This document shows positions 1 to 64,000 of a stretch of 64,000 bases of DNA, piece after piece. How positions within the stretch are numbered: the first letter of the stretch is position 1; every line of letters begins with the position of its first letter. Where the stretch lies: NCBI GenBank assembly GCA_017484205.1, contig JAFUTO010000032.1:6067-70066 (forward strand). The letters run 5' to 3'. The position numbers and the translations under genes are program-made. Source of the stretch: Bacilli bacterium. Lineage in GTDB: Bacteria > Bacillota_I > Bacilli_A > RF39 > UBA660. Under the pieces are notes generated by a model. It had not been told where the DNA came from and did not search any database. It saw only the letters and a program-made list of their open reading frames with translations.

Positions 1-620
1 ACTTTTTCTTCTGAATATTCAGCACCATAATCTTTAATATTTTCTATAATACCACCTGAACTTGTATAATAAGTAACTAATTCTTTAGTAGTATATCCCA
101 TAATTGCAACATTGCCTCTATATACTATAAGATCATTTATATGGCTTTGTAAAAAAGCATCATTTACACTATCCAATAATATATTTACTCTTCCATATCC
201 TCTTTTTGTATCCTTTGCTTTAGTTTTTATAATTGTGTTAGTTATTATAGGTGATAACAAATCCATATTAGCAATTTTTTCTATATCACCACTAAACAAA
301 TCTTTTTCAATATCACTTACATTAGTTTTATGGTATTCGTCTATATTCGCATTTTTAAGCATTTTATAATTTAAATATTGATTTATTATTCTATGTTTTA
401 TATTATCATAGTTATCATTAGATTGTATACCATCAAATATTTTATCTAATTCATTAAAATCATCAAATTCTAATACAATATCTAAAAATCCATAATCTTT
501 TTTTAATAATTCTTTTATTTTTTCATATTTATCTTTTTCTTCTTCACTCATAAAGTAAATACGATTATCATAATAATGACTTTGTAAGTCACTTTCTACT
601 TTACTCTCAATACTTTTCAT
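1..620 (-). CDS. hypothetical protein (C-terminus beyond window start); paralog of the next gene
   Basis: ATG at 618-620 (minus) preceded by AGGTGG. Open frame runs to position 1. Translation (MKSIESKVESDL...KDYGFLDIVLEFDDF...MGYTTKEL...) is alignable with the 629..1243 product. Confidence 0.45.
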   Translation of the reverse strand, partial: MKSIESKVESDLQSHYYDNRIYFMSEEEKDKYEKIKELLKKDYGFLDIVLEFDDFNELDKIFDGIQSNDNYDNIKHRIINQYLNYKMLKNANIDEYHKTNVSDIEKDLFSGDIEKIANMDLLSPIITNTIIKTKAKDTKRGYGRVNILLDSVNDAFLQSHINDLIVYRGNVAIMGYTTKELVTYYTSSGGIIENIKDYGAEYSEEK

Positions 621-628
621 AAAACCAC

Positions 629-1243
629 CTACTTTAGTTCCTTTCTTTTTGCCTTAGTACAGTATGCCTGATAGTCATGTGGAGATTCTATAGTGGCATA
701 TCCTAATGTATTTGTATAACTCTGTAATTCCATTGTAGTATAACCCATTCTAACAATATTACTTCTATATATAAATATGTCATTTATATTTTTTTGTAAA
801 GTTTCATTTAAAACTTCATCTAAGAAAAAATGTATTCTTGCTTTTGCATGTTCTTTTTCTAATGCCTTTTCTTTTATTTGGTATGACACACTTTCAAAAT
901 CAATAAATACTTTTAATAAATCATTTATATCACCATTAAATAATGCTTTGTTAACTTCATCTGTATTAACACCTGAATTTGTTAATATGCTGTAATATAA
1001 ATATGTCCTTGTAATAAAGTTTTTAAGTATTTCTATATCTTCTTTATTTTTATCCTTTGATATAGAGTCATACATTGGTTTAAGCTTACCATAATCTTTA
1101 AAATCTAATACAATATCTAAAAATCCATAGTCTTTAGTCAATAATTCTTTTATCATATTATAATTATCTTTTTCAGATTTTCCTAAATAATAAATTTTAT
1201 TATAACCACTAAAAGACTCAATATCATTTTTAATAATTTCCAT
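629..1243 (-). CDS. hypothetical protein, tandem paralog (no recognisable domain)
   Basis: ORF track 629..1258 uses a TTG start. ATG at 1241-1243 (MEIIKNDIE) is more plausible. Shares KDYGFLDIVLDF and MGYTT(M/K)EL motifs with the truncated upstream copy. Confidence 0.5.
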   Translation of the reverse strand: MEIIKNDIESFSGYNKIYYLGKSEKDNYNMIKELLTKDYGFLDIVLDFKDYGKLKPMYDSISKDKNKEDIEILKNFITRTYLYYSILTNSGVNTDEVNKALFNGDINDLLKVFIDFESVSYQIKEKALEKEHAKARIHFFLDEVLNETLQKNINDIFIYRSNIVRMGYTTMELQSYTNTLGYATIESPHDYQAYCTKAKRKELK

Positions 1244-1500
1244 AAAAACACCCCACAAAACAAAAAAAGATGGTATTAAGGAGTCATAAAGACGGTACCA
1301 TCCCTTGTTTAACTTAATTTGATAACGGGTAACCCCGGAAATCTCTTTCGAGTTCAGCTCTAAGGTAGTAACTATTAAACTTCTGTATTAGTTTCCATCA
1401 ACCACTAACTTTCTATAACATCTATTTAATAATCGTGTCCTTTTCTTTGCTTTCTATATTTATTTTAACACAAATGAAATTAAAAATAAATATTATTTAA

Positions 1501-1528
1501 GAAAAACAATACAATTTCTTGTATTGTT
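1501..1528 (-). terminator. intrinsic terminator downstream of the pilin-like gene
   Basis: ACAATACAA-tttc-TTGTATTGT hairpin (1507-1528) with an A-run on the plus strand (U-run on the minus strand). Confidence 0.45.
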
Positions 1529-1543
1529 TGTTTATCGTAACCA

Positions 1544-2548
1544 TTACTGTAAATCAGATTTAAGTACTGTAATGACAGGACGAACGCCAAACCATTGGTA
1601 ATGTGCACCAGCAGTCACATTCATTGTACCATCATTTGCTATAGCCCAGGCTCTTTCGCGACCATCACCATCGCTAGTCCAGTAACCATATGAACTCGCC
1701 ATATTTTCATATGACCAATTATATGAAATAATTTTAGTTGCTTCTTCTTTTGTTATTAATCTTGCTTTATATTCACTATAATTAATTGTATATGTGTTAC
1801 TACCCTCAACAGCATCAGTCAATGTATAAGAATAATTCACTGGTAGTACAGTTTTGTTCCAAGATAACGTATCATTTTTTAAAGATTCCAAAACTTCTTT
1901 TGGACCTGCATAAGTAGTTTCATCACTATTCCATACAACGCTACTTGTTGTATTATGATCTAGTATCATTGTTACTTTATCACTGGTTGATGAACTTGCT
2001 TCTATTACATAGAATTTCATACATCCTTCTTTTGTTCCTGTTGTTGATACTGGGCTTGTACATTTTGTTCCATTTGTTACATCAAAATTAATAGCATCTC
2101 CTACAGCATATGAAGCATATGTTGTTGGTACTTCAATATCACCTGATACTGCTCCTCCTGTTGATGTATAACTATATGTTAGTTTCCAACTACTTTCTTT
2201 ACATCCTGTCGCACCAATAACAAGACCATTTGAAATAGCATATTTTTCACATACTATATTATCATTGTCTGGAAAATCAAATCCAAACTTTGTATTTCTA
2301 TCGTTAATTGTTCCATCAGTTGTTATTGTTTTATCTAAATAACGAATATCCTTTCCTTCATTAAATGCCTTTGTCATAATTCCATATTCTATATTATCTA
2401 TATGGCCTTCTACACTCCTTGCATTTGCTGAATTCCTTGATGATGTTATTATATTACTTACTACTGGTGTTACTATAAGTGCGATTATTGCTAGTATTAC
2501 TATTACTGCTAATAACTCTATTAATGTGAATCCTTTTTTATTTTTCAT
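1544..2548 (-). CDS. prepilin-type N-terminal cleavage/methylation domain protein (type IV pilin-like, 334 aa, large C-terminal domain)
   Basis: N-terminus MKNKKGFTLIELLAVIVILAIIALIVTP is the class III signal/pilin motif (G-F-T-L-I-E). C-terminal ...GVRPVITV is shared with the 9745..10797 paralog. Confidence 0.7.
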   Translation of the reverse strand: MKNKKGFTLIELLAVIVILAIIALIVTPVVSNIITSSRNSANARSVEGHIDNIEYGIMTKAFNEGKDIRYLDKTITTDGTINDRNTKFGFDFPDNDNIVCEKYAISNGLVIGATGCKESSWKLTYSYTSTGGAVSGDIEVPTTYASYAVGDAINFDVTNGTKCTSPVSTTGTKEGCMKFYVIEASSSTSDKVTMILDHNTTSSVVWNSDETTYAGPKEVLESLKNDTLSWNKTVLPVNYSYTLTDAVEGSNTYTINYSEYKARLITKEEATKIISYNWSYENMASSYGYWTSDGDGRERAWAIANDGTMNVTAGAHYQWFGVRPVITVLKSDLQ

Positions 2549-2589
2549 ATTTTCCTCCTATACTTACTATTCTCTACCTTATTTATTTT

Positions 2590-2620
2590 ATTATACCCCC
2601 CCCCCGACAAAATTTGTCAA
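2590..2620 (-). promoter_or_regulatory. sigma-A type promoter (TTGACA - 19 nt spacer containing G10 - TATAAT) reading into the pilin-like gene
   Basis: Minus strand reads cccccTTGACAaattttgtcGGGGGGGGGGTATAATaaaat. -35 is at 2615-2620, -10 at 2590-2595, spacer 19 nt. RBS AGGAGG sits 6 nt before the ATG at 2548. Confidence 0.55.
2596..2605. repeat. homopolymeric C10 (G10 on minus strand) tract
   Basis: Directly seen. Unique in the window. Lies within the promoter spacer above and is flanked by GGGGG at 2621-2625. Confidence 0.9.
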
Positions 2621-2627
2621 GGGGGAA

Positions 2628-2641
2628 TTGGCATCAAAAAG
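2628..2641 (+). repeat. 14-bp direct repeat TTGGCATCAAAAAG (left copy) flanking the IS30-like element
   Basis: Identical 14-mer recurs at 4204-4217 in the same orientation. Confidence 0.7.
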
Positions 2642-4203
2642 CGTAAACTATTTATTTAACTTCCCATTTTTTATTTAATGGGATTTTAACTTTGGAATTG
2701 TTTGGGGAATCTATAGTTTTATATACTTCAAATTTATACTATAATAACTATTGTATTTTTAGCTTATTTGAAAGGAGTATATATGAAAGTTAAAAAATAC
2801 AAACACCTATCTTTTGAAGATAGATGTGTTATTGAAGAATTCTTAAACTATGGTTATAACTTTACTCAAATTGGTAATCGTTTAGGTAAAGATAGAACTA
2901 CTATTTCTGATGAAGTTAGAAAACATAGATTCCTTAGAAATACTTCTAATGTTCCTTGTCCTCTAACCGATAAACCTCCTTATGTTTGTAATAATTGTAG
3001 TAAAAAAAATTATTGTACTAAAATTAAATATACTTATAATCATGATATTGCTTATAATGATTATATGAAAACTTTAATTAATTCTAGAAGTCATATTAAA
3101 ATAACTCGTGATCAAATTGATTCTATTAATGATATTATTTCTCCTTTGATGATTCATAAGCATCATTCAGTTAATCAAGTTTTCATTGAATATCCTAATC
3201 TTCTACCTTTTTCTAAATCTACATTCTATAAATATATTGATTTGGGTATTCTTAATGTTAAAAACATTGATTTAGCTAGAAGAGTTAAATTTAAAGTTAA
3301 AAAAGAATATGAATATACTAGAACTAAAACTAATCCTAGAATTAAAATTGGTAGATTCTATACTGATTTTAAAGACTATCTAGAATATAATCCTAATGCT
3401 TCTATTGTTGAAATGGATACTGTTATTGGTACTTCTGGCGGGAAAGGTGGTAAATGTTTATTGACATTATTATTTAGAAAATATAATTTTATGTTAATTT
3501 ATTTACTTCCTTATAAACAATCGAAGTATGTTATAGAAGTTTTTAATAATCTTAAAAGAGATTTAGGTATTGATGAATTTAAAAGATTATTTGAAGTTAT
3601 TTTAACTGATAATGGTACTGAATTCTCTGATCCTGATAGTATTGAAATCGATATGGATACGGGTGATAAAGTTTCTAATTTATTCTATTGTGATCCTTCT
3701 TGTTCTTGGTAGAAAGGTTCCATTGAAAAGAATCATGAATTTATTAGATATATTTTACCTAAAGGTACTTCTTTTGCTTTCTTAAACCAAGATATGTGTT
3801 TTAAGATGGCTTCTCATATCAATTCAGTCCCAAGAGTTTCTTTAAATAACTCTTCACCATATGTTGAATCTTTCAATTTTATTGGTAAAGATAATATGCA
3901 TATATTTAAAATAAAAAAGATCGATTATAATGACATCGATCTTACATCTAAAATATTTAAATAATATTTTAGAGTTTTAAGCTAAAAATACACATTTCTA
4001 TAATCATATTTACCGGGACGTTTCCTCTACCCATTTTTAGAAATTCAAACTTCCCGTCTTTTTGAATGTAATAATTTAACTTAAATCACTTATATATTAC
4101 CATATTTTTTTATTTTTTCAAATTTTTAACCCTTATTTTATGGGATGTTACAGAAAAACACCCCTTTTTATTTTCTTGTGGGATGTTTCTTTAAAATCTA
4201 ACG
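2642..4203 (+). mobile_element. IS30-family insertion sequence (boundaries approximate)
   Basis: Encodes an IS30-type DDE transposase. Imperfect terminal inverted repeats: GCGTAAACTATTTATTTAACTTCCCA at the left, CGTTAGATTTTAAAGAAACATCCCA as the complement of the right end. Flanked by 14-bp direct repeats. Confidence 0.55.
2783..3964 (+). pseudogene. IS30-family transposase interrupted by an in-frame TAG at 3710-3712
   Basis: AAAGGAG RBS then ATG at 2783. N-terminal HTH, core ...TDNGTEF... Then CDPSCSW-TAG-KGSIEKNHEFIRYILPKG (DDE motif region), continuing in the same frame to TAA at 3962-3964. Confidence 0.75.
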
Positions 4204-4217
4204 TTGGCATCAAAAAG
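4204..4217 (+). repeat. 14-bp direct repeat TTGGCATCAAAAAG (right copy)
   Basis: Identical to 2628-2641. Confidence 0.7.
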
Positions 4218-4225
4218 TTAATTTT

Positions 4226-4254
4226 TTATCAACAAAAAAATCCTCGTATGAGGA
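4226..4254 (-). terminator. intrinsic terminator of dnaI
   Basis: aaaaaaATCCTCgtatgAGGAT on plus, which is ATCCTC-ATAC-GAGGAT followed by a U7 run on the minus strand. Confidence 0.7.
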
Positions 4255-5175
4255 TTATTTTCTAAGATTTTTACTATCTATAAAAATATTATTAGTTAAT
4301 TGTTCAACTCTTTCAATGATTCTTCTAGATTTGATATTATCAACTTTATTCTTTGTAGATGCAAAATGTTCTTTTAAATCATCTATAGTTAAATTAGATG
4401 TAAAGAATGTTGGAAGATGATTCTCCATTCTATATTGAATTAATGGGCAAAAGATATCATCTCTACTCCATTCTGTATTATTTTCAGCTCCTATATCATC
4501 AATAAGTAATAATGGTACTGTTTTAACATAATCATATTTTTCTTTAAAATCACTATCAAAAGAACTTTTAAGCTCAAGTAAGAATTCTGGCCAAAATACA
4601 ATAGCGCTTTTATAACCTTTTTTTGCTAATTCATTAAAAGCCGCACTTACTAAATATGTTTTACCACATCCAAAGCTACCATTTAGGTATAGACCTTTTT
4701 GGTGTTGATTCTTTTTATAATTATTAATAAATTTTTGTAGATATTCTATTGTTTCAAATCTTTTTTTATCATTTGTATATATATCTTTCCAAGAAGCGTT
4801 TTTTATATCTTCGGGTATGTGATTTATATATACATTTTTTTGATATTCTGTTTCTTTTTGATACTTTTCATTATACTTACACATCTTATACTCAAATATA
4901 ATTTTTTCATCTTTTAATCTTGGTAAATAGCAGTATCCTGTAACTTGATTTTTACATTCTAATAAACCTTTACATTTAGAACAGTTATCATACTCTACTG
5001 CACTTTTTTCTAATATAGATGTATATTTAATTAAGAACTTTCTAGCTACTTTTAAATCCATAACTAGTTTTTTAAATTCAGGTTTTTCTAATGCCTCATC
5101 ATAAGCTTTTTCAAGATTATAATTTAGTTTAGCTTTAAAACCTTTATCTTCTAACTCGTTTAATACCTGTTTCAT
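4255..5175 (-). CDS. dnaI: primosomal protein DnaI (helicase loader)
   Basis: N-terminal Cys-rich zinc domain (CSKCKGLLEC...), Walker A GSFGCGKTYL, AAA+ fold. Adjacent to a dnaB-like gene as in Bacillus. Confidence 0.75.
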   Translation of the reverse strand: MKQVLNELEDKGFKAKLNYNLEKAYDEALEKPEFKKLVMDLKVARKFLIKYTSILEKSAVEYDNCSKCKGLLECKNQVTGYCYLPRLKDEKIIFEYKMCKYNEKYQKETEYQKNVYINHIPEDIKNASWKDIYTNDKKRFETIEYLQKFINNYKKNQHQKGLYLNGSFGCGKTYLVSAAFNELAKKGYKSAIVFWPEFLLELKSSFDSDFKEKYDYVKTVPLLLIDDIGAENNTEWSRDDIFCPLIQYRMENHLPTFFTSNLTIDDLKEHFASTKNKVDNIKSRRIIERVEQLTNNIFIDSKNLRK

Positions 5176-5180
5176 ATTAT

Positions 5181-6452
5181 CTACTCCATATTCTTTAATT
5201 TTTCTATGAATGCTTTTTCTTCTTCTTCAGTTGCCTCATCTATATCAGATTCATTATTAAGCCATACTGGATCTTTTTTAACTACTTTTTTAGTTACTGT
5301 TTTTCTTTTCTTTTCTTCTATAGCCTTATTCATCGCATCTGGCACTGTTTTTATATTATCTCTTTTCCATTCCAAAGCTTTACTTTTTACATAAGATGGA
5401 ACTAATCTATTTTCACTAGTTTTAAGCACATAATCAAGTAATACATTCGCGACACCTGGTGTTAACCCTATAGTATCAATAAGCATACTTACAATATCTG
5501 CTTCTTCTTCAGTAAGTCTTTCTACATTAGATTTACTTGCTAAAAATTCATAAGTAGACATAGTTTCAAAATCATAAATTTTCTTATCTTTTTTAGACAT
5601 TCCATTTAACTTAGTTCTTAAATATTCAGGTTGATTTTTGTATATTAATCCCACTTTAGAACTACCTGTTTCAAATTTATATAATCTTTTTGCAGACTTT
5701 CTAAGTTCATCTATATTGATTTTATGACTTTCATCTATAGAACTTAAAATAACTTTTTCGATCATATCATCATCATAGTTATATATCATAGCTAATTTAT
5801 ATATTAAATCTTTAGTAGCATTTGTAACACTTCTATGATTTAATACTTGATCAGGTATAACACTTAATATATTGTTTAAATTTATAGTTGGTTCATATGC
5901 AATACCTAATCTATTTTCCCTTTTTATTTGTTCAATATCATCAATGTCAATTAAATTCATTGTTTTAAATACATCATTAAATCTAACTGTTATATCTTTA
6001 TAATCTTTTAGGTCTATTTTAGGTACTTTAAAATATTCTTTGATATTTGTAAATTCTTTACTACCAACGGCATCATGAAGTAATGTAGATAAAACTGGAT
6101 CTTTAAAGAAATCAGATATTTTTAAAGGTGAATATAATTCATATACATAACTATTTGTATCTTCAGATTCTTTTAAATATGTTTTTAATAAGCCTATAGC
6201 TTCTAAAGATTCTCTTGCTTCTGCAATTTTATCAACATTTATATTCATACTCCTCATAAGATTATGATGTGTAAGTGTATTTGATGAAATTTCATATTTA
6301 TCTAGATATGACCATAATGTTAGATATAAACTAATAGAGATACTACCAATTATTGGTTGATATAACATTGTAAGTATTTTATGATCATAATCATGTAATA
6401 TTGTACGATTAACAACAACAAAGATGTCAGCTGGCATTACTATATTAGTCAT
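5181..6452 (-). CDS. dnaB: replication initiation/membrane attachment protein DnaB (DnaD-domain family)
   Basis: C-terminal DnaD-like region LTEEEADIVSMLIDTIGLTPGVANVLLDYVLKTSENRL...ALEWKRDNIKT. Operon partner of dnaI. Confidence 0.6.
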   Translation of the reverse strand: MTNIVMPADIFVVVNRTILHDYDHKILTMLYQPIIGSISISLYLTLWSYLDKYEISSNTLTHHNLMRSMNINVDKIAEARESLEAIGLLKTYLKESEDTNSYVYELYSPLKISDFFKDPVLSTLLHDAVGSKEFTNIKEYFKVPKIDLKDYKDITVRFNDVFKTMNLIDIDDIEQIKRENRLGIAYEPTINLNNILSVIPDQVLNHRSVTNATKDLIYKLAMIYNYDDDMIEKVILSSIDESHKINIDELRKSAKRLYKFETGSSKVGLIYKNQPEYLRTKLNGMSKKDKKIYDFETMSTYEFLASKSNVERLTEEEADIVSMLIDTIGLTPGVANVLLDYVLKTSENRLVPSYVKSKALEWKRDNIKTVPDAMNKAIEEKKRKTVTKKVVKKDPVWLNNESDIDEATEEEEKAFIEKLKNME

Positions 6453-6509
6453 TATATCACCTTATTTCTATATCAATTATAACATTTTAAGATATCTAAA
6501 TAAAGAAAA

Positions 6510-6534
6510 AAGATTAAAAAAAGAAATATTTCTA
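6510..6534 (-). terminator. intrinsic terminator of spo0A
   Basis: AGAAATATTTCT palindrome (6522-6533) followed on the minus strand by TTTTTTAAUC. Confidence 0.5.
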
Positions 6535-6538
6535 TTTC

Positions 6539-7312
6539 TTATGCACGTACTTTATTATTATCTAGTCTAAGTTTATCAGCAAGAGTAACTAAAAATTCTG
6601 AATTAGTAGGTTTACTTTTATCAAAATCAACACTTTGACCGAATAAATCTTCAGTCATTTTCCAATCAGATCTAGTCCAACCTACTTCTATTGCATGTCT
6701 CATTGCCCTTTCAACTCTAGAAGTTGTTGTATTATATCTATCAGCAATTCTAGGATATAAATATTTAGTTATATTCCCTATCATTGTAGGATCATCATAA
6801 ATAATTGTTATACCCTCTCTAATATATTGATATCCTTTTATATGTGAAGGAATACCTAATTCATGTAACATTTTAGTAATTGTCATTTGTAATCCACTAT
6901 CAACAAAATCTACAATTTTATTCGCATCTGGAATAGAAAGATTTTTAAGTGTTTTTATTCTTTTTTCTAAATCAGATAAATCATAAGGTTTAGACATAAA
7001 ATAACTTGCACCTAACTTACCAACAATATGTACCATATCATCAGTATCATAACTAGTTTCTACAATTATTCTTTTATTTATATGTCTATTTTTCATCTCT
7101 TCTAGAACATATACACCATCTTTCTTAGGCATAATGATATCTAATAGAATCATATCAATATCGTCTTTATGTTTCTCTATAATATCGATAGCTTCTTCAC
7201 CATCATGTGCTTCATACTTCACTTCAATCTCACTACTATCTTTAAAATATTCTTTTATAACATTAACCATACCTTCATTATCATCTACTACCAACATTTT
7301 AACCTTTTCCAT
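6539..7312 (-). CDS. spo0A: sporulation master regulator Spo0A
   Basis: REC domain (LVVDDN...D...K) plus the Spo0A-specific C-terminal domain: HELGIPSHIKGYQYIREGI and ITKYLYPRIADRYNTTTSRVERAMRHAIEVGW. Confidence 0.9.
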   Translation of the reverse strand: MEKVKMLVVDDNEGMVNVIKEYFKDSSEIEVKYEAHDGEEAIDIIEKHKDDIDMILLDIIMPKKDGVYVLEEMKNRHINKRIIVETSYDTDDMVHIVGKLGASYFMSKPYDLSDLEKRIKTLKNLSIPDANKIVDFVDSGLQMTITKMLHELGIPSHIKGYQYIREGITIIYDDPTMIGNITKYLYPRIADRYNTTTSRVERAMRHAIEVGWTRSDWKMTEDLFGQSVDFDKSKPTNSEFLVTLADKLRLDNNKVRA

Positions 7313-7446
7313 AATTTTCTCCTTCTATTATAATTATATAATTGTTCATTTCATTAATCTAGAATGAACAAAATCTTCTTTTGTTGATATATGACGAATA
7401 ATGTCTAATTTTATCATAAACAAAAGAAGTTTCACTAAAAAACTTC

Positions 7447-8454
7447 TTACTGCTTACTTCTTTGTCTTATATTCAAGACAATACCACCTAAAATAATTCC
7501 TAAATAGTATGTAATAAATCTCCATACTAACATAACAGAATTCACACTACTACCTAGAATAAATACTCCAAATAATGATGTAAATGCATATTCAAGTCCA
7601 CCAGTTCCACCTGGTACTGGGACAAACATACCAATCATTTCTACATATGCAATAGTAACTAATGCTTCATATACATTGAATGTATTTATACCCATACCTC
7701 TAGCTACTGTATATGGTACTAAAGCAAAACCTAATAAACCAATAAAGGTATATATATATCCTAGAATAAATGATTTTTTATCCTTTACAATTAGTTTTGC
7801 CCCATCATGTAGACTTTCTATATAATCATTCCACTTACTAATAACAGCTTTTTTATCTTTTACCAATCTTACTTTATTTAATAGTTTAATGATAAAATGA
7901 ATAACAATTTTATCAAATTTCTTATTAAACATAATTAGTAATAAGAAAGCCATAAATAAGATATTAATAACATAACCTAATATTGAGAAATATCTAATAG
8001 CGTTACTAGGTGGGAATAATTTCATAAATTGGTTAGAGAAAATAGCTATTGTAGCTAATGTGAATAGAACTAATTGATGTATAAATGAAGATAATACAAT
8101 GATATTAGTACCATCTGTTCCTTTCACACCATCATTTTTTAATGACAATACTTGAAATGGTTGACCACCTGACGAAAATGGTGTTATACCATTAAAGAAC
8201 ATTGTTTCCATTTGTAACCTTAAAGCTTTACCATATGAATAATTCTTATTATACTTTCTAACATATCTTTTGATAACAAAAGCTTTAAATATCCAATATA
8301 AACTCATTAATACTACTGAATATATAACCCATAAAGGATTCATTGTTAGAATATTATTTACAACATTACCAAAGTCATCTTTAAGCGAGAAATATAATAC
8401 TAATACTGTAAATATAAATAAAATAATATAATTAAATCTTTTATTTTTCATCAA
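7447..8454 (-). CDS. integral membrane protein, flippase-like/UPF0104 (lysylphosphatidylglycerol-synthase TM-like) family
   Basis: Eight predicted TM helices. Overall architecture resembles the YbhN/UPF0104 family. Weak assignment. Confidence 0.4.
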   Translation of the reverse strand: MMKNKRFNYIILFIFTVLVLYFSLKDDFGNVVNNILTMNPLWVIYSVVLMSLYWIFKAFVIKRYVRKYNKNYSYGKALRLQMETMFFNGITPFSSGGQPFQVLSLKNDGVKGTDGTNIIVLSSFIHQLVLFTLATIAIFSNQFMKLFPPSNAIRYFSILGYVINILFMAFLLLIMFNKKFDKIVIHFIIKLLNKVRLVKDKKAVISKWNDYIESLHDGAKLIVKDKKSFILGYIYTFIGLLGFALVPYTVARGMGINTFNVYEALVTIAYVEMIGMFVPVPGGTGGLEYAFTSLFGVFILGSSVNSVMLVWRFITYYLGIILGGIVLNIRQRSKQ

Positions 8455-9631
8455 TTACTTCTATACCAGGTAATTTGTTACCCGCAAGCATCTCTAATGA
8501 TGCTCCTCCTCCTGTTGAAATATGTGTGAAATCTTTAGCAAACCCCATATTTATAGCTGCTGAAGATGTATCTCCACCACCAATTATAACTGTTCTGTTA
8601 CCTACTAAAGATGTTAATATATCTTTAGTACCTTTACTAAACTTATCTATTTCAAATATTCCCATAGGTCCATTCCATATAACTGTTTTACTATTCAAGA
8701 TATAACTTTTAAATAGTTCAACTGTTTTAGGACCAATATCTACACCTATATCAGTATCATTCATATCTTTTATATCTTTAGTATAGATATCACTATTACC
8801 ATCTACTGTTATAGATGTTAATGTATCTATAGGAAGTATTATTTTATCACCATAGTTTTCTAATAAGTCATTTACATAATCCATATTATCATTATCCAAT
8901 AATGAATTACCTACTTTATATCCTTTAGCTTTTAAGAATGTATATGCCATTCCACCACCTATCAAGATATTACTGGCTTTATTTACTAGGTTGTTAATAA
9001 CACCTATTTTATCTTTTACTTTAGCTCCACCTAATATAATAATAAATGGTTCTTCTGGATTTTCTATAGTAGGAAGCATAGCCTCTAATTCTTTTTTTAT
9101 TAAAAATCCTATACCATTTGGTAAATGTGAGGCAATTCCTACATTTGACGCATGGGATCTATGAGATGTACCAAATGCATCATTTATAAATATATCACCT
9201 AGACTTGCCCAATATTTACCTAATTCAGGATCATTTCCACTTTCTTTATTACCATCTAAATCTTCATATCTCGTATTTTGAAGTAAAATAACATCTCCAG
9301 GATTCATATTATCTACTGTATCTTCTACTTCCTTACCTCTAGTTGCATCCATGAATTTTACAGGTTTAGATAGTAATTCTGATAATCTTGGAACTACTAT
9401 ATTTAAATTATTCTTTTCTAAATCACTTTCTTCTTTAATCCTACCTAGATGTGATAATAGTATTACTTTTGCATTATTATCTATAGCATACTTAATAGTC
9501 TCTAATGATTCTTTAATCCTATTATCATCTTCTATTTGTTTGTTTTTTATAGGTACATTAAAATCAACCCTAATTATTACTCTTTTATTATCTAGTTTAA
9601 AATCTGTAATACATTTTTTACTAGTTTCCAT
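8441..9631 (-). CDS. pgk: phosphoglycerate kinase
   Basis: Full-length PGK: RVDFNVP, HLGRxKE-like segment, GGGASLE C-terminal motif. Confidence 0.95.
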   Translation of the reverse strand: METSKKCITDFKLDNKRVIIRVDFNVPIKNKQIEDDNRIKESLETIKYAIDNNAKVILLSHLGRIKEESDLEKNNLNIVVPRLSELLSKPVKFMDATRGKEVEDTVDNMNPGDVILLQNTRYEDLDGNKESGNDPELGKYWASLGDIFINDAFGTSHRSHASNVGIASHLPNGIGFLIKKELEAMLPTIENPEEPFIIILGGAKVKDKIGVINNLVNKASNILIGGGMAYTFLKAKGYKVGNSLLDNDNMDYVNDLLENYGDKIILPIDTLTSITVDGNSDIYTKDIKDMNDTDIGVDIGPKTVELFKSYILNSKTVIWNGPMGIFEIDKFSKGTKDILTSLVGNRTVIIGGGDTSSAAINMGFAKDFTHISTGGGASLEMLAGNKLPGIEVIDEK

Positions 9632-9744
9632 AAGTATATTATCCTTTCTATACTACTCCGTCATCATTATAACATTTATAAAATACAAAATAAAGTATTA
9701 ACACATATAAAAGTGTAAAGTAAAAGACTAGTATGTAAACTAGT

Positions 9745-10797
9745 CTATTCTAATATATCTTTATGTACTTCTATAACCGGGCGAACACCGATTGCATAAT
9801 CATGCGATGGAGCTCGATTATACTTTATACTTCCAACACCATTCGAAGCAACTTCAATAGTTCTTACACAATTATTTGTTGTTGTTGCCAAAGCATCGGC
9901 TGTCCAATACCCATTAATATTGTTTGTAAAAGTACTTTTATATTTATTATATAGATTATCATCATTAGCATATTTTATGTTAATATAGAAATTAGGATTA
10001 TTTAATGTATAATCTGATCGAGTATTAGGTACATTAAAATCTTTTAATGTTGCCAATCTAGCTTTATAACCACCATCTTCATAAGGAATTGTATATGATG
10101 TTCCATCATCAAATGTAAATGTATAATTATTTGGAATAATAGTATTATTCCACTCGCTTGTATCATCTAATAATGCCTCTAAAACTTGAGTTGGTCCTAA
10201 TGATGTGTCAAGGCCACTTCTCCACATAACAAGTGGTGTTGTATTATGATCTAATATCATTGTTACAGTTTGACTTGTCGCTGGACTATCAGATAAAACA
10301 AAAAATCTCATACAGCCTTCTTTTATGCCTGTAGGTGTACCATTATCATTTATATTTTTATCCGCCAGTTTCTTTGTACATTTAAAACCAGTTGTTACAT
10401 TAAAATATACTTCTTGTCCAGATGTATAAACAGTATACTCTGGATCAGAATATGTTAAACCACTAATGATAGTCTTACATGATTCTTCTTTATATGCAGG
10501 TGTTCCATCTACAACATAAACACACCCTTTAAGTTCCGTATTATCTATAGGATTAATTAGCACACCTAAATATCCAGCATCTTGTAATGCTGTTACTGAT
10601 ATTTGTTTTAATACACCACCATTATTACTAGCATATGTCTGAGCAGCTAAAACAATATCATTCACCATACTATTATATGAATCTCTATTATTATTTTTTA
10701 TTGAATTAGTAATAGCTGGGACTGCAATTAAACCAAGAATGGTAATAACTACTATAATTGCTAATACTTCAGTTAATGTAAAACCCTTCTTACTCAT
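9745..10797 (-). CDS. prepilin-type N-terminal domain protein (pilin-like, 350 aa), paralog of 1544..2548
   Basis: MSKKGFTLTEVLAIIVVITILGLIAVP N-terminus. Shares central MILDHNTT and C-terminal GVRPVIEV blocks with 1544..2548. Confidence 0.7.
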   Translation of the reverse strand: MSKKGFTLTEVLAIIVVITILGLIAVPAITNSIKNNNRDSYNSMVNDIVLAAQTYASNNGGVLKQISVTALQDAGYLGVLINPIDNTELKGCVYVVDGTPAYKEESCKTIISGLTYSDPEYTVYTSGQEVYFNVTTGFKCTKKLADKNINDNGTPTGIKEGCMRFFVLSDSPATSQTVTMILDHNTTPLVMWRSGLDTSLGPTQVLEALLDDTSEWNNTIIPNNYTFTFDDGTSYTIPYEDGGYKARLATLKDFNVPNTRSDYTLNNPNFYINIKYANDDNLYNKYKSTFTNNINGYWTADALATTTNNCVRTIEVASNGVGSIKYNRAPSHDYAIGVRPVIEVHKDILE

Positions 10798-10855
10798 ACT
10801 ATCACCTATATTAATTATAAATCAAATATTGAATTTACACAAGAAAAAAGTAGTT

Positions 10856-12538
10856 TTACCTACTTTTGCTTTTTGAATATGTATTATCATATGGATTATA
10901 ATTGATGTTTGTATAATTAATATGTGGATTTCTATATAATCTATATCTTTCCATTCTTTCTTCTTTTTTCTTTTTAATAGCAACTGCTACTCCAATTCCA
11001 GATAAAATACCTATTAAAGCTGCTCCTCCAATAATAAACTTTTTATTATTAAGAATAATTTCATATTTCTTTTTAGAAATATCTTGCTTTATATGTTTAG
11101 TAGGTTCTATTTCATCTGGTATTTCTCTAATCACTAAACCTTCAGGCATATATCTAGGTTTATGAGATTCCTTGCTACTATCAACTATTTCAGTTGGATC
11201 TTCTAAATACCACGATAATTTATCGATTTCTTCTTGATTACCCTCTTGAAATAAGTATTCTATTGGTTGTACCTTAAATGAATAAGTTTTCATTGTTACC
11301 TTACCATTTTCATCTAACATGGTAGCTTCCTTATCAGGAATATATGTATCCTTACCATCTATCCAAGTTGGATCTACATAGTAATAATAATCTCCTATTC
11401 TAATAGCATTCCATGCATGATTATTAGATAACATTAAATATGTATCTAGTCCTAATGAATGTGATAAAGCTGTAGTGACTGCTGCATAGTTACCACATAT
11501 CTGAGTATCACTCTCAAAAGCTCCCATCATCTCGCCTTTTTCATAAAACTTGCTATGATCTATTTTATCTCGTTCATTATTTGCGAGTAATTCAGATACT
11601 TCTTCATCATATGTATAGTTTTCTAATACATATTCTAAAATAGCATTTAATTTTTCCTGTTCTTTAGCATCATCACTTAAATTTAAGCTTTTTACTATTT
11701 CATCAATTTCATTATTTACCATTCTTAAAGTTGACATATCATCAGTTCTAATATCTACATTTGCATCTTCCAATTTATTTAAATCTTTATTATTGAAATA
11801 CATTGCAATATCATAAGGTTTCCCATTCAATGACAATGATTTTAAATGGGTTAGATCTTTATAATGTAAGTTTGATATTACACTTATACCTAAATCTAAA
11901 TTATCTATATTTTTTAGACTTTCTAAATATGTAGAATCTATATTCATTGCTTTTTCTTTGCTACCTATAGTTAATGTCTCTATATGTGGTATATCTTTTA
12001 AAAATGGATATCTAGACTCACTAAAAGTAATATCTTCACTAAAAGATTTAATATTTATACTCATACTCTTCTTAAATCTTGAACCATCTATATTATTAAA
12101 TTTGTATGTTTTAGATTCATCTGTTATAATCAACGTTTCTAGATTAGGCATATAATTTAAAAAATCATAATTATCATCATCTTTAACTAATAAAACAAAA
12201 CCTGTTATATGTTCTAAATCTTCATATGTATATGTATTATTATTTATAACTCTTTCATCATCAGATGTTACTGCATATATATTATCAATTTTTATTGTTT
12301 CATCTTTACTATATTTTGGAATATTATATACTATTTTTTCATTTTCTTCTTGATGTTCTAGAGAAATTTCTTCTTTTGGCTCTTGTATATCTTTTCTATC
12401 AATATGACAACCTGATAGTGTCAATACCATTAAAGATATTCCACCGGCTGATATTATTTTTCTCTTAACGCCATTTAATGTTAAACTAGTTAAATCTATT
12501 TTTTTATGTTTATCATTTACCTTTATCATAATCTTCAC
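10856..12538 (-). CDS. lipoprotein with leucine-rich-repeat-like region, transglutaminase-like Cys-His-Asp domain and C-terminal TM anchor
   Basis: Signal/lipobox ...LTLSGC. QICGNYAAV...NHAWNAI...VDPTW matches the transglutaminase-like cysteine protease core. C-terminal TM IIGGAALIGILSGIGVAVAI followed by a basic tail. Confidence 0.5.
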   Translation of the reverse strand: MKIMIKVNDKHKKIDLTSLTLNGVKRKIISAGGISLMVLTLSGCHIDRKDIQEPKEEISLEHQEENEKIVYNIPKYSKDETIKIDNIYAVTSDDERVINNNTYTYEDLEHITGFVLLVKDDDNYDFLNYMPNLETLIITDESKTYKFNNIDGSRFKKSMSINIKSFSEDITFSESRYPFLKDIPHIETLTIGSKEKAMNIDSTYLESLKNIDNLDLGISVISNLHYKDLTHLKSLSLNGKPYDIAMYFNNKDLNKLEDANVDIRTDDMSTLRMVNNEIDEIVKSLNLSDDAKEQEKLNAILEYVLENYTYDEEVSELLANNERDKIDHSKFYEKGEMMGAFESDTQICGNYAAVTTALSHSLGLDTYLMLSNNHAWNAIRIGDYYYYVDPTWIDGKDTYIPDKEATMLDENGKVTMKTYSFKVQPIEYLFQEGNQEEIDKLSWYLEDPTEIVDSSKESHKPRYMPEGLVIREIPDEIEPTKHIKQDISKKKYEIILNNKKFIIGGAALIGILSGIGVAVAIKKKKEERMERYRLYRNPHINYTNINYNPYDNTYSKSKSR

Positions 12539-12764
12539 CTATTAAGTCTTTTAAAATGGCATTAGATAATTCTAGTTCTAATTCATCTAAATTAGTATCC
12601 AATGAAGTTATATTATTACCCTTAAATTTACCTACATAATATTCCTTTTTATCTAATGGTTTATATATGATATACCTATATGCTTTATTAGATAAATCAA
12701 ATATGCTTACTACTTCCATCTTTTCTTTTTCATTTTTTTCGTTTAAAACATATATAGTATCCAT
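12513..12764 (-). CDS. DUF1292 (YrzB-like) family small protein
   Basis: Pattern IYVLNE..E...EVVSIFD.....YIIY resembles the DUF1292 protein at 48193..48501. Confidence 0.4.
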   Translation of the reverse strand: MDTIYVLNEKNEKEKMEVVSIFDLSNKAYRYIIYKPLDKKEYYVGKFKGNNITSLDTNLDELELELSNAILKDLIGEDYDKGK

Positions 12765-12804
12765 ACTCTCACCTATTATAAGTATATCATATTTTACATA
12801 TTAA

Positions 12805-14127
12805 TTAAAGTTTCATAATCCTATTTATGTTATCTATTAATGTATCTTTCATTAATTTGTCTTCCAATAGATTAATAGAAAATGTTTTACTTCCCGCATG
12901 ATTAATAGATGTACCTGAGTGATATATTACACTTTTATCTAAAACAAAATATCTATCATGAAATGTGTTATCATATATTACTTTTAAATTATGATATTGT
13001 TCGTTATATTTATCTGTATCATCTTTAGTTAATTTAGTATTTTGTTTTGTTATCAATATAATATCACATTTTATATTCCTTATTATATTTAATAAACTTA
13101 TATCAGTATACCCATCTATAATTATTAATTCCTTTTTAGCCTGTTTAAATATTTTTAATATATCACTATATGCATCATATATTTGACCTTTAAAATACAT
13201 TAATTCTTTAGGTTTAAAGTATGAAAAAACTTCATCGAATTTATCATCATGGTCTTTTAGTTTATTATTTATCCTAGTTATAGATTTATATATATCCCCA
13301 TTTTGAATCAAATAATGTTTCATCACAACAAAAGCACGCATAATATCTATACTTACCTGAGTAGCTACTGATGTCCTTAAAACAGCACTTAACATAGCTA
13401 CTCCCTGTTCTGTAAAGGCATATGGGAGATATTTTATATGTTTTCCTCTACCATTGCCACTTTCGTTTAAGGTTTCAACTTGAAACCTTAAAGATAGTGG
13501 AATCTCTTCTTCAGTCAACTGAAAATAGAAGTCTTCAGGAAATCTTTCTATATGTCTCTTTACTGCTAAATTTATCGTTTTTGTTCCATTTTTACACTGA
13601 TATAAATAAGCTAAATCACTATCTAATATAACTTGTTTTCCTCTAATTTTATATATCATGTTTTCGATGTTTTGCCCTTTAATTATAAGGTTATCTTTAT
13701 TCTCTAGTTTATCAAATTCGTATAATAGTTCTTTAGCTACTTCTTTTACTCTATCGCTTCTCATAATACTACTTAATATAGATATTCCTTCACGAGTTAA
13801 TGCCCTATGTGGATACTTTAAATTTCGTCCACGGCCAGAGTTGTTCAAGGTCGCAGATTGCGACCTCAAAGTCGTATTCAAGGTGACATTTTGGCACCTT
13901 GAAAGTGTTTCATATTCATCAAATAAAAGTTCAAAGCAATTATTATTCAGAAATTTGCCATAATTTCTTTTCACAATTCTATTTAAATATTTTGTCTCTA
14001 CTCCAAATAACTTAGCTAAATCACTATCTAATATTACATATTTACCTCTAACTTCATATATCATACTACTTATGTTTTCTTTAACTACTATGTCATTCAT
14101 GTTATCATCCTCTCTAAATAAGCACAA
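12805..14127 (-). CDS. tandem ORF6N-domain protein (antirepressor-like DNA-binding N-terminal repeats) with uncharacterised C-terminal domain
   Basis: Two repeats: IYEVRGKYVILDSDLAKLFGVETKYLNRIVKRN... and IYKIRGKQVILDSDLAYLYQC...AVKRHIERFPEDFYFQLTEEE. These are typical ORF6N/KilA-N-like motifs. Confidence 0.55.
   Translation of the reverse strand: MCLFREDDNMNDIVVKENISSMIYEVRGKYVILDSDLAKLFGVETKYLNRIVKRNYGKFLNNNCFELLFDEYETLSRCQNVTLNTTLRSQSATLNNSGRGRNLKYPHRALTREGISILSSIMRSDRVKEVAKELLYEFDKLENKDNLIIKGQNIENMIYKIRGKQVILDSDLAYLYQCKNGTKTINLAVKRHIERFPEDFYFQLTEEEIPLSLRFQVETLNESGNGRGKHIKYLPYAFTEQGVAMLSAVLRTSVATQVSIDIMRAFVVMKHYLIQNGDIYKSITRINNKLKDHDDKFDEVFSYFKPKELMYFKGQIYDAYSDILKIFKQAKKELIIIDGYTDISLLNIIRNIKCDIILITKQNTKLTKDDTDKYNEQYHNLKVIYDNTFHDRYFVLDKSVIYHSGTSINHAGSKTFSINLLEDKLMKDTLIDNINRIMKL
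13840..13905. other. GC-rich pair of perfect hairpins inside the ORF6N CDS (in-frame 33-nt insertion-like segment)
   Basis: GGTCGCAGATTGCGACC palindrome (13849-13865) and TCAAGGTG-acattttgg-CACCTTGA (13878-13902). Segment flanked by an ACCTTGAA(T/C) direct repeat. Encodes the extra TTLRSQSATLN residues absent from repeat 2. Confidence 0.5.
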
Positions 14128-14172
14128 AATTCGACATCATATATAAATAAAAAAGGTAGTATAAATACTACC

Positions 14173-15180
14173 CTATTTTATAAATTCACCTAATTTTTTA
14201 GCAGTTCTAACCATTTGATGGCTATAACCCATTTCATTATCATACCAAGCTACTACTTTAACAAGTTCACCATCTGCATCTAAAACATCAGTTAATAATA
14301 AATCCACTAAAGCACCTACATTACTACCAATTATATCACTTGATACGATTGGATCATTAGTTACTTTAACACTTTCATTTTGATTTTTGATAAATGCTTG
14401 ATTTACATCTTCTTTTGTAACTTTCTTTTTAAGCTCTAATGTTAAATCAATCATAGAACCTGTAACAGTTGGAACTCTCAAAGCATTACCTTTAAATCTT
14501 CCATCTAGGCTAGGTATAACTTTACCTATAGCTGTAGCAGCTCCTGTAGAAGTTGGAACAATATTAGCAGCTGCTGCTCTACCACGTCTAGACATATATC
14601 CTTTCTTATGATTTAAATCTAATAATGTTTGATCATTTGTATAAGCATGTACTGTTGTCATATACCCTTTATTAATACCAAATTCTTTTTCAATTATACT
14701 AAGTACTGGAGCAAGACAATTAGTTGTACATGAAGCAGCAGATATAATCTCTTCACTACCATCTAATGTATCTTCATTTACATTATATACAATAGTTTTA
14801 ACATCACCTTTAGCAGGTGCAGATATTATTACTTTTTTAGCGCCTGCTTTAATATGTGCAGAGGCACTTTCCTTATCAGTAAATCTACCAGTACATTCAA
14901 ATACTTCATCAATACCTAATTCTTTCCAAGGTAAGTTTTCAGGATTAGTTTCTGCATATACTCTAATTCTTCTACCACCTACAATTAGATATTCACCTTC
15001 TGATGATATTTCATCTACTCTATAGTTACCTTGAGCAGTATCATATTTAAGTAAATAAGCTAAGTCATCTGCGTTTGTTAAATCGTTAATGGCAACTACT
15101 TCAAATGCACTATCCTCTTCCATAATTCTAAATACTAATCTTCCAATTCTTCCAAATCCATTAATTGCAACTTTTATCAT
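14173..15180 (-). CDS. gap: glyceraldehyde-3-phosphate dehydrogenase
   Basis: MIKVAINGFGRIGR N-terminus, SCTTNCLAP active-site region. Confidence 0.95.
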   Translation of the reverse strand: MIKVAINGFGRIGRLVFRIMEEDSAFEVVAINDLTNADDLAYLLKYDTAQGNYRVDEISSEGEYLIVGGRRIRVYAETNPENLPWKELGIDEVFECTGRFTDKESASAHIKAGAKKVIISAPAKGDVKTIVYNVNEDTLDGSEEIISAASCTTNCLAPVLSIIEKEFGINKGYMTTVHAYTNDQTLLDLNHKKGYMSRRGRAAAANIVPTSTGAATAIGKVIPSLDGRFKGNALRVPTVTGSMIDLTLELKKKVTKEDVNQAFIKNQNESVKVTNDPIVSSDIIGSNVGALVDLLLTDVLDADGELVKVVAWYDNEMGYSHQMVRTAKKLGEFIK

Positions 15181-15191
15181 TTCAAATCCTC

Positions 15192-16859
15192 CTATATATC
15201 ATAAAATCCACTACCACCAATAAATTCTCTTAAGACTGAATCTTGTGGTACATAATCACTTGGAATAGGCAAAATATTTCTTAAAACATTAATAAGTCTT
15301 ATAGCTTCACCATACATCTCATCATCTTCTGATACTGAATAAAGTAATGGTTCAACATAAATTTTTAATACAGCAAGTTCATATATTAAAGCTGAATTAA
15401 TAACTCCATCCGCATCATTTTGATATGGATAAATCCATTTAAATTCACCTTTTCTTATATTACTCCACATACGTAGGGTATCAGCTGCATTTCTACCTCT
15501 TGTCCTATTATCCCTAACTATTCTTCTAAGTCTTCTAGTATCACTAGTATGTATTCTATTATGATAGTCTATATTAAGTTGAGTAAATGGTGCGATAAAT
15601 ATTTTAAATTTATTTTTTCTATCTACTGAAGATGTTAACTCTTCATTTAAAGAATGTAAACCTTCAATAACTAAAATATCATTTTCTTCTAACTTAACAT
15701 AATTTTTCTTATACTCTTTTTTACCTTCTATAAAGTTATATTCAGGTAATAATACTTTTTCTCCTTTTAGAAGTTTAGACAAATGACTATTAAATAGTTT
15801 TAAATCAATCGCATAGATACTTTCAAAATCAAATTCACCATTTTCATCAACAGGTGTCTCAGATCTATCTAGAAAGTAATCATCTGTAGATAATGTTATA
15901 GTATGAAATCCCTTAGTTTCTAGATATAATGATAGTTTTTTAGCTGATGTTGTTTTTCCTGATGATGAAGGTCCTGCAAGCAAAACTACCTTTATACTAT
16001 CTTTTCTTTTATAGATTTCATCTGCCAAACTCATTAGTTCATTTTCATAATTTAATTCTGCCATTCTAATTGCATATTTAGTATTCCCATTTGAAACAAT
16101 TTCATTCAAATCGGCTGCATTATTGATATTAATTTTTTTACCAAATTCCTCTGAAGAAGTAAATGTATTCATTATTTTTGGAATATTTTTAAATGGTAAT
16201 ACTTCATCTGGATGTTCAATACTTGGTGTTGATATAACGAAAGTATTATTTTTGATATAAGTTAATTTATATGTATCAATATCTTTACTTGAATAAGCTA
16301 ATTTACTAAAGAAATAATCGTAATAATCATCTAATCTATATAATGTTATATAACTATTACTTGTATATTTAAGTAATTTTACCTTATCCATAGTTTTTAT
16401 TTTTTTATAATACTTCATTGCATCAGTTCTTCTAACATTTAATGGTGTGAAAATTAAATCTTCTTTTACTATTTCATCCATTTCTGCTTTGATTTTAGCA
16501 ACTGCTTCTCTATCAAGTTCATAGTTTAGAATTTCACAGTATACACCATTATCAATTGAATTACTAATATCTACATCTACATTCGCACCTAAGACTCTTT
16601 TAATTGCAAGTATCATTATCATATAGGCTGAATTAGAATATACATCATTACCTTGATAAGATGATCTATCATAAAAATCAATATCACACTTTTTTGTAAG
16701 TTCATAATCTAGACCAACAATATCATTGTCGACTTTCGCAAGCATAATTGGATAATTAAAATATTTTTGACACATTTTAGCTATTTCAATTACCCTAGTA
16801 TTTTCCTCAACTTCTAATGTCACTAGATTTCTAAAACTAACTTTTATCATTTTTGCCAT
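15192..16859 (-). CDS. uridine/nucleoside kinase family P-loop protein fused to a ThrRS-like N-terminal (TGS-type) domain
   Basis: Walker A LLAGPSSSGKTT in the C-terminal half (PRK/uridine-kinase fold). Roughly 250 aa N-terminal extension. Confidence 0.55.
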   Translation of the reverse strand: MAKMIKVSFRNLVTLEVEENTRVIEIAKMCQKYFNYPIMLAKVDNDIVGLDYELTKKCDIDFYDRSSYQGNDVYSNSAYMIMILAIKRVLGANVDVDISNSIDNGVYCEILNYELDREAVAKIKAEMDEIVKEDLIFTPLNVRRTDAMKYYKKIKTMDKVKLLKYTSNSYITLYRLDDYYDYFFSKLAYSSKDIDTYKLTYIKNNTFVISTPSIEHPDEVLPFKNIPKIMNTFTSSEEFGKKININNAADLNEIVSNGNTKYAIRMAELNYENELMSLADEIYKRKDSIKVVLLAGPSSSGKTTSAKKLSLYLETKGFHTITLSTDDYFLDRSETPVDENGEFDFESIYAIDLKLFNSHLSKLLKGEKVLLPEYNFIEGKKEYKKNYVKLEENDILVIEGLHSLNEELTSSVDRKNKFKIFIAPFTQLNIDYHNRIHTSDTRRLRRIVRDNRTRGRNAADTLRMWSNIRKGEFKWIYPYQNDADGVINSALIYELAVLKIYVEPLLYSVSEDDEMYGEAIRLINVLRNILPIPSDYVPQDSVLREFIGGSGFYDI

Positions 16860-16971
16860 ACATAATCCCTCATATTCTATATAATTATTTTACCAAAAAA
16901 ACTATCTTTTGTCACATATTTTAATACATATTATTGATGATAATGTATATTATATATATTAGGAGGCAAAT

Positions 16972-17550
16972 ATGATTCCAACTGTCATTGAAAAAAGCAG
17001 TAATGGTGAACGTGTTTATGATATATATTCAAGACTTTTAAAAGATAGAATTATTATAGTTAGTGGTGAGATAAATGATGAAAAAGCAAATAGTATTGTA
17101 GCTATGCTTTTATATTTAGATTCACTTAATAATGATGATATTTCTATGTATATTAATTCCCCAGGTGGTGTTATTACATCTGGTATGGCTATATATGATA
17201 CAATGAATTTTATCAAAAGTGATGTATCAACTATATGTATAGGTATGGCAGCTTCTATGGCAGCAGTACTATTATCCAGTGGTAAAAAAGGTAAAAGATA
17301 TATCTTACCTAATGGAGAGGTCATGATACATCAGCCTTTAGGTGGTGCTGAAGGTCAAGCAACTGAAATTAAAATAGCCGCGGAAAGGATATTAAAATTA
17401 AAAGATAAGTTAAATAAAATTTTATCTAAAAATACAGGAAAAAATTTAAAAGTTATTGAAGAAGATACTGAAAGAGATTATTTCCTATCTTCTAAAGAAG
17501 CTTTAGAATATGGTATTGTAGATGAAATATTAAAAGAAAACAAAGGATAA
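16972..17550 (+). CDS. clpP: ATP-dependent Clp protease proteolytic subunit
   Basis: Full-length ClpP with the Ser-His-Asp core: [14 protein letters not shown]. Confidence 0.95.
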
Positions 17551-17603
17551 TCCTTTGTTTTTATAGTTTAAACTCAAAATAGTTTAGAATTAATACAAGT
17601 CTA

Positions 17604-17632
17604 TTTACACGAACACTTTTTCGTGTTATAAT
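17604..17632 (+). promoter_or_regulatory. sigma-A type promoter TTTACA-N17-TATAAT (spacer forms a 7-bp hairpin) for the small-peptide mRNA
   Basis: ctatTTTACAcgaacactttttcgtgtTATAATttta. Spacer ACACGAA/TTCGTGT hairpin can also terminate clpP. Confidence 0.45.
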
Positions 17633-17715
17633 TTTATAGGAGAGAAAACTTGGGTACTTGCTCTTACCAATTCAGTTTAGGTTACCTCCTAGACTATGGG
17701 AAGGAGCTCGATATT

Positions 17716-17790
17716 ATGAAGAGAGAAAATTACTTTCTAAAATTAATCATCGTTATACTATTAGCAATAGTAATATTGCTAGTAATATAG
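17716..17790 (+). CDS. 24-aa hydrophobic peptide MKRENYFLKLIIVILLAIVILLVI (candidate type I toxin)
   Basis: Strong SD GGGAAGGAG 9 nt upstream of the ATG. Single TM helix. 5' UTR contains CCUCC anti-SD-like sequence. 11-bp 5'/3' long-range complementarity (17651-17661 with 17840-17850). Confidence 0.4.
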   Translation: MKRENYFLKLIIVILLAIVILLVI

Positions 17791-17899
17791 AAATAGTGCC
17801 TACTCTAACGTCATAGAATAGGCACAAACCAACTTATTGGCAAGTACCCATCTACGAAGTGAGTACCTCCATTTTTTATTTTATGAAATTTCTTTCACT
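17785..17899 (-). ncRNA. candidate cis-antisense sRNA (antitoxin-like) convergent with the peptide mRNA 3' region
   Basis: Own promoter (next feature). Terminator hairpin GTGCCT...AGGCAC (17796-17825) followed by UAUUUCUAUAUU on the minus strand. Conserved in a second copy at 32452-32559. Confidence 0.4.
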
Positions 17900-17905
17900 A
17901 AATAC

Positions 17906-17934
17906 ATTATATATTATTTTCTCATTATAGTCAA
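17906..17934 (-). promoter_or_regulatory. perfect sigma-A promoter TTGACT-N17-TATAAT on minus strand
   Basis: Minus strand reads tagtcaTTGACTataatgagaaaataataTATAATgtat. -35 at 17929-17934, -10 at 17906-17911. Confidence 0.55.
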
Positions 17935-17937
17935 TGA

Positions 17938-19317
17938 CTACAATTTTATTCTTTCTTCAATATAATCTACTAATTCATCAAGTTTAATTTTAACTTGTTC
18001 CATAGTATCTCTATCCCTTACAGTAACCATATCATCATTTAATGTATCTTCATCAATAGTTACACAGAAAGGTGTACCAATAGCATCTTCTCTTCTATAT
18101 CTTTTACCAATAGAAGCTGTTTCATCATATGTAGTCATAAAATGTTTAGATAACATATTATAAACTTCTAATGCTTTTTCACTATGATATTTTTTAACTA
18201 AAGGCAATACTGCTGCTTTATAAGGAGCAAGATAAGGTTTTACCTTTAATACTATTCTCTCATCATTTTCTAATTTTTCTTTTTTATAACCTTCTGTTAA
18301 TATAGCTAAGAAAAGTCTATCTACACCTACTGATGGTTCGATAACATATGGTAAGTATTTTTCATTAGTATCTGGATCTAAATATCTTAAATCTTGCTTA
18401 GAATGATTCATATGAACTGATAAATCATAATCTGTACGATCTGCTATACCCCAAAGTTCTCCCCATCCCATAGGGAACATATACTCAATATCAGTCGTAG
18501 CTTTACTATAGAAAGATAATTCTTCTTTAGAATGATCTCTATATCTTAAATTTTCTTTAGTTAATCCTATTGTTTCCAAGAAATCTAAACAATATTTTTT
18601 ATAATAAGCAAACCATTCTAAATCTGTATCAGGTTTACAGAAAAACTCTAATTCCATTTGTTCAAACTCACGAGTTCTAAAAATAAAATTACCTGGAGTT
18701 ATTTCGTTTCTAAAACTTTTACCAATTTGTCCTATACCAAATGGTACTTTAGCACGCATAGCTCTTTGTACATTATTAAAGTTAACGAATATACCTTGAG
18801 CTGTTTCACCACGAAGATATACTTTACTTTTAGTATCTTCAGTCACACCTTGATGTGTTTCAAATAATAAATTAAATTTTCTTATTGGGGTGAAATCACA
18901 AGCGCCACATTTTGGACATGGTATTTTATTGTCTTTAATGTAGTTTTCTAGTTTTTCATTATCCCAACCATCGCCTGTTTCAGCTCCTTTAGTAAAGTCT
19001 TCAATTAATTTATCTGCTCTTTCTCTTGATTTACATTTCTTACAGTCGATTAATGGATCAGCAAATGAAGCAACATGTCCTGACGCTACCCAAACTTCAG
19101 GATTCATAAGTATTGCAGAATCTAATCCATAATTATGAATTTCTTCTTGAATAAATTTTTGCCACCAAGCATTTTTTATATTATTTTTAAGTTCTCTACC
19201 TATAGGACCATAATCCCACGTATTAGATAATCCTCCATATATTTCACTACCTTGAAATATAAAACCATATTGTTTACTAAAGTTAACTAATTCCTCCATA
19301 TCAAATTCTTTTTTCAT
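17938..19317 (-). CDS. glyQS: glycyl-tRNA synthetase (dimeric GlyQS type)
   Basis: N-terminal ...[22 protein letters not shown]... and class II aaRS motifs. Confidence 0.9.
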
Positions 19318-19930
19318 AATTTTCCACCTTTCTATCTATTATACTTTCAATAGGTTCTCCTACACCTACTAATGTTAATCCATTCTTTCCATATATAGAA
19401 CTTTTAACATTAATTCCAGTTAATCCATATGTTTTAATAAACATATCAATTAAAGATTTCATATTATCTAAATCACCTAAGTTTAAATTACCACTAATGT
19501 CTTGATGTACTTCATATGATAATGTAGCGTCTTCCTTAACTAATCTACTCATAGAATTATTTTCATTATATGGTAGTATAGTAAGATAAACGTTATTAAT
19601 ATCACCACTTAATATCATATTTCTTGCATATATAAACATATCAGATAATCTTTTACTATTTAATGATCTTATGATATCACTATTTTTCTTAATCGCATTA
19701 TCAGCAAAAGATATAGACGCATTAGTAGTATCATATCTAACAATGTCATCATATCTTCTTCCATTAATACTTACATTATGCCTAATTGTTTTAGATATCA
19801 TAAGTGAGTCAATATGTGAATGAAGCATACTTTTTAAATTTTGCTTATCCTTATATAGTTTTATACTACCATCTGTGATATTACTAACAATAATATCATC
19901 TTCAAAATCCACTAATAAATCAATCTTCAT
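19301..19930 (-). CDS. hypothetical protein (209 aa) encoded between a T-box-like leader and glyQS, overlapping the glyQS start by 17 nt
   Basis: ORF with ATG and RBS-like AGGGGG. No recognisable domain. Confidence 0.4.
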
Positions 19931-20064
19931 AATAAATTCCCCCTAAAAAAATAAAAAGATTCCTAGTTTGTAAGGGTCCTATGAGGACTGTCCCACCTTA
20001 CTTATTCTATAAGAATCTCTCTTTCCTATATTGCTCTAGTTTTCCACACCGTCATCGCATCTAT
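19931..20064 (-). promoter_or_regulatory. T-box-like leader (candidate Gly-responsive)
   Basis: Minus strand contains AAGTAAGGTGGGACAGTCC (19985-20003), compare T-box consensus AATTAGGGTGGTACCGCGG. GTAAGG...CCTTAC helix, U-run and SD. Homologous to the leader at 32131-32343. Confidence 0.35.
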
Positions 20065-20071
20065 ACATAGT

Positions 20072-20100
20072 ATTTTAATGCTTTTTTTAAATTAAGTCAA
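20072..20100 (-). promoter_or_regulatory. sigma-A promoter TTGACT-N17-TAAAAT for the leader/orf-glyQS operon
   Basis: Minus strand reads atatTGACTtaatttaaaaaaagcatTAAAATactatg. Confidence 0.45.
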
Positions 20101-20102
20101 TA

Positions 20103-20546
20103 TTATAATATGACATATGTATAAATAATAGGTACTATTACACCTAATATTATTCCAAATAATACTTCTTTAGGTTTATGACCTAATTCTTCTTTTAATG
20201 CTTCAAATTCACTTTTATCAAAAATGGCATCAACTAAAGCATTAATTGTTTTAGCTTGTTTTCCAGTTTCTAGTCTAACATTCATACCATCGTAAGCTAC
20301 AATCATTGATAATACCAGCATAATTGCAAAATAAATATTATCTACACCTTCATTTAAGGCAATTATCATAAGTAATGACACTGATAATGATGTATGACTA
20401 CTAGGCATACCACCTGAACCTGAAAACAATCTTTTTATACTAAATTCTTTACTCTTTATACCCTCTATTATAAACTTCAATATTTGGCATAATATCAAAG
20501 TAAATAATGGTACTATTATATATTTATATTTATCCATACTACTCAC
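20103..20546 (-). CDS. divergent PAP2 family membrane protein (DUF212, YuiD-like)
   Basis: SGSGGMPSSHTSLSVSL motif and multiple TM helices. Confidence 0.5.
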   Translation of the reverse strand: MSSMDKYKYIIVPLFTLILCQILKFIIEGIKSKEFSIKRLFSGSGGMPSSHTSLSVSLLMIIALNEGVDNIYFAIMLVLSMIVAYDGMNVRLETGKQAKTINALVDAIFDKSEFEALKEELGHKPKEVLFGIILGVIVPIIYTYVIL

Positions 20547-21264
20547 TTACTTTCAATAACTTCTTTGTTTTAAAATATAATCCTGTATATCTATCATAGT
20601 ATCTATCTATAAAACTATGTATTTCTTTTTTAACATCTTCACTTATATCTAATTTAGATATTTTATCTATATCAACATAATAAAGCATTCTAACTAGTTT
20701 TATAGCTTTATCTGATACAATTGGTTCATTGATACGACAATTATTACATATATATCCTCCTGCATCACTTGATAATGTAGCTATGCTTTTAGTAGTACCA
20801 CATTTGGCACATCCATCTAAAACAGGCATAACACCTAAATACTCTAAATATTTAAGTAAAGCGATGTCAGATATAACCATTGCATCATATCCTTCTTCCA
20901 TCTTATTTAATGAACTTATAAGGATATCGTATATATTTTTATCATCGTTTTGCTTAACAACTTGTAAAGTAACTTCTAAAAGTAGGCTAGCATAACTAAT
21001 ACTTTTTAAATCCATACATATATTTTTATATCTATTTATAACGTCAACATTTTGTAGAGTTGACAATTTCCCTTCTTTATAATATAGATGAAACATTCCA
21101 TGAATTAGTTTAGAACTAACACTTCTTAGAGGGCTTTTTACTTTTTTGCACCCTTTAGATATTACACTTATACTACCATGTTCTTTAGTAATAATAGTTA
21201 ATATCTTACTAGTTTCGCCATAATCCTTTTCATTAATAATAATTCCCTCTAATGTTTCAAGCAT
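20539..21264 (-). CDS. recO: DNA repair protein RecO
   Basis: OB-fold N-terminus plus C-terminal Cys4 zinc motif CAKCG...CNNC. Follows era as in Bacillus. Confidence 0.8.
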   Translation of the reverse strand: MLETLEGIIINEKDYGETSKILTIITKEHGSISVISKGCKKVKSPLRSVSSKLIHGMFHLYYKEGKLSTLQNVDVINRYKNICMDLKSISYASLLLEVTLQVVKQNDDKNIYDILISSLNKMEEGYDAMVISDIALLKYLEYLGVMPVLDGCAKCGTTKSIATLSSDAGGYICNNCRINEPIVSDKAIKLVRMLYYVDIDKISKLDISEDVKKEIHSFIDRYYDRYTGLYFKTKKLLKVSE

Positions 21265-21396
21265 ACTACTTCCCTTTCTTATTTTTTATTTCTTTATATT
21301 TCATATAGTATTCTATCTTACCAGTACTTTTGAATAAATCCCATAATAGTTTTTCCATAATATCACCTAATATATAATGATATTATTTTTATTTTT

Positions 21397-22284
21397 TTAT
21401 TCATCTATATCATAAAAACCTAATTCTTTTAAATAAGACATTTTATCACGCCATTTAGACATTGTCTTAACGTAAAGTTTTAAAAATACTTTTCTATCTA
21501 ATAATTCTTCAATATCTACTCTAGCTTTAGATCCTATTTCTTTTAACATACTACCTTGTTTACCAATAATAATTCTTTTAAGTGAATCCCTATCAACTAT
21601 AATAGCTACAGATATTTCTAATGCATTATTATGTTTTTCTACATTTTCTACGATGCAAGTGACTGAATGAGGTACTTCTTCATGAGTATTTTGCATTATC
21701 TTTTCTCTAACTATTTCAGCTATCATAAAATTAGTGCTTTTATTAGTATAATAATCATCATCATAGTATTTAACATCATCTGTTAAATAGTTTTTTAAGA
21801 CACTAATTAATGTATCTACATTATCTTTTTTTAAAGCTGATACAGGTACTATATCACTAAATGAATATAGATCCTTATAGTTATCAATTTTTTCTAATAG
21901 TTCATCTTTTTTAATAGTATCTACTTTATTGATAACTAATATTACAGGTTTGCCTGCTTCTTTTAATTTTTCAATTATAAATTTATCTCCACCGCCTATA
22001 GATTCATTGGCTGGTACTAAAAACATAATGGCATCTACATCATTAATACTATAATATGCTTCTTTATTTAAATAATCACCTAGTTTATGGTTAGGTTTAT
22101 GGATACCTGGTGTATCCATTAAAACAATTTGAGAATCAGCATCATTATATATACCTTGTATTAAATTTCTTGTTGTTTGAGCTTTATCTGATACAATGGC
22201 TACTTTTCTACCAACAATACTATTTACTAACGTTGATTTACCTACATTTGGTCTACCTACTAGTCCAATAATTCCTGACTTCAC
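21397..22284 (-). CDS. era: GTPase Era
   Basis: G1 GRPNVGKST, G3 DTPG, NKVD and a C-terminal KH domain. Confidence 0.9.
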   Translation of the reverse strand: MKSGIIGLVGRPNVGKSTLVNSIVGRKVAIVSDKAQTTRNLIQGIYNDADSQIVLMDTPGIHKPNHKLGDYLNKEAYYSINDVDAIMFLVPANESIGGGDKFIIEKLKEAGKPVILVINKVDTIKKDELLEKIDNYKDLYSFSDIVPVSALKKDNVDTLISVLKNYLTDDVKYYDDDYYTNKSTNFMIAEIVREKIMQNTHEEVPHSVTCIVENVEKHNNALEISVAIIVDRDSLKRIIIGKQGSMLKEIGSKARVDIEELLDRKVFLKLYVKTMSKWRDKMSYLKELGFYDIDE

Positions 22285-22288
22285 ACTA

Positions 22289-23047
22289 TCACCCCATTAC
22301 TTTTACTTTTGGATTTATACATTCATGACTTAATTCAAAATATTTTTCATAACCGAAACTTGCTTTTAAAAAATTAATTATCTCTAATGTCATATTAAAA
22401 TCTCCTGCAAGCATTTCATTTAATATATCATTTCTACGATCTATCAATTTATCTTCTGATACTGATGTATTACTATATTCTATAGCTACCTCATACCATT
22501 TACTTAAGAAATGTTTAATTTCTTTTTCATATTTACTATAAAAATTATAATATTTCCTAAAATGTTCAGGAACATAATCCATCGCATCTATATTTGTATA
22601 TGATGATACAAAATTAGATTCTTTTGCTATAAAATCTAAAGCTTGGACAGGTTTTAATACACCTTTATAACTTATTTGTCTATAAAATCCTCCAAATGGA
22701 TATACAGGATAAGAATCTATTTTTTCTATATCTCTATCATCAATATATGGAACTTCTTTTACCATACTATCTTCCATATTATTTACTCTATAATATGTTA
22801 TTACACCATCATATTTATTAATTTTATTTGGATTTTCTAGATTAATATCATTTATATATATAGTTGGATAATTATGTTTTTTACCTTCATCATATAAATC
22901 ATATAAGTTAAATATTATGTCAGGATTATTAGCTAATAGTGTATACATATCTAAGAATCTTTTGCTTATAAAACATATATTATAATTACCATATAATTGT
23001 TTTATTGATTTAAAGAAGTTTACTAAATCATTTAATTCGTATTCCAT
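22289..23047 (-). CDS. hypothetical protein (252 aa) inserted between ybeY and era
   Basis: Tightly packed (2-5 nt gaps) with ybeY and era. No recognisable domain. Confidence 0.4.
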   Translation of the reverse strand: MEYELNDLVNFFKSIKQLYGNYNICFISKRFLDMYTLLANNPDIIFNLYDLYDEGKKHNYPTIYINDINLENPNKINKYDGVITYYRVNNMEDSMVKEVPYIDDRDIEKIDSYPVYPFGGFYRQISYKGVLKPVQALDFIAKESNFVSSYTNIDAMDYVPEHFRKYYNFYSKYEKEIKHFLSKWYEVAIEYSNTSVSEDKLIDRRNDILNEMLAGDFNMTLEIINFLKASFGYEKYFELSHECINPKVKVMG

Positions 23048-23048
23048 A

Positions 23049-23504
23049 TTATCCTCTTCTTATGCCATAACTATCTAATATGTCATCTTGTAGTTTAAAC
23101 ATTACTTCTTCATCTTTCTTTTCCATATGATCATATCCTTGTAGATGTAGAAAACCATGTACTGATAAGAAAGCAAGTTCTCTTAAAAAACTATGTCCAT
23201 ATTCTTTTGCTTGTTCTCTACATTTATCTATAGATATATAAATGTCACCTAATATTCTTCCTACTTCACTGTCTAATATCATATCTTTTTCATCTTCTAA
23301 TGCAAATGATATAACATCTGTAGGTCTATCTATACCCCTATAGTCTTTATTTATCTTATGAATAGTATTGTTATCCACAATAATTATATTAAAAGTAACA
23401 TTATCTAATTTCATAAAATTACAAGCATAATCCATAAGTTTACTTATTTCAGCTAACTCTTTAATTTCTTCATCTAATGTATTTATTATCTCTATTTTAT
23501 TCAT
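23049..23504 (-). CDS. ybeY: rRNA maturation endoribonuclease YbeY
   Basis: HGFLHLQGYDH metal-binding motif. Confidence 0.85.
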   Translation of the reverse strand: MNKIEIINTLDEEIKELAEISKLMDYACNFMKLDNVTFNIIIVDNNTIHKINKDYRGIDRPTDVISFALEDEKDMILDSEVGRILGDIYISIDKCREQAKEYGHSFLRELAFLSVHGFLHLQGYDHMEKKDEEVMFKLQDDILDSYGIRRG

Positions 23505-24109
23505 ACCATCACTACCTTAACTATATAAAATATTAATCCTCCAACTAAAAGCATCATTATTATATTATATATATAGGTTTTTTTCAAGAAATTAGGTAAT
23601 TTATCGTTTATTTTTTTTATTAACTTATATATTAAATAGCCTGCAATCCCACCAACTAAATTAAGAAGTAAATCATCTACATCAAATACTCGTCCAATTA
23701 ATAATTGAGTTATTTCTATTGTTACTGATGTTATAATTGTTAATACATTTATAAAATATATCTTTTTCAATTTTAAAAAATATGATACAAAGAAACCAAA
23801 TGGGACAAACATAACCATATTACCTAAAACATTTTTATAAAACATTTTAGACCCAATATTATACCTTAGTATTTCTTTAAATGGTGTGAAATTAGATGAT
23901 GACCATGATACATCTTGGAAGGTTACAACATAGAACAAACACAATATATAAACTATAAAGAAATAATTAATTAATTCTTTATATAAATATAGTTTTTGTT
24001 TATTACTTATCAAATAATAGATACGCATAGAAAAACATACAACACTTACAAGTAGTATTGTAGGCCACATTTCAGTTAATATTGCTCTTATATTATTGCT
24101 GAATATCAT
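23501..24109 (-). CDS. VanZ-like family membrane protein
   Basis: Four TM helices, GNMVMFVPFG and FDVDDLLLNLVGGIAG motifs. Confidence 0.55.
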   Translation of the reverse strand: MIFSNNIRAILTEMWPTILLVSVVCFSMRIYYLISNKQKLYLYKELINYFFIVYILCLFYVVTFQDVSWSSSNFTPFKEILRYNIGSKMFYKNVLGNMVMFVPFGFFVSYFLKLKKIYFINVLTIITSVTIEITQLLIGRVFDVDDLLLNLVGGIAGYLIYKLIKKINDKLPNFLKKTYIYNIIMMLLVGGLIFYIVKVVMV

Positions 24110-25241
24110 CTAATCCCTCTATTTCTATATATCCTGTTACATTTTCATATACCGTATAAAACATGTCTACTACTATTTTACTATCTTTCATCTCTATTTT
24201 CAAACTTTTTTCATCAATTATATATTCATCTTCATCAAGTCTTTCTTTCATCTTCTTTCTTCCTTCTTCCTTGGCATGTTCTAAAGCTTCATTATATCCT
24301 AAAGTATAATTTATTATTTCTATTTCTCTTTGAGTTTGTTTATTTAACGCTACAGGGAGAATATCACTTTTTAAAATATAGTTATCCTCTATTTTTTTAT
24401 TTTTAAAAGACCCAAAGCCAATATATCTATCTAAAAATTTAATGTTATACAGTGTTTTAACATTTCCAGTTTCTTTTTCTTCATAATAGTTTAACGGATA
24501 CTCTATATTCACCTTATACCAAGTTTCTCCATATACAATACCTGAGGCGGATACTCGTGCTTTTAAATTATCATATAATAATATATCACTACTTATTACT
24601 ACATCACCTTTTTTAGCATAATCATTTACATTTTTGACAATTTCACCAGAAGATGCTTCTACTTTTTTTATAATCACATCTTTAGTTACTATAACATTAT
24701 ATAATTTATTGTCTTCTTTTATATCATTTAATTCCCTTGGTTCTAATCTTACAATATATTTTGTACCTACTCTTTCAATCATAAGCCATTCTAAACTATC
24801 TTTTCTATCTATTAGTATTTGATTTTTAATAGATTCTAATTCATCAAAACTTTTTGCGAAACTATATTTTTTTATACCATGTCTTTTTAATTCATCACTT
24901 AGCATTTCTCTCATATTATTACCACTATATACTATTTCTACATCATATATAAGATTAGTTAATGTTAAAAATAGTACAATACCTAATATTATAGAACAAA
25001 TAAAAATCTTATGATATATAATCATATTTTTGACTTTTTTAATACCTTTATATTTTTTTGTAGTTATTTCATATGTACCTTTTATTTCATCAACTAAAAC
25101 ATAATCACTATCATATATTTCTATATCTACTTCTTTTCTGTTTATATAACTTATATTCAATAATTCTATTCTTTTAGAATGTAATCTATATATAAAATTA
25201 TCTATATTTTTTCCCTTTATATTAAGTATTATGGTATTCAT
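24093..25241 (-). CDS. yqfD: sporulation protein YqfD
   Basis: About 380 aa with one TM helix. Positioned after yqfC/yabP-family gene as in Bacillus. Confidence 0.65.
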   Translation of the reverse strand: MNTIILNIKGKNIDNFIYRLHSKRIELLNISYINRKEVDIEIYDSDYVLVDEIKGTYEITTKKYKGIKKVKNMIIYHKIFICSIILGIVLFLTLTNLIYDVEIVYSGNNMREMLSDELKRHGIKKYSFAKSFDELESIKNQILIDRKDSLEWLMIERVGTKYIVRLEPRELNDIKEDNKLYNVIVTKDVIIKKVEASSGEIVKNVNDYAKKGDVVISSDILLYDNLKARVSASGIVYGETWYKVNIEYPLNYYEEKETGNVKTLYNIKFLDRYIGFGSFKNKKIEDNYILKSDILPVALNKQTQREIEIINYTLGYNEALEHAKEEGRKKMKERLDEDEYIIDEKSLKIEMKDSKIVVDMFYTVYENVTGYIEIEGLDDIQQ

Positions 25242-25245
25242 ATAA

Positions 25246-25482
25246 TCATCTCAGTTCTATATTTTTAATATCACCTATTATAAGTACTTCCTTATTTAAT
25301 AATTTTGATATAGTTAAACTATCCCCGCTTATTTTAACATTACCATCATTATGATATATAGTTATACTTTTATTATCAAAATGTCCTAATTCTTTATAAT
25401 TAACTATATCTACATATTTAGGTGTTATTCTTATTTCTAAGTTTTCTTCAAGTAAGTATTTTCTAATATCTGTTACTCTCAT
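25246..25482 (-). CDS. yqfC: YabP/YqfC family sporulation protein
   Basis: 78-aa protein with ...ITIYHNDGNVKISGDSLTI...LIIGDI..IEL pattern typical of YabP/YqfC. Confidence 0.65.
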   Translation of the reverse strand: MRVTDIRKYLLEENLEIRITPKYVDIVNYKELGHFDNKSITIYHNDGNVKISGDSLTISKLLNKEVLIIGDIKNIELR

Positions 25483-25558
25483 AGTACCACCTGATTAATT
25501 ATATGCATTAATTTTTACAATAGAAAAAGAAGATAAAATTATCTTCTTTCTATGTTTT

Positions 25559-27583
25559 TTAATCTACTTTAAATGATTTGGCTAGGCTTGTATTACCTGC
25601 TTTATCTACTACATAAGCATAATATTCACCAGCAGATAAATTTGTAAATGTTTGGGATTGTTGCCATGTATTTTGCCCTGTGCATCCACTTATATCATAA
25701 CTTTGTAACACACAATATAGTTTAACTCCTGAAAACTTATCAGTTGCATTTATTGTTGCTGTGGATCCAGATATTTGTACATTTGTAATTTTAGGAATTT
25801 CAGAGTCAATTTTTAAAATTGTAAAGCCTCCACTTTTTTTACCTTGTCTACCATCTGATATATAGGCAAATACTTTTTTATCTTCACTATCATCTGTCGT
25901 ATCATATTTTAAAGTTATCGTGGTATTAGAATCAACATTAACTTTATACCAAGTACCAACCTCAACTGTACTTCCAACTACACTAATGCAGTTATTAGGA
26001 TAGTCTGGTTCGTTTCCACATGATTTTTGAATTGTTCCTGATGTAATTGTTGCTTGCTTTTCACTATATATATAATATTCCGGAACACTTATATTGTTTT
26101 TGTTTTCTGTTTTAAAATCTACTAATATTCCTTCCTTATTAATCCAACCATCAGTATGACCTCTAGAGTACTCAAGAGTTCCTTCAATTTGTCCAAGAAT
26201 TGGCATAATAAAATCTTTCGTTGTTGCAGAACCTTCTGTACATGTACTTTCACCTAACTTATCTATAACACATATTTGATAATAATATGTTTTACTTGTT
26301 TCTAACCCTGTTAATATACATTTTTCATTTGTTGGATAAAGAGCATTTCGAGTATAATTATTTTCTTCTTCACCATACTTACAAGTTATTTTGTTGGTAT
26401 CATAATAATTACCTGAAATACCATAGTCTATTTGTATTCTTTCTGTATATATACTACGTGATTGCTCCATTATTGACGGATTTGAATCATCTACTTTAAG
26501 TATTTCAAGTTCAGAACTTAAAATTTTATTATGGCCATCTGAAATATAAGCAATTAGCCTATTTATTTCATTCGAGTAATTACTATAAACTATACTAATA
26601 TCATCTTCTACTTTATACCACGTATTCGCGACTAAATTTGTATAATTGCCATTAACATTACAAGAATTATTAGGTTTTAAACCAGTACCACACGAACCTA
26701 ATATTTTACCAGACACAACCAAACCTGTTCTTGTACTCATAACATAGCGTTCTACTAAATCTTCATCTATATTATCATCTATATATTTAACATTTGCCGT
26801 TTGACTTCTTACCCAATTATCTAATGGTGGTGTTGGTTCTGTTGTAAAAGTAAGAATCGGAGCAGTTATAGTACTAGTCTTAACTGTTTTACTTCCTAAC
26901 GTTTCTGATAATAAAGTTCCATTTTGGCCTGTTACTTCTATAGTATACTCTGTATTACTATCTAAATCATTAAAAGCAACACTTACATCATCAGTAGGAT
27001 TTATTATTTCCTCTGTTTTTAACAATACTAATCCCTTATATAACTTAACAATATATCTAATTCCAGTTTCTGGATCTTCCATTGTTCCTTTAGGTATTAT
27101 TACTATAACTCTATTGCTTGAAGTCCTTATATCAACATCATCAATATCACCATTTATTTTAGGAGGAGTATCGTCTAATTTAGCACAACTATCAGTAATT
27201 TCCAAATTACCTATATACCCAGATGCACACCATGTTCCATTACTTAAAGCATCTGAATATATATCATCCTCACGAGTAATATAAACTCTACCACCTATAG
27301 GTATTTCTCCACCTAGTTCTAAAGAATCTCCGGATTTTGTAGAACAAGATACGCCATCGCATACTAATGATATAGGATATGTTGGAACATATCCATGATT
27401 AAGAGAATACTTAGAAATATAATTACTTGCTGAATCTAATACCAAATTAATCGATTCTTGAAAAGCACTTTTTTTAGTATTATAAATAATGCCATTAATA
27501 ATTGGTATTGCAACTAAAGCTAAAATACCTAATATTACAATTACTGCTAGTAATTCTATTAATGTGAATCCTTTCTTTTTCAT
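25559..27583 (-). CDS. large (674 aa) prepilin-type N-terminal domain protein with Ig/FN3-like repeats
   Basis: MKKKGFTLIELLAVIVILGILALVAIP N-terminus. Long Thr/Ser-rich beta-type repeats. Only 21 nt downstream of ezrA. Confidence 0.65.
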   Translation of the reverse strand: MKKKGFTLIELLAVIVILGILALVAIPIINGIIYNTKKSAFQESINLVLDSASNYISKYSLNHGYVPTYPISLVCDGVSCSTKSGDSLELGGEIPIGGRVYITREDDIYSDALSNGTWCASGYIGNLEITDSCAKLDDTPPKINGDIDDVDIRTSSNRVIVIIPKGTMEDPETGIRYIVKLYKGLVLLKTEEIINPTDDVSVAFNDLDSNTEYTIEVTGQNGTLLSETLGSKTVKTSTITAPILTFTTEPTPPLDNWVRSQTANVKYIDDNIDEDLVERYVMSTRTGLVVSGKILGSCGTGLKPNNSCNVNGNYTNLVANTWYKVEDDISIVYSNYSNEINRLIAYISDGHNKILSSELEILKVDDSNPSIMEQSRSIYTERIQIDYGISGNYYDTNKITCKYGEEENNYTRNALYPTNEKCILTGLETSKTYYYQICVIDKLGESTCTEGSATTKDFIMPILGQIEGTLEYSRGHTDGWINKEGILVDFKTENKNNISVPEYYIYSEKQATITSGTIQKSCGNEPDYPNNCISVVGSTVEVGTWYKVNVDSNTTITLKYDTTDDSEDKKVFAYISDGRQGKKSGGFTILKIDSEIPKITNVQISGSTATINATDKFSGVKLYCVLQSYDISGCTGQNTWQQSQTFTNLSAGEYYAYVVDKAGNTSLAKSFKVD

Positions 27584-27604
27584 ATTACCCCTACCTTTGC
27601 TATT

Positions 27605-29338
27605 TTATCTATCTGACATAACATTATTATAAGTAGCTACTAATTTATCATAAGCACCTGAATCTATTTTATTTAAAGCATTTATCGATATTTCTAATGA
27701 CTTATTATATTCACCTTTAAAAAATAATAATTCAGCACTACTTAACGATTTATCTAAATTTTCATCTAATGGTCTATATCTATTACCATAAACGATAGCA
27801 GTTTCAGCTAGTCTGGCATTTTTAACCATTTCTTTTGTATTAGCGTATAATTTTAACACTAAATCACGAGCAGTATCAACACGTGTATTTAAAGTAGCTA
27901 TATTAATAGGTTTTTTATTTAATTCTTTTATAATTTCTTTAATTGCTTCTGATGCTTCTTCTGACTCTACATAATATGTATTTGGTATAGTCGGAAAACT
28001 ATAATCACGCATCTTATATTTAGCATCTTTTAATATTATTTTTATTTCTTCTAACTGTTGACGAGCCCTTGATTCATCATCTTTCATACTTCCAATTGCA
28101 TTTAAGCTATTATCAAGTCTATCTTCTATCGCGATTAATCTATTAGCTAAATTTTCTATTTCTTCAATCAATTTAGAATACGCGAATGTATTATTACCTA
28201 TATGAGTCAATAAAACATTGTAATCAGTATTTAATGTCTTTAATGTTTCTTTTACATCATTAAGTAATTTTATATCATTTTGAGATAAATCATAATTATC
28301 TTTTACATCATTTATTTGTTCAAAAATATTGTCTACTAAATTATTTACTGAATCTAGTTTAATTTTAAAGTTTTTATTAACTTCTTCATATGTGACTTTA
28401 TTAGCTTTTTCTTTATCTAAATCCTTAAACACTCCATCAAAATAATCCATTAAAACTTTTAATTCAAATAGGCTATCTTCTATATTTAAAACTTTAAGTC
28501 TCTCTATAACATCTTGTATCTTATTCTCAGCTTCTTTAACATTATAATCGATGTTTAAATAATCTAACGGATACTTTGCTTTAAGCATTTCCTTATGTAC
28601 CTTTTTAAGATCTTCTATTCTCTTCGGCAAAATTGTTAATGATAATAGGACAATACTTGGTACTTCTTCAATAACAACATTCATATGTTCTAACATATCT
28701 TTTATAGAAACTACTATACTTGAAGCTTCAAGATAGTCGTTCTTATCCATTGCATTTTCGAATGTTTCAAATCTCTTTGATATATTTTCAAATTGTAATG
28801 TTACATATTTAGATGCTTCACCAAATTCATTAATAGTTTCATTAAAACGATTATATAAATCTCTATATCTAGTTTTTAGATTAGTAATTTTTTCTCTATT
28901 TTCTGATTCACTATCTGTTATTTTTTTTACTTCTGATAATAAAACCTCCGAATTGCTTTTTACCTTATACATTTCCATTTCTAGCTTAGCAATTTTATAC
29001 ATCGCGCCTTTATAATCCATTTTAGAAACAGAGTAATCAGCTTCTATTAACATGTTATTAATATAAGGTATTTGTTTTTGTTTAATGTTTTCTAGACGCT
29101 CACGCCAATCCTCATATTTTTCTGATAATGCTTCATTATTTAAAAAACTTTCAACTTTATTTAATTCTGGTGTTATAGGAGAACTATCTAGCATATTTTT
29201 TTCAATTTCTAGTCCTTCTAACATTTTTTTATATTTTTTATTTTTTATACTTTGAATTATATTTAATACTATTATTACTAGAATAATAGCTAATATAGTT
29301 GCAGTTACAATAATTAATACTAAATTGTTATTATCCAT
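27605..29338 (-). CDS. ezrA: septation ring formation regulator EzrA
   Basis: N-terminal TM helix followed by about 550 aa of coiled coil. Next to rpsD as in Bacillus. Confidence 0.8.
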   Translation of the reverse strand: MDNNNLVLIIVTATILAIILVIIVLNIIQSIKNKKYKKMLEGLEIEKNMLDSSPITPELNKVESFLNNEALSEKYEDWRERLENIKQKQIPYINNMLIEADYSVSKMDYKGAMYKIAKLEMEMYKVKSNSEVLLSEVKKITDSESENREKITNLKTRYRDLYNRFNETINEFGEASKYVTLQFENISKRFETFENAMDKNDYLEASSIVVSIKDMLEHMNVVIEEVPSIVLLSLTILPKRIEDLKKVHKEMLKAKYPLDYLNIDYNVKEAENKIQDVIERLKVLNIEDSLFELKVLMDYFDGVFKDLDKEKANKVTYEEVNKNFKIKLDSVNNLVDNIFEQINDVKDNYDLSQNDIKLLNDVKETLKTLNTDYNVLLTHIGNNTFAYSKLIEEIENLANRLIAIEDRLDNSLNAIGSMKDDESRARQQLEEIKIILKDAKYKMRDYSFPTIPNTYYVESEEASEAIKEIIKELNKKPINIATLNTRVDTARDLVLKLYANTKEMVKNARLAETAIVYGNRYRPLDENLDKSLSSAELLFFKGEYNKSLEISINALNKIDSGAYDKLVATYNNVMSDR

Positions 29339-29615
29339 AACCTTATCACCTACTATATTAATGATATCACATTTTTCAGTATTTTAGTATGTTTTTTAAC
29401 ATTTTTTGAGGTTTTTAATAAGAATTATATTGACTATTTAAATATTTAAGCATATAATTAATAGTGCATTGAAGCAGCATCTTTTGAAATAACATATAAT
29501 GTTTATTACCTATAGGGGTTATAAGTAACTTTATACTTTAAGCTGCTATGTGAACATTATTTAAATAAACATTAGGTTATTGGCAAAAGAAGTTCGGTGC
29601 TAGAAAGGGTGCATT

Positions 29616-30218
29616 ATGGCAAGATATACAGGTCCTGTTAGACGTAAATCAAGAAGATTAGGATTCTCTATCCTTGAAAATGGTACTGAATTAACTAAGA
29701 AACCATATATACCTGGACAACATGGTCAAAAAAGACCAGGTAAATTATCTAACTATGGTGTTCAATTACAAGAAAAACAAAAAGTTAGATTAATGTATGG
29801 TGTTAATGAAAAACAATTCAGAATTACATTTGATCAAGCTGGTAAAATGAAAGGTGTTCATGGTGAAAACTTCCTAAAATTATTAGAAAGTCGTCTTGAT
29901 AACCTAGTTTACCGTATTGGATTTGCAACTACAAGAAGAGGTGCTAGACAATTAGTTAACCACGGTCATGTTACTGTTAATGGTAAAAAAGTTGATATCC
30001 CTTCTTATAGATGTAAACCAGGTGATGTTATAGCTATGAAAGAAGCAGATAAGGATATGGCTATTGTTAAAACTTCATTAGAAGCTTTACATAATAGAGT
30101 TGAATTCGTTAACTTCGATGAAAAGAAAATGGCTGGTACTTATGTAAGATATCCAGAAAGAAGCGAATTAAATAACGAAATCAATGAATCATTAATCGTT
30201 GAATTCTATAACAGATAA
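29616..30218 (+). CDS. rpsD: 30S ribosomal protein S4
   Basis: [16 protein letters not shown]... full-length S4. Confidence 0.95.
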
Positions 30219-30260
30219 AAACAAGCAAAAAGCTTGTTTTTTTTGTATATAAAAAGCAAG

Positions 30261-31493
30261 TTATTTAAAACTTGCCACAAAATATTTTTTCTTACCTCTT
30301 CTAATTATTATAACTTTATTATCTAAAGCTATATCCTTTGTAATCATCATATTTTCATCTGTAACTATATCACCATTAATACTAATTGCATTATTAGATA
30401 AAAATTCTCTAGCTTCTCTTCTACTTGATGCAACTCCATTATTAACTAACAAATCTATTAATGAACACTTTTCTATATCAAAATGCGGAACATCTTTTAA
30501 CCCAATTAATAAATCTTTAACATCTATATCTTTAATATTTCCACTGAATAAATTTTCAGATATACGTAAAGCATTCTCATATTCTTCTTCTCCATGAAGA
30601 TGAGTTATAATTTCACGAGCTAATGTCTTATGAGCTTCTCTAAGTTCTGGATGTTCATTATGTCTTGCTTCAATGGCTTCTATTTCTTCCCTTGATAAGA
30701 AGGTTAATTTCTTTAGATAATCAATAATCATTGAATCTTCTAGGTTAATTAAATATTGGTATAATTCATAACTAGAAGTTTTATTTTTATCTAACCATAA
30801 AGCATTTCCCTCTGTTTTTCCAAACTTTTTACCTGTTGAATCAGTTACTAAAGGCATAACCATACCATACGCTTCTTTATCAAGTTTCTTTCTAATAAGT
30901 TCAATACCTGAAGTAATATTACCCCATTGATCAGAGCCCGCGAATTGCAATGTTACTCCTCTAGTTTCATATAGGTGTAAGAAATCTAAAGCTTGTAATA
31001 TCATATATGAAAATTCTGCAAAAGTAATACCTGAATCCATTCTTGATTTTACTTTATCTTTTGCAAGCATATAATTAACATTAAAATACTTTCCATAGTC
31101 TCTTAAAAAATCAATAACATTTATATCTTTCGTCCAATCCCAGTTATTAACAACTTCAAAACCAAATATTTTTTCTGCTTGAGCTTTTAATCCTTTAAAG
31201 TTATGCTCTACTTCTTCTTTTGTAATCATTGGTCTTTCTGCATCAGGTTTAGGATCTCCAATAAGTCCTGTGGCTCCACCTACTAATAAAATAGGATGAT
31301 GACCATGATCTGCTAATCTTTTTGATATTAAGAAAGATGAGTAATGACCTATGTGCATTGAATCTGCAGTAGGATCTGTTCCTATATAACAGTTTATCCC
31401 ACCCTCATTTAGTTTGTCAATTAAATCTGGACTACTTATATCTTGTATTAATCCACGCCATTTAAGTTCTTCATAAAATGTCATTTTTTCCAT
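30261..31493 (-). CDS. tyrS: tyrosyl-tRNA synthetase
   Basis: HIGH-type motif (HIGHY), KFGKT (KMSKS-type), C-terminal S4 domain. Confidence 0.9.
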   Translation of the reverse strand: MEKMTFYEELKWRGLIQDISSPDLIDKLNEGGINCYIGTDPTADSMHIGHYSSFLISKRLADHGHHPILLVGGATGLIGDPKPDAERPMITKEEVEHNFKGLKAQAEKIFGFEVVNNWDWTKDINVIDFLRDYGKYFNVNYMLAKDKVKSRMDSGITFAEFSYMILQALDFLHLYETRGVTLQFAGSDQWGNITSGIELIRKKLDKEAYGMVMPLVTDSTGKKFGKTEGNALWLDKNKTSSYELYQYLINLEDSMIIDYLKKLTFLSREEIEAIEARHNEHPELREAHKTLAREIITHLHGEEEYENALRISENLFSGNIKDIDVKDLLIGLKDVPHFDIEKCSLIDLLVNNGVASSRREAREFLSNNAISINGDIVTDENMMITKDIALDNKVIIIRRGKKKYFVASFK

Positions 31494-31494
31494 A

Positions 31495-32130
31495 TTATTC
31501 CTCCATCATCTTAACTGCATTACTAGTACCAATTCTTGTAACGCCTAATTTAATATATTTTTCAGCATCTGCTTTAGTTTTAATACCACCAGATGCTTTT
31601 ACTTCTAATACTTCATTTTTATGCTCATTTATTATTTTTATGTCTTCTATACTTGCTCCTCTTGAACCATATCCTGTACTAGTTTTTATGAAATTTACAA
31701 ATGTTTCATTACATATCTCAGTCATTTTAATTATTTCATCATCACTCAAATAACATGTTTCAATAATTACTTTTAATACTTTACCATCTAAAACATTTCT
31801 AACTTCTTCTATTTCTCTTTTAACATAATCATATTCCTTATCTTTTAAAGCGCCTATATTTATGACCATATCAATTTCATCTGCGCCATTTTCCAATGCC
31901 TCAACTGCTTCATATACTTTAACATTAGTTGTATTTGCGCCTAAAGGAAAGCCTATTACAGTACATACTTCTACAGTACTATCTTCAAGTAATGATTTAG
32001 CAAGTGGAACATAATAAGGATTTACACATACTGAAGCAAAATGATATTTCATTGCATCTTCACATAATTTAGTAATATCATCGATAGTTGCATCACTTCT
32101 AAGTAATGTTGAATCTATATATTCATTCAT
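31495..32130 (-). CDS. deoC: deoxyribose-phosphate aldolase
   Basis: IDSTLL...VCVNP...GFPLGA...EIDMVINIG...VKASGGI motifs. 1-nt gap to tyrS. Confidence 0.85.
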   Translation of the reverse strand: MNEYIDSTLLRSDATIDDITKLCEDAMKYHFASVCVNPYYVPLAKSLLEDSTVEVCTVIGFPLGANTTNVKVYEAVEALENGADEIDMVINIGALKDKEYDYVKREIEEVRNVLDGKVLKVIIETCYLSDDEIIKMTEICNETFVNFIKTSTGYGSRGASIEDIKIINEHKNEVLEVKASGGIKTKADAEKYIKLGVTRIGTSNAVKMMEE

Positions 32131-32343
32131 AATAACCTCCTAATAATAAAAAAATACCTATAATGTAAGGACGAAAACCGTGGTACCACCTTACTTCATA
32201 GATATCTATGCTCTTAATTCCTTAACGCGGGATAACGATTTAACTCCAAATACGTATTTTCATTTATTATCTTGGATAGTTTTCATCTACCACTATCTTT
32301 CTAATTACCAATAATAAACTACTATTATTTTTCTTCATCAATT
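32131..32343 (-). promoter_or_regulatory. T-box-like leader (candidate Tyr-responsive) upstream of deoC-tyrS
   Basis: Minus strand has AAGTAAGGTGGTACCACGG (32178-32196), a 16/19 match to the T-box consensus including UGGU (tRNA-Tyr discriminator A). Candidate UAC specifier in GAAAAUACGUAU. GTAAGG...CCTTAC helix then U-run and SD AGGAGG. Confidence 0.4.
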
Positions 32344-32349
32344 AATGAT

Positions 32350-32378
32350 ATATTAACATACTTTTATGTTTTTTTCAA
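32350..32378 (-). promoter_or_regulatory. sigma-A promoter TTGAAA-N17-TAATAT for the T-box leader
   Basis: Minus strand reads atatTGAAAaaaacataaaagtatgtTAATATatc. Confidence 0.4.
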
Positions 32379-32379
32379 T

Positions 32380-32600
32380 ATTTATTTACATGAACATCGT
32401 TTCATGTTACAATTATCCTTATCCTATCGATAGCATTATTGCTGTTGTTAGTCTAAGAAATAGCACCTGACTTCTAGACAGGTGCTACCACACATAGGTG
32501 AGTACCCAACTAGGCCAAGTCGAGTATCTCCTTTTTATTTTATGCAAATTCTTGCATCTACATACATTATATACTAAATATGTCGTATAGTCAATCAATC
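32380..32600. repeat. internally deleted second copy of the 17600-17935 element (promoter hairpin plus sRNA region; no intact peptide ORF)
   Basis: Aligns with copy A over TTTACA-hairpin-TA(T/C)AAT and over the whole sRNA region. Hairpins carry compensatory substitutions. Only an ATG-less hydrophobic remnant (SFHVTIILILSIALLLLLV*, 32394-32456). Confidence 0.55.
32452..32559 (-). ncRNA. second copy of the candidate sRNA (orphan antitoxin-like)
   Basis: Promoter TTGACT(32589-32594)-N17-TATAAT(32566-32571) on the minus strand. Terminator hairpin AGCACCTG-acttctaga-CAGGTGCT (32462-32486). Confidence 0.35.
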
Positions 32601-32936
32601 TTCATTATGTATTTCTTCAATTATTTTTTCAATTTTATTTCCATACTCAATTGATTCATCATAAACAAATTCTAAGTCTGGAATGTTTCTAATATCCATT
32701 CTTTCCTTTAATTCATTCCTAATAAAACCTTTAGCATTATTTAACGCTTTTAAAGTATCATTAATATACTCTTTATTTAGTACTGTTACATATATTTTTG
32801 CATATGATAAATCATTAGTTACCTTTGCATCTGTGACAGTAACGAATTTAACATTAGGATCTTTTACCTCTGTCATTAATATATAACTAATTTCTTTAAC
32901 CATATTACTTGCTATTCTATCTATTTTAATACTCAT
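32595..32936 (-). CDS. rbfA: ribosome-binding factor A
   Basis: RbfA KH-like fold sequence (...VKEISYILMTEVKDP...VTVTDAKVTNDLSYAKIYV...). Confidence 0.85.
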   Translation of the reverse strand: MSIKIDRIASNMVKEISYILMTEVKDPNVKFVTVTDAKVTNDLSYAKIYVTVLNKEYINDTLKALNNAKGFIRNELKERMDIRNIPDLEFVYDESIEYGNKIEKIIEEIHNED

Positions 32937-32987
32937 AGTATCACCTACAACTTATTTTATCACATAAATAAATAAAAAGATAGTTGA

Positions 32988-33578
32988 CTATCTTTTCTTC
33001 ACTTTTTCTAAGTAACTTACACCATGTTCAAAATCATAAAAATCATTTTCAGTTTTTGCATATGGATATAAATTATAAGTTATATTCTTTTTCATATCTT
33101 CTAATGTTGTTGCTAAATTGTTTTTACCGATTTCAACTAATTCGTTTATGTCACTTATTATTTTTTCCTCATTACCTTTATTAGCCATAAATTTTACTAT
33201 AAATGCATCATCTATTTCTTCAGCTCCTGATACAGCTAAATTAGTCATACAATTAAGACTATTTTTAATATCATTATAGTTATCAATAGTTATAGCATCA
33301 AATCTAATTACAGGTTCGTCATTTGGTATTTCAGGTCTTACTCTAATAAGTTGGCCAGAATAATACTCCAAAAATGTATAACCTGGACTATCTTTTGATA
33401 CACATTTTAAAAGCAATCTAGTCCTTTCAACATTTTCACCTAACATTTCATCTATATCTGCATAATAAATATCTGCTCTACCATCTTCATAAACTAATCC
33501 TGTAGTTATTTTCAAATGATTATATTTTATTCCGTATAATTTACCTACTTCATATTTTCGCATAAAAACCTCCAACAT
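32988..33578 (-). CDS. hypothetical protein (196 aa)
   Basis: ORF only; no recognisable motif. Confidence 0.4.
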   Translation of the reverse strand: MLEVFMRKYEVGKLYGIKYNHLKITTGLVYEDGRADIYYADIDEMLGENVERTRLLLKCVSKDSPGYTFLEYYSGQLIRVRPEIPNDEPVIRFDAITIDNYNDIKNSLNCMTNLAVSGAEEIDDAFIVKFMANKGNEEKIISDINELVEIGKNNLATTLEDMKKNITYNLYPYAKTENDFYDFEHGVSYLEKVKKR

Positions 33579-33595
33579 TGTTAATTATAACACAT

Positions 33596-34690
33596 CTATT
33601 TATAAGTATTCAATATATACTCACTTATTTCTTTTGTATTATTATTTAACTTATTATGTAATATTTGATATTCTATATCTTTTACTATATCTTTAAGATA
33701 TGCATCTGGCTTTCTACCTAAAAGATTAGCTATTTCTATTTGTTTTATATCTATATCATTAGAACTTTTAATAGGTAAATTTAAGTATTGCTTTTCAATT
33801 TCTTTAAAATCCAAACCTTTAATTGTACATATAGTATAAAGATAACCAAATCCATATTTTGCACACATATATAATGTATCTACATCATAAAAATCCATAT
33901 CCTTAAGTTCATTAATTACATTAATATAATTTTTTTCTTCTTTTGTAAAAGGATATTTATCTATAACATCTAATTGGGCCCATATACCTATAGCTTCAGT
34001 AGGTACAATATTTTCTATATTTAATTCTAATGGTTTATCAAGGTTTAAATCCTTAATTAAATCAAATCCATATCTTACATTTTTATTATTAAATATTTTA
34101 TTTAATTCTTCCTTTTTTCTATCATATGATAAATTCTTTAATAAATATCCATATTCTTTTATTGTATCTTTAAGTTCATCATCTATTTTAAAATCTAATT
34201 CTACAGCAAATCTTATAGCCCTAAGTATTCTTAAAGCGTCTTCCATAAGTTTAACTTTAGGATTTCCTACCATTTTAATTATCTTATTATCAATATCCTT
34301 TTTTCCATCTAATAAATCAATAATATTACCTTTACTATCAATACATAATGTATTTATCGTAAAATCTCTTCTTTTTAAATCTTCTTCTAAATCATTTATA
34401 TATTCTATTTCAATTGGTTTTCTATTATTAATATATTTTATTTCTTTTCTAAATGTAGTTATTTCAAATCTTATTTTATCTTTAATAACTGTTACAGAAC
34501 CATAATTTACTTTAGATAACATTGCATCTCCAAAAATATCTTTTAAATCTTTTGGTGTTGCATTAGTACATATATCTATATCTTTACTAGCTCTATTTAA
34601 ATACAAGTCCCTAGGATAGCCACCAACAATATAAGAAGTAAAACCTGAACTATCAATTTCTTTTAATAACTCTAATGCCATATTATACAT
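33596..34690 (-). CDS. cca: CCA-adding tRNA nucleotidyltransferase / polyA polymerase family
   Basis: Head domain GGYPRDLYL...DIDI and RRDFTIN motif. Confidence 0.8.
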   Translation of the reverse strand: MYNMALELLKEIDSSGFTSYIVGGYPRDLYLNRASKDIDICTNATPKDLKDIFGDAMLSKVNYGSVTVIKDKIRFEITTFRKEIKYINNRKPIEIEYINDLEEDLKRRDFTINTLCIDSKGNIIDLLDGKKDIDNKIIKMVGNPKVKLMEDALRILRAIRFAVELDFKIDDELKDTIKEYGYLLKNLSYDRKKEELNKIFNNKNVRYGFDLIKDLNLDKPLELNIENIVPTEAIGIWAQLDVIDKYPFTKEEKNYINVINELKDMDFYDVDTLYMCAKYGFGYLYTICTIKGLDFKEIEKQYLNLPIKSSNDIDIKQIEIANLLGRKPDAYLKDIVKDIEYQILHNKLNNNTKEISEYILNTYK

Positions 34691-34728
34691 AAATCCTCCA
34701 TTCGCAATAAAAAAGAGACCGTAGCCTC

Positions 34729-35001
34729 TTAGTTTAAAGCGTCTTTTAATTTTGATCCAGCTTTAATAGTTACAGCAACTCTTGCAGGAATTTTAACTGG
34801 TTCACCAGTTCTAGGGTTTCTACCAGTTTTAGCAGCTTTTTTCTTAGCAGCGAAAGTAGCGAAACCAGTAATAGTTACTTTACCTTCCTTTTTTAATCCT
34901 TTTTCAACTCCACTGATTAAAGCTTCAACAGCTCTAGAAGCATCAGCTTTAGTTAATCCTGCGTTTTCTGCAACATAAGTTACTAATTCAGTCTTAGACA
35001 T
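34729..35001 (-). CDS. hup: DNA-binding protein HU
   Basis: MSKTELVTYVAE...GFATF...RNPRTGE. ORF track extends the start upstream, but AGGAGG plus ATG at 34999-35001 gives the canonical 90-aa HU. Confidence 0.85.
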   Translation of the reverse strand: MSKTELVTYVAENAGLTKADASRAVEALISGVEKGLKKEGKVTITGFATFAAKKKAAKTGRNPRTGEPVKIPARVAVTIKAGSKLKDALN

Positions 35002-35247
35002 TTTTCTACCTCCTATTGTCTTTCTATTTATTCGCAAGCTATCTTGCTTACAATTAAATATTACCATTATTTTTAAGGTATTGCAATAGTTTTTTGTTAT
35101 TTTTTCTACCATTTATAAGAAAAAATTACCTTTTTAATTATAAAAACTTATTAAAATAATGATAACTTTTTATTACTATTTTGTATATTTTGTAATTATT
35201 TATACAATTTTTAAATAAAACACTAAAAAAAGGAATTAATATTCCTT

Positions 35248-36423
35248 CTAGTCTAAATATAAAATATCAACATCTACTCCATAAGTAATACCGTCTATTT
35301 TACCATTATCAGTTATTTGCCACATTTTATAATCACCTTCATATGTAACTTCTGTATAATATTGAGCAAGCCATACTGGATATGTAGAAGCATTCCATAA
35401 ATTAGTTAAATAATACTTACTACCATATAAAATAGAATCATAACCTTTTTCATTTAATTTGTCCATAAAACGATATGCCAAATTATTAAATTCATATAAA
35501 CTAATATGATATGAATTATAATTTTTAAAATCTTCCCAATCATAAGCAATTGGTAAATCTATATCATATTTTATATTATCAACAATAAAATCTACGGTAT
35601 TGTCTATATCCTCTTGTGTACTAGCTTCACTATAAAAATATAATCCAATTTTTAAACCTGCATTATGAGCTTTTTCGATATTTTCTTCATATTTAGCATC
35701 TAAGCCAAATTCGCCATCTACATGCCACCCTAATCTTATAATTACAAAATCTGCGCCTGCATTTTTAATTTTTTCAAAATCTATATTACCTTGATATCTA
35801 GAGACATCTATACCAACTAATGTTTTATCTGTCTTATGAGCTGAGTATATCTCTTCAAATTGTATATAATTTGGTGTTGTTGGATATGAATATGTCGTTT
35901 TAGGTTTCTCTATAACATTGTATACAAAATCTTTTGAAGCACTATTTCCTGATTCATCAGTAGCAACATATTTTAATGCATAACTACCCAATGTATTTAT
36001 ATCATAGTCTCCTTCAACTATACATTCTACATAATTTGATACATAATCAGCACATATGACACCATTAAGCAAATTTATTTCCTCTCCAATATATCCCGTT
36101 ACTGAAGCATTAGAAAGAATGATAGGATCTGTTTCATCAACAACATTTACTTTAATAGTATAACTTCTTTCCTTATCATATGTATCTAAATATGATAATG
36201 TTACTTCTTTTTCGCCTAATTCATAGAATGTTACATACTTATCTTCAAATGATCCATTTGATTCAACAATTAAATCTTTCAAATTAAATTCTTGTCCAAA
36301 TTCAACATTTAAATTATCAGTTAATGTGACTTCTAATTTAAATCTATATATAAAATAAAGTGAAATTCCTACTCCTACTAATAATATAGCTAATAAAGCA
36401 ATTATTATTCCCTTTTTTTCCAT
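35248..36423 (-). CDS. membrane-anchored GH25-family muramidase (lysozyme)
   Basis: N-terminal TM, beta-rich linker domains, C-terminal GIDVSRYQGNIDFEKIKNAGADFVIIRLGW... typical of Glyco_hydro_25. Confidence 0.65.
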   Translation of the reverse strand: MEKKGIIIALLAILLVGVGISLYFIYRFKLEVTLTDNLNVEFGQEFNLKDLIVESNGSFEDKYVTFYELGEKEVTLSYLDTYDKERSYTIKVNVVDETDPIILSNASVTGYIGEEINLLNGVICADYVSNYVECIVEGDYDINTLGSYALKYVATDESGNSASKDFVYNVIEKPKTTYSYPTTPNYIQFEEIYSAHKTDKTLVGIDVSRYQGNIDFEKIKNAGADFVIIRLGWHVDGEFGLDAKYEENIEKAHNAGLKIGLYFYSEASTQEDIDNTVDFIVDNIKYDIDLPIAYDWEDFKNYNSYHISLYEFNNLAYRFMDKLNEKGYDSILYGSKYYLTNLWNASTYPVWLAQYYTEVTYEGDYKMWQITDNGKIDGITYGVDVDILYLD

Positions 36424-36444
36424 GATACCTCCTACTACATTATA

Positions 36445-36783
36445 TTATTTCCTAATAATTATATGTTTAAAATATTGTTCTTGGAATTCTACTAGCGCCT
36501 CTATAGCATCATCACTATATTCTTTACCTTCTGGAACTATTACTAATTTATCGTCATCATCATTAGTTCTATGTATAATAGCAATGCATTTTCCCGTATA
36601 TGTTTCTATTGGTTCAAAAACGCCCAAAACATAGCAATCTAGTTCTTCACCATCACCACTTATAGTATTAGGTATATACCCATAATTGATAGGATATATA
36701 AATCCATGCTTAGGATGTGAAGAACCAAATGGTCTATCTATTTTAACTGTGACTACCTTATTTAAATAATTCTTACTACCCAT
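36445..36783 (-). CDS. short inorganic pyrophosphatase-family protein
   Basis: YPINYGYIPNTISGDGEELDCYVLG...DDKLVIVP aligns with the family I PPase core (YPxNYGYI...DGDPLDVLV...D.KL.AVP). Confidence 0.55.
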   Translation of the reverse strand: MGSKNYLNKVVTVKIDRPFGSSHPKHGFIYPINYGYIPNTISGDGEELDCYVLGVFEPIETYTGKCIAIIHRTNDDDDKLVIVPEGKEYSDDAIEALVEFQEQYFKHIIIRK

Positions 36784-36835
36784 AACCCCCCTAATTACAT
36801 ATAGTATAACATTTTTTTAAAATATTTTATATAAT

Positions 36836-36863
36836 TTTAAGAAAAAAGAGTTTTAATACTCTT
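36836..36863 (-). terminator. intrinsic terminator of mgtE
   Basis: AAGAGT-tttaat-ACTCTT hairpin overlapping the stop codon, U-run on the minus strand. Confidence 0.55.
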
Positions 36864-38199
36864 ATATTCCTAATAACAAACTTGCCATTCTAAAATAAAT
36901 TAATAAAGAACAAGCATCGACTAATGTTGTAATAAATGGACTAGCCATAACTGCAGGGTCAAATCCTAATCTTTTAGCTAGTATAGGAAGTGAACTCCCT
37001 ATTAACTTAGCAACTAATACGGTTATAACTAAAGTAATACATACAACTAAGGCGATGGTAAAACCTACACCATCAAACAATATAAGTTTAACAAAGTTAG
37101 CTATAGCTAAAGTAACTCCGCATAAAATCGATACTCTTAACTCTTTCCATAATACTTTCAATGTATCTTTATACTCTACTTCTTCTAATGATAAACTACG
37201 AATAATAGATACACTAGCCTGACTACCTGCATTTCCACCTGTATCCATAAGCATTGGTATAAATGCTGTTAAAACTACATATGTAGCTAATGCTTCTTCA
37301 AAATGAGAAATAATACTTCCTGTAAAAGTAGCAGAAATCATAAGTAATAATAGCCAAGGTATTCTCTTTTTCCAAGTCTCAATAACACCTGTTTTCATAT
37401 ATGGTTTATCACTTGGAGTAATAGCTGCCATTTTTTCCATATCTTCTGTTGCTTCTTCCTCAATAATATCTACAACATCATCGATAGTAATAATACCTAC
37501 TAATCTATTTTCAGAATCTACAACTGGTAATGTACTATAATCATAATCTTGAAAGATATTCGCAACCTCTTCTTGATCCATTAAAGTAGTTAAAACATGA
37601 TCACATTCTTGCATAATATCATCAATCATAGTATCCATAGGATTAATAAGTAAATCTTTTACATCAACTATTCCTAATAGTTTTCTAGAATTATCTGTAA
37701 CAAAACATGAATCGTATGATACAAAATCATCTTTTTGTTTTCTTATTCTATCAATTGATTCTTTAATAGTTAATCCTTTTTTCAAATGTATATATTCCAT
37801 AGCCATTAAAGAACCTGCTGAATTATCAGGATATTTTAATAATTTATTAATAGATGACCTAGTTTCTTTTGATACATTACTCAAAAGTTTAGTGACCATA
37901 GAAGCTGGCATTTCATCAAGTAAATCTGCTGCATCATCTGTATACATATCTTCAATAATATCTGCAGCTTCATTTTTAGTTAATGAAGTAATAAGGTTTA
38001 CTTGAACATCTTCCTCCATATTAGCAAAAACATCAGATGCCATATCTTTAGGGAGTAATCTAAATGCTTTAACAAGTAACTCTTCTGGTAAATCTTCTAT
38101 CAGCGAGGCAATATCATATTCATTCATATCTTTTAATATTTTTTTAACTTCTGTTAATTTTCTATTAACTAATAATTCTTTTATTTCTTCAAATTCCAT
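36862..38199 (-). CDS. mgtE: magnesium transporter MgtE
   Basis: N-domain, tandem CBS domains and 5-TM C-terminal domain with ...MDTGGNAGSQ... motif. Confidence 0.85.
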   Translation of the reverse strand: MEFEEIKELLVNRKLTEVKKILKDMNEYDIASLIEDLPEELLVKAFRLLPKDMASDVFANMEEDVQVNLITSLTKNEAADIIEDMYTDDAADLLDEMPASMVTKLLSNVSKETRSSINKLLKYPDNSAGSLMAMEYIHLKKGLTIKESIDRIRKQKDDFVSYDSCFVTDNSRKLLGIVDVKDLLINPMDTMIDDIMQECDHVLTTLMDQEEVANIFQDYDYSTLPVVDSENRLVGIITIDDVVDIIEEEATEDMEKMAAITPSDKPYMKTGVIETWKKRIPWLLLLMISATFTGSIISHFEEALATYVVLTAFIPMLMDTGGNAGSQASVSIIRSLSLEEVEYKDTLKVLWKELRVSILCGVTLAIANFVKLILFDGVGFTIALVVCITLVITVLVAKLIGSSLPILAKRLGFDPAVMASPFITTLVDACSLLIYFRMASLLLGI

Positions 38200-38231
38200 G
38201 ATATCACTCCCTTTTCTATCTAAATTTTACC

Positions 38232-38257
38232 ACAAAAAAAAGAGTATTTCTACTCTT
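38232..38257 (-). terminator. intrinsic terminator of spoIVA
   Basis: AAGAGTA-tttc-TACTCTT hairpin plus U8 on the minus strand. Confidence 0.6.
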
Positions 38258-39731
38258 ATATTACAATAGCAAATAGATTACCATTTCCTTTATTAACTAA
38301 TTTAGATAAAGTTTGTTGTAATTTAAATCTTACATTTTCTGGCATAAGTGATAATTTAGCTTGAATTCCTTCTTTTACAATTACATCTAAACTTCTACCA
38401 AAGATTTCACTTTTCCATATACTATCTGGATCTGTCTCACTATCTCTTTGAATGTAATCAATAAGTTCTTTACTTTGAATTTCAGAACCGATAATTGGTT
38501 CAAATGTTGATTCTACATCTACTCTTATCATATGTATAGAAGGTGCGACTGCCTTAAGTCTAATACCATATCTAGAACCTTGTTTAATTACTTCTGGTGT
38601 ATCTAATTTCATATCAGATAAAGTTGGAGAAGCAACTCCATATCCAGTTGTTTTAACCATTTGTAAAGCATTTTTAATTTGGTCATACTCTGTCTTTGAT
38701 TCATGATAATCTTGGAATAAAGCAAGTAAATCTGCTCTTGTAGATACATTTGTACCTATTACTTCATTTAAAATTTGATCATATAATTCATTTGGTGCTT
38801 CTAGAGTAATTGTAACCTCTCCTGTAGAAGTATCTACATTTGATAGATATGCCCTTGTAATGTACTCATTATTATCAAAGTAAGATGTTATAACATCAAT
38901 ATCTCTTAGTTTATCAATTTCAGTTACTGCTTCTTTTATTTTATCAATATATATTTTCTTTAACCAATTATTTGGAGATAAACATGCAATCCAATCTGGT
39001 ATAGATACATTAACTTCTACTACAGGAAATTCATATAATGCTTCTTTCAATATCGAATACATATCTCTTTCAGACATATCTTCAATACTTATTGGCATTA
39101 CAGGAACATTATATTTATCGTGTAATGATTCTGCTAATCTTTCTGTTTCTGGTAACATAGGATGAGTTGTATTTAATACAATGATAAATGGTTTACCTAT
39201 TTCTTTTAATTCATTTACTATTCTTTCTTCTGCTGGTACATAACTATTTCTTTCTATCTCACCAATAGAACCATCAGTAGTTACTAAAATACCAATTGTA
39301 GAATGATCTTTAATAACTTTTTCAGTGCCTATTTCTGCTGCTTCTATGAATGGTATTTGTTCTTCATACCAAGGTGTTTTTACCATACGTGGGCCATTTT
39401 CATCTTCATATCCTTTAGCACCATCGATGATATAACCTACACAGTCAACTAATCTTACTTTAGAAGTAAAATCATCTATATTTATTGTAGCTGCATTACT
39501 AGGAACAAATTTAGGTTCAGTTGTCATTATCATTCTTCCTTGAGCTGATTGAGGTATTTCATCTAAACATCTTTTTTTCTCATATTCATCTTCGATATTA
39601 GGGACAACTAAAGTTTCAATTACTTTTTTTATAAAAGTACTTTTGCCAGTTCTAACTGCTCCTACTACTCCTAGATATACTTCTCCTCCTGTTCTTGCCG
39701 ATATATTTTTAATTATTTCTATTTTATCCAT
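38256..39731 (-). CDS. spoIVA: stage IV sporulation protein A
   Basis: N-terminal Walker A GVVGAVRTGKSTFIKK and full-length collinearity with the SpoIVA family. Confidence 0.9.
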   Translation of the reverse strand: MDKIEIIKNISARTGGEVYLGVVGAVRTGKSTFIKKVIETLVVPNIEDEYEKKRCLDEIPQSAQGRMIMTTEPKFVPSNAATINIDDFTSKVRLVDCVGYIIDGAKGYEDENGPRMVKTPWYEEQIPFIEAAEIGTEKVIKDHSTIGILVTTDGSIGEIERNSYVPAEERIVNELKEIGKPFIIVLNTTHPMLPETERLAESLHDKYNVPVMPISIEDMSERDMYSILKEALYEFPVVEVNVSIPDWIACLSPNNWLKKIYIDKIKEAVTEIDKLRDIDVITSYFDNNEYITRAYLSNVDTSTGEVTITLEAPNELYDQILNEVIGTNVSTRADLLALFQDYHESKTEYDQIKNALQMVKTTGYGVASPTLSDMKLDTPEVIKQGSRYGIRLKAVAPSIHMIRVDVESTFEPIIGSEIQSKELIDYIQRDSETDPDSIWKSEIFGRSLDVIVKEGIQAKLSLMPENVRFKLQQTLSKLVNKGNGNLFAIVI

Positions 39732-39797
39732 CTAATCCCTACTTTCTTACACTAAACTATATGATTAATTATTTTTTATATTACAAAAAAAAGATAA

Positions 39798-40085
39798 TTA
39801 GTTATTATCTTTCGGTTGATACTCTTCTGGAATTGGCATCACAAGTGAGTTAGACAAAGACGCGAATGTATCAGCTGACTGAATAAATGGTTCTATAGTA
39901 CCTCCTTCTTTATCTATTGTAATAGGTGTTGCACCTACATTTATACATTCCTGTCTTGGAAAGAAAAGCCATTTTTCTTTCAAATCCCTAGCGCCAGTTA
40001 ATCCCTTTGGATAGCCCTGTCCATAATAATAATCATTAGCTTTTTTACAAGCTTCTTCAAAATTTACATATTCATAATATACCAT
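39798..40085 (-). CDS. hypothetical protein (95 aa)
   Basis: ORF followed by an intrinsic terminator that overlaps its stop. Confidence 0.35.
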   Translation of the reverse strand: MVYYEYVNFEEACKKANDYYYGQGYPKGLTGARDLKEKWLFFPRQECINVGATPITIDKEGGTIEPFIQSADTFASLSNSLVMPIPEEYQPKDNN

Positions 40086-40166
40086 AATATTAATATATCA
40101 TATATTTATATAAAATAAACATTTATATCATTTAATTTTACAATTATATACAAAAAAAGATATAAA

Positions 40167-40376
40167 TTATTCATCTATATCTTTATAATACAAACTGGTT
40201 GCTATATTATAATACATTCCCATTGCTTCCTGTAATTCTAATATATCTTCGTATAGCCCATTTAAATACTCTTCTTCAGAAGTATCACCATCAAATAAGT
40301 TATCATATTCCACAATTGATTTAGCTTCAAATTCTGAATTTATATCATGAATTAAATCTTCTGTAATATATGTCAT
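40167..40376 (-). CDS. hypothetical acidic protein (69 aa)
   Basis: ORF; terminator hairpin overlaps the stop. Confidence 0.3.
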   Translation of the reverse strand: MTYITEDLIHDINSEFEAKSIVEYDNLFDGDTSEEEYLNGLYEDILELQEAMGMYYNIATSLYYKDIDE

Positions 40377-40446
40377 CTCTGCTATTTCTTTGCCTAATCT
40401 TTTTCTTTTAGAAGTTATTGATAATTTTTTATATTCTTCAATTTTA

Positions 40447-41664
40447 TTAGATTAACTTGGAAGATGCATCTATTGATTCCTCCTGATTTTTATTTTTCTT
40501 TTGAAGATGTTTTTCTTTAAATTTATTCCAAAATGACACTGTTTGAACTTGTTCTACTGGTGATTGCTCAACTACTGGAGTTGTTTGTTCAACTATAGGA
40601 GTTTCTACTACAGGAGATATTTGTTCAACTATAGGAGTTTCTACTACAGGTGCTACTTCTTCTACTACAGGTGGCTTTGTTACCTCATTAATTGCTTCTT
40701 TTGTTTCTACAGCTTCTTGTTGTTTTAATTTTGGATTTTTGGATAGTAAAAATTCAAGTCTTTCTTCTACGGTAACAACCTTACCATTTTCATCTACAAT
40801 ATTTTCACCTGTCTTACCATTTATCATAGGAATTGGAACACCTAATTCATCTAAATCTTCTTTATACTTTGCTAGTACACCAAAAACATCAGTTTTTTTG
40901 GAACCACTTAAAAATAATTCAGGTTCAAATATTTCTTCTAGACTATGTGGATTTGTAGCAATTGCAGAATCAATTATTCTTAAAGACATAGACATATCTT
41001 GACTTATTGCTAATTTATCATCACTACTTATATTATATTTACCATCTTGTAAAATATTAGCTGTATGTCTATAACGCATATCTAATATTTGTTTTAAAGA
41101 GTCAGCTGGTAATTGTGGGATTACACGTTCAACATTTTCACTCCATGCTGCATGTTCTATTACATCCATTTCATGAATTAAATCAATATCATCAGTACCC
41201 CATGTATCTTCCTTTGAAGCATATGACACTGCTCCATGATCACTTAAATCAACACCACCTATATCTTGACCGAAATTTGGCAAGTCTCTTACTTCGCCTG
41301 TAAACATAGCTGGACTTGATGATACTGCTCCATGATCACTTAAATCAACACCACCTATATCTTGACCAAAATTTGGTAAATCTCTTACTTCTCCAGTAGA
41401 CATAGTTGGACCTGATGATACTGCTCCATGATCGCTTAAATCAACACCACCTATATCTTGACCGAAATTTGGTAAATCTCTTACTTCTCCAGTAGACATA
41501 GTTGGGCCTGATGATACTGCTCCATGATCGCTTAAATCAACACCACCTATATCTTGACCGAAATTTGGTAAATCTCTTACTTCTCCAGTAGACATAGTTG
41601 GACCTGATGATACTGCTCCATGATTTAATAAATCCTTATCTATATTTGTTTTATATTCATTCAT
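40447..41664 (-). CDS. repeat-containing protein (4.3 x 32-aa tandem repeats, Pro/Val-rich C-terminus)
   Basis: Repeat unit DLSDHGAVSSGPTMSTGEVRDLPNFGQDIGGV. C-terminal PVVE(T/Q)P repeats. Confidence 0.5.
   Translation of the reverse strand: MNEYKTNIDKDLLNHGAVSSGPTMSTGEVRDLPNFGQDIGGVDLSDHGAVSSGPTMSTGEVRDLPNFGQDIGGVDLSDHGAVSSGPTMSTGEVRDLPNFGQDIGGVDLSDHGAVSSSPAMFTGEVRDLPNFGQDIGGVDLSDHGAVSYASKEDTWGTDDIDLIHEMDVIEHAAWSENVERVIPQLPADSLKQILDMRYRHTANILQDGKYNISSDDKLAISQDMSMSLRIIDSAIATNPHSLEEIFEPELFLSGSKKTDVFGVLAKYKEDLDELGVPIPMINGKTGENIVDENGKVVTVEERLEFLLSKNPKLKQQEAVETKEAINEVTKPPVVEEVAPVVETPIVEQISPVVETPIVEQTTPVVEQSPVEQVQTVSFWNKFKEKHLQKKNKNQEESIDASSKLI
41220..41628. repeat. 96-bp tandem repeat (about 4.3 copies, near identical) within the CDS
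   Basis: Directly visible 96-nt periodicity on the plus strand (ctccatgatc(a/g)cttaaatcaacaccacctatatcttgacc(g/a)aaatttgg...). Confidence 0.85.
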
Positions 41665-41786
41665 ATAAGCACCTCTATCTTGTCTTTATGATACTATATT
41701 TTAAAAATAGTTGTCAATAAAATGTAATATTTATTTTCAATTATAACAAAAGTTTACACTTTTAATTACACAAAAAAAGATATAAA

Positions 41787-42029
41787 TTATATCATTTTAT
41801 CTATATCTTTAGGTATATTATCATTTTGAACTGCTTCTATTATTTTATCTTCTTTTTCTTTGCTTACTTCTTTACCTGTCATTTTTGAAAGTTCTTGAAT
41901 AACTTCTCTTAATGTTCCTTCATTTTTCATATCATTTTGTTGTAGTTTAGATGCTAGAGAAAGAATTGTATCCTTATCCACACTAGTCTTTTCCTCTACT
42001 CTTTTAAAAAATGAATCACCAAATGCCAT
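41787..42029 (-). CDS. SpoVIF (stage VI sporulation protein F)-like small protein
   Basis: MAFGDSFFKRVEEKTSV...SLASKLQQNDMKNE..LREVIQELSKMTGKEVSKEKEDKIIEAV pattern resembles SpoVIF/YjcC. From memory only. Confidence 0.4.
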   Translation of the reverse strand: MAFGDSFFKRVEEKTSVDKDTILSLASKLQQNDMKNEGTLREVIQELSKMTGKEVSKEKEDKIIEAVQNDNIPKDIDKMI

Positions 42030-42073
42030 AAAAAATCACTCCTAATTTAATATATTATAGGAATGATTAATTG

Positions 42074-43390
42074 TTACATTTTTTCTTCACCCTTATTTTT
42101 GAATTCTATAACTATAGGTGTACCTTCTAAATCAAAAGATTCCCTTAATTTATTTTCAAGATACCTTTTATATGAGAAGTGTACTAAACCTTTACTATTT
42201 ACTTTAAATTCAAATGTTGGTGGTGCTGTTCTAACTTGTGATACAAAGTATATTTTAAGTCTCTTACCTTTATATGAAGGTGGTAATTCTAAATTTACAG
42301 CATCTTCTATAACATCATTAAGTAGACTTGTCTTAATCTCTTTTCTACTATTTTCGTAACATTTTAAGATTTCTGGCATTAATGTATGTAATCTTTTTTT
42401 TGTTAAAGCTGATAAGAACACAATAGGTGCGTATGGCATAAATTGAAAATTAGCTCTTATCTCTTTAGTCCATTTTTTCATTTCATCTTCTTTTTCTTCT
42501 ATAGTATCCCATTTATTAACAACGATAATGACTGGTTTACCTGCTTCTATTGCATATCCAGCAATATGTTTGTCATGTTCGATAATACCTGTAGTCGCGT
42601 CTATTAAAAGTAAACATACATTAGATCTATCAATAGCACGCATAGTTCTAAGTAAACTATATCTTTCTACATTTTCATATATTTTACCTTGGCGTCTTAA
42701 ACCGGCTGTATCTATTACTACATAATCTTCACCATGGTATTTAAATGGTGTATCAACTGCATCTCTAGTAGTACCTGATATATTAGATACTATTACTCTA
42801 TCTTCATTTAGTATTGCGTTTACTAAACTACTTTTACCTACATTTGGTCTTCCTATTACACTAAATTTTAAAATATCTTTATATTCTTCTTCTATTTCAG
42901 TAAAATCTTTAGTGATTTCTTCTTGTAAGTCATATATACCTGTATTTTGTTCACCACTAATTGGAATATATGTATCAAAACCTAATTCATAAAAATCATA
43001 TATATTATCTTTTGTTAATTTACTATCTGTTTTATTAATCGCAACAATAACTTTCTTATTTGACTTTATAAGCATGTCCCTTACAACAAGGTCATTAGAT
43101 GTAAGACCTTCCATACCATCAACAACAAAAACGATAACATCAGATGCATCTATAGCAAGTTCAGCCTGCATTTTTATTTCTTTATTGAAATCATCATTAC
43201 CTAAATCGATACCACCTGTATCAATAAGATTATAACTATATTTACCAAATTTAACTTCTCCATATATTCTATCTCTAGTAATACCTGGTGTATCTTCAAT
43301 AATAGAGATTTTTTTACCTACTAATCTATTGAAGATAGTTGACTTACCTACATTTGGTCTTCCTAATAATGCGACTACTGGTTTTTTCAT
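42074..43390 (-). CDS. der: GTPase Der (EngA), tandem GTP-binding domains plus KH-like domain
   Basis: Two G-domains (GRPNVGKST x2, DTGG/DTAG, NKTD/NKWD). Confidence 0.9.
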   Translation of the reverse strand: MKKPVVALLGRPNVGKSTIFNRLVGKKISIIEDTPGITRDRIYGEVKFGKYSYNLIDTGGIDLGNDDFNKEIKMQAELAIDASDVIVFVVDGMEGLTSNDLVVRDMLIKSNKKVIVAINKTDSKLTKDNIYDFYELGFDTYIPISGEQNTGIYDLQEEITKDFTEIEEEYKDILKFSVIGRPNVGKSSLVNAILNEDRVIVSNISGTTRDAVDTPFKYHGEDYVVIDTAGLRRQGKIYENVERYSLLRTMRAIDRSNVCLLLIDATTGIIEHDKHIAGYAIEAGKPVIIVVNKWDTIEEKEDEMKKWTKEIRANFQFMPYAPIVFLSALTKKRLHTLMPEILKCYENSRKEIKTSLLNDVIEDAVNLELPPSYKGKRLKIYFVSQVRTAPPTFEFKVNSKGLVHFSYKRYLENKLRESFDLEGTPIVIEFKNKGEEKM

Positions 43391-43415
43391 AGTATCACCC
43401 CTTAAACTTCATGTA

Positions 43416-43904
43416 TTATAACACATATTTAACATTTTTTAAAACTTTTCCATATCTTTTTATATCTTCTACACCTTTATATATAATTTCACTATTTTCT
43501 AATAATTTACCCATACTTATATTATTTACTCTATCCAAAGGTTCTATATAAAAATTACCTTTATATAAATATAAGTTATATGGAATATCTAATAATAGAA
43601 TATCATCAACTTTATATAACATTTCAATATTATTAACCATTATTCTCATATCAATAAGTGTATCATCATACTCTAAATATCCTAAATCATCTTCTTTTAA
43701 TTCTAAAATAGCACCATAATTAAAATCTATATAAATATAGACATCATAATATCCTTTTATTTTTATATTGTAATAATTTTTTAATTTATCAAATATATTT
43801 CTAAGTTCTGTTTCTAATACCTTTTTGTCTTTATAATCTAAATCTTTGGTAATATATTTATTTAAAAAAACGATGATATTATCGTCTACAAATTCTATTT
43901 TCAT
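43416..43904 (-). CDS. hypothetical protein (162 aa)
   Basis: ORF between der and engB; no motif recognised. Confidence 0.35.
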   Translation of the reverse strand: MKIEFVDDNIIVFLNKYITKDLDYKDKKVLETELRNIFDKLKNYYNIKIKGYYDVYIYIDFNYGAILELKEDDLGYLEYDDTLIDMRIMVNNIEMLYKVDDILLLDIPYNLYLYKGNFYIEPLDRVNNISMGKLLENSEIIYKGVEDIKRYGKVLKNVKYVL

Positions 43905-43950
43905 ACTATCACCAATATATTGTATGAAAATATTTATTATTTGGGAATAA

Positions 43951-44532
43951 TTACATCGTTCTTTCTATCTTTTGAATAACTTCATCTTTTCCATCTTTAC
44001 TTATATTAGAAAACATAATAAAGTCATCGCCTACAACTAAATCTAGGGCGTCTAAAATCATGCTTCTTTGTTTTTGATGACTAGTTATACCAATCTTATC
44101 AATCTTAGTTGCAACTATTGTAACTGGTATTTTATAGTATTTTAAATAATTATACATAGCTATATCATCTGCTGTTGGTTTATGTCTAAAATCAATTAGT
44201 AAAAATACTTGTTTTAATGTTTCTCTATTTTCTAAATAATCTTCCATCATTAAGCCAAATTTCTTTTGCTTATCTTTACTTAAAGTAGCATATCCATATC
44301 CAGGTGCGTCTACTAAATAAAAACTATCATTTACTAAATAGAAATTTATTGTTTGTGTTTTTCCAGGTGTTGATGATGTGCGAGCATAATTTTTTCTATT
44401 TATTAAAGTATTTATAAAACTACTTTTACCTACATTAGATCTACCAACTAATAAAAATTCTGATTTATTATCAGTAGGATATTGACTACGTCTCACTGCG
44501 CTGATAGATAAATCTACAGAGTTTATTTTCAT
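43951..44532 (-). CDS. engB: GTP-binding protein EngB/YsxC
   Basis: GRSNVGKSSFIN, DAPGYG, TKIDK motifs. Confidence 0.85.
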   Translation of the reverse strand: MKINSVDLSISAVRRSQYPTDNKSEFLLVGRSNVGKSSFINTLINRKNYARTSSTPGKTQTINFYLVNDSFYLVDAPGYGYATLSKDKQKKFGLMMEDYLENRETLKQVFLLIDFRHKPTADDIAMYNYLKYYKIPVTIVATKIDKIGITSHQKQRSMILDALDLVVGDDFIMFSNISKDGKDEVIQKIERTM

Positions 44533-44572
44533 TTTACCACTCCTTAAAAGCTCCTAAATTATAGCATACATA

Positions 44573-45106
44573 TTACTCAATGTCAAAAATAGTAACTGTC
44601 TTGCTTCCATATTTTCTTGTTTTATATACTCTAAATTTTTCTGTTTTTACCTTTTCATCTTCATATTCTGTAACTATAATACCATTTTCATTTAACAAAT
44701 TATTGTCATAAATAAAGTCTAATATTTTGTTAATAAAATGTCTATCGTATGGTGGATCTAGGATAATGATGTCAAACTTAGTACTATTATCTCTAAAATA
44801 TTTTAAAGCTTTATTATAATCAGTTATCATTATCTCATAATTAGGCATATCTCTTAGATTTTTCTTTAATACTTTTTCTATTTCTTTATTGTTATCAACA
44901 AAATATACGAATGTTGCTCCATTGCTTATAGCTTCTATTCCTAAAGCTCCAGAACCCGCGAATAAATCTAGAACAACACTTCCATTTATCTTATTTTGAA
45001 TAGTGGCAAACATAGACTCTTTAACTCTATCCATTGTAGGCCTTGTTCCATCCACATCAAATCCATCTAATACTCTTCCTTTAAATAAACCACTAATAAC
45101 TCTCAT
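44573..45106 (-). CDS. rsmD: 16S rRNA (guanine966-N2)-methyltransferase RsmD
   Basis: MRVISG..KGR.L...D..RPT.D...FAGSGALGIEA...DPPY motifs. Confidence 0.8.
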   Translation of the reverse strand: MRVISGLFKGRVLDGFDVDGTRPTMDRVKESMFATIQNKINGSVVLDLFAGSGALGIEAISNGATFVYFVDNNKEIEKVLKKNLRDMPNYEIMITDYNKALKYFRDNSTKFDIIILDPPYDRHFINKILDFIYDNNLLNENGIIVTEYEDEKVKTEKFRVYKTRKYGSKTVTIFDIE

Positions 45107-45154
45107 ATAACCACCATAATAATTATACTATAAAATTAAAAATAGTGAAAATCA

Positions 45155-45376
45155 CTATTTCATTGTAGACATAATACTTTGTAACATTTCAATAGTAGTT
45201 AGGGCATTATTTAACTTATCAATAGGTCTTAATTTATAGTTAATTTTTACTTCTTCTTTAAAATCATTAAACAAATTAGGATTTCTTGTAAGTAATTTAT
45301 ACCAATGTGAATTTTCCCTTATATATTTTATATAATTAGGATTACTTTTAAGTTTAAACTGAATATCTAGACTCAT
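45155..45376 (-). CDS. YlbE-like small protein
   Basis: ...NPNYIKYIRENSHWYKLLTRNPNLFNDF... pattern; adjacent to a YlbD-like ORF. Low-confidence recall. Confidence 0.35.
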   Translation of the reverse strand: MSLDIQFKLKSNPNYIKYIRENSHWYKLLTRNPNLFNDFKEEVKINYKLRPIDKLNNALTTIEMLQSIMSTMK

Positions 45377-45720
45377 TAATCATCAAAATGCCTATACATT
45401 GGTCTTGGTTTGTAATTATTATTTGTTTTATTTTTATTAGTCATATCACCAAGTAATCCCAATACTCTACTTACACTATTAATACTATTTTGAAATTCAT
45501 CTAAATTTATATTTTTTATAAAATTAAGTATATCAGGCATTGATAACGCTGTGCCTGTTATTACTGCAGGAGTTAAATAATCTTTCCACGCATCCTCTGA
45601 TTCGCCATATAAATCATATATTTCATAAAACTTTTGCCATGAACTACTTCCATTTTTTACATAAGATATAAGTTTTGGATGTTTTTTTACAAAGACTTTA
45701 AATTCTTCCTTTTTATCCAT
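45376..45720 (-). CDS. YlbD-like protein
   Basis: 114-aa ORF overlapping start/stop with the downstream gene. Confidence 0.3.
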   Translation of the reverse strand: MDKKEEFKVFVKKHPKLISYVKNGSSSWQKFYEIYDLYGESEDAWKDYLTPAVITGTALSMPDILNFIKNINLDEFQNSINSVSRVLGLLGDMTNKNKTNNNYKPRPMYRHFDD

Positions 45721-45797
45721 ACTATCACCTACATAAGTATATGTACATTTATTATTTTTTTGACAAAAACTAACAAAAAAACTAGTTAAACTAGTTT

Positions 45798-46433
45798 TTA
45801 TCCAATTTTTCTTTTTAACATAGAACCTAGACTTTTTACAAATTCCATAGGTTTTTCTATTTCAACTGTTGTATTATTTCTAATGTTTTCAATTTCTCTG
45901 TTTAAATCTCTAATTTCATAACTATCATTTACTTTTTGAAGTTGTAAGTTATTATCATAATATTTTTGTCTAAGAATAACTTTTCTTTTTTCTAATTGTT
46001 CTAAGTTTGCTCTTTCTTTTTTTAACTCTTGTGATAAAAATTTATATGTGTCACATAATGCTTTATGATTTTTAATATTATCTTTGAATTTTTTATATGT
46101 TAATAATTCACCCGCAACACATGATAAAGTAGCAATTATAGTACCAGCTATAGCAATATGTGGTGCAATGAAAGCTACTATACCTAATAATAACATACAT
46201 ATACCATATAATATACCTATAAGTTTACTCATAGTATCTGTACTAATTTTTTTACCAGTACTTAATGCAACCATAGCCTTAGAACATTTCTTTAATCTAG
46301 TTTCCATTTCCTCAATAAGATTTTCCTTAACTAAGATTTCTTCTAAGTTATCACAATATTTTCTAGTTTTACATTGTAAGTTATTATTATAAATACCTAC
46401 AGTACCTTCAACGTTCATATATAATTTATTCAT
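45798..46433 (-). CDS. membrane protein with 2 TM helices and a C-terminal coiled coil (211 aa)
   Basis: Hydrophobic block LIGILYGICMLLLGIVAFIAPHIAIAGTIIATL plus heptad-rich tail. Confidence 0.35.
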   Translation of the reverse strand: MNKLYMNVEGTVGIYNNNLQCKTRKYCDNLEEILVKENLIEEMETRLKKCSKAMVALSTGKKISTDTMSKLIGILYGICMLLLGIVAFIAPHIAIAGTIIATLSCVAGELLTYKKFKDNIKNHKALCDTYKFLSQELKKERANLEQLEKRKVILRQKYYDNNLQLQKVNDSYEIRDLNREIENIRNNTTVEIEKPMEFVKSLGSMLKRKIG

Positions 46434-46532
46434 ATAAAATCCCCCTTTTCAATGAATATGTGCCTTATTATAACATCTTTTTAATATTTGTCAAATTCAT
46501 AAAAAAACATTGTTTTTCAAAGAAAAAAAAGA

Positions 46533-47114
46533 CTAGTTAGTCTTTTTTGTTATACCTAGGCCATCACCTATATTTAAAAATTCAGTTGTATACTCATTAT
46601 TGTTTTCTAGAAATTCAATATAATCATTAAGTTTTCTCATCATACTTCTTAAATTCTTACTTTCAATAGAATCAATATTTTCTCTTAATCCATGAAAATT
46701 TAAATTATCTGTAATAATTGTTCCATTATCTTTTAATAAAGGACTATATTTATTAAAAAACTTAATATATTGGCTTTTAGCTGCATCTATAAATATCAAA
46801 TCATAACTACCATCTACATCTACTTCTAAGGCATCACCAAATATAACATTTATTCTATTATTCATATTATATTTATTGATATTTTTAATAGCTATATCAT
46901 ACATATCTTTATTTCTTTCAATAGTAGTTACTTTTATCTCATCATTAACCATACACATTCTAATTGCCGAATATCCTATAGCTGTACCTATTTCTAATAT
47001 ATTTTTAATATTATGTTCTTTTATGTAGTTTGTCATATAATCAATGCCTTCAGGTAGCATTATTGGAACATTGTTTTGTTTAGCATATATTTCTAATTCG
47101 TGAAACAAGACCAA
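46533..47114 (-). CDS. class I SAM-dependent O-methyltransferase (YrrM-like)
   Basis: ILEIGTAIGYSAI (motif I) ...IFIDA. Sits next to mltG as yrrM does in Bacillus. Confidence 0.65.
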   Translation of the reverse strand: MVLFHELEIYAKQNNVPIMLPEGIDYMTNYIKEHNIKNILEIGTAIGYSAIRMCMVNDEIKVTTIERNKDMYDIAIKNINKYNMNNRINVIFGDALEVDVDGSYDLIFIDAAKSQYIKFFNKYSPLLKDNGTIITDNLNFHGLRENIDSIESKNLRSMMRKLNDYIEFLENNNEYTTEFLNIGDGLGITKKTN

Positions 47115-48169
47115 TTACCTTCTCTCTTAAGTTTAGCTATATTTAAATTATGTTGATATTCTGTTTTAGCTGTTAAAGTTACACCATCACATCCATTAAC
47201 AAAATAAAAATCATTTGTAACAGTAGGATTTAATACAGCAGCTATTGATTCTTCACTAGGATTTCCAACCGGTCCAACTGGAAGTCCGCTTAAACATGTA
47301 CTTCTCGTATTATAGCTATTACATGTAGATAATTCTATATTAGTAAGTGAATGACTAAAATCATCTGTTTTTAACGAATAATATGTTGTTACATCACTAC
47401 CTAAAGTCCAATTATTTTTAAGTCTATTATAAAATACTCCAGCTATAAGTGATCTATCTATTGCATTGCCAACTTCAAGTTCAACTATAGAGGCTAATGT
47501 TAATATTTGATGAATGCTATAATTATTATTATTGATATCATCTTTATATTTATTTAACTCCGTATTAGTCTTATCAAGCATTGATTTAATTATTACTTTA
47601 ACATCTTTTGTTTTATCTACTTCATAAGTTGCAGGGAATAAATAACCTTCTAATGAATAATAAATTTTTTCATTTTTGATATCATCAGTTAAAAACCAAT
47701 ATTCACTAATTAAACTATCTATAAATTCAGTATCTGATAATGCATTAATAAAATCATCATAAGTATTATCAGTATTACTATCTATTAAATTGGCAATACC
47801 CCTTACATTAATACCTTCTTGAAACGTGATTTTTATTACATTAGGATTAGTAGGATTTCCACCTTCTAAAGTATCTACTATTTCATTTAAACCCATACTT
47901 TTAGATAAAGTATACTCACCTGCTTCTAAATTACCTGGTAAAAATAGTTTAATATAAATCTTATAAAATTTAGATGATCTTATTAAATTAGCATCATATA
48001 ATTTAGAACCTATTGAATACCAAGTATCACCTGTTTCTACAACAAATGATATATTTTCAGCATGTCTATCAACAGGCATTATTTCATATCTATAAAAACT
48101 GCATGAAATAATTATTATGATTGCGATAAATATAATCATCATTTTAGCTATTATCACATAATTCTTCAT
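47093..48169 (-). CDS. mltG: endolytic murein transglycosylase MltG (YceG/YrrL family)
   Basis: N-terminal TM, LysM-like region, ...LTLASIVELE... catalytic region typical of YceG. Confidence 0.75.
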   Translation of the reverse strand: MKNYVIIAKMMIIFIAIIIIISCSFYRYEIMPVDRHAENISFVVETGDTWYSIGSKLYDANLIRSSKFYKIYIKLFLPGNLEAGEYTLSKSMGLNEIVDTLEGGNPTNPNVIKITFQEGINVRGIANLIDSNTDNTYDDFINALSDTEFIDSLISEYWFLTDDIKNEKIYYSLEGYLFPATYEVDKTKDVKVIIKSMLDKTNTELNKYKDDINNNNYSIHQILTLASIVELEVGNAIDRSLIAGVFYNRLKNNWTLGSDVTTYYSLKTDDFSHSLTNIELSTCNSYNTRSTCLSGLPVGPVGNPSEESIAAVLNPTVTNDFYFVNGCDGVTLTAKTEYQHNLNIAKLKREGNWSCFTN

Positions 48170-48192
48170 ATACTACAAAAACAAGCTTATTA

Positions 48193-48501
48193 TTAAGCTT
48201 GTTCATCTCCTTCCGCACCTTCCATAGACTCTCTAACTTGTTCTTGGATAACATCTAAGATTTGTTGAATTTTATTCCATTCAGCATCTGTTTCAATTGG
48301 TTCTAATTTTGTTTTTTCTTCTCCAGGTGTATAAATAGATGCATATACTCTTGTATTTCCTTCTTCATCTTGTGAATTATCTGTATATACTATATAGTTT
48401 TTATGAGTTTCATCAGATTCAAATCTAAATAAAGCCTCACATTCTACTTCTTCACCTTCACTATTAACAACTGTAAATTTTTGTTCTTCTAAATTATTCA
48501 T
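48193..48501 (-). CDS. DUF1292 family protein (YrzB-like)
   Basis: FTVVNSEGEEVECEALFRFE.....NYIVYT pattern. Context yrzL-ruvX-yrzB. Confidence 0.6.
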   Translation of the reverse strand: MNNLEEQKFTVVNSEGEEVECEALFRFESDETHKNYIVYTDNSQDEEGNTRVYASIYTPGEEKTKLEPIETDAEWNKIQQILDVIQEQVRESMEGAEGDEQA

Positions 48502-48925
48502 TTTTATTCCCTCTTTCTATATCTAAATAAGTTTGTAAAATAATACTAGCAGCCAATCCATCTACTTTAGCTTTTCTTTTTTTCCTTGACAAATCAGCTT
48601 CCAACATATAATTATGCGCGGCTACTGTTGATAGTCTTTCATCTTGCATTATAACTGGTAGATTAAAATTATCTTCTAGTACTTTTTTGTATTCTAATGT
48701 AGTATTTGCTCTATCACCGATAGTATTATTCATATTCTTAGGTAACCCAAGTACGAGTTTTTCAATATGTTCCCTATCAATGATTTCTTTAAGTGGCTTT
48801 ATAGTATCTTCATAAGCACTATCAGGAAATCTTAAAACAGTTAGTGGTGTTGCTACTAAATGTGTTGCATCTGAAATAGCAATACCCAATGTCCTTGTTC
48901 CTAAATCTAAACCTAAATATTTCAT
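48494..48925 (-). CDS. ruvX: Holliday junction resolvase-like protein RuvX (YqgF)
   Basis: MKYLGLDLGTRTLGIAISD N-terminus (RNase H-like). Confidence 0.85.
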   Translation of the reverse strand: MKYLGLDLGTRTLGIAISDATHLVATPLTVLRFPDSAYEDTIKPLKEIIDREHIEKLVLGLPKNMNNTIGDRANTTLEYKKVLEDNFNLPVIMQDERLSTVAAHNYMLEADLSRKKRKAKVDGLAASIILQTYLDIERGNKNE

Positions 48926-49185
48926 TTTAATAAATTGCGAACTAAAACTTCAATAACTTTAGTACGATCTAGTCTAGACATTTTCTTTCTAGCTTCTTTA
49001 TAACTAGAAATATAGCCAGGATCTCCACTTATTAAATAACCTACTATTTGATTAACAGGATCATAACCTTTTTCATCTAGGCTATCATTTACATCTTTGA
49101 GTGTTTCTTTAATCAATTCATCTTGAAAATCACTAACAACATATACTTTAGTTTTATCCACTATATCACCTACTTTTAAATACAC
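48922..49185 (-). CDS. UPF0297 protein IreB/YrzL
   Basis: ...VYVVSDFQDELIKETLKDV...KGYDPVNQIVGYLISGDPGYISS... Confidence 0.65.
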   Translation of the reverse strand: MYLKVGDIVDKTKVYVVSDFQDELIKETLKDVNDSLDEKGYDPVNQIVGYLISGDPGYISSYKEARKKMSRLDRTKVIEVLVRNLLK

Positions 49186-49218
49186 CTTTATTGTACCAAA
49201 ATTTTAGTAATTAAGCAA

Positions 49219-50622
49219 CTAACTTGTAGTTATTTTATCAAGTTCTTTTAAATACTCTTCTATAGTACCTATATCATCTACAGGTACCTTTTCTCCATTA
49301 ATTATATTATATTTTTCATACCCTTTTCCTAAGATAAGTAAAATATCTTCATCTTTTAATAAATCAATACCTCTTCTAACAGCGTCACGCCTATTCCATA
49401 TTACCTCATAATTTTTTGCATCTAATTTGCCAACCGCGTCATCTATTATTTGTCTTGGATCTTCATCATATTGATGATCTCCTGTCATAATTCCTATTTT
49501 TGACCCTTCGATAGCTAATTTAGCCATAATAGGTCTCATTGTTCTATCTCTTCTGCCACGGCAAGTAAATATTGTATATAAATTACCTTTCATGCCTTCT
49601 TTTGCTTCATTAACAGCTTCCATAGCATTTTTAACTCCATCTGGAGTATGAGCATAATCAATGATAATTCTATTTGTTTTATATTTGATCATATTCATTC
49701 TACCATCTGGTGGTTCTACTTCACTCATAACTTTTCTTATATCTTCTTTTGAATACCCCATTTTATCTAAAATCATAATAGGCATCATCGCATTTGAAAC
49801 ATTATATTTTCCTATTAATTCAGTTTTTATAGTATTAGTCTCTCCCTTATATGTATAAGTAAATTCAGTTTCAAAATTAGATACTTTATAGTTTGTTATA
49901 TGATAATCTCCACCATTAAATCCATATGTATAATTATCATTACCATCTAATATAAATGTATCCTTCCACTCATCATCATAGTTAATAAATGCTTTTCCAT
50001 CATCCTTAAGCATTCTAAATAGCATTTGTTTCGCTTTGGCATATTCTTCTTTAGTTCCATGTAATTCTAAATGAGCATGTGTTAAATTGGTAAATCCTGC
50101 ATAATCAAATGGAATTGTTTTAATTCTACCTAGATATAATCCATGACTACTAACTTCTAAGGCAACTGCCTTACATCCAGCATCATATGCCCTTATTATT
50201 AAATCATATAAGTCACATGCATCTGGAGAAGTATTAGGAAGTGGGCATATTCTTGTCTTATCTATGTAAAAACCAATTGTACCTATATATGCACATTTAC
50301 ATCCTAATTTATTTAATGCTTCATTAATTAAATAACAATCTGTAGTTTTACCATTAGTACCAGTAACACCTATAATAATCATTTCACCTAATATTTTATT
50401 GTAATGACTAGATAAATATTCATTCAAATACTCTCTAGTATCAGGTACTACTATTGTTTCAACATCATAACTACCTTTTTCTACCACTACTTTAGATGCT
50501 CCATTTTTTATAGCGTCTTCAATATAATCATCACCATTACTACTAATGCCTTTTAAAGCAACAAAAGTATCTCCCTTTTTTATTTTTCTAGAATCTGTTT
50601 GTATATCTATCATAATGTTCAC
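49219..50622 (-). CDS. murE: Mur ligase family enzyme, probably UDP-MurNAc-L-Ala-D-Glu:meso-DAP/L-Lys ligase MurE
   Basis: DSRKIKKGDTFVALKG, P-loop GVTGTNGKTT, Mur ligase middle and C-terminal domains. MurE versus MurF not fully resolved. Confidence 0.5.
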   Translation of the reverse strand: MNIMIDIQTDSRKIKKGDTFVALKGISSNGDDYIEDAIKNGASKVVVEKGSYDVETIVVPDTREYLNEYLSSHYNKILGEMIIIGVTGTNGKTTDCYLINEALNKLGCKCAYIGTIGFYIDKTRICPLPNTSPDACDLYDLIIRAYDAGCKAVALEVSSHGLYLGRIKTIPFDYAGFTNLTHAHLELHGTKEEYAKAKQMLFRMLKDDGKAFINYDDEWKDTFILDGNDNYTYGFNGGDYHITNYKVSNFETEFTYTYKGETNTIKTELIGKYNVSNAMMPIMILDKMGYSKEDIRKVMSEVEPPDGRMNMIKYKTNRIIIDYAHTPDGVKNAMEAVNEAKEGMKGNLYTIFTCRGRRDRTMRPIMAKLAIEGSKIGIMTGDHQYDEDPRQIIDDAVGKLDAKNYEVIWNRRDAVRRGIDLLKDEDILLILGKGYEKYNIINGEKVPVDDIGTIEEYLKELDKITTS

Positions 50623-50685
50623 CTTCTATTTCTATAATTATTATAACACGATAAGATAAATAAAAGAAGAAAAACTAGAATAAAT

Positions 50686-51036
50686 CTAGTCTTTTGGTTT
50701 AAATAGTAATGATAAAAAGAAAGAAAATACGATAGCTGAGGTAATGCCTGCCGCGGTTAAATTAAACATTCCTGTAAGTAAACCTATGAAATTAGTAGAT
50801 GTAGCTTTATCCATTGCGCTATGGATTAGCAAATGACCAAACGATGTTATTGGAACTAATGCACCTCCACCAGCCCATAGAATCATATGATCATATATAT
50901 TACATACATCTAAAAATGATCCTACTACAACAAATATTGTCGTAATATGTCCCGGAGTTAATTTAGTATTATCTAGTATCATCTGAGCAATAGCACATAC
51001 GATTCCACAAAATATAAAACTTCTTATATATATCAT
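50686..51036 (-). CDS. spoVAEB: stage V sporulation protein AEb
   Basis: 116-aa 3-TM protein homologous in pattern to SpoVAC/AEb. Follows spoVAD. Confidence 0.65.
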   Translation of the reverse strand: MIYIRSFIFCGIVCAIAQMILDNTKLTPGHITTIFVVVGSFLDVCNIYDHMILWAGGGALVPITSFGHLLIHSAMDKATSTNFIGLLTGMFNLTAAGITSAIVFSFFLSLLFKPKD

Positions 51037-52022
51037 TTTATTACCTCCAAACTTATAGCATGAGCTATACTAGGAATTGTTCTTTTTTCATTACACATTG
51101 ATGTATTATGCAAAGCGCCTGTCCCAATCATAAGTATTTTTTTATATTGTTTTTTATGCATTTTGTCAAATATATAACCATATGTAACAAGTGGAATACA
51201 TGCCGGTCCTGATGCACCTGCATATACAGGCTGCGACCCTCTATCATATAAGATACAACCTGCATCTTCATAATTCTTTAGTTTGATACCATATTCTTTT
51301 TTTAAATAATCTTTGAATATTTCTTTACCATATATACCTAAATCTCCTGTAAGAATAAGATCATAATAGTTAGTATCTCTACCATTAGCATTTAAATGTT
51401 CATATAGTGTTCTAGCAGCCGCTGGAGCCATAACCGCACCCATATTATATACATCTTTAATTCCCAAATCTACTACTGTTCCTATAGTACCACTTTCAAT
51501 ACGTATACCTTTCTTCTTAGAAGATATTAAAGCAGATGCTCCTCCAGTAGAAGTAAATGTTGTAGTTTTTCTTTTTGGACCACCATATTCAACTGGATAT
51601 CTAAATTGTTTTTCAGCGGATGAATTATGACTACTAACTGTGCATATGGCATTTTTAACTTGACCTGACTCTACCATATTAGCGCCTATTATTAATCCTA
51701 ATGTAGAAGTGGCACATGCAGCATACACACCCATTAAAGGTATACCTATATCTTTAGCAGCATAATTAGTCGCGACTAATTGATTTAATAAATCACCTGA
51801 AATATGTATATCTATATCTGATTTTATTAAACTACTTTTTGATAGCAATATATCTACACTATCTTCAATAAGTTTAGCTTCAGCTGCTTCCCAGGAATCT
51901 GTACCAAAATACAAATCATCATAAGATCTATCAAAATAACTACCTAATGGACCATTTGCCTCATAAGGTCCTGTAACTATAGCAGTCTCATTTAAGTAAA
52001 CATTATTATATTTAAAATTCAT
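51033..52022 (-). CDS. spoVAD: stage V sporulation protein AD
   Basis: Thiolase-like fold, N-terminus MNFKYNNVYLNETAIVTGP.EANGPL. Confidence 0.85.
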   Translation of the reverse strand: MNFKYNNVYLNETAIVTGPYEANGPLGSYFDRSYDDLYFGTDSWEAAEAKLIEDSVDILLSKSSLIKSDIDIHISGDLLNQLVATNYAAKDIGIPLMGVYAACATSTLGLIIGANMVESGQVKNAICTVSSHNSSAEKQFRYPVEYGGPKRKTTTFTSTGGASALISSKKKGIRIESGTIGTVVDLGIKDVYNMGAVMAPAAARTLYEHLNANGRDTNYYDLILTGDLGIYGKEIFKDYLKKEYGIKLKNYEDAGCILYDRGSQPVYAGASGPACIPLVTYGYIFDKMHKKQYKKILMIGTGALHNTSMCNEKRTIPSIAHAISLEVIK

Positions 52023-52023
52023 A

Positions 52024-52464
52024 TTATCCTCCCATTACTAATAATCTAAGTAAGCCAAATGTATATGCACTTACTACTCCAAAGACAATGACACTACCTG
52101 CTAATTTAAACATATTAGCACCTATACCTGTAATCATGCCTTCACGCTTGTATTCTAAAGTTGCACTTTGAACTGCATGAGCAAAACCTGTTATTGGTAT
52201 AATAAGACCACATTTTGCAAAATTAACTAGTTTATCAAACCATCCTAAGCAGGTAAATAAACATCCAAAGAATATTAAAGTAATTATCATATATGAACTT
52301 GCCTCTTTAGTTGATATATCACACATATATGAATATATATCTATTAAACCTTGACCCATTATGCCCATTACACCACCTATTAAAAAAGCAATCATCGCAT
52401 TTTTAAAGACATCTTCCTTTGGTGTATGTTTTTTTACTAAAGCACTATATTTCTTTTCATTCAT
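52024..52464 (-). CDS. spoVAC: stage V sporulation protein AC
   Basis: 146 aa, 4 TM helices. ...FLIGGVMGIMGQG... characteristic of SpoVAC. Confidence 0.8.
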   Translation of the reverse strand: MNEKKYSALVKKHTPKEDVFKNAMIAFLIGGVMGIMGQGLIDIYSYMCDISTKEASSYMIITLIFFGCLFTCLGWFDKLVNFAKCGLIIPITGFAHAVQSATLEYKREGMITGIGANMFKLAGSVIVFGVVSAYTFGLLRLLVMGG

Positions 52465-52515
52465 ATAAAAAGCCTCCTAACTTTATTATGTTAGAAAGCT
52501 TTTTATTTTATACAA

Positions 52516-53175
52516 TTATTTTAGATTTTGCCTTAATTTACTAATTACTTTTTGTTCGTGTCTTGACACAGCAACTTGATTCATACCAACCTGTTTCGCT
52601 ATTTCTGTTTGAGTCAAATCATACATGTAGTGAGCAAGTATTATCCTTCTATCAACAGGATCTAGTTCATCTAATGCCATTTGTAAATCTATCATACTAT
52701 CTATATCCATAGTAGCACCTATGACATTGTATAAATCCAGGTTACCATCATCACTAATAGCATTATCTAAACTATCTACACAGTAAGTACTATTTACTGC
52801 TTCATTATAGTCTTCTATACTTATATCAAGATAATTAGCTACCTCTTCATCAGTTGGATATCTACCTAGTTCCTGAGCAAGTACACCTTTAACCTTTTCA
52901 ATTTTACTACTACGACTGGATATTTCTTTACTTATAGTAATAGATTTATCTTCCCTAACACATTTACTTATTTCACCTAAAATATAAATATAAGCAAATG
53001 AAGAAAATTTAGTATTTTTACTTGAATCATAATGATTATATGCATCTATTAGTCCAATACACCCTGCTTGATATAAGTCTTCTATATTAGCATATCCCTT
53101 ATATATATTAGCAATCGAATAAATTAAATTCTTATTTTCTAATATAATTTGTTCTGTTATTGTATCTGTCCCCAT
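52516..53175 (-). CDS. sigF: sporulation-type group 3 sigma factor (SigF/SigG-like)
   Basis: Regions 2-4 present (QAGCIGLIDA..., ...LTQTEIAKQVGMNQVAVSRHEQKV...). Immediately downstream of an anti-sigma antagonist gene and upstream of spoVA genes. Confidence 0.65.
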   Translation of the reverse strand: MGTDTITEQIILENKNLIYSIANIYKGYANIEDLYQAGCIGLIDAYNHYDSSKNTKFSSFAYIYILGEISKCVREDKSITISKEISSRSSKIEKVKGVLAQELGRYPTDEEVANYLDISIEDYNEAVNSTYCVDSLDNAISDDGNLDLYNVIGATMDIDSMIDLQMALDELDPVDRRIILAHYMYDLTQTEIAKQVGMNQVAVSRHEQKVISKLRQNLK

Positions 53176-53183
53176 TTAATCAC

Positions 53184-53546
53184 CTATATTTCTATCATTT
53201 TCATAGCGGACATCTCATCTTTTATTTGAAACATACTAGATATCGAACTATGATTTATATAATCCTTGATTTTAGTATTACCACCACATAGCATACTAAT
53301 GCCATTATTATCTCTACACAGATTATAGTTATATAGTATAGCATTTACTCCAGTAATATCTATTTCAGTGATATCATTTATATTGAATACTACATTTCTT
53401 ATTTCCATATCGGCAACCATTTTTGTTACTTCCTTGTTCAAAGTCGCGATCATATCTTTTGTAAGAGAACCTTTAAGTCTAACAAACAAAATACCTTTAT
53501 GAAACTCTTTATCTATTAAAAGCATTCTTCTCACCTTCCTCCCCAC
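53184..53546 (-). CDS. spoIIAA: STAS-domain anti-sigma factor antagonist (SpoIIAA-like)
   Basis: ILFVRLKGSLTKDMIATLNKEV...IRNVVFNINDITEIDITGVNAIL matches the SpoIIAA/RsbV pattern. Confidence 0.55.
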   Translation of the reverse strand: MGRKVRRMLLIDKEFHKGILFVRLKGSLTKDMIATLNKEVTKMVADMEIRNVVFNINDITEIDITGVNAILYNYNLCRDNNGISMLCGGNTKIKDYINHSSISSMFQIKDEMSAMKMIEI

Positions 53547-53587
53547 TTTAACACATTTTTTTAATCAATAATATAGTTTCGACAAAA

Positions 53588-55246
53588 CTAGTTTTTGTTC
53601 CTTTTTTTATATAAAATCAAGACAATTATTATGATTATTAAAAATAAAAATGGTAATATCCATATATAATTATTAGGTATTTTTAGTAATGGAAAAGTAT
53701 TTATTGAATTACTGCATTCATTTAATTCCGCCGAATTATCTTTAAGTTTAATATTTATTAACTCATTTTCAAATTCCTTAGCAATTTTATTCTTTTCTAC
53801 TTCTTTATTTTCTAAAGCTAATTTCGTTTCTTCTAACTGCATATTTAATTCATTAACCTTCATTTTATAATCATTTAATTCAGTTATCAATTTATTATAG
53901 GAATCCACACTGTTCTTTGAATTAATACTATTACTAAGTTCTATAAGTTGTGATGAAACATCTATATTATCATCTACATTAGTAGGTATAATTATATCTT
54001 TTTCTTCTGATTTTGTACTAAGTTCATTATATTCCATAGTTATTTTTTCATAACTATCCATTAAATCTTCGTATTTTTTAGTTAAATCATTAATTTCTAT
54101 ATCAACAACTACATTTTTATTTACTGTTTTAAATGGTGTAATATATCTAACTTTATATGTGCCATTTGTATTGATATCTAAATTCGACTCTATATCAACA
54201 GGTGTTGTACTCATAACATAGTCTTCTAATTTTGATGCTTTATCATTTATTATAATTTCATCTGTAATAGATAATTTGTCTCTCGTTTTATACCTATAAT
54301 ATGTCAAACTATCATCAGTCTTTTTTGTATAATATTCAGTTGCTTTAGGCAAATAATTGACGCTATAAATCTTATTGATTTTATAATAGTAAAAATATTT
54401 ATCACGATATCTATACATAGATATTTTATTTATTTTCGTATATGCATTTTCTTCCATAGCATCAAACGAGATTATGCTATCTTCCCACGTCAGAGATTGA
54501 GTCATATTCTCATAATTATATATATATTCTTTTATATCAGTTAAAGATTCACTTTTAAAGTCTTCAAAAAAATTATATCTTAATATATAGTCTCTATCAG
54601 ATACATAAGTTATATAAAAATATTTATATTCAGAAGTATTATCATATAAATATAATTTAACTTTTATTTCATCATAATTATATGGTTTATCTAAATAAAT
54701 AAGTATTTGGCCTTCATTTTCTATATAAGAAAAATTTTCAACTACAACACCATTATGAATATTTTCATCAAAATTATCACTACATCCATCACATTCATAT
54801 GTATAATTTATCTCATTATCATTTTTATCTAAAATAGATATTTCTGTTATTTTAAATTTATCATCTCCACCATGTATACTACCTATATAAATTTGACTAA
54901 TTTTTTTCACAGTTTGATATTCATAAGCATCTACCTCTTCAATCTCTCTATATTTAGCAGTAGATGGATATTCTTTACTATATTCACTATATTCTCCATA
55001 ATAAAAATTATCTTTATCTAAGTTAGGATATATATCTACATTTTCACCATACTTATAATATTCTCCATCTTTTTCTTCATGATAATATTTATATCGTGTT
55101 TCCTTCTGAACATAAATCGTATCACTTGACTCAATAGGAGTGGTTGTCCATTCACTATAATCAGAATACTTACTATAGTAATCCTTTGCGCCTACATTTA
55201 TAACTCCTAAAAACATACATATAAAAACTAAAATCTTCTTTTTCAA
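53588..55246 (-). CDS. secreted, C-terminally membrane-anchored coiled-coil protein (552 aa)
   Basis: Signal peptide MKKKILVFICMFLGVINVGA, Tyr/Asp/Glu-rich body, coiled-coil segment, C-terminal TM ILPFLFLIIIIIVLILY plus KKRNKN. Confidence 0.4.
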   Translation of the reverse strand: MKKKILVFICMFLGVINVGAKDYYSKYSDYSEWTTTPIESSDTIYVQKETRYKYYHEEKDGEYYKYGENVDIYPNLDKDNFYYGEYSEYSKEYPSTAKYREIEEVDAYEYQTVKKISQIYIGSIHGGDDKFKITEISILDKNDNEINYTYECDGCSDNFDENIHNGVVVENFSYIENEGQILIYLDKPYNYDEIKVKLYLYDNTSEYKYFYITYVSDRDYILRYNFFEDFKSESLTDIKEYIYNYENMTQSLTWEDSIISFDAMEENAYTKINKISMYRYRDKYFYYYKINKIYSVNYLPKATEYYTKKTDDSLTYYRYKTRDKLSITDEIIINDKASKLEDYVMSTTPVDIESNLDINTNGTYKVRYITPFKTVNKNVVVDIEINDLTKKYEDLMDSYEKITMEYNELSTKSEEKDIIIPTNVDDNIDVSSQLIELSNSINSKNSVDSYNKLITELNDYKMKVNELNMQLEETKLALENKEVEKNKIAKEFENELINIKLKDNSAELNECSNSINTFPLLKIPNNYIWILPFLFLIIIIIVLILYKKRNKN

Positions 55247-55329
55247 AAATCATCCCTTCTTTCTATCACTTTTATCACCTCCTATTTATAACATACGTGA
55301 AAACTTTTCAATTTCCTTTTTTTTCAAAA

Positions 55330-55357
55330 AAATATATTTATTTTTTTTGCATACATT
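55330..55357 (+). promoter_or_regulatory. candidate sporulation-sigma (sigE/sigK-type) promoter with -10 CATACATT
   Basis: aaatatatttattttttttgCATACATTttaat upstream of sigK; spacing to ATATT is shorter than the sigE consensus. Confidence 0.3.
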
Positions 55358-55360
55358 TTA

Positions 55361-56068
55361 ATGAGGTGTATTATGTTTAAAAAAATATTAAAATTTTTAT
55401 TTAAAGACTTTTACTTATTTACTGCAGCTTATTCTAATAATATATTTCCAGACCCACTATCTAAAGGAGAGGAGGAAGAATGTGTTAGAAAAGCTGGATT
55501 AGGTGATAAAGAAGCTAGAGATAAATTGATTGAACATAATTTAAGATTAGTTGCACATATAGTGAAAAAATATGATCATAGAGCAGAAGATATGGATGAC
55601 TTACTAAGTATTGGTACCATTGGACTTATAAAAGGTGTTGATTCGTATTCATATAAACACGGTACAAGAATTACCACTTATTGCGCTCGTTGTATTGAAA
55701 ACGAAATTTTAATGCATTTTAGAAGTAATAAGAAAAACAATAAAAATATTAGTTTAAACGAATCAATTGGTTTTGATAAAGATGGTAATGAAATTACCCT
55801 ACTTGATATACTTAAAACACCGAAACCTGATTATGCATTAGATATTCATAATAAAGATAGTCTAAACTTACTTAGAGAATATTTTAATGTTTTAACACCA
55901 AGAGAAAGAGAAATATTAAATAAAAGATATGGATTAGGTGAGTACAAAGAAACTACACAAAAAGAGATTGCAAAAGAAATGAATATATCTAGAAGCTATG
56001 TGTCTAGAATAGAAAAAAGAGCATTAACTAAATTATTAAAGGAATTTATTAAAAATAAAAAAGACTAA
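55361..56068 (+). CDS. sigK: pro-sigma-K (or sigE-type) sporulation sigma factor, uninterrupted
   Basis: Pro-sequence ...AAYSNNIFPDPLSKGEEEE (compare sigK YVKNNAFPQPLS), then LIEHNLRLVAHIVKKY, IGTIGLIKGVDSYS, CIENEILMHFR. The pro-sequence could not discriminate sigK from sigE; the sigK call rests on weaker region 2/3 matches. No skin-like insertion. Confidence 0.7.
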   Translation: MRCIMFKKILKFLFKDFYLFTAAYSNNIFPDPLSKGEEEECVRKAGLGDKEARDKLIEHNLRLVAHIVKKYDHRAEDMDDLLSIGTIGLIKGVDSYSYKHGTRITTYCARCIENEILMHFRSNKKNNKNISLNESIGFDKDGNEITLLDILKTPKPDYALDIHNKDSLNLLREYFNVLTPREREILNKRYGLGEYKETTQKEIAKEMNISRSYVSRIEKRALTKLLKEFIKNKKD

Positions 56069-56095
56069 AAAAGATATCCTCAAAGGATATCTTTA
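56069..56095. terminator. bidirectional terminator hairpin between sigK and the downstream minus-strand gene
   Basis: AAGATATCC-tcaa-GGATATCTT with an A-run upstream and T-rich downstream. Confidence 0.5.
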
Positions 56096-56317
56096 TGGTA
56101 ACCAAAATAATAAATCCATAAATGCCCAAAAAGTATTTTTAAATTTAGGATTTAATTTACACAATTTAATAATTGAACCTAAAAGCAAATAAAAGCCAAG
56201 TAAAACAGTTATAAATCCAAATATACCATCTGGTAAAAATATGAAAAATAAAGTTAACATTAATATACTAATTATAAGTGTAGAAATATAGATTACCATT
56301 TTTTTCTTATCAGTCAT
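56093..56317 (-). CDS. small 2-TM membrane protein (74 aa)
   Basis: Two hydrophobic helices; ORF only. Confidence 0.35.
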   Translation of the reverse strand: MTDKKKMVIYISTLIISILMLTLFFIFLPDGIFGFITVLLGFYLLLGSIIKLCKLNPKFKNTFWAFMDLLFWLP

Positions 56318-56362
56318 ACAATCACCAATTTAATTGTATCAAAAAAGTAGATATAAATCTAC

Positions 56363-57256
56363 TTAAAAATTATTAGGAACATTTTCTTTTTCATATGGAT
56401 TATTACTTGTAGCATTAAATCCATCTGGTAAATAATCACTATCGATATATTCAATATAATTTAAATCCATATAGTAATTACAAAATATTATCTCTACATA
56501 TATAATCCTATTTTTATTATCCGTAATAGCATATACGAAACCTTGATATGAATCCGCTTCCATCGCGAGTAATGTATACTTACTGAAACCAGATACACTA
56601 TAGTATCCAATATAATCAGTAGAATTATATTTTTTTAATCTTTCTGTTTCTTTTTGATAATCTTCATCATTATAGTCAACTACTAAATATGATAAATATT
56701 GTGCATCCCATGGATTATAATAAACCATTTTATAATCTATAACATTCATATCATCTGTTATAGTTTTTGGAAATATATCTTCATTCATACCCCATTTATT
56801 TTGATACTCAGTTATAGCGTTAGGGCCCATATAATCATTGTATTTAGAAACATCTGTATTCTCTTCTATTTTAGCTGACGTGAATGAAATATAAATAAAT
56901 CCTATAAGAATAAACATTTGAATTAACCATACTCCTATAATAGCAAGAATGGCAAGAATAACATTTTTTTGAGTTTTCATTTTTTTATATTCTTTTAATA
57001 CATTAACCAAATTGTCATCATATTCCTCAATAATTTTATCTTTCTTTATCTTTTCTCCATTAAGTAAATCATTTACTGTAATACCTAATATATTACATAA
57101 ATCTTTAAGAATAGAATAATCAGGCATATTACTACCTGTTTCCCATCTACTTATTGTTTTTACTGAAACACCTAGTTTTTCACCTAATTCTTCTTGAGTC
57201 AAATTTTTTTCTTTTCTTAAAGTAGCTATAAAAGATCCTATTTTCTTTTGATCCAT
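56363..57256 (-). CDS. membrane-anchored XRE-family HTH regulator (HTH, TM, extracellular domain)
   Basis: GGAGGG RBS plus ATG at 57254-57256. LRKEKNLTQEELGEKLGVSVKTISRWETG HTH, one TM (ILAILAIIGVWLIQMFILIGFIYI), 170-aa C-terminal domain. Confidence 0.55.
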   Translation of the reverse strand: MDQKKIGSFIATLRKEKNLTQEELGEKLGVSVKTISRWETGSNMPDYSILKDLCNILGITVNDLLNGEKIKKDKIIEEYDDNLVNVLKEYKKMKTQKNVILAILAIIGVWLIQMFILIGFIYISFTSAKIEENTDVSKYNDYMGPNAITEYQNKWGMNEDIFPKTITDDMNVIDYKMVYYNPWDAQYLSYLVVDYNDEDYQKETERLKKYNSTDYIGYYSVSGFSKYTLLAMEADSYQGFVYAITDNKNRIIYVEIIFCNYYMDLNYIEYIDSDYLPDGFNATSNNPYEKENVPNNF

Positions 57257-57356
57257 ATAAATCCCTCCATATTCAAGATAAATTATATACAATTTTTATT
57301 AAAGGACATAAAACGAGAATTAATATATAGCTATATTATACCATAAGAAAAAGACA

Positions 57357-58091
57357 TTATTGTCTTTCTTCCTTTTTATTAAGAATTCTTTGATCTCTTT
57401 CATATTTATCTACTTCATATTCATTATCACGTTGTTTCTTATCCCATACATACCATATGACATAACCCAAATCCTCTAAACTGATATCAAAATCCCATAG
57501 TTTAGGATCATCGCCTTTTATAGCTTTAAAAAAATATTCTTTTCCACGCGCAATAACACCTCTTCTTGTGTATAGGAAAGTATCTGAAGAACAAAAGCCA
57601 TCTTCATCTACACATAAGTTAAAGAATTTCTCATCATCTAAAAAGTCCATTAATTCTTCTAAGCATTCATCAAACATGAAAGTATATTCATCATCAACTG
57701 AAGCTAAATAATCTATTAATGGTTCTAAGGCGTCACTATCATCTTTTTTAGTAAAATCACATTTACTTATAATATTCCAAAATTCATTATATCTACGAAA
57801 ATGAACTGGCGAATAACACGTTTCATGTTTTAATTCATAAGCCTTATGAGATACTTCACTTAATATTCTTTTTTCATCATCTTCTAAATCATCATAAATT
57901 TCATCTAAATATTCATCAAAAAGATAGATATCTTCATCATCCATATTAGTTAAACGTGAAACTAATGGTTTTATCCTTTCTTCATCTGTTTTAGCTTTAT
58001 CATCTATTATTCTTATCAGTTGTAAAAAAGTTTCTTTATCCATATTATCATCCCTTATTAGTATTATATAATAAATTTTAAGAGAATGCAC
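57357..58091 (-). CDS. hypothetical acidic protein with internal duplicated D/E-rich motif
   Basis: Repeats DEDIYLFDEYLDEIYDDLEDDEKRIL / DDEYTFMFDECLEELMDFLDDEKFF. Start ambiguous (GTG 58091 or ATG 58043). Confidence 0.35.
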   Translation of the reverse strand: MHSLKIYYIILIRDDNMDKETFLQLIRIIDDKAKTDEERIKPLVSRLTNMDDEDIYLFDEYLDEIYDDLEDDEKRILSEVSHKAYELKHETCYSPVHFRRYNEFWNIISKCDFTKKDDSDALEPLIDYLASVDDEYTFMFDECLEELMDFLDDEKFFNLCVDEDGFCSSDTFLYTRRGVIARGKEYFFKAIKGDDPKLWDFDISLEDLGYVIWYVWDKKQRDNEYEVDKYERDQRILNKKEERQ

Positions 58092-58519
58092 TAATCATTT
58101 AGATTAGCACATTCCCCTTCAATATCTCTTACTAATATACCATAATAGTTACCTAGTAAGATTAACCCGTGTTCCATATAACCAGTTGTTATATTATATG
58201 AAGCTACATATATATATTTATCTTCAGTAATATCACCTAGATACCATTCATCTTCATATTTACTCACATATAACATATCTAAAACATTTCCATATGGCGT
58301 ACTAGATAAAATACTATAGTATACTAATGCATCATGTTTATCTTCATATTCATTAATTATAGGTAAAATTATGTCATTATCTAAAGTTGTCCTATTAGAA
58401 AAGCACCTCCTATCATTTTTAAATTTAGTAATAACCTCCGAATTAATATGAAGCTTTTTAATAATTTCTTCAAATCTTTTTATCGCTTCATTATATTGTC
58501 TTTCTTTTAAATTATCCAT
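58091..58519 (-). CDS. hypothetical protein (142 aa)
   Basis: ORF; stop overlaps the next gene's start. Confidence 0.35.
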   Translation of the reverse strand: MDNLKERQYNEAIKRFEEIIKKLHINSEVITKFKNDRRCFSNRTTLDNDIILPIINEYEDKHDALVYYSILSSTPYGNVLDMLYVSKYEDEWYLGDITEDKYIYVASYNITTGYMEHGLILLGNYYGILVRDIEGECANLND

Positions 58520-58627
58520 TAGAACTCCTTTCTATAGATAGTATATAACATATTTGTATCACATAAAACTAAACTGGTCATAAAATGTGGATTAGTTAAA
58601 ATTTAAAAAAGATTGAAATCAATCTTT

Positions 58628-60106
58628 TTATTTATCTTTTCGTGCTTTTTCCCTATATCTATCCATATCTCTTTGATATTCATTTTCAGCGTCAACGCCG
58701 CCATATCTAATTCTATTATCTGAATTACGCATAGATATAGCTTTTTGTTCAATATCAATATCCTTAACATCTTCTTTTAATAAATCAAGTTTTTCTTCAT
58801 TTTTTGATATTTGTGAATAAACATCTTTAAGATTTTTTCTATTTTCTTCCTGCATTTGATTAATTACATCTTTACTCTTTTCAGCTTCTGTAGAAGCATA
58901 TTCTTTTACATCATCAACTTGTTTTTGGAAATCAGTATAAGCTTTTTCTTGTTCATAAAGGTTAATACATTCTTTAAGTGTATCACATCTACCTTTTTGT
59001 AAATACTTTTTAAACAATAGTATTATATCAGTTTCTAGATAATCTTCATGAATGGACATAATTTTTACTTCTTTTATAGATTCGTTTAATTGCTCACCTA
59101 TTTGTTTTTGTTTCTTTTGTTCATTAACTAATTTTTTATCAAGATCTTTAATATTATTTTCGATTTCATGTTTTGTCTTTACGTATTCATCTTTGTAATG
59201 CTTTTCTTTTATTTCTTTATCTTTTAAATATTTATTATATTCTTCTTCATATTTTTCTTCTAATGTATTTAACTCATTTGTTTTACGTTTACTATTTATA
59301 AAATGCACGATAATAGTTTTAATAATATATAAAACTATACTACTTATAATTGCTAAAGCAATAATTCGAATAACACCAGCAAACACAATGTAATTAATTC
59401 CATTGCCAAATATTATAGCTATTCCCATCAAAAGAAGAATTCCACCTAGAATAGGAAGTCCCATGCAAAGTAATCCTATCAGTATAAATAAGGCTGAAAA
59501 TATTGTTCCTATAACATCTTCTATATCGCCATCTTCATACATCTCAATTTTCCCTTTATCAATAATAGAAGCATGGTGGTAATAATCAATACCTATTTTA
59601 TCATGTGCCCTAGCATATTCAACATAAGTTCCTTGGAATGGAATAGGAACATCATTTTCATCATAGTCTTCTGCAGAATATTCAAAATTTTTAATAAAAC
59701 TTGGATATTTTTCTTCTAATTTCGATTCTAATTTTACATAGTATTCATGACGTTTAGCATCATCATCAAGAGTAGTTAATGTATTTATCATCATAACAGA
59801 AACGATTATAATAGCTAAAACATATCCAATAATAAACCATCCTATAATATGTTTCTTTGAATCTCGTTTTATAGTTTTATGTAATTTTATATATTCTTCT
59901 TTTGATACAAACTTTTCTACTTGTTCTACCTTTAAATTATTTAATCTATTTTTTTCACTTTCAATTTCATCATTAATGTTTGAAATATTTTCTAAAGAAT
60001 TTAAATATTGCTTTTTTATTTTATCCCTTAATAAAATTTTATTATAAACTTCATCTAACGCTTTCTCTAAATTACTATTTTTAAGTTTACTCAAATCTTT
60101 ACCCAT
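58628..60106 (-). CDS. multi-TM membrane protein flanked by long coiled-coil segments (492 aa)
   Basis: AAAGGAG RBS. Central 5 hydrophobic helices (IIGWFIIGYVLAIIIVSV..., FSALFILIGLLCMGLPILGGILLLMGIAIIF...). Heptad-rich N- and C-terminal parts. Confidence 0.4.
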   Translation of the reverse strand: MGKDLSKLKNSNLEKALDEVYNKILLRDKIKKQYLNSLENISNINDEIESEKNRLNNLKVEQVEKFVSKEEYIKLHKTIKRDSKKHIIGWFIIGYVLAIIIVSVMMINTLTTLDDDAKRHEYYVKLESKLEEKYPSFIKNFEYSAEDYDENDVPIPFQGTYVEYARAHDKIGIDYYHHASIIDKGKIEMYEDGDIEDVIGTIFSALFILIGLLCMGLPILGGILLLMGIAIIFGNGINYIVFAGVIRIIALAIISSIVLYIIKTIIVHFINSKRKTNELNTLEEKYEEEYNKYLKDKEIKEKHYKDEYVKTKHEIENNIKDLDKKLVNEQKKQKQIGEQLNESIKEVKIMSIHEDYLETDIILLFKKYLQKGRCDTLKECINLYEQEKAYTDFQKQVDDVKEYASTEAEKSKDVINQMQEENRKNLKDVYSQISKNEEKLDLLKEDVKDIDIEQKAISMRNSDNRIRYGGVDAENEYQRDMDRYREKARKDK

Positions 60107-60160
60107 AACTACTCCTTTTAATCATTAATATATCTACTTATATTGGTATTATATCACATA

Positions 60161-60400
60161 TTAATTTTCATTAATATAAGTTTTTAACTTTCTTATAGCT
60201 TTTTCTTCTATTTGATGAATTCTTTCCCTAGATAAATTTAAAATAACACTTACTTTATCTAATGATTTATATTCTTCATCTTTAAGACCATATTTTATTT
60301 CTAAAACTTTCATTTCACTATTTGCAAGGCAAGAAAAATCATCTTCTTTTATACATCTTAATATTTTACCCATTTCATATTCTCTTTTTGATATATTCAT
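60161..60400 (-). CDS. stand-alone sigma-70 region-4-like HTH protein (79 aa)
   Basis: AAGGAGA RBS plus ATG at 60398-60400. ...SEMKVLEIKYGLKDEEYKSLDKVSVILNLSRERIHQIEEKAIRKL matches the sigma-70 region 4 pattern (L.LRFGL...TL.EVG....VTRERIRQIE.KAL.KL). Confidence 0.5.
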   Translation of the reverse strand: MNISKREYEMGKILRCIKEDDFSCLANSEMKVLEIKYGLKDEEYKSLDKVSVILNLSRERIHQIEEKAIRKLKTYINEN

Positions 60401-60449
60401 AATATTCTCCTTATTTTCATTTATAAATATCATAATAATTAATAATATT

Positions 60450-60839
60450 TTACTCACTAAATTCTATCTTATTTCCAAACAAATCTATATAATCTTCATA
60501 AAAATGTTTAGGATTTAGTTTAGATAAATTTTCTACATATAATAAAGTATAGTTTTTGCGAACTTCATCTATAAATTTAACATAATACCATGTATCATAT
60601 GTAGAATTAGTAATTAATATATAATTTCTTAGATTAAATCTATCATTTAATCTATCTATTGCCTCTTTTCTATATTCCTTATTATATTTTATTTTATCAA
60701 TAAACTCATCATAATCATTTTCTTCAAATAATATCTTATAACTTTCTTTCATATCAATCGCGATTGATAAATTAATATTTTTGCCTTCTAACATAGGATG
60801 TAATTCACTCCCATGTAATACTTTATTAATTCTTTCCAT
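60450..60839 (-). CDS. hypothetical protein (129 aa)
   Basis: ORF only. Confidence 0.35.
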   Translation of the reverse strand: MERINKVLHGSELHPMLEGKNINLSIAIDMKESYKILFEENDYDEFIDKIKYNKEYRKEAIDRLNDRFNLRNYILITNSTYDTWYYVKFIDEVRKNYTLLYVENLSKLNPKHFYEDYIDLFGNKIEFSE

Positions 60840-60996
60840 TTATATTTCCTTTCTAACTAAATATTTATTTTTATCTATTTTTGTTAAACTACCGTCTTTA
60901 GTATAACCAGCTAAATAATCTATAACTCTTATTCTAAGTTTCACACTTAATTTACTAATATCTATTAGCATATTATCTTTTATATTTTTTAAATTT

Positions 60997-61479
60997 TCAT
61001 ATTTGCTTACTATCATTAATTACCTCCTCATTTAAATACTTACTAGGAATAAGTTCATATTCTTCATTATTCTTTTCTATTATTATAGCTCTTATTAAAC
61101 CATTCTTTCTTTCTAAATATATTCCATCTACATAGGTAGTTACTTCTATATCATTTTCTAACTCACGTGCATATTTATGATTATATTTATTTTCTAATTT
61201 AGATATTAATCTACGTTTATAAGTATCATATTTTGTATACCCTATTTTTTCATCACGATAAGAAATTGAATGCATATCTACTTCTAGTTTTGTATTATAG
61301 TATATAAAACTATGACTAATTTTTATACCTGTTTTCTTATATGCCTCCTTCAAAGATTTTGGATCAATACACTCTAAATATTTACTTTCAATAATTCTAA
61401 TGATTGTTTCATTAGAAAGATTATTCATATTATATAATTCATCTACTTTATTTAACATAATTACTCCTTTCATTTTCAT
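60997..61479 (-). CDS. hypothetical protein (160 aa)
   Basis: ORF only. Confidence 0.35.
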   Translation of the reverse strand: MKMKGVIMLNKVDELYNMNNLSNETIIRIIESKYLECIDPKSLKEAYKKTGIKISHSFIYYNTKLEVDMHSISYRDEKIGYTKYDTYKRRLISKLENKYNHKYARELENDIEVTTYVDGIYLERKNGLIRAIIIEKNNEEYELIPSKYLNEEVINDSKQI

Positions 61480-61532
61480 TATATAATTTTATAAATATAT
61501 AAAAAATATAACTGGTCATAAAAAGAAAAGAA

Positions 61533-62516
61533 CTACTTTGATAGTTCTTCTAATAAATCATTTATTTTAATATCATCCAATTCCTTAAGTTTTTCTTCAT
61601 TATCATAGTGTAATTTTTTTAGCATGCTAATTCCTCTACTTAATATTATTTCACATTGAAGTTTTAAAAAATCATTATATTTATCATAATCTCTTTTTTT
61701 CAAATCCCAAGGTAGCAATTCAAGAAGATCTTTTAAATTATCATCATAATCTTTCAAAAAATTATCCTCAATGAAATTTTCGTCAAACCAATCTTTCGTA
61801 TTTTTAATAAGTTCTTTTTTTGACCCAAGTAGTTTCTCGTATTCATTATTTTTCATTTTGCTAAGCGTAAGATGAAAATAATCCTCCACACCATAGTGTG
61901 ATCTACTTGTATTAAAATCTTTTGGTACAGGCATAAAATTGCCTATTGTGTGATATAGTTTTAAAAACGCATATAAATAAGGAGAATTCTTGAAAACATC
62001 TAGCACATTTCTACTATTCTTATCATATTCATTAAAACATTTATTAACAGTATAATTTTCAGAACCTTTACCACATGTAAATCTATGATTGTAGTAATAG
62101 TTCATCATATAACTTAAACTAGTTGAAAAAGATGTTAGTGTATCACTATAGAAATAATTATTCGTACCATTTATCATATACGACTTAGAATCAGCCTTAG
62201 ACCATAGTTTATCATAGATTTGTTGTAATAATATACTATTGCTATCAGGATCTCCTACTGTATTATATAATAGATCATTTTTTATTTTTTTAACATATTC
62301 CTGATCTTGACTAGAAGTAGAACACAATCTCGCTTTATATATAAAATATTTATCAATATATGAATCATTATTTATATATTTTGTTGAACCACAATCATTA
62401 GTAAAATCATATAACAATTGATCATTTATGCTTAAGTTTTTAAAATCCTTCATTATCTTATCTTTGCATTCTTCAATATTTTGCATTCTATTTTTATTAA
62501 ATTCTTCTAATGTCAT
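61533..62516 (-). CDS. hypothetical protein (327 aa), first gene downstream of the WYL regulator
   Basis: ORF 4 nt downstream of the WYL gene; no recognisable motif. Confidence 0.4.
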   Translation of the reverse strand: MTLEEFNKNRMQNIEECKDKIMKDFKNLSINDQLLYDFTNDCGSTKYINNDSYIDKYFIYKARLCSTSSQDQEYVKKIKNDLLYNTVGDPDSNSILLQQIYDKLWSKADSKSYMINGTNNYFYSDTLTSFSTSLSYMMNYYYNHRFTCGKGSENYTVNKCFNEYDKNSRNVLDVFKNSPYLYAFLKLYHTIGNFMPVPKDFNTSRSHYGVEDYFHLTLSKMKNNEYEKLLGSKKELIKNTKDWFDENFIEDNFLKDYDDNLKDLLELLPWDLKKRDYDKYNDFLKLQCEIILSRGISMLKKLHYDNEEKLKELDDIKINDLLEELSK

Positions 62517-62520
62517 ATTA

Positions 62521-63510
62521 TCACCTTCCTAAATAATCATTTAATATTTTATTTATTTCATTTTTTAATTCTATAGGTTTAATTATATCTATATATTCTA
62601 TATTTCTAAGTACATAATATTTAAAACCTTCAATATCTTTATTCATTTTTAATTTAAAATGATTATTATCATATTTTTTAATATCTATATCTTTACCAAA
62701 TACTTCTATAACATTATCAAGTAGTTTATTATCACATATTACTTCTATATCACTACCCTTGCCTCCATACATAGATATAGATGATTTAACAATCTCATTT
62801 ATTCTACTTTCACTTATCTTTTTAGATGGTGTATCTAAAATACTAATATTTTTTATTCTATCAATTCTAAATGTTTTTAGTTCATTTTCACCTTGCTTTA
62901 AAGCTATTAAATATAATTCTTGTATTGAATATATAATGGCATATGGTGATATTTTATATGTATCAACTTTGACACTTTTTAAAATAGGATTTAATTCATA
63001 CTTATAATAATCAAATGATATTTCTAACTTATTGTATATAGCATTTTGAATATCTTCTATATTTTTTATAATTTCCATATTATTAGTCTTAATATTATTA
63101 GAATATATTTTATAATTTTTTAGTTTTTCTGCCTCATATATATTTTGCATATTCTTACATTTATCAATTATCCCATTTGATATAACTTCAGGAACAAAAG
63201 TAGCATAACTAAAAGTATCTATAATCGTCCTAATCTCGCCTGGTTCAAATTCATTTTCTGGATTATTTATTAAATAGTAATAATTTTTATTGCCCACTTT
63301 ATCAATCTCAATATCATAATCTAATTTATTTATAAGTAAGTCAATGTTTCTTTCTAAAGTTCTTCTATCATTTTTGACACCATATATATCTTCTACATAT
63401 TTAATAATATCTTGAATTGATAATTTGTGTTCTTCATTAGAATATTTTTTAAGGATATTAATAATATATAAAGCATTCCCGTTTTTTTCATGATAATTCT
63501 TTTCTTCCAT
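62521..63510 (-). CDS. HTH-WYL-domain transcriptional regulator (BrxR/CapW-like architecture)
   Basis: GGAGG RBS plus ATG at 63508-63510. N-terminal DeoR-type HTH (LSIQDIIKYVEDIYGVKNDRRTLERNIDLL), central WYL signature ...ELKTFRIDRIKNISIL..., about 100-aa C-terminal extension. Confidence 0.6.
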   Translation of the reverse strand: MEEKNYHEKNGNALYIINILKKYSNEEHKLSIQDIIKYVEDIYGVKNDRRTLERNIDLLINKLDYDIEIDKVGNKNYYYLINNPENEFEPGEIRTIIDTFSYATFVPEVISNGIIDKCKNMQNIYEAEKLKNYKIYSNNIKTNNMEIIKNIEDIQNAIYNKLEISFDYYKYELNPILKSVKVDTYKISPYAIIYSIQELYLIALKQGENELKTFRIDRIKNISILDTPSKKISESRINEIVKSSISMYGGKGSDIEVICDNKLLDNVIEVFGKDIDIKKYDNNHFKLKMNKDIEGFKYYVLRNIEYIDIIKPIELKNEINKILNDYLGR

Positions 63511-63593
63511 AATTCCTCCATTCAAGTAAATCATACCATATATTAAATTATCAGTAAATAAGAACTGGGCACAAAATGTAAAAAAGATAGAAC

Positions 63594-64000
63594 CTATCTA
63601 TCTTTCATTCTTAATTTTTCTAATACTTTATCATGTATTTCAAATTTAGGATATGCATTCTTAATGTGTCTATATAATATAGAATTCGCATCTATAAAAT
63701 CTAATACTTTCTTTCTTATAACTTCAGTATTATCTTTAGCTTGTTTTTTAATTTCACCTTTAATCTTATTCATTACATTAAATGAAACAATATTATCTAT
63801 TATATATATAACGAATAATATAATCGCGATTATAATTAATAATGTAGGATTTAAATAATCTACTATTTTTACAATTAAAGGATGAAGTAAGTATATTACA
63901 ACACATCCTAAGATTCCAAATGGTAACATCGTTTCTAGACAAATACGTCCATTAATATTAAATTTTCTTCTAGAGTAATCCCACCATCTAGCTTTAAATA
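63594..64000 (-). CDS. membrane protein, N-terminus beyond window end
   Basis: Frame stays open to position 64000 (...WWDYSRRKFNINGRICLETMLPFGILGCVVIYL...). At least 2 TM helices. Confidence 0.35.
   Translation of the reverse strand, partial: FKARWWDYSRRKFNINGRICLETMLPFGILGCVVIYLLHPLIVKIVDYLNPTLLIIIAIILFVIYIIDNIVSFNVMNKIKGEIKKQAKDNTEVIRKKVLDFIDANSILYRHIKNAYPKFEIHDKVLEKLRMKDR

Follow-up and report, generated by a model that had tools for sequence, protein, structure and literature searches.

Is a run of ten G residues in the promoter of a pilin-like gene a fixed part of that promoter, or a hypermutable element that would turn a surface protein on and off? This question was raised by a locus at positions 2583-2625 of the window, i.e., the whole 64,000-nt stretch of DNA that was analyzed. 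This stretch belongs to the chromosome of a spore-forming, low-GC Bacillota. Its genes code for Spo0A, DnaB/DnaI-type replication proteins, PGK, GAPDH, YqfD, EzrA, RecO, Era, and tRNA synthetases, and the sporulation-related genes found in it are Spo0A, YqfD, and SpoIIIAH. The copies of the locus in ENA come from a ruminant gastrointestinal metagenome series.

Predicted promoter and prepilin-type gene

The gene and its upstream region were read on the minus strand. The hexamers, the runs around them, the RBS, and the start codon were read directly from the sequence, and the palindrome was found by DNA folding.

2621-2625, minus strand: C run (CCCCC, from 2625 to 2621), directly upstream of the -35 hexamer
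2615-2620, minus strand: -35 hexamer TTGACA, 6/6 consensus
2606-2614, minus strand: non-G part of the spacer, aattttgtc, 9 nt
2596-2605, minus strand: G10 homopolymer (C10 on the plus strand), the proposed hypermutable element, which abuts the -10 hexamer
2590-2595, minus strand: -10 hexamer TATAAT, 6/6 consensus
2554-2559, minus strand: RBS AGGAGG, 5 nt before the ATG
2546-2548, minus strand: ATG of the prepilin-type gene (from 2548 to 2546)
1544-2548, minus strand: prepilin-type gene, 334 aa (PF07963, TIGR02532), leader MKNKKG followed by FTLIELL
2599-2625, no strand assigned: imperfect palindrome CCCCC-TT-GACAAA-t-TTTGTC-GGGGG(GG) over the -35 hexamer and part of the tract

The perfect TTGACA and TATAAT hexamers that the sequence-only reading had described were confirmed, and the predicted spacer between them is 19 nt, of which 10 nt are G. 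The tract is 48-57 nt from the ATG. The RBS and ATG were also found downstream of the promoter, but the distance that had been given for them was too long; the RBS begins 30 nt, not 35 nt, after the -10 hexamer, and this 30-nt leader between TATAAT and AGGAGG is A/T-rich.

The GC content of the window is 26.4%, and the G10 tract is its sole G/C run of 7 nt or longer; the next longest is a C6 at 36786. By composition, approximately 9e-4 C runs and 4e-6 G runs of at least 10 nt are expected in the window, so the earlier claim that such a tract is unlikely by chance and unique in 64 kb held. Perfect TTGACA-N15-21-TATAAT pairs numbered five in the window against 0.67 expected, a count reached by none of 100 shuffles. 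The remaining intergenic minus-strand pairs have spacers of 16 and 17 nt. The over-representation of perfect pairs, together with tract-free spacers of 16-17 nt, indicates that the organism uses canonical sigma-A promoters, and a spacer of 19 nt is thus off the usual optimum. The standard promoter scan accepts spacers of 16-18 nt only, and for this reason the G10 promoter is missing from its output.

The palindrome folds as DNA with -9.9 kcal/mol (z = -2.2), barely above shuffled sequences, since 8 of 200 shuffles were equally good. Its core has no further copy beyond chance within the window, and it was therefore rejected as a recurrent operator. No Rfam family was matched in positions 1-12000, and a riboswitch or leader-RNA explanation was dropped on this ground.

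The product of the gene (database record MBR1377202.1) starts with MKNKKG followed by FTLIELLAVIVILAIIALI. This N-terminus has a leader ending in G, F at +1, E at +5, and then a hydrophobic helix, i.e., the features of a class III (prepilin) signal peptide. PF07963 was matched with an E value of 3.5e-9 and TIGR02532 with 32.8 bits (cutoff 16.3). A Pfam scan of the 334-aa protein found no domain besides the prepilin motif. The protein family is very large, with 6799 homologues at E <=1e-3, and the Pfam scan of the family found DUF6273 in 7 of 32 members and Lcl_C in one. The AF2 model (pLDDT 76 overall, below 50 for residues 24-41) has helices at residues 9-42 and 46-64, followed by a beta-rich body. 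The best Foldseek match in the PDB was an IgA peptidase of Thomasclavelia ramosa (E 7.5e-5), then came weak C-type lectin matches; no pilin was among the top PDB matches of this model, in which the helix at 24-41 has low confidence. The C-terminal part is beta-rich and related to DUF6273/Lcl_C (C-type-lectin-like) domains. Judged from the leader and the model, the product would be a pilin-anchored, probably ligand-binding surface protein.

Two more prepilin-like genes are present in the window at 9745-10797 and 25559-27583, both without a tract. Among the approximately 25 of 58 long window ORFs that were scanned, neither a prepilin peptidase nor an assembly ATPase/platform was found.

Tract length and recurrence of the design

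Homologous loci, whose comparison the sequence-only reading had proposed, were searched in other assemblies. An exact look-up of the window pilin in the assembly index gave no match, and the related entry P0003 gave no contig. Contigs of the locus were reached through a 100%-cluster representative of the pilin (P0001) and a further member (P0125). Three further assemblies (L001, L004, and L119) match the window over 4.5-8.5 kb with 99.84-99.95% identity. All three have G12 where the window has G10, and no indel besides the tract was present in any of the pairwise alignments. The A/T runs of at least 7 nt in the same alignments (6-10 runs) are unchanged, which argues against a general homopolymer error. 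Tract length is therefore polymorphic between close strains while the flanks are conserved, and this contrast with the stable A/T runs is how a hypermutable tract would be expected to behave. The variation is not extreme, as three of the four assemblies agree on G12, and this counts against a switch. A scan of JGI metagenomes for the exact window locus with a variable tract returned 0 matches.

Substitutions among the four assemblies were also located. All eight SNPs are within the pilin gene (2141-2417), with none in the surrounding 4-6 kb. A paralogue has nearly the same sequence as this stretch in its 5' part and differs in its promoter and 3' part. The cluster fits either gene conversion among paralogues or consensus errors across paralogues.

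The poly-G design recurs before other prepilin-like genes. In the same metagenome, a second prepilin-like gene (LRR_5) is preceded by TTGATT-9 nt-G8-TATAAT with a 17-nt spacer, and the closest paralogue has an ordinary promoter, i.e., a 17-nt spacer without a tract. An unbiased sample of 80 loci (382 kb) was then taken from GTDB species representatives, picked by protein similarity alone; nearly all were uncultured gut 'Bacilli' or 'Tenericutes' MAGs with a GC content of 23-35%. In these 382 kb, 19 of the 21 G/C runs of 7 nt or longer are within 300 nt upstream of a prepilin motif, on the sense strand, and one further run precedes a family member with a different N-terminus. Such a tract accompanies 18% of the 104 prepilin motifs in the sample. 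Another 35 sites with G7-G11 came from JGI metagenomes, which were scanned for a run of at least seven G, a -10-like hexamer, a gap of 28-58 nt, and a KGFTLIE-coding stretch, in this order.

Hexamers resembling -35 and -10 flank 49 of 60 tracts, and there is nearly always no gap between tract and -10. The gap from -35 to tract is 9 nt in 30 of these 49 promoters, as it is in the window. Spacers in the family are 15 nt (3 promoters), 16 nt (3), 17 nt (4), 18 nt (10), 19 nt (14), 20 nt (10), and 21 nt (4), with the mode at 18-19 nt, and the tracts range from G7 to G13. A human-gut species (MGYG-HGUT-02248 and the OIZF01 metagenome) carries at least 15 near-identical cassettes of the form GTTTGCTATATGCAAAC-G8/9/10-TATTTTAAATACCTC. 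In some relatives (L121, L122, L123, L032, and L077) the poly-G lies within the leader-peptide ORF instead of the promoter. The tract of L121 is in frame at G9 (MVTNCKNGGGYLNNTQRKGFTLIELL), and the other four are out of frame by one base. Since tracts occur both in promoters and in leader ORFs, the superfamily appears to have transcriptional and translational switches. Poly-G promoters of prepilin genes in gut Bacilli were not found described in the literature. A paper on TANB77 pilins was considered as a precedent and set aside, as it deals with unrelated Tad pilins.

Tract length varies (G7-G12) at no fewer than four other orthologous loci, with flanks that are 97-100% identical. Two series belong to the human-gut locus type TTGACA-acaatatgc-Gn-TAAAAT, i.e., G7, G9, and G11 in L112, L114, and L103 (genes 98-99% identical) and G8, G9, and G10 in L096, L102, and L093 (genes 97-99% identical). 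At a recD2-like-adjacent locus the tract is G9 in L139, G11 in L137, L138, and L141, and G12 in L136 and L140; here 0-5 mismatches were counted per 300 nt on the gene side, and the spacer, n+8, is 17-20 nt. Further series are G11 in L148 against G12 in L145 and L146, and G7 in L157 against G9 in L155. Six contigs (L071, L142, L144, L149, L158, and L164) break exactly at the tract; as they end inside it they were left out of the length series, and the frequency of such ends is in itself suggestive.

Adjoining IS30-family element

The promoter is followed on its upstream side by an insertion sequence (IS). Its ends were fixed by comparison with five copies of a related IS (78% identical) that lie in different surroundings.

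2628-2641, no strand assigned: target duplication TTGGCATCAAAAAG, left copy, 14 bp, which ends 7 nt from the -35 hexamer
2642-4203, plus strand: IS30-family insertion sequence, 1562 bp, its ends set against the five related copies
2783-3964, plus strand: transposase ORF with an in-frame TAG at 3710-3712
4204-4217, no strand assigned: target duplication TTGGCATCAAAAAG, right copy, 14 bp, so that the two copies bracket the IS exactly

The adjacent IS30 element had already been noticed, and its adjacency stands; the true end at 2642, 21 nt upstream of the -35 hexamer, is closer than the transposase ORF suggests. Rather than being an incidental neighbor, the element appears to be specifically associated with such tracts (12 of 16 sites, see below). 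Exact matches to TTGGCATCAAAAAG number two in the window, where 0.04 would be expected. The element starts with CGTAAACT and ends with AATCTAACG, with subterminal AAC(A/T)TCCCA repeats, and the terminal inverted-repeat alignment of these true ends was equalled by 56 of 500 shuffles. A 15-bp perfect inverted repeat (2752-2766/3978-3992) was rejected as the IS ends, since related copies extend the homology to 2642 and 4203.

The transposase has an HTH_38 domain (E 5e-12). The ORF as truncated by the TAG matched the NCBIfam model transpos_IS30 with an E value of 1.4e-16 and a score of 61 bits, short of the 80-bit cutoff. Full-length homologues are uninterrupted, 393-402 aa long, 72-82% identical, and named IS30 family transposase by their sources. 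Recoding of TAG was rejected, because TAG ends 18 of 58 window ORFs and the homologues are uninterrupted; this IS copy is therefore probably defective. The target duplication is 14 bp in the window and 14-16 bp in relatives, against the 2-3 bp that would mark IS30.

Related IS copies were gathered by transposase identity alone (P0133, P0191, P0224, P0173, and P0189). At 12 of the 16 distinct insertion sites with enough flank, the IS adjoins a G8-G17 tract; the sites without a tract are L154, L156, L159, and L163. The orientation is constant at the tract-adjoining sites, the transposase and the tract-bearing gene being divergent. At sites with two readable junctions, the layout is the IS end, the 14-16-bp duplication, 22-25 nt, and then the tract, and the duplicated and intervening sequences differ between these sites. 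With about one tract in every 18-64 kb, chance adjacency at such precision would have a probability of roughly 1e-3 to 1e-4 for each insertion. As a lead, this suggests that the IS30 subgroup may select its target by distance from the G tract. No IS targeting homopolymers was found described in the literature, and we know of no described IS for which a hypermutable homopolymer sets the distance to the insertion site.

A poly-G prepilin promoter and a member of this IS30 subgroup both occur in the window. It is about an even call that the lineage as a whole has a poly-G contingency system, in which dozens of prepilin-type, lectin-like genes would lie behind one standard cassette (-35, approximately 9 nt, poly-G, -10) or have the poly-G in their leader ORF, together with a dedicated IS30 subgroup that would home on the tracts in one orientation, with a 14-16-bp duplication and 22-25 nt from their 5' edge. 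In the window, the IS end 21 nt upstream of the -35 hexamer may have altered or silenced the promoter.

Proposed switch, rival readings and known systems

We consider it probable, with a rough probability of three in four, that the G tract is a hypermutable slippage switch, of an on/off or graded type, in a sigma-A-type spacer, which would drive a prepilin-type, lectin-like surface protein. Slipped-strand mispairing at replication would add G residues to the tract or remove them. The changed number would alter how far apart the -35 and -10 hexamers lie and how they are phased on the helix, and hence promoter strength. The canonical 17-nt spacer would be reached at G8, and the G10 (19 nt) and G12 (21 nt) alleles are probably weak or OFF. 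On this model, transcription would start from the predicted promoter, spacer length would set expression, and the tract would switch frequently and reversibly. The phase-variation reading that had been made from the window alone gains support from the G10 and G12 alleles, the recurring design, and the orthologous length series.

The locus would be one of many contingency promoters before paralogous prepilin-like genes in uncultured low-GC gut Bacilli, and some species would have at least 15 of them per metagenome. A population would thereby express a stochastic, changing subset of prepilin-like surface proteins. The sister-locus spacers of 15-21 nt, around the 16-17 nt of tract-free promoters, fit a family in mixed ON and OFF states. 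As a point against the switch, the commonest spacers (18-20 nt) are longer than the canonical 17-nt spacer, which may mean that most loci are OFF, that these promoters have a different optimum, or that the tract plays another role.

In a reading that we regard as unlikely, the tract has a fixed function in the promoter or as an operator, for example as a regulator site, a rigid spacer, or part of the palindrome, and its length changes are incidental, near-neutral drift. In favor of it, tract lengths at unrelated loci bunch narrowly at G9-G10, and the tract invariably abuts the -10. In the window, the tract and the C5 upstream of it also form a 12-bp hairpin or palindrome that overlaps the -35, and short palindromes precede the tract in some other classes too. 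However, lengths of G7-G13 at orthologous loci with near-identical flanks are unexpected for a site of fixed length, and the palindrome, marginal against shuffles (8/200), is missing from the majority of the other tract promoters. Slippage is to be expected of a long G run in any case, so a fixed element would also be compatible with a switch.

The position of the IS gives rise to a further reading, that the promoter does not drive the gene now, or never did, and that the tract is mainly an IS30 landmark, the insertion having decoupled or silenced the gene. The IS end at 2642 with its 14-bp duplication, the placement of related copies 22-25 nt (plus the target duplication) from a G tract at 12 of 16 sites, and a duplication in L122 that includes the RBS of the upstream start codon all point in this direction. 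Nevertheless, this is quite improbable, because the -35 and -10 hexamers, the RBS, and the ORF are intact in all four assemblies, and because tblastn with the transposase over the tract-bearing loci L005-L118 matched only the window locus. Tracts without a nearby IS at these loci imply that the tracts pre-date the IS and exist independently of it. An artefact, by which the homopolymer or its length difference would be an error of sequencing or assembly (two-colour poly-G, or a homopolymer miscall of the assembler or of Illumina), is very improbable. Spurious poly-G is known from Illumina sequencing, several contigs terminate at the tract, and the length difference was seen only in consensus assemblies, so a tract-specific consensus error is conceivable. 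Against this, the tract is internal to contigs of 76-220 kb in four assemblies from different assemblers (scaffold_, k141_), no other homopolymer differs between them, and equivalent tracts at the same promoter position and strand are found in MAGs and metagenomes of many independent studies.

Phase variation of the promoter-spacer kind has hardly been documented in the uncultured, genome-reduced Bacilli, which are common in the guts of ruminants and humans. If the slippage switch holds, these commensals would deploy pilin-anchored, lectin-like surface proteins from a large combinatorial repertoire, and this would matter for adhesion, for the evasion of phage and IgA, and for strain heterogeneity that is masked by consensus metagenome assemblies. 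A run of G7 or longer abutting the -10 upstream of a GFTLIE leader gives a contingency-locus signature for MAGs. If confirmed, the fixed-distance insertion of the IS30 subgroup would add a new type of target-site selection, and it would serve as a natural marker for such loci. The family-wide scale and the IS association lift the case above a routine single-locus example.

Phase variation by repeats in promoter spacers is a textbook subject in Neisseria, Haemophilus, Mycoplasma, and Treponema. In N. meningitidis, tract length in the spacers of porA (poly-G) and opc (poly-C) reportedly gives graded or on-off transcription. The window locus resembles these genes in having a G/C homopolymer between the -35 and -10 of a surface-protein gene. 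Unlike the proteobacterial pathogen Neisseria, the host here is of the Gram-positive-type low-GC gut Bacilli, the tract of the family always abuts the -10, and the gene is of prepilin type and putatively lectin-like. For Neisseria phasomes, a transcriptional PV gene has been defined by an SSR within 200 bp of the ATG (PMC5953494). The window locus has such a repeat at that distance, in a predicted promoter. The G10 tract, and G12 elsewhere, also exceed the length at which G/C runs are held to be slippage-prone (7-8 or more).

The vlp genes of Mycoplasma hyorhinis are said to have a poly-A in the promoter spacer and a combinatorial ON/OFF expression. They form a variable surface-protein multigene family, each gene with a conserved promoter, 5'UTR, and leader and with a homopolymer in the spacer, and the class-B loci of the present family are similar to them, with 15 or more nearly identical promoter cassettes in a single metagenome. 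PMC11868660 cites the Vlp system. The hosts are phylogenetically close, as Mollicutes are placed within Bacilli in GTDB, but the window host is, unlike M. hyorhinis, a spore-former (Spo0A, YqfD, SpoIIIAH). The vlp tract is poly-A before a lipoprotein signal peptide, whereas here it is poly-G before a prepilin (class III) leader, and the vlp genes are clustered, whereas here the genes are scattered singly among housekeeping genes.

In the subfamily II tpr genes of Treponema pallidum and the contingency loci of Campylobacter jejuni, poly-G tracts of approximately 7-12 vary between and within strains and reportedly modulate expression of surface-related genes. Both intragenic and promoter tracts occur there, as they do here (L121, L122, L032, and L077 have theirs within the leader-peptide ORF). 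These organisms differ from the window host in phylum and in gene families, and the tracts of C. jejuni are mostly intragenic.

IS30 itself makes a 2-bp target duplication (PMC9333248), and IS1630 of Mycoplasma fermentans, an IS30-family element, makes duplications of 16-26 bp (PMC3317919). The window element, with its 14 bp, is like IS1630 in combining an IS30-type transposase with unusually long target duplications. The elements studied here are longer, at 1.56-1.72 kb against approximately 1.38 kb for IS1630. According to the title of Calcutt 1999, cited in PMC3317919, IS1630 targets inverted repeats of variable sequence. The duplications here are non-palindromic, and their common feature is a G tract 22-25 nt away. 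The promoter system differs from those of porA/opc and vlp in its lineage (uncultured spore-forming gut Bacilli), in its prepilin-type lectin-like cargo, and in the invariant placement of the tract against the -10 hexamer.

Poly-G cassettes in a human-gut species and before other genes

At least 15 prepilin-like genes of one human-gut species were found to share an almost identical promoter cassette, i.e., GTTTGCTATATGCAAAC-G8/9/10-TATTTTAAATACCTC...GGAAGGA-ATG. The loci compared were L047, L049, L051, L052, and L066 (MGYG-HGUT-02248), together with the OIZF01* contigs among L086-L118. The tract is mostly G10 and in a few cassettes G8 or G9, and upstream of the RBS comes CCTCTTC, an anti-RBS-like sequence. 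Short palindromes upstream of the tract in these cassettes, and in locus L094, resemble one in the window, which overlaps both the -35 hexamer and the tract of the pilin gene. As a DNA hairpin, the window copy was calculated at -9.9 kcal/mol (z = -2.2).

2599-2625, imperfect palindrome CCCCC-TT-GACAAA-t-TTTGTC-GGGGG

G-tract promoters were also found before proteins without a prepilin leader, so the poly-G cassette extends beyond prepilin-type genes. Examples of these proteins are MEKDNKKVIVSTIVASVFLLVL... and MKDRGFIYASILVSVFLL..., each with one N-terminal hydrophobic helix.

Non-prepilin genes behind G tracts
L126/L127, 1-1137
L136/L137, 1-1108
L155, 1-885

Because the poly-G run of some relatives lies inside the ORF of the prepilin leader peptide, predicted translational (frameshift) switches coexist among the relatives with those of the promoter-spacer type.

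Tracts inside leader ORFs
L121, approximately 221 nt away from the ATG of the transposase: G9, in frame
L122 and L123: out of frame by one base
L032, 1172-1181: out of frame by one base
L077, 92-101: out of frame by one base

Mosaic pattern in the pilin gene and other ORFs of the window

All eight SNPs among the four near-identical assemblies, i.e., the window, L001, L004, and L119, fall within approximately 280 nt of the pilin gene (2141-2417), and none was found in the 4-6 kb flanking this cluster. A nearly identical copy of this stretch makes up the 5' part of the paralogue P0002 (L002, 6001-6490), which differs from the pilin gene in its promoter, 5'UTR, and 3' part. This mosaic pattern suggests either gene conversion between paralogues or assemblies that mix them.

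Elsewhere in the window, a 440-aa ORF (12805-14127) carries two kinds of domain, ORF6N and Rha-like (phage regulatory/antirepressor), and is surrounded by housekeeping genes; its neighbours include the transglutaminase-like ORF 10856..12538, of 560 aa, and, at 9745..10797, a prepilin-like gene. At least four tandem 96-nt repeats, 70-92% identical, occupy 41214-41693. They lie mostly within ORF 40447..41664 and extend slightly beyond its end, which suggests a repeat-containing protein.

IS30-family element and its insertion sites

2642-4203, IS30-family element with a 14-bp target duplication (2628-4217 with the duplications)
2662-2683, + strand, terminator-like hairpin just inside the left IS end, TCCCATTTTTTATTTAATGGGA then TTTTAACTTT
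2783-3964, IS30-type transposase ORF, broken by an in-frame TAG at 3710-3712

The hairpin may stop read-through into the transposase gene, and its CCCG...CGGG counterpart is kept in related IS copies. Around the TAG, which is common to all four assemblies, the transposase reads SW*KGS, at a position where SWQRG is typical of IS30 transposases. TAG serves as an ordinary stop codon in the window, and homologues of 393-402 aa are uninterrupted. Judged by its sequence, the window copy is probably nonsense-inactivated.

Related IS copies were collected on transposase identity alone (among them L121-L123, L126-L130, L136-L141, L145-L150, L153, L155, L157, and L162). Twelve of 16 distinct insertion sites adjoin a G8-G17 tract, the counter-examples being L154, L156, L159, and L163. 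At the tract-adjoining sites, the orientation is identical in every case; at those with two readable junctions, the target duplication measures 14-16 bp, and 22-25 nt separate it from the tract. The element and its relatives may use poly-G tracts as a homing target.

Follow-up and report, generated by a model that had tools for sequence, protein, structure and literature searches.

Type I toxin-antitoxin systems were long known only from Proteobacteria, Firmicutes and Tenericutes, and the first cyanobacterial locus was reported in 2025 (PMC12390103, PMC5367252). In Gram-positive bacteria, convergent genes overlapping at their 3' ends are the general layout (PMC8594479, PMC6563280). The txpA/RatA and bsrG/SR4 systems of Bacillus subtilis (also bsrE/SR5 and yonT/SR6) have convergent promoters, an antisense RNA on the 3' side whose overlap with the mRNA 3' end is roughly 75-125 nt, a long perfect duplex implying RNase III-type degradation, and a small membrane peptide as toxin. 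The B. subtilis peptides comprise 28-60 aa (PMC6563280), and in the TxpA and Bsr families the antisense overlap covers part of the open reading frame (ORF) (PMC8594479). Most Gram-positive type I toxins carry a charged C-terminal tail (PMC6563280, PMC8309996). Convergent promoters are also found in the par locus of Enterococcus faecalis pAD1 (fst/RNA II, Fst/Ldr superfamily), where a 5' stem-loop (5'-SL) sequesters the Shine-Dalgarno sequence (SD), an intramolecular helix (5'-UH) hides the extreme 5' mRNA end, RNA II measures ~40 nt and the toxin is marked by a PXXXG(C) motif, a conserved Trp and a charged C-terminal tail (PMC7472228). The two par RNAs share a bidirectional intrinsic terminator and the direct repeats DRa and DRb.

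In hok/Sok of plasmid R1 and aapA/IsoA of Helicobacter pylori, both from Gram-negative hosts, the mRNA 5' end pairs with the 3' end, and this fold-back or long-distance interaction leads to a closed, translationally inert full-length mRNA (PMC8594479, PMC6733600); their antisense RNAs are directed against the 5' leader or ORF and fully overlapped by the mRNA. The ibs/Sib toxins of Escherichia coli have 19 aa, are almost purely hydrophobic, without a positive C-terminus (PMC8309996), and are encoded several times in a genome; Sib is antisense to the entire ibs ORF (PMC8594479). Clostridioides difficile, a Firmicute gut organism, possesses CD2517.1/RCd8-type systems, in which convergent genes overlap and are complementary over a long stretch. 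Their toxins (34-59 aa, Lys-rich tail) are non-homologous to other families, were discovered only via transcript mapping and are mostly encoded in prophages or beside CRISPR arrays (PMC6563280).

In this study, we analyse a stretch of 64,000 nucleotides from an uncultured Bacilli bacterium (contig JAFUTO010000032.1), hereafter the window. A sequence-only reading had proposed a type I toxin-antitoxin module between clpP and glyQS. That reading fits every sequence-level test run. We find that the locus, copy A, is quite likely, as judged from its sequence, a type I toxin-antitoxin-like module whose family is absent from curated libraries.

Results

Organisation of copy A

Copy A spans positions 17604-17934, within the gap between convergent clpP and glyQS (ClpP and GlyRS were identified via Pfam); the gap measures 387 bp (17551-17937) rather than 388 bp as first given. 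The elements described earlier were each recovered at their positions. The mRNA ends follow from promoter and terminator positions, and the limits of the overlap from the predicted transcript ends.

17604-17632, plus strand: promoter of the peptide (putative toxin) mRNA; -35 TTTACA, 17-nt spacer, TGn-TATAAT
17638-17882, plus strand: predicted peptide mRNA, ~245 nt; putative start AGGAG..., end at U-tract UUUUUUAUUUU
17639-17661, plus strand: panhandle 5' arm; GGAG (17639-42) and CUUGGGUACUUGC (17649-61)
17660-17668, plus strand: anti-SD GCUCUUACC, adjoining the panhandle arm on its 3' side; SD partner in the MFE structure
17698-17707, plus strand: Shine-Dalgarno region GGGAAGGAGC, 8 nt ahead of ATG 17716
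17716-17790, plus strand: 24-aa ORF MKRENYFLKLIIVILLAIVILLVI, stop TAG at 17788-90
17839-17882, plus strand: panhandle 3' arm, likely intrinsic terminator of the mRNA; hairpin 17839-17870, U-tract 17872-17882
17787-17882, both strands: overlap of the convergent transcripts, ~96 bp; mRNA 3'UTR and 4 nt of the ORF end
17906-17934, minus strand: antisense RNA promoter, TTGACT-N17-TATAAT
17787-17899, minus strand: antisense RNA, ~113 nt, candidate antitoxin; three hairpins and tail
17899-17883, minus strand: antisense hairpin 1
17882-17871, minus strand: antisense A-rich linker
17870-17839, minus strand: antisense hairpin 2
17825-17796, minus strand: antisense terminator hairpin of 12 pairs, followed by UAUUUCUAUAUU

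The plus-strand promoter TTTACA-N17-TATAAT (17604-17632) matches the consensus at 11 of 12 positions; it has an extended -10 (TG, 17624-25), and its spacer contains the palindrome ACACGAAC..TTCGTGT (17607-17626). The minus-strand promoter (17934-17906), previously called perfect, is present with 11 of 12 matches. In a region as AT-rich as this one, promoter-like sites alone show no enrichment (7 as compared to 4.0 +/- 1.8 in shuffles); the case for the locus rests on RNA folds and family recurrence. SD and ORF are as first described. The encoded peptide has a charged N-terminus followed by one predicted hydrophobic helix, and the gene shows the type I trait of a small (<60 aa) hydrophobic ORF with a ribosome-binding site and a predicted transmembrane helix. 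Closest to the peptide of copy A are MKKDNIFFKLIIIILLAIVVLLVI (locus L104), MKKDNMFFKLIITLLLVIIILLIV (L095) and MKKENKFLKIIILLLIFLLVILIFKI (L013).

The predicted mRNA is closed by pairing of its ends

For the predicted plus-strand RNA of copy A, folding energies of -73 to -76 kcal/mol were obtained (z = -7.3). An 11-bp long-range pairing of TGGGTACTTGC (17651-17661) with 17840-17850 had been pointed out before; an inverted-repeat search returned it with 100% complementarity, and the pairing proved to be real, larger than noted and covarying across the family. It is part of a ~26-bp panhandle joining the first and last mRNA nucleotides. In the minimum free energy (MFE) structure the 5' arm pairs with 17840-17852 and 17867-17870, the latter (CUCC) being bound by GGAG (17639-42), an addition to the pairing noted earlier. 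The cognate 5'/3' duplex of copy A (-33.3 kcal/mol) beats 18 of 18 non-cognate 5' arms. The hairpin 17839-17870 reaches -6.2 kcal/mol on the mRNA strand as compared to -14.2 on the antisense strand, and because of this weak terminator hairpin the mRNA 3' end of copy A is uncertain.

The SD has a probability of 0.06 of being unpaired. The CCUCC motif named earlier as anti-SD-like exists at 17686-90; it was rejected as the anti-SD, as the MFE structure pairs the SD with 17660-17668 instead. Sequestration of the SD in the mRNA fold, a further type I trait, is a property of the predicted folds.

The same relative positions of all elements are found in 19 homologous modules, and in almost every one 4-7 nt separate the promoter from the panhandle 5' arm downstream of it. 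Cognate 5'/3' duplexes reach -28 to -40 kcal/mol in 17/19 modules (z -3 to -9), and the cognate arm outscores all 18 non-cognate arms in 13 of the 19. The panhandle appears in the MFE of 18/19 predicted full-length mRNAs, with the SD paired; the probability of an unpaired SD is 0.00-0.24 in 14 of 18 scored modules and up to 0.58 in the rest. In the panhandle alignment 86.7% of cells are paired, as against 38-45% with the partner slid, and both partners vary in 18 of the 26 pairs; these values were reached by 0 of 500 shuffles, although relatedness of the sequences inflates the statistics. Non-Watson-Crick cells comprise 50 G-U and 13 A-C, an excess indicative of selection at the level of the mRNA strand. 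The same mRNA fold (z = -11.4) is predicted for L013, which was found independently of the RNA pattern.

The antisense RNA

An antisense transcript of about 115 nt overlapping the 3' end of the peptide mRNA had been claimed; our prediction is ~113 nt, with conserved promoter and hairpins. The hairpin at 17796-17825 is present, and the U-run said to accompany it is rather poor. The RNA folds at -37.7 kcal/mol (z = -5.9), and a perfect duplex across the overlap would amount to -172.8 kcal/mol. At sequence level this is a cis-encoded antisense RNA complementary to the mRNA, as in type I systems. Hairpin 2 of this RNA recurs, in the same sense and with nearly the same sequence, as the first ~28 nt of the mRNA.

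Family antisense RNAs measure 107-131 nt and form three hairpins in all members, the last being an intrinsic terminator. Compensatory changes occur in 5/7 pairs of hairpin 2, with 28 G-U versus 3 C-A (family alignment A2), and this hairpin is more stable on the antisense strand in 17/19 modules. Hairpin 1 was left out of covariation scoring, for its stem register shifts in the MAFFT alignment (UGAAA/UUUCA, UGAAG/CUUCA, GCAAA/UUUGC, UGCAA/UUGCA); every variant folds. The antisense promoter has a -35 TTGnnn in 18 and a 17-nt spacer in 17 of the 19 modules, and its -10 always lies 6 nt before a conserved AG start. On family average it is nearer to consensus than the mRNA promoter, the two being equal in copy A.

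A family in gut metagenomes

About 25 homologous modules were found in gut metagenome contigs and two in reference metagenome-assembled genomes (MAGs). The antisense 5'-part pattern matched 26 metagenome loci, 24 of which are real modules; copy A's antisense RNA scored E = 1.8e-13 in the nhmmer family search. A peptide-feature scan of 1.3 Mb gave 5 matches, namely three distinct family members (the window copy counts twice, once via L001) and one unrelated ORF; each of these members has a convergent antisense RNA. Family mRNAs of ~225-250 nt contain an SD, a hydrophobic ORF of 24-36 aa and a ~95-nt 3'UTR in the overlap. Of the 19 homologous modules, 17 have a GGAGG-like SD ahead of the ORF and 16 preserve its reading frame. 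By length, the peptides fall mainly into classes of 24, 27 and 30 aa, and frameshifts are absent among members of one class. Codon positions 1/2/3 have 45/25/48 variable sites, position 2 being least variable, and the closest pair (L084/L106) differs at 3 sites, all synonymous. A collection of 15 billion proteins contains one family peptide, unnamed. The ORFs of the family are missed by gene callers.

A match of the region to a known housekeeping RNA family had been named as refuting the proposal; Rfam returned no family for the window region, even at E <= 10, and across 14 related loci its one match at gathering score was a tRNA. For 13 peptides compared with Pfam and NCBIfam, every match was below threshold and to an unrelated family (SecE, SNARE and similar). 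A strict hairpin 2 pattern built from copies A and B, too specific a pattern, was not found in 185,579 reference genomes. Two scans of viral contigs yielded 0 matches and 1 chance match, and blastn gave none against plasmids and one 53-nt match (E = 8e-3) against phages; on these grounds a phage or plasmid origin was rejected. Among the syntenic sites compared, a module downstream of glyQS is found only in the window and in L042; the closer relatives L002, L005 and L012 lack it there. Some genomes carry multiple or tandem copies.

Copy B and decay of the peptide gene

A second copy, copy B, had been mentioned. It exists at 32385-32594 with its antisense RNA, but the intact peptide gene is absent.

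32385-32451, plus strand: peptide-gene remnant; promoter TTTACA-N17-TACAAT retained, 3' end of the ORF only
32452-32559, minus strand: orphan antisense RNA with the same three hairpins; nhmmer E = 1.2e-14
32566-32594, minus strand: antisense promoter, TTGACT-N17-TATAAT

Alignment with copy A and with the intact module L095 defines a deletion of about 115 nt that removed the 5'UTR, the SD, the start and the part of the ORF for the N-terminal half. L095, which has an intact peptide gene, is syntenic with copy B; the latter is flanked by a T-box leader and rbfA. By alignment, copy B is the same module after losing its putative toxin half. Other peptide genes are decayed as well, by a premature stop in L101 and by a change of the SD from GGAGG to GGATG in L106, and the antisense RNAs of L098, L103 and L105 are orphans. 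Retention of the RNA with loss of the putative toxin is partly an ascertainment effect, because most homologues were found via the antisense RNA.

Discussion

Comparison with described systems

A peptide ORF, an antisense RNA, convergent 3' overlap, 5'/3' pairing and toxin-antitoxin-like behaviour place copy A with the type I systems; this behaviour comprises several or tandem copies, patchy syntenic presence and decay of the putative toxin with the antisense RNA retained. The peptide had been said to bear the hallmark of Fst/TxpA/BsrG-like toxins; the assignment made here is to the kind of system, and none of these families is matched by sequence. On present sequence data, copy A is a probable type I toxin-antitoxin module of a family absent from Rfam, Pfam and NCBIfam, with a layout resembling RatA/SR4 and a 5'-3' closure resembling hok and fst.

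With txpA/RatA and bsrG/SR4 the module shares convergent genes with the antisense RNA over the mRNA 3' end, an overlap of similar extent, a long perfect duplex and a membrane peptide (here predicted), without homology of peptide or RNA. It differs in three respects: the overlap hardly extends beyond the 3'UTR, taking in 0-13 nt of the ORF in most members and at most 32 nt; the peptides are shorter (24-36 aa); and the mRNA is predicted to form a panhandle. As in par, the promoters converge, and the SD and the extreme 5' end are hidden in the predicted mRNA. In contrast to par, there is no shared bidirectional terminator: after the antisense terminator (17825-17796) the plus strand reads AAACCAAC, with no U-run, and the mRNA must run ~60 nt further to form the conserved 3' arm and U-tract. 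Instead of direct repeats there is a repeat inverted in DNA, which gives the two RNAs matching rather than complementary sequences at this element. The PXXXG(C) motif is present in 0/16 aligned peptides, the conserved Trp and charged tail of Fst are likewise missing, and the antisense RNA (~110 nt) is longer than RNA II. Unlike most Gram-positive type I toxins, the 24-27 aa peptides have no charged C-terminal tail.

Pairing of the mRNA ends, predicted here, is shared with hok/Sok and aapA/IsoA. In these two systems the antisense RNA has another target than the 3'UTR, and their toxins are unrelated; the peptides have no Pfam match to HOK_GEF or another toxin family. Moreover, in-silico removal of the 3' arm leaves the SD hidden in most members; hok-like activation by 3' trimming was tried and found unsupported, a 45-nt truncation freeing the SD in only 2/18 members. 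The 24-27 aa subgroup resembles the Ibs peptides, and several copies per genome are seen in both, with no sequence similarity, a different host phylum and, unlike Sib, an antisense RNA which does not cover the whole ORF. The C. difficile systems are alike in the Firmicute gut host, in convergent overlapping genes with long complementarity and in (here putative) toxins without homologues in other families; they differ in the greater length and Lys-rich tail of their toxins and in their genomic setting, the present modules lying between housekeeping genes and having no match in phage or plasmid collections.

Proposed mechanism

The elements, their conservation and their covariation are in-silico results; we infer from sequence that both RNAs are transcribed, that RNases act on them and that the peptide is toxic. 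The ~245-nt mRNA would encode a 24-aa single-helix membrane peptide and be built for translational silence. Upon transcription of the SD, the anti-SD (17660-68) would capture it; after synthesis of the 3' end, the ~30 nt preceding the U-tract would bind the ~25 nt at the 5' end, and panhandle closure, stacking on the SD helix, would hide both mRNA ends. The convergent promoter would supply the ~113-nt antisense RNA, perfectly complementary to the ~96-nt 3'UTR including the 3' panhandle arm. This duplex would be an RNase III substrate and displace the 5' arm, and the freed 5' end, exposed to RNase J/Y, would allow destruction of the mRNA ahead of translation. Should the antisense RNA drop, the stable pool of closed mRNA could yield peptide, which would insert in the membrane and cause cell arrest or death.

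More tentatively, the module may constitute a three-way RNA switch undescribed for Gram-positive type I systems, in which the mRNA 5' end and the antitoxin compete for the mRNA 3' end because the 5' ~28 nt mimic hairpin 2. In such a switch the panhandle would keep a stable inert mRNA pool with the antitoxin target partly hidden, and antitoxin invasion would both make the RNase III duplex and free the 5' end for exonucleolytic decay. Fold-back inhibition of the hok type would then be combined with 3' antisense control of the RatA type, with a toxin whose 24 aa make it smaller than any Gram-positive type I toxin listed in the reviews consulted, and in a host lineage known only from metagenomes.

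Alternative explanations

The prgQ and iad products of enterococcal plasmids have 22-23 aa, and their expression is set by a convergent antisense RNA (Anti-Q). The family peptides presumably resemble these precursors, and copy A might encode a small non-toxic peptide, of membrane or signal-like type, under antisense control, e.g. the precursor of a hydrophobic pheromone or inhibitor peptide, or a small regulatory membrane protein. The sequences do look like bare signal peptides, with a Lys/Arg-rich N-terminus and a hydrophobic run to the C-terminus, and one member has a weak, non-significant NCBIfam match to PhrA-type peptides (E = 0.38). However, no PrgX/RRNPP-type receptor or regulator, processing gene or downstream operon adjoins either copy, and nothing resembling the PrgX-like neighbour and attenuated operon of prgQ/Anti-Q lies downstream on either strand. 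An mRNA predicted to be locked at the SD and both ends also speaks against this explanation, and tandem arrays and repeated peptide loss with the RNA retained suit a harmful product better. We consider a non-toxin peptide rather unlikely.

It is very improbable that the ~110-nt small RNA, acting in trans, is the functional unit and the hydrophobic ORF an incidental or decaying passenger. Promoter and structure are intact at the peptide-less loci (copy B, L098, L103, L105), and selection on hairpin 2 acts on the strand of the small RNA itself; yet divergent members retain the SD, frame, length classes and hydrophobic codon pattern, strand-specific mRNA covariation extends to the 5' arm, outside the small RNA gene, and a peptide-based search independently recovered RNA-carrying modules. 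Scarcely credible is a miniature mobile element with the ~30-bp end repeats as terminal inverted repeats and the RNA features as by-products: inverted repeats flank the unit, whose presence varies between syntenic sites and of which a genome may have several copies, but the repeat begins exactly at the predicted transcription start and finishes at the U-tract, its mismatches are biased to G-T over A-C (50 vs 13) as expected for one-strand RNA pairing and not for a protein-recognised DNA repeat, phage and plasmid collections are without match, and no target-site duplication or transposase was noticed on reading the sequences, without a dedicated search.

The locus defines a family, so far of about 25 members, from gut Bacilli that are uncultured and low in GC. 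With a 5'-3' panhandle that covaries and an antisense RNA over the mRNA 3' end, it provides a clean natural test case for the interplay of mRNA closure and antisense invasion. A possible role of orphan antisense RNAs, that of copy B among them, is 'anti-addiction' against related toxins. The RNA pattern and the HMM offer a usable signature for finding more members.

Elements of the module between clpP and glyQS

The clpP-glyQS spacer of the window (26% G+C) carries a locus, copy A (17604-17934), which a sequence-only reading had taken for a candidate type I toxin-antitoxin module. The promoters, Shine-Dalgarno sequence (SD), open reading frame (ORF), complement and hairpin it described all lie where it placed them:

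Elements of copy A
17604-17632, +, peptide mRNA promoter TTTACA-N17-TATAAT with extended -10 (TG)
upstream of ORF 17716-17790, +, SD GGGAAGGAGC
17716-17790, +, peptide ORF of 24 codons
17651-61 and 17840-50, perfect 11-nt complement
17934-17906, -, antisense RNA promoter TTGACT-N17-TATAAT
17825-17796, -, hairpin of the antisense RNA

Promoter-like hexamers alone are not significant in such AT-rich DNA (7 versus 4.0 +/- 1.8 expected). The predicted plus and minus RNAs of copy A fold with z = -7.3 and z = -5.9, respectively. The nearest relatives of the GlyRS of the window are "Firmicutes bacterium CAG:582" and uncultured gut Bacilli MAGs (82%); an ENA metagenome assembly contains the same contig, with no gene called in the spacer.

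A palindrome with 7-bp arms (ACACGAAC..TTCGTGT) occupies the spacer of the peptide mRNA promoter (17607-17626, and 32388-32407 in a second copy, copy B, where a compensatory C>T / G>A change preserves it). It is identical in the related locus L095, partial in L096, and was flagged as terminator-like in a sequence scan; a role as operator is possible, as is insulation from clpP read-through. A hairpin with 16-nt arms (88% complementary) in the 3' half of the ORF (17754-17789, +) belongs to the predicted mRNA fold.

A family of related modules

Comparison of the spacer with the window by blastn revealed copy B at about 32385-32594. We searched 80 loci around glyQS from reference genomes (1.3 Mb) by tblastn and by a feature scan for ORFs with an SD and a charged N-terminus in which a hydrophobic stretch (15 residues or more) extends to the C-terminus. 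The scan returned five ORFs, four of them in the family (the window copy twice, once via L001; L013; L042), and a convergent small RNA gene lies opposite each of these four. In L066 (16727-16834, -), a hydrophobic 35-aa ORF with SD (MKRISLFPLRF...) passed the toxin-like filter and is unrelated to the family in sequence. A search pattern built on the 5' portion of the minus-strand RNA retrieved 26 metagenome contigs, 24 with the same RNA and most with a convergent SD and hydrophobic ORF. Extra or tandem copies were detected by nhmmer in several contigs: L101 has three, while L086/L097, L105, L108 and L042 have two or three.

Positions of modules, or of lone RNA genes, in tandem or in clusters
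L101, 7354-8227
L086, 1645-2201 and 6241-6310
L105, 4464-9080
L108, 106-585
L042, 8732-9088

The family is undescribed in the sense that Rfam 15, Pfam, NCBIfam and the literature searched contain no counterpart.

The peptide gene

Most ORFs are 24, 27 or 30 aa long and a few measure 25-36 aa; no frameshifts occur within a length class. Variable sites are distributed over codon positions 1/2/3 as 45/25/48, a pattern that fits conserved NUN hydrophobic codons, and the three sites that differ between the closest pair of ORFs (L084 and L106) are all synonymous. Close relatives of the window peptide MKRENYFLKLIIVILLAIVILLVI are found in L104, L095 and L013. Thirteen family peptides gave no match above noise in Pfam and NCBIfam, and a collection of 15 billion proteins holds just one family peptide, unnamed or as "hypothetical protein".

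The predicted antisense RNA

In every member the antisense promoter ends exactly 6 nt upstream of a conserved AG start. Its -35 box reads TTGnnn in 18 of the 19 homologous modules, 17 have a 17-nt spacer and 15 a TGn ahead of the -10 box; across the family it is on average nearer consensus than the mRNA promoter. The predicted RNA (107-131 nt) opens with a short 5' hairpin, followed by an A-rich linker, hairpin 2 and an intrinsic terminator, and ends 0-13 nt from the ORF stop codon in the majority of members. The stem of the 5' hairpin persists in four or more variants, all complementary. Hairpin 2 shows compensatory changes at 5 of 7 pairs and is more stable on the antisense strand in 17/19 modules; its wobbles (28 G-U versus 3 C-A) argue that it is selected on that strand. 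In copy A its complementarity to the mRNA 3'UTR is perfect over about 96 nt.

In a 30-aa subgroup (L090, L092, L093, L100, L107) the C-terminal Lys-Lys-stop codons (AAAAAA TAG/TGA) template the U-tract of the antisense terminator, so that one stretch is under double constraint. In copy A these Lys codons are absent and the U-run is poor.

Conserved pairing between the 5' and 3' ends of the predicted mRNA

The 11-bp 5'/3' pairing noticed in the sequence-only reading is real and lies at the centre of a conserved, larger panhandle of which that reading saw a part. The mRNA starts 4-7 nt beyond the -10 box, and its first ~28 nt (AGGAACAUUUAAUUGUUGGGUG... in the majority of members, AGGAGAGAAAACUUGGGUACUUGC in copy A) are complementary to the final ~35 nt ahead of the U-tract. 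Cognate duplexes reach -28 to -40 kcal/mol in 17/19 modules (z -3 to -9), and in 13/19 the cognate partner surpasses all 18 non-cognate ones. The panhandle appears in the minimum free energy structure of 18 of the 19 predicted full-length mRNAs, with the SD paired to an anti-SD directly 3' of the 5' arm; L013, found via the peptide and not the RNA pattern, has the same fold (z = -11.4). In the aligned arms 86.7% of cells are paired, versus 38-45% with the partner slid, and 18 of 26 pairs are altered on both sides; none of 500 shuffles equalled the observed values. Complementary ends might also arise from a terminal inverted repeat at the DNA level, but the non-Watson-Crick cells (50 G-U versus 13 A-C) argue against this and favour base pairing in RNA of the mRNA strand. 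Hairpin 2 is complementary to the 3' arm, which makes the 5' arm a same-sense near-copy of that hairpin. Judged by sequence, these modules are a new family of a known kind, distinguished by the well-supported panhandle and the antitoxin-mimicking 5' end.

Loss of the putative toxin half

Copy B retains the two promoters and the RNA on the minus strand, but about 115 nt are missing, spanning the 5'UTR, the SD and the N-terminal ORF half. At the site syntenic to copy B (flank identity 83-87%), L095 has the intact 24-aa ORF, SD and 5' arm where the window shows a clean ~115-nt deletion. The peptide gene of L101 has a premature stop, the SD GGAGG is changed to GGATG in L106 (otherwise near-identical to L084), L085 has neither SD nor 5' arm, and L098, L103 and L105 retain the RNA alone. 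Damage to the peptide gene beside a retained RNA is the pattern to expect if an RNA guards a harmful gene, an asymmetry inflated by the ascertainment of most loci via the RNA. The conserved ORF, antisense RNA, panhandle and toxin-half decay together support the type I interpretation at the sequence level, with copy A as a putative toxin-antitoxin module.

Copy B's orphan antisense RNA (32452-32559, -) is predicted to pair with the copy A mRNA 3'UTR (17787-17882, +) at -68 kcal/mol (shuffles -31 +/- 5, cognate RNA -173), and cross-protection is possible. L098 (5199-5308) and L089 (6823-6936) have a common downstream flank; L098 lacks the peptide gene, and its RNA is of the L083 type, which hints at module replacement or recombination at one site.

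Known systems and proposed mechanism

As in the Gram-positive layout, the antisense RNA lies on the 3' side (PMC8594479). Membership of par/Fst was ruled out, the module having no bidirectional terminator, direct repeats or PXXXG motif (PMC7472228), as was TxpA/Bsr membership by sequence, with no Rfam, Pfam or NCBIfam match. End-to-end closure resembles that of hok and aapA mRNAs, whereas the antisense target differs. The 24-27-aa peptides are tail-less like IbsC (PMC8309996) and shorter than the toxins of B. subtilis (28-60 aa) and C. difficile (34-59 aa) (PMC6563280).

We propose that the anti-SD would capture the SD while the mRNA is transcribed; after termination the ends would join in the panhandle, leaving the mRNA closed, silent and probably stable. 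The antisense RNA, whose promoter is on average nearer consensus, would pair with the ~96 nt of 3'UTR, and RNase III would cut the duplex, by analogy with RatA/txpA, SR4/bsrG and the C. difficile modules (PMC6563280). The mRNA 5' end would likewise be exposed once its 5' arm is displaced; fst mRNA is stabilised by 5'-end sequestration (PMC7472228). Hok-type activation is not proposed, since 3' trimming in silico leaves the SD paired in most members.

Neighbouring features

Copy B abuts the 5' side of a T-box leader (RF00230, 94.3 bits; 32164-32344, -) upstream of a deoC-like ORF (32130-31495) and then tyrS (31493-30261). About 3.5 kb from copy A, a gene with antirepressor-like ORF6N and Phage_pRha domains (~12805-14100, corresponding to L001 11218-12513) may be a prophage remnant. 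A 209-aa ORF (19301-19930, -), without Pfam match, overlaps the glyQS start by 17 nt.

Follow-up and report, generated by a model that had tools for sequence, protein, structure and literature searches.

DriD of Caulobacter, PafBC of mycobacteria and DdaA of Acinetobacter are WYL-domain activators of SOS-independent damage responses, with division inhibitors being driven by such activators in the DriD–DidA and DdaA–AciT pairs. BrxR and CapW are wHTH-WYL-WCX repressors that sense ssDNA and are encoded at the start of defence operons, BREX and CBASS among them (PMC9122601; PMC11662680). Two further protein families bear on the locus described here. DUF6994 (PF22507) has been likened by Pfam's curators to HNH/type IV restriction enzymes such as BrxU/GmrSD, with a predicted beta-beta-alpha-metal (HNH-type) fold (PMC11701544). 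SepF (YlmF) tethers FtsZ to the membrane in Firmicutes, Actinobacteria and Cyanobacteria, and its core, when devoid of the membrane peptide, keeps FtsZ binding and bundling but is mislocalised and does not complement (PMC7118173).

We analyzed a cassette located in a stretch of 64 000 nucleotides from a Bacilli bacterium (the window). Its appearance is that of an inducible response of undescribed kind, directed at damaged or foreign DNA, and not that of a sporulation or housekeeping block. The explanation that we favour, tentatively and at slightly less than even confidence, is a WYL-activated, probably ssDNA-triggered conflict/damage cassette, in which an effector acting on nucleic acid is paired with a modulator of division. 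Comparison with related genomes defined a core consisting of the WYL regulator, p327, p153, p58, p129 and p142, spanning 63580 down to 58080. The ORFs listed in a first-pass annotation were all found, on the minus strand and at or near their reported positions, including a 160-aa ORF that is here given as p153; the p58 gene, which is called in public assemblies and conserved, had been overlooked. A WYL regulator at the head of otherwise unannotated genes was confirmed, whereas the single tightly spaced operon proposed for them was not, with three terminator/promoter junctions found within the core and a terminator with a 17-bp stem after p142. The core thus comprises three terminator-separated units (WYL and DUF6994 genes; p153–p58–p129 plus inserted genes; p142), each beginning just past a terminator, and the whole region at least five transcription units. 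At the right edge, the membrane protein that had been taken as partial corresponds to a complete CmpB-like gene (224 aa) with its own terminator, so that the island stops there without any rightward extension, and the hairpin at the end of that gene is the right boundary of the cassette. On the left, the hairpin next to sigK is probably a bidirectional terminator and the boundary on that side, and sigK itself, reaching the NCBIfam SigK subfamily cut-off, converges on the island (Table 1).

Table 1. Features of the cassette and its surroundings, with positions as in the window
Feature	Position	Strand	Details
Terminator-like hairpin with T-run, end of upstream CmpB-like gene	63583..63605	-	9-nt inverted repeat, 100% complementarity
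Box 1 (TACATTTTGTGCCCAG), upstream of WYL gene	63565..63580	-	Sequence reading, motif search, composite pattern
Box 1 promoter, -10 TATGAT with TG extension	63530-63535	-	RBS GGAGG at 63515-63519
WYL-domain transcription regulator, 329 aa	62521..63510	-	ATG at 63510; ORF listing from 63534
p327, divergent DUF6994-family protein, 327 aa	61533..62516	-	Profile search and relatives' PF22507 matches
Terminator-like hairpin before Box 2	61528-61549	-	Overlaps p327 stop codon
Box 2 (core TATGACCAG), upstream of p153	61512..61527	-	-10 TATAAT at 61478-61483
p153, lineage-restricted protein	60997..61458	-
p58, stand-alone SepF-like core domain, 58 aa	60840..61016	-	Pfam SepF and family profile
p129, conserved partner family	60450..60839	-	C-terminal motif Y-x-D-(I/L)-F-G-N-x-I-x-F
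Stand-alone sigma-70 region-4 protein (mini-sigma), 79 aa, lineage-specific insertion	60161..60400	-	Pfam Sigma70_r4 E 6e-9
p492, multi-TM protein, same insertion as mini-sigma	58628..60106	-	Hydropathy
Terminator-like hairpin before Box 3	58608-58627	-
Box 3 (CACATTTTATGACCAG), upstream of p142	58574..58589	-	-10 TATACT at 58540-58545
p142, last conserved core gene, own box promoter	58091..58519	-	Acidic, pI 4.7
Strong intrinsic-terminator-like hairpin, core cassette end	58080..58118	-	17 pairs
DUF4240 protein, 228 aa from ATG 58043	57357..58043	-	ORF 57357-58043/58091; Pfam DUF4240 E 5e-25
Membrane-anchored XRE-family HTH protein (XRE-TM), 297 aa, peripheral	56363..57256	-	HTH_3 E 1.5e-16
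74-aa hydrophobic ORF (p74)	56093..56317	-	ORF listing, hydropathy
Hairpin between island and convergent sigK	56070..56094		Strand not assigned
sigK, intact, context only	55361..56068	+	NF004471 SigK 304 bits vs cut-off 252

The core was conserved in three related species, lying beside the 3' end of sigK in the two with a readable flank, and the neighbourhood was partly common, with sigK's 3' end found in the window and L009, and CoatF/TP_methylase in the window and L005. Content varied among relatives with respect to the allele of DUF6994 and to accessory genes that had been inserted, not to the core, and the island as a whole is therefore not strain-variable. Such vertical conservation is unlike that of a typical mobile defence island.

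The WYL protein, called as 329 aa also in public assemblies, matched Pfam WYL (E 1.5e-10) and PADLOC WYL models (E 4e-21 and 1e-12), in agreement with its first assignment. The DeoR-type HTH assigned along with it had been deduced from the architecture, and the N-terminus was not matched by any HTH model; nor was any WCX domain detected in this protein. Its WYL segment could be aligned to DriD with the Tyr192 and Arg207 positions kept as Tyr and Arg (reference residues from PMC10853764), these being the ssDNA-contact residues conserved in DriD, PafBC and DdaA, with similarity to DriD chains confined to that segment at E about 0.1–0.3. Identity was 80–85% in L005 and L009 and 46–51% in four further loci (L016, L019, L020 and L046).

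Each of the three units opens with a shared box, TACATTnTrTGwCCAr, placed 28–30 nt upstream of a near-perfect TATAAT. The composite pattern gave exactly three matches in 64 kb, these being the three island promoters, and motif searches detected the boxes independently. Both L005 and L009 hold three orthologous copies, with the Box 1 block conserved, the Box 2 promoter nearly identical as a whole, and Box 3 also orthologous. Across 14 loci encoding this WYL subfamily, 27 instances were found, with C8, G16 and CC18–19 invariant and with the gap to the -10 being 28–30 nt in 25 of the 27; an additional instance follows DUF6994 in L061. The mean -10 score was 5.7/6, whereas that of the -35 was 3.2/6 vs 2.7 for random sequence, and no -35 element was recognisable at the three island promoters. 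The WYL protein is the sole DNA-binding protein common to all box-bearing loci; it would bind the box and act by activation rather than repression. The same logic holds for DriD promoters, in which the site has a fixed position and a -35 is lacking (PMC13004042). A site at constant distance from a good -10 where there is no -35, and the use of one site by several promoters, autoregulation included, are properties in common with DriD, PafBC and DdaA.

The first-pass annotation had instead proposed a BrxR/CapW-type repressor heading one phage-defence operon of eight to nine genes, under additional control by the mini-sigma and XRE-TM proteins, which we now consider improbable. The WYL gene is indeed, as with BrxR and CapW, placed first and on the same strand as its presumed targets; autoregulation and an ssDNA trigger are likely in both cases, the adjacent cargo differs by locus, and known wHTH-WYL-WCX repressors do head defence operons (PMC9122601; PMC11662680). 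Moreover, the protein with its C-terminal extension matched PADLOC CRISPR-associated WYL models, an R-M pair adjoins the cassette in L061, and a perfect 10-bp inverted repeat encloses the box in L051 and L052. However, no known defence system follows the WYL gene (none was matched in PADLOC for the encoded proteins, as also first noted), three promoters are controlled instead of one operon, and no WCX domain was detected. Furthermore, asymmetry is seen in most instances of the box, which sits at fixed spacing upstream of the expected -35 place; that asymmetry, the constant 28–30 nt to the -10 and the near-random -35 (cf. PMC13004042) make the protein look more like a DriD/PafBC-type activator than a repressor of the BrxR/CapW kind with its palindromic operator. 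Inverted-repeat placement is common for repressor operators, and a fixed site could be used by a repressor as well.

The additional layers of regulation did not hold either. Mini-sigma, verified as a stand-alone Sigma70_r4 protein with NCBIfam matches to RpoD region 4 only, is absent at the corresponding position in L005 and L009, and together with p492 forms an insertion between p129 and p142 found, with regards to the compared relatives, in this genome only. A crude hydropathy scan gave p492 three hydrophobic stretches, the second and third close together at 208–258, and an extended -10 (TGATATAAT) lies immediately upstream of its gene. XRE-TM, for which an XRE HTH and a single TM segment (residues 100–118) were confirmed, has a C-terminal domain without homologue in any fetched locus. 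The acidity described for the DUF4240 protein was confirmed (net charge -29), and its proposed internal duplication fits the two stretches matching DUF4240, although self-BLAST gave no repeat; the gene has no box upstream and is absent from L005 and L009. DUF4240, XRE-TM and p74 (not called as a gene in public assemblies) all lie beyond the strong terminator, lack a box and are missing from relatives; they are peripheral and outside the conserved core.

That the region encodes no nuclease-like protein and no assignable function was too strong a statement, considering the DUF6994 family membership of p327 and the SepF likeness of p58. By itself p327 gave no Pfam match, scoring below the DUF6994 threshold, but a profile search found 859 cluster representatives and 89 of 106 relatives matched PF22507. 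Near-invariant residues are D89, D91, T126, S129, H189, G192, N193, N202, R205, D212 and R294, and the AF2 model had a pLDDT of 80 and a pTM of 0.86. As in DUF6994, there are Asp residues that do not vary and a core of conserved polar residues, and the association with a WYL regulator resembles that of BrxU with BrxR, while p327 is unlike BrxU/GmrSD in having no DUF262-like partner domain. Pfam reports the catalytic His of DUF6994 as replaced by Ala; H189, which may or may not correspond to that position, is more than 90% conserved in the p327 subfamily. A WYL gene was present in 22 of 39 DUF6994 loci, and further recurrent neighbours were phosphoesterases (Metallophos, HAD_SAK_2, HD) and a PD-(D/E)XK protein. 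The gene is also mosaic. Nucleotide identity between L001 and L005 was about 90% until the WYL stop codon, 35–65% over p327 and again about 92% from the p153 promoter onward; the syntenic alleles, 35–42% identical to p327 with sharp boundaries, are not mutual nearest relatives. Such allele exchange between lineages is as expected of a specificity-bearing conflict protein, and p327 is predicted to be a hypervariable nucleic-acid enzyme of HNH/type-IV-restriction-like kind, presumably with nuclease activity.

The p58 sequence alone matched Pfam SepF under the cut-off (E 0.0038), while its family profile matched SepF structures (6scq/6sat, E 6e-6; 3zih, E 3e-4) and its L061 homologue has a precomputed Pfam SepF match. 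In the alignment, the positions of K125 and F131, through which the C. glutamicum protein contacts the FtsZ tail, are taken by K46 and Y52/F, suggesting that p58 may bind FtsZ; its partner might also be another protein. Unlike SepF, p58 is just 58 aa long and lacks the N-terminal amphipathic membrane helix and the linker, and probably the alpha-3 helix too; it is encoded in a WYL cassette instead of the dcw cluster, always with variable neighbours of 130–160 aa. A function as tether is not predicted for p58, which would instead serve as decoy or modulator. The family was found in 12 loci, each also with DUF6994, a WYL gene or both, and in six of them p129 and p58 co-occur. As with SulA, YneA, SidA/DidA and AciT, a small protein would be induced by a regulator that senses damage, along with functions in DNA processing, although those proteins are unrelated in sequence to p58 and none is a SepF-like domain.

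In the mechanism that we propose, the WYL protein would bind the box via its conserved N-terminal domain and, with its WYL domain loaded with single-stranded nucleic acid derived from DNA damage or phage/mobile-DNA attack, would recruit RNA polymerase in the manner of DriD, PafBC and DdaA. Induction would raise the level of the WYL protein itself and give production of the DUF6994 protein, as a predicted enzyme acting on nucleic acid, of p153, p129 and p142, and of p58, which would occupy the C-terminal tail of FtsZ while being unable to reach the membrane, thereby delaying or perturbing division.

An alternative is that this clade has an SOS-independent checkpoint for DNA damage of the DriD/PafBC/DdaA kind, having no role in phage defence, with ssDNA from endogenous damage being sensed, DUF6994 acting in repair or processing and p58 acting as a division brake. 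The activator-type promoter geometry, the conserved ssDNA-contact residues, the vertical conservation at one chromosomal site and the lack of PADLOC matches all agree with that possibility, as do the precedents for WYL activators acting with division inhibitors (DriD also drives an endonuclease, BapE) and the end-processing phosphoesterases beside DUF6994, as in repair operons. We nevertheless find it somewhat unlikely, because replacement by 35–42%-identical alleles between 90%-identical flanks is unexpected for a repair enzyme, accessory genes are inserted at variable positions, and p129 and p142 are extremely rare (at most five clusters among 5.8 billion proteins). The regulon is moreover seen only locally, with three boxes and none elsewhere in the 64 kb, whereas known damage regulons extend to recA and other repair genes. 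In comparison with DriD, PafBC and DdaA themselves, the box is asymmetric and unrelated in sequence, one output gene is hypervariable, and DUF6994, the SepF-like core, p129 and p142 have no counterparts in those regulons. We lean towards anti-phage/anti-MGE defence over a pure damage checkpoint as the purpose of the cassette.

The remaining core proteins gave few matches. For p153 no Pfam, PDB or viral match was found, but in L009 and L053 it forms the N-terminal domain of longer proteins with a WG-repeat C-terminal domain; p129 had no significant PDB or Pfam match, and p142, with an AF2 pLDDT of 38, is 76–81% identical in L005 and L009. Distant p142 relatives occur in phage contigs beside DNA polymerase/primase and dCMP deaminase, i.e. 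within phage replication regions, which could suggest part of a temperate phage or other mobile element, domesticated or in decay, having the WYL protein as its regulator, the boxes as early promoters and the small genes as early or moron genes. In line with this, the WYL protein matches phrog_13105 and has full-length homologues at 24–28% identity in faecal phage contigs, a member of its subfamily heads AAA and DnaA-like ATPases in L054, and of the only two remote p492 homologues found, one lies among HTH_3 (cro-like), RNA_helicase and CdiA_C genes. Synonymous-site identity was also higher for WYL, p153 and p129 (0.82–0.90) than for backbone genes (0.67–0.72), and some WYL-less DUF6994 loci adjoin a serine recombinase and an Amidase_3-LysM gene, the latter equally possible as a sporulation amidase. 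An origin of this kind is nonetheless unlikely, as neither integrase, tRNA, att-like repeats nor structural/packaging genes were found in or beside the island, its GC content differs little from that of the adjoining backbone, being slightly lower (0.20–0.27 vs 0.28–0.32), the chromosomal neighbourhood is partly common to three species, and DUF6994, absent from the GenBank phages and plasmids searched, was, together with its 230-aa and 339-aa neighbours, unmatched in 50 697 phage records.

Finally, sporulation genes flank the island on both sides, with sigF, spoVA, cotF and sigK among the co-located genes, and a mother-cell/sporulation module placed there through a role in spore formation would fit the position, which in the window and L009 is next to the 3' end of sigK. 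A SepF-like protein might in principle act at the asymmetric septum, and p129 matched a spore germination protein, though very weakly and without significance (E 0.035). Sporulation-type promoters had been named as what would speak for such a module, but those found are of sigma-A type, with consensus TATAAT and the cassette-specific box and with no sigma-E, -K, -F or -G motifs, and a role in sporulation is for that reason not favoured; we regard it as very improbable, also considering that the DUF6994 allele is hypervariable and that in other Firmicutes the same WYL-box cassettes are found in unrelated places.

The cassette beside sigK has an anatomy that we regard as well supported: three promoters form a local regulon, the core is conserved, the DUF6994 allele is swappable, and one small protein is SepF-like. 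Its source is a low-GC (about 23–30%), spore-forming metagenome-assembled genome (MAG), and four of the island proteins are identical to NCBI MBR13772xx entries. All of the ORFs named in the first-pass annotation were found, on the minus strand, and family scans recovered the WYL domain, a Sigma-70 region 4 standing alone and DUF4240 in two stretches of the acidic protein, together with an XRE HTH followed by one TM segment. The gene for p58, a protein of 58 aa, had been overlooked there and is present in public gene calls. sigK scored above the NCBIfam SigK subfamily cut-off and is convergent with the island. At the right edge, the supposedly partial membrane protein proved to be a complete CmpB-like gene of 224 aa, terminated by a hairpin and T-run directly before the WYL promoter; because of this, and because cellulase, TP_methylase (rsmI-like), cotF, ileS and divIVA genes lie beyond, the island does not extend rightward as had been suggested. 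When ten proteins were scanned with Pfam, PADLOC, PHROGs and NCBIfam, a function was assigned only for WYL, Sigma70_r4, DUF4240 and XRE, and no system-specific model of a known anti-phage system in PADLOC-DB v2 matched, the only matches being to generic WYL, HTH and sigma region-4 models. A search for att sites or a tRNA target of the island gave none.

Coordinates of the features discussed, with protein identities of the six core proteins in two related genomes
Feature	Sequence	Coordinates	Strand	Identity in L005	Identity in L009
WYL regulator	window	62521-63510	minus	85%	80%
p327 (327-aa protein)	window		minus	35%	42%
p153	window		minus	86%	54%
p58	window	60840-61016	minus	83%	50%
p129	window		minus	90%	66%
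p142	window		minus	76%	81%
Mini-sigma (region 4 alone)	window	60161-60400	minus
Extended -10 region	window	60107-60160
Terminator-like hairpin	window	58118-58080
Acidic DUF4240 protein	window	57357-58043	minus
XRE-TM protein	window	56363-57256	minus
sigK	window	55361-56068
552-aa protein	window	53588-55246	minus
SpoIIAA-like/sigma pair	window	52516-53546	minus
SpoIIAA-like STAS protein	window	53184-53546	minus
SigB/F/G-family sigma factor	window	52516-53175	minus
Fourth box match	window	50238
sigK fragment and recombinase	L009	14224-16333
Independent cassette-type copy	L061	4326-10004
Sigma region 2-WYL fusion	L011	5825-7441
p142 relative, phage contig	L007	7842-8246
p142 relative, phage contig	L008	7986-8384
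Box in inverted-repeat loop	L051	1547-1590
Box in inverted-repeat loop	L052	2981-3030
Box in inverted-repeat loop	L052	3455-3500

For comparison we used the loci L001/L002, from the same organism and contig, and those of two related genomes, L005 and L003/L009; the backbone proteins of these genomes are 72–79% identical and they therefore represent different species. Six core proteins were common to all three genomes in unchanged order. Among these genomes the mini-sigma and the 492-aa membrane protein (p492) occur in the window only, inserted between p129 and p142, where L009 has an unrelated 325-aa gene and L005 has nothing. An extended -10, TGATATAAT, lies just 5' of the 492-aa gene and an analogous one, TGGTATAAT, upstream of the 325-aa insert in L009, and the inserted genes seem to carry their own box-independent promoters. 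The DUF4240 protein, the XRE-TM protein and a 74-aa ORF were also confined to the window among the three genomes and lie beyond a terminator-like hairpin (17-bp stem) that follows p142. A link of XRE-TM to the cassette was considered and dropped, as its apparent homologues in L009 and in the distant locus L016 share the HTH alone. In the window as in L009, the cassette adjoins the 3' end of sigK, a point that the L005 contig does not reach. In L009 (MAG RGIG9169) the p142 homologue abuts a 134-aa C-terminal sigK fragment (SigK residues 105–233), followed by a 587-aa large serine recombinase, which is a skin-like interruption of sigK. That the island sits inside such an element was rejected, since the L009 element splits sigK and runs away from the cassette and sigK of the window is intact; the cassette thus lies at the sigK 3' end but outside the inserted element.

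Alignment of WYL upstream regions revealed a conserved, GC-containing block amid divergent AT-rich DNA. Searching the window with this block gave island copies at three places only, all on the coding strand and intergenic, 5' of the WYL gene, p153 and p142; a fourth match, with two mismatches, falls within a gene. In each of the three intergenic gaps the box stands between a terminator-like hairpin with T-run on its 5' side and TATGAT, TATAAT or TATACT on its 3' side, and the composite TG[ACT]CC[AG]-N26-31-TAT[AG][AC]T occurs in the 64 kb at exactly these three sites, against an average of 1.0 in shuffled sequence. Three orthologous copies were found in each of L005 and L009, and one to three in each of the distant loci having the same WYL subfamily at 46–51% identity (L016, L019, L020, L046, L047-L054 and L061), typically ahead of the WYL operon and a second time behind the gene that follows WYL. 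From 27 instances we derived the consensus TACATTnTrTGwCCAr with C8, G16 and CC18-19 as its four invariant positions, located 28–30 nt from the -10 in 25 of the 27, with a near perfect -10 (5.7/6) and a best -35 match of 3.2/6, near the random expectation of 2.7. The box itself was discarded as a -35 element because this spacing is too long. A candidate Firmicute WYL regulon is legible from sequence alone, with a 16-nt box at fixed spacing and three promoters per locus.

The three unit promoters also bear upon the possibility that the cassette is a sporulation module, for which the first-pass annotation had named conservation of the whole block at one position in all relatives, together with sporulation-type promoters, as the telling sign. 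By consensus reading they are probably of sigma-A type rather than SigE/K/F/G-type, and the same cassette type occurs at unrelated positions in other Firmicutes; for these two reasons a sporulation module is disfavoured.

The fixed distance between site and -10 in promoters lacking a -35 is what characterizes activators of the DriD/PafBC type. Cryo-EM work on DriD describes promoters that lack a -35 and have the target site conserved in position, always equally far from the -10 (PMC13004042); the box promoters are arranged in the same way. The WYL protein is, furthermore, the sole DNA-binding protein common to all box-bearing loci. Its WYL domain matched PF13280 (E 1.5e-10, 41 bits, cut-off 21.8), and conservation across the subfamily is highest in the first 100 residues of the protein; in the Pfam scan this N-terminus matched no HTH family at E <= 0.1, and the alignment to PADLOC PDLC01457 begins at residue 37. 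A C-terminal WCX domain gave no Pfam match in the window protein, PF25583 (WCX) being matched by 7 of 27 WYL neighbours of DUF6994, and PADLOC PDLC01652 spans residues 155–333, extension included. Aligned to DriD chains, Y200 corresponds to Tyr192, R215 to Arg207 and F214 to Trp206, with Y200 and R215 invariant across the WYL subfamily; Tyr192 and Arg207 are the ssDNA-contact residues of the DriD WYL domain (PMC10853764). From the DriD-like geometry, the sole shared DNA-binding protein, its conserved N-terminus and the retained Tyr192/Arg207 pair we infer, by analogy, that the WYL protein probably acts as an autoregulated activator controlling three local promoters.

The WYL protein may alternatively be a repressor, as the first-pass annotation had proposed with reference to BrxR/CapW. 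The box of L051 and L052, which lies inside an inverted repeat, speaks for this, while its asymmetry in 20 of 27 instances and its position upstream of that of a -35 count against a repressor specifically of the BrxR/CapW type, which heads a recognised defence system and binds a palindromic operator overlapping its promoter, as does the finding that no PADLOC system proteins are encoded downstream of the WYL gene. Of the proposed single operon headed by a repressor and governed by several regulators, the WYL regulator stands, with three promoters in place of one and with mini-sigma, p492 and XRE-TM confined to the window. In L051 and L052 the box occupies the loop of an inverted repeat with arms of 7 bp (L051) or a perfect 10 bp (L052), followed by a T-run; a single element there appears both to terminate the gene upstream and to contain the promoter of the gene that follows. 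We considered whether the box might act as an RNA element or terminator loop and dropped the idea, as the arms covary in only a few loci, the box follows the terminator in the window clade, and no Rfam family matched the region.

Word-indexed search gave only five homologues of p327; a profile run against 1.84 billion cluster representatives gave 859 at E <= 1e-3. PF22507 (DUF6994) was matched by 89 of 106 profile-defined relatives (best 2e-21); p327 of the window itself had no DUF6994 match in Pfam, and its closest homologues, P0007 and P0010, scored 27–29 bits at a cut-off of 27. DUF6994 is predicted by the Pfam curators to have a minimal beta-beta-alpha-metal fold, as in HNH and type IV restriction enzymes, and a non-canonical active site with invariant aspartates (PMC11701544). 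Invariant or nearly so in the p327 subfamily are D89, D91, T126, S129, H189, G192, N193, N202, R205, D212 and R294, and the p327 profile had no significant match among PDB sequences. A genome scan yielded 38 loci from gut and rumen Firmicutes. With the window and L005 added, 22 of 39 loci have a WYL gene, mostly immediately upstream, and recurrent neighbours are phosphoesterases of the Metallophos (8 loci) and HAD_SAK_2 (4 loci) families, besides an HD protein, a PD-(D/E)XK protein, p58 (8 loci, a number that rose as further loci were added) and several families that carry no annotation. One operon (L011) is headed by a 538-aa fusion of sigma-70 region 2 and a WYL domain and contains HAD and Metallophos phosphoesterases with two tandem DUF6994 genes.

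When L001 is compared with L005, the nucleotide sequences are about 90% identical along the WYL gene as far as its stop codon, 35–65% identical exactly across p327, and 92% identical again at the p153 promoter. The L005 allele is nearer to those of other organisms (48%, 44% and 41%) than to that of the window (35%). The L020 allele belongs to a different DUF6994 clade, though its WYL protein groups with those of L016 and L019, the three being near-identical to one another and 46–48% identical to the window protein. Third-position identity in identical codons was 0.82–0.90 for WYL, p153 and p129 versus 0.67–0.72 for rsmI, cotF and sigK. At p327 alleles have been replaced and the flanks conserved, a pattern typical of conflict genes that would be unexpected for a housekeeping repair enzyme. 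Searches with tblastn gave nothing in GenBank phages for two DUF6994 alleles or for two neighbour families, and for one allele only a single weak partial match in a plasmid collection (27%, 42% coverage). The loci provide a first genomic context for DUF6994, and the WYL gene in about half of them, the recurrent phosphoesterases and the allele swapping together suggest that it functions in nucleic-acid conflict or repair. Four Bacilli MAG loci without WYL (L022, L024, L030 and L042) carry DUF6994 with p58 and families of 230, 139 and 339 aa, near an Amidase_3-LysM protein and, in L022, also a serine recombinase; that setting may mark the end of a prophage, or the amidase may be one of sporulation, and phage databases gave no match.

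As a single sequence, p58 matched Pfam SepF (PF04472) at E 0.0038 and 17.9 bits, under the cut-off of 27. A profile of 11 p58 homologues matched SepF crystal-structure chains 6scq, 3p04 and 6sat at E 6e-6 to 9e-6, 6scq and 6sat being from C. glutamicum, and B. subtilis SepF (3zih) at E 3e-4. C. glutamicum K125 aligns with K46 of p58 (at least 90% conserved) and F131 with Y52 or F; the K125E/F131A double mutant of SepF has lost binding to the FtsZ C-terminal peptide (PMC7118173). With its 58 aa, p58 starts at the core domain and lacks the N-terminal membrane-targeting amphipathic helix and linker, and is therefore not a SepF orthologue but only a SepF-like core. A SepF core without helix and linker retains FtsZ binding and bundling, is mislocalised and does not complement (PMC7118173). 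Division inhibitors induced by WYL activators are documented in the pairs DriD-DidA and DdaA-AciT. If under stress control, p58 would be a candidate for a new class of division modulator binding the FtsZ tail. The p58 and p129 families occur together in six loci, p58 being followed elsewhere by unrelated proteins of 130–160 aa. The independent copy in L061 comprises, in this order, WYL, DUF6994, the box, the gene g120, a p129-like protein, the gene g311 and a 64-aa SepF-like protein with a weak precomputed PF04472 match, and directly adjoins a DNA methylase and a Bsp6I-type restriction endonuclease.

As to purpose, the cassette could serve an inducible response to foreign or damaged DNA with a flavour of defence, a reading that we hold tentatively and at somewhat less than an even chance. 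Our leaning towards defence stems from the allele swapping, variable cargo, patchy distribution and the restriction-modification neighbour in L061; the absent PADLOC matches and the vertical conservation at one chromosomal site speak against it. The main rival is a pure damage checkpoint, which we consider rather unlikely. A further proposal, improbable in our judgement, is a hitherto undescribed Firmicute immune or checkpoint system, in which an ssDNA-triggered WYL activator would switch on together a swappable DUF6994 nuclease and an anchor-less SepF 'decoy' that captures the FtsZ C-terminal tail. If true, an attack by foreign DNA would immediately lead to a block of cell division, and the DUF6994/p58/p129/g311 neighbourhood, with or without WYL, would constitute a new multi-gene defence family of gut and rumen Firmicutes. 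WYL-controlled stress and defence cassettes are already known; this gene content and box are not described in the searchable literature, where DUF6994 occurs in a single paper and DUF4240 in none. What has been worked out for WYL activators to date comes mainly from Caulobacter, mycobacteria and Acinetobacter. Should the defence reading fail, the cassette would still be a compact model of WYL-dependent activation; should both readings fail, it would be a lineage-restricted operon of modest interest.

Longer proteins in L009 and L053 combine an N-terminal domain equivalent to p153 with a WG-repeat C-terminal domain. Profiles of p129, p142 and p153 had no significant match among PDB sequences, p129 and p142 had no significant family match, and hhalign revealed no remote kinship among p129, the 139-aa family, p142, p153, p58 and other families. 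A first metagenome scan with p129 gave nothing, and neither did viral-contig scans with p327, p492, p129 and p153; p142 alone had distant phage relatives, at 29–38% identity in two IMG/VR phage contigs (L007 and L008). These lie in phage replication and nucleotide-metabolism regions, beside DNA polymerase/primase, dCMP deaminase, ParB-like and amidoligase-like genes; the AF2 model of p142 had a pLDDT of 38. Two remote homologues of p492 were found, one with phage-like or mobile surroundings.

On the far side of sigK, the 552-aa protein encoded between sigK and the spoIIAA-like gene has, by eye from its translation, a hydrophobic N-terminus and C-terminal stretch, with no NCBIfam match and no homologue among the fetched loci. 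The SpoIIAA-like STAS gene is followed after 8 nt by that of a SigB/F/G-family sigma factor, with no gene of spoIIAB size between them and both products under the NCBIfam equivalog cut-offs, and this pair may represent a reduced or rearranged spoIIA operon.
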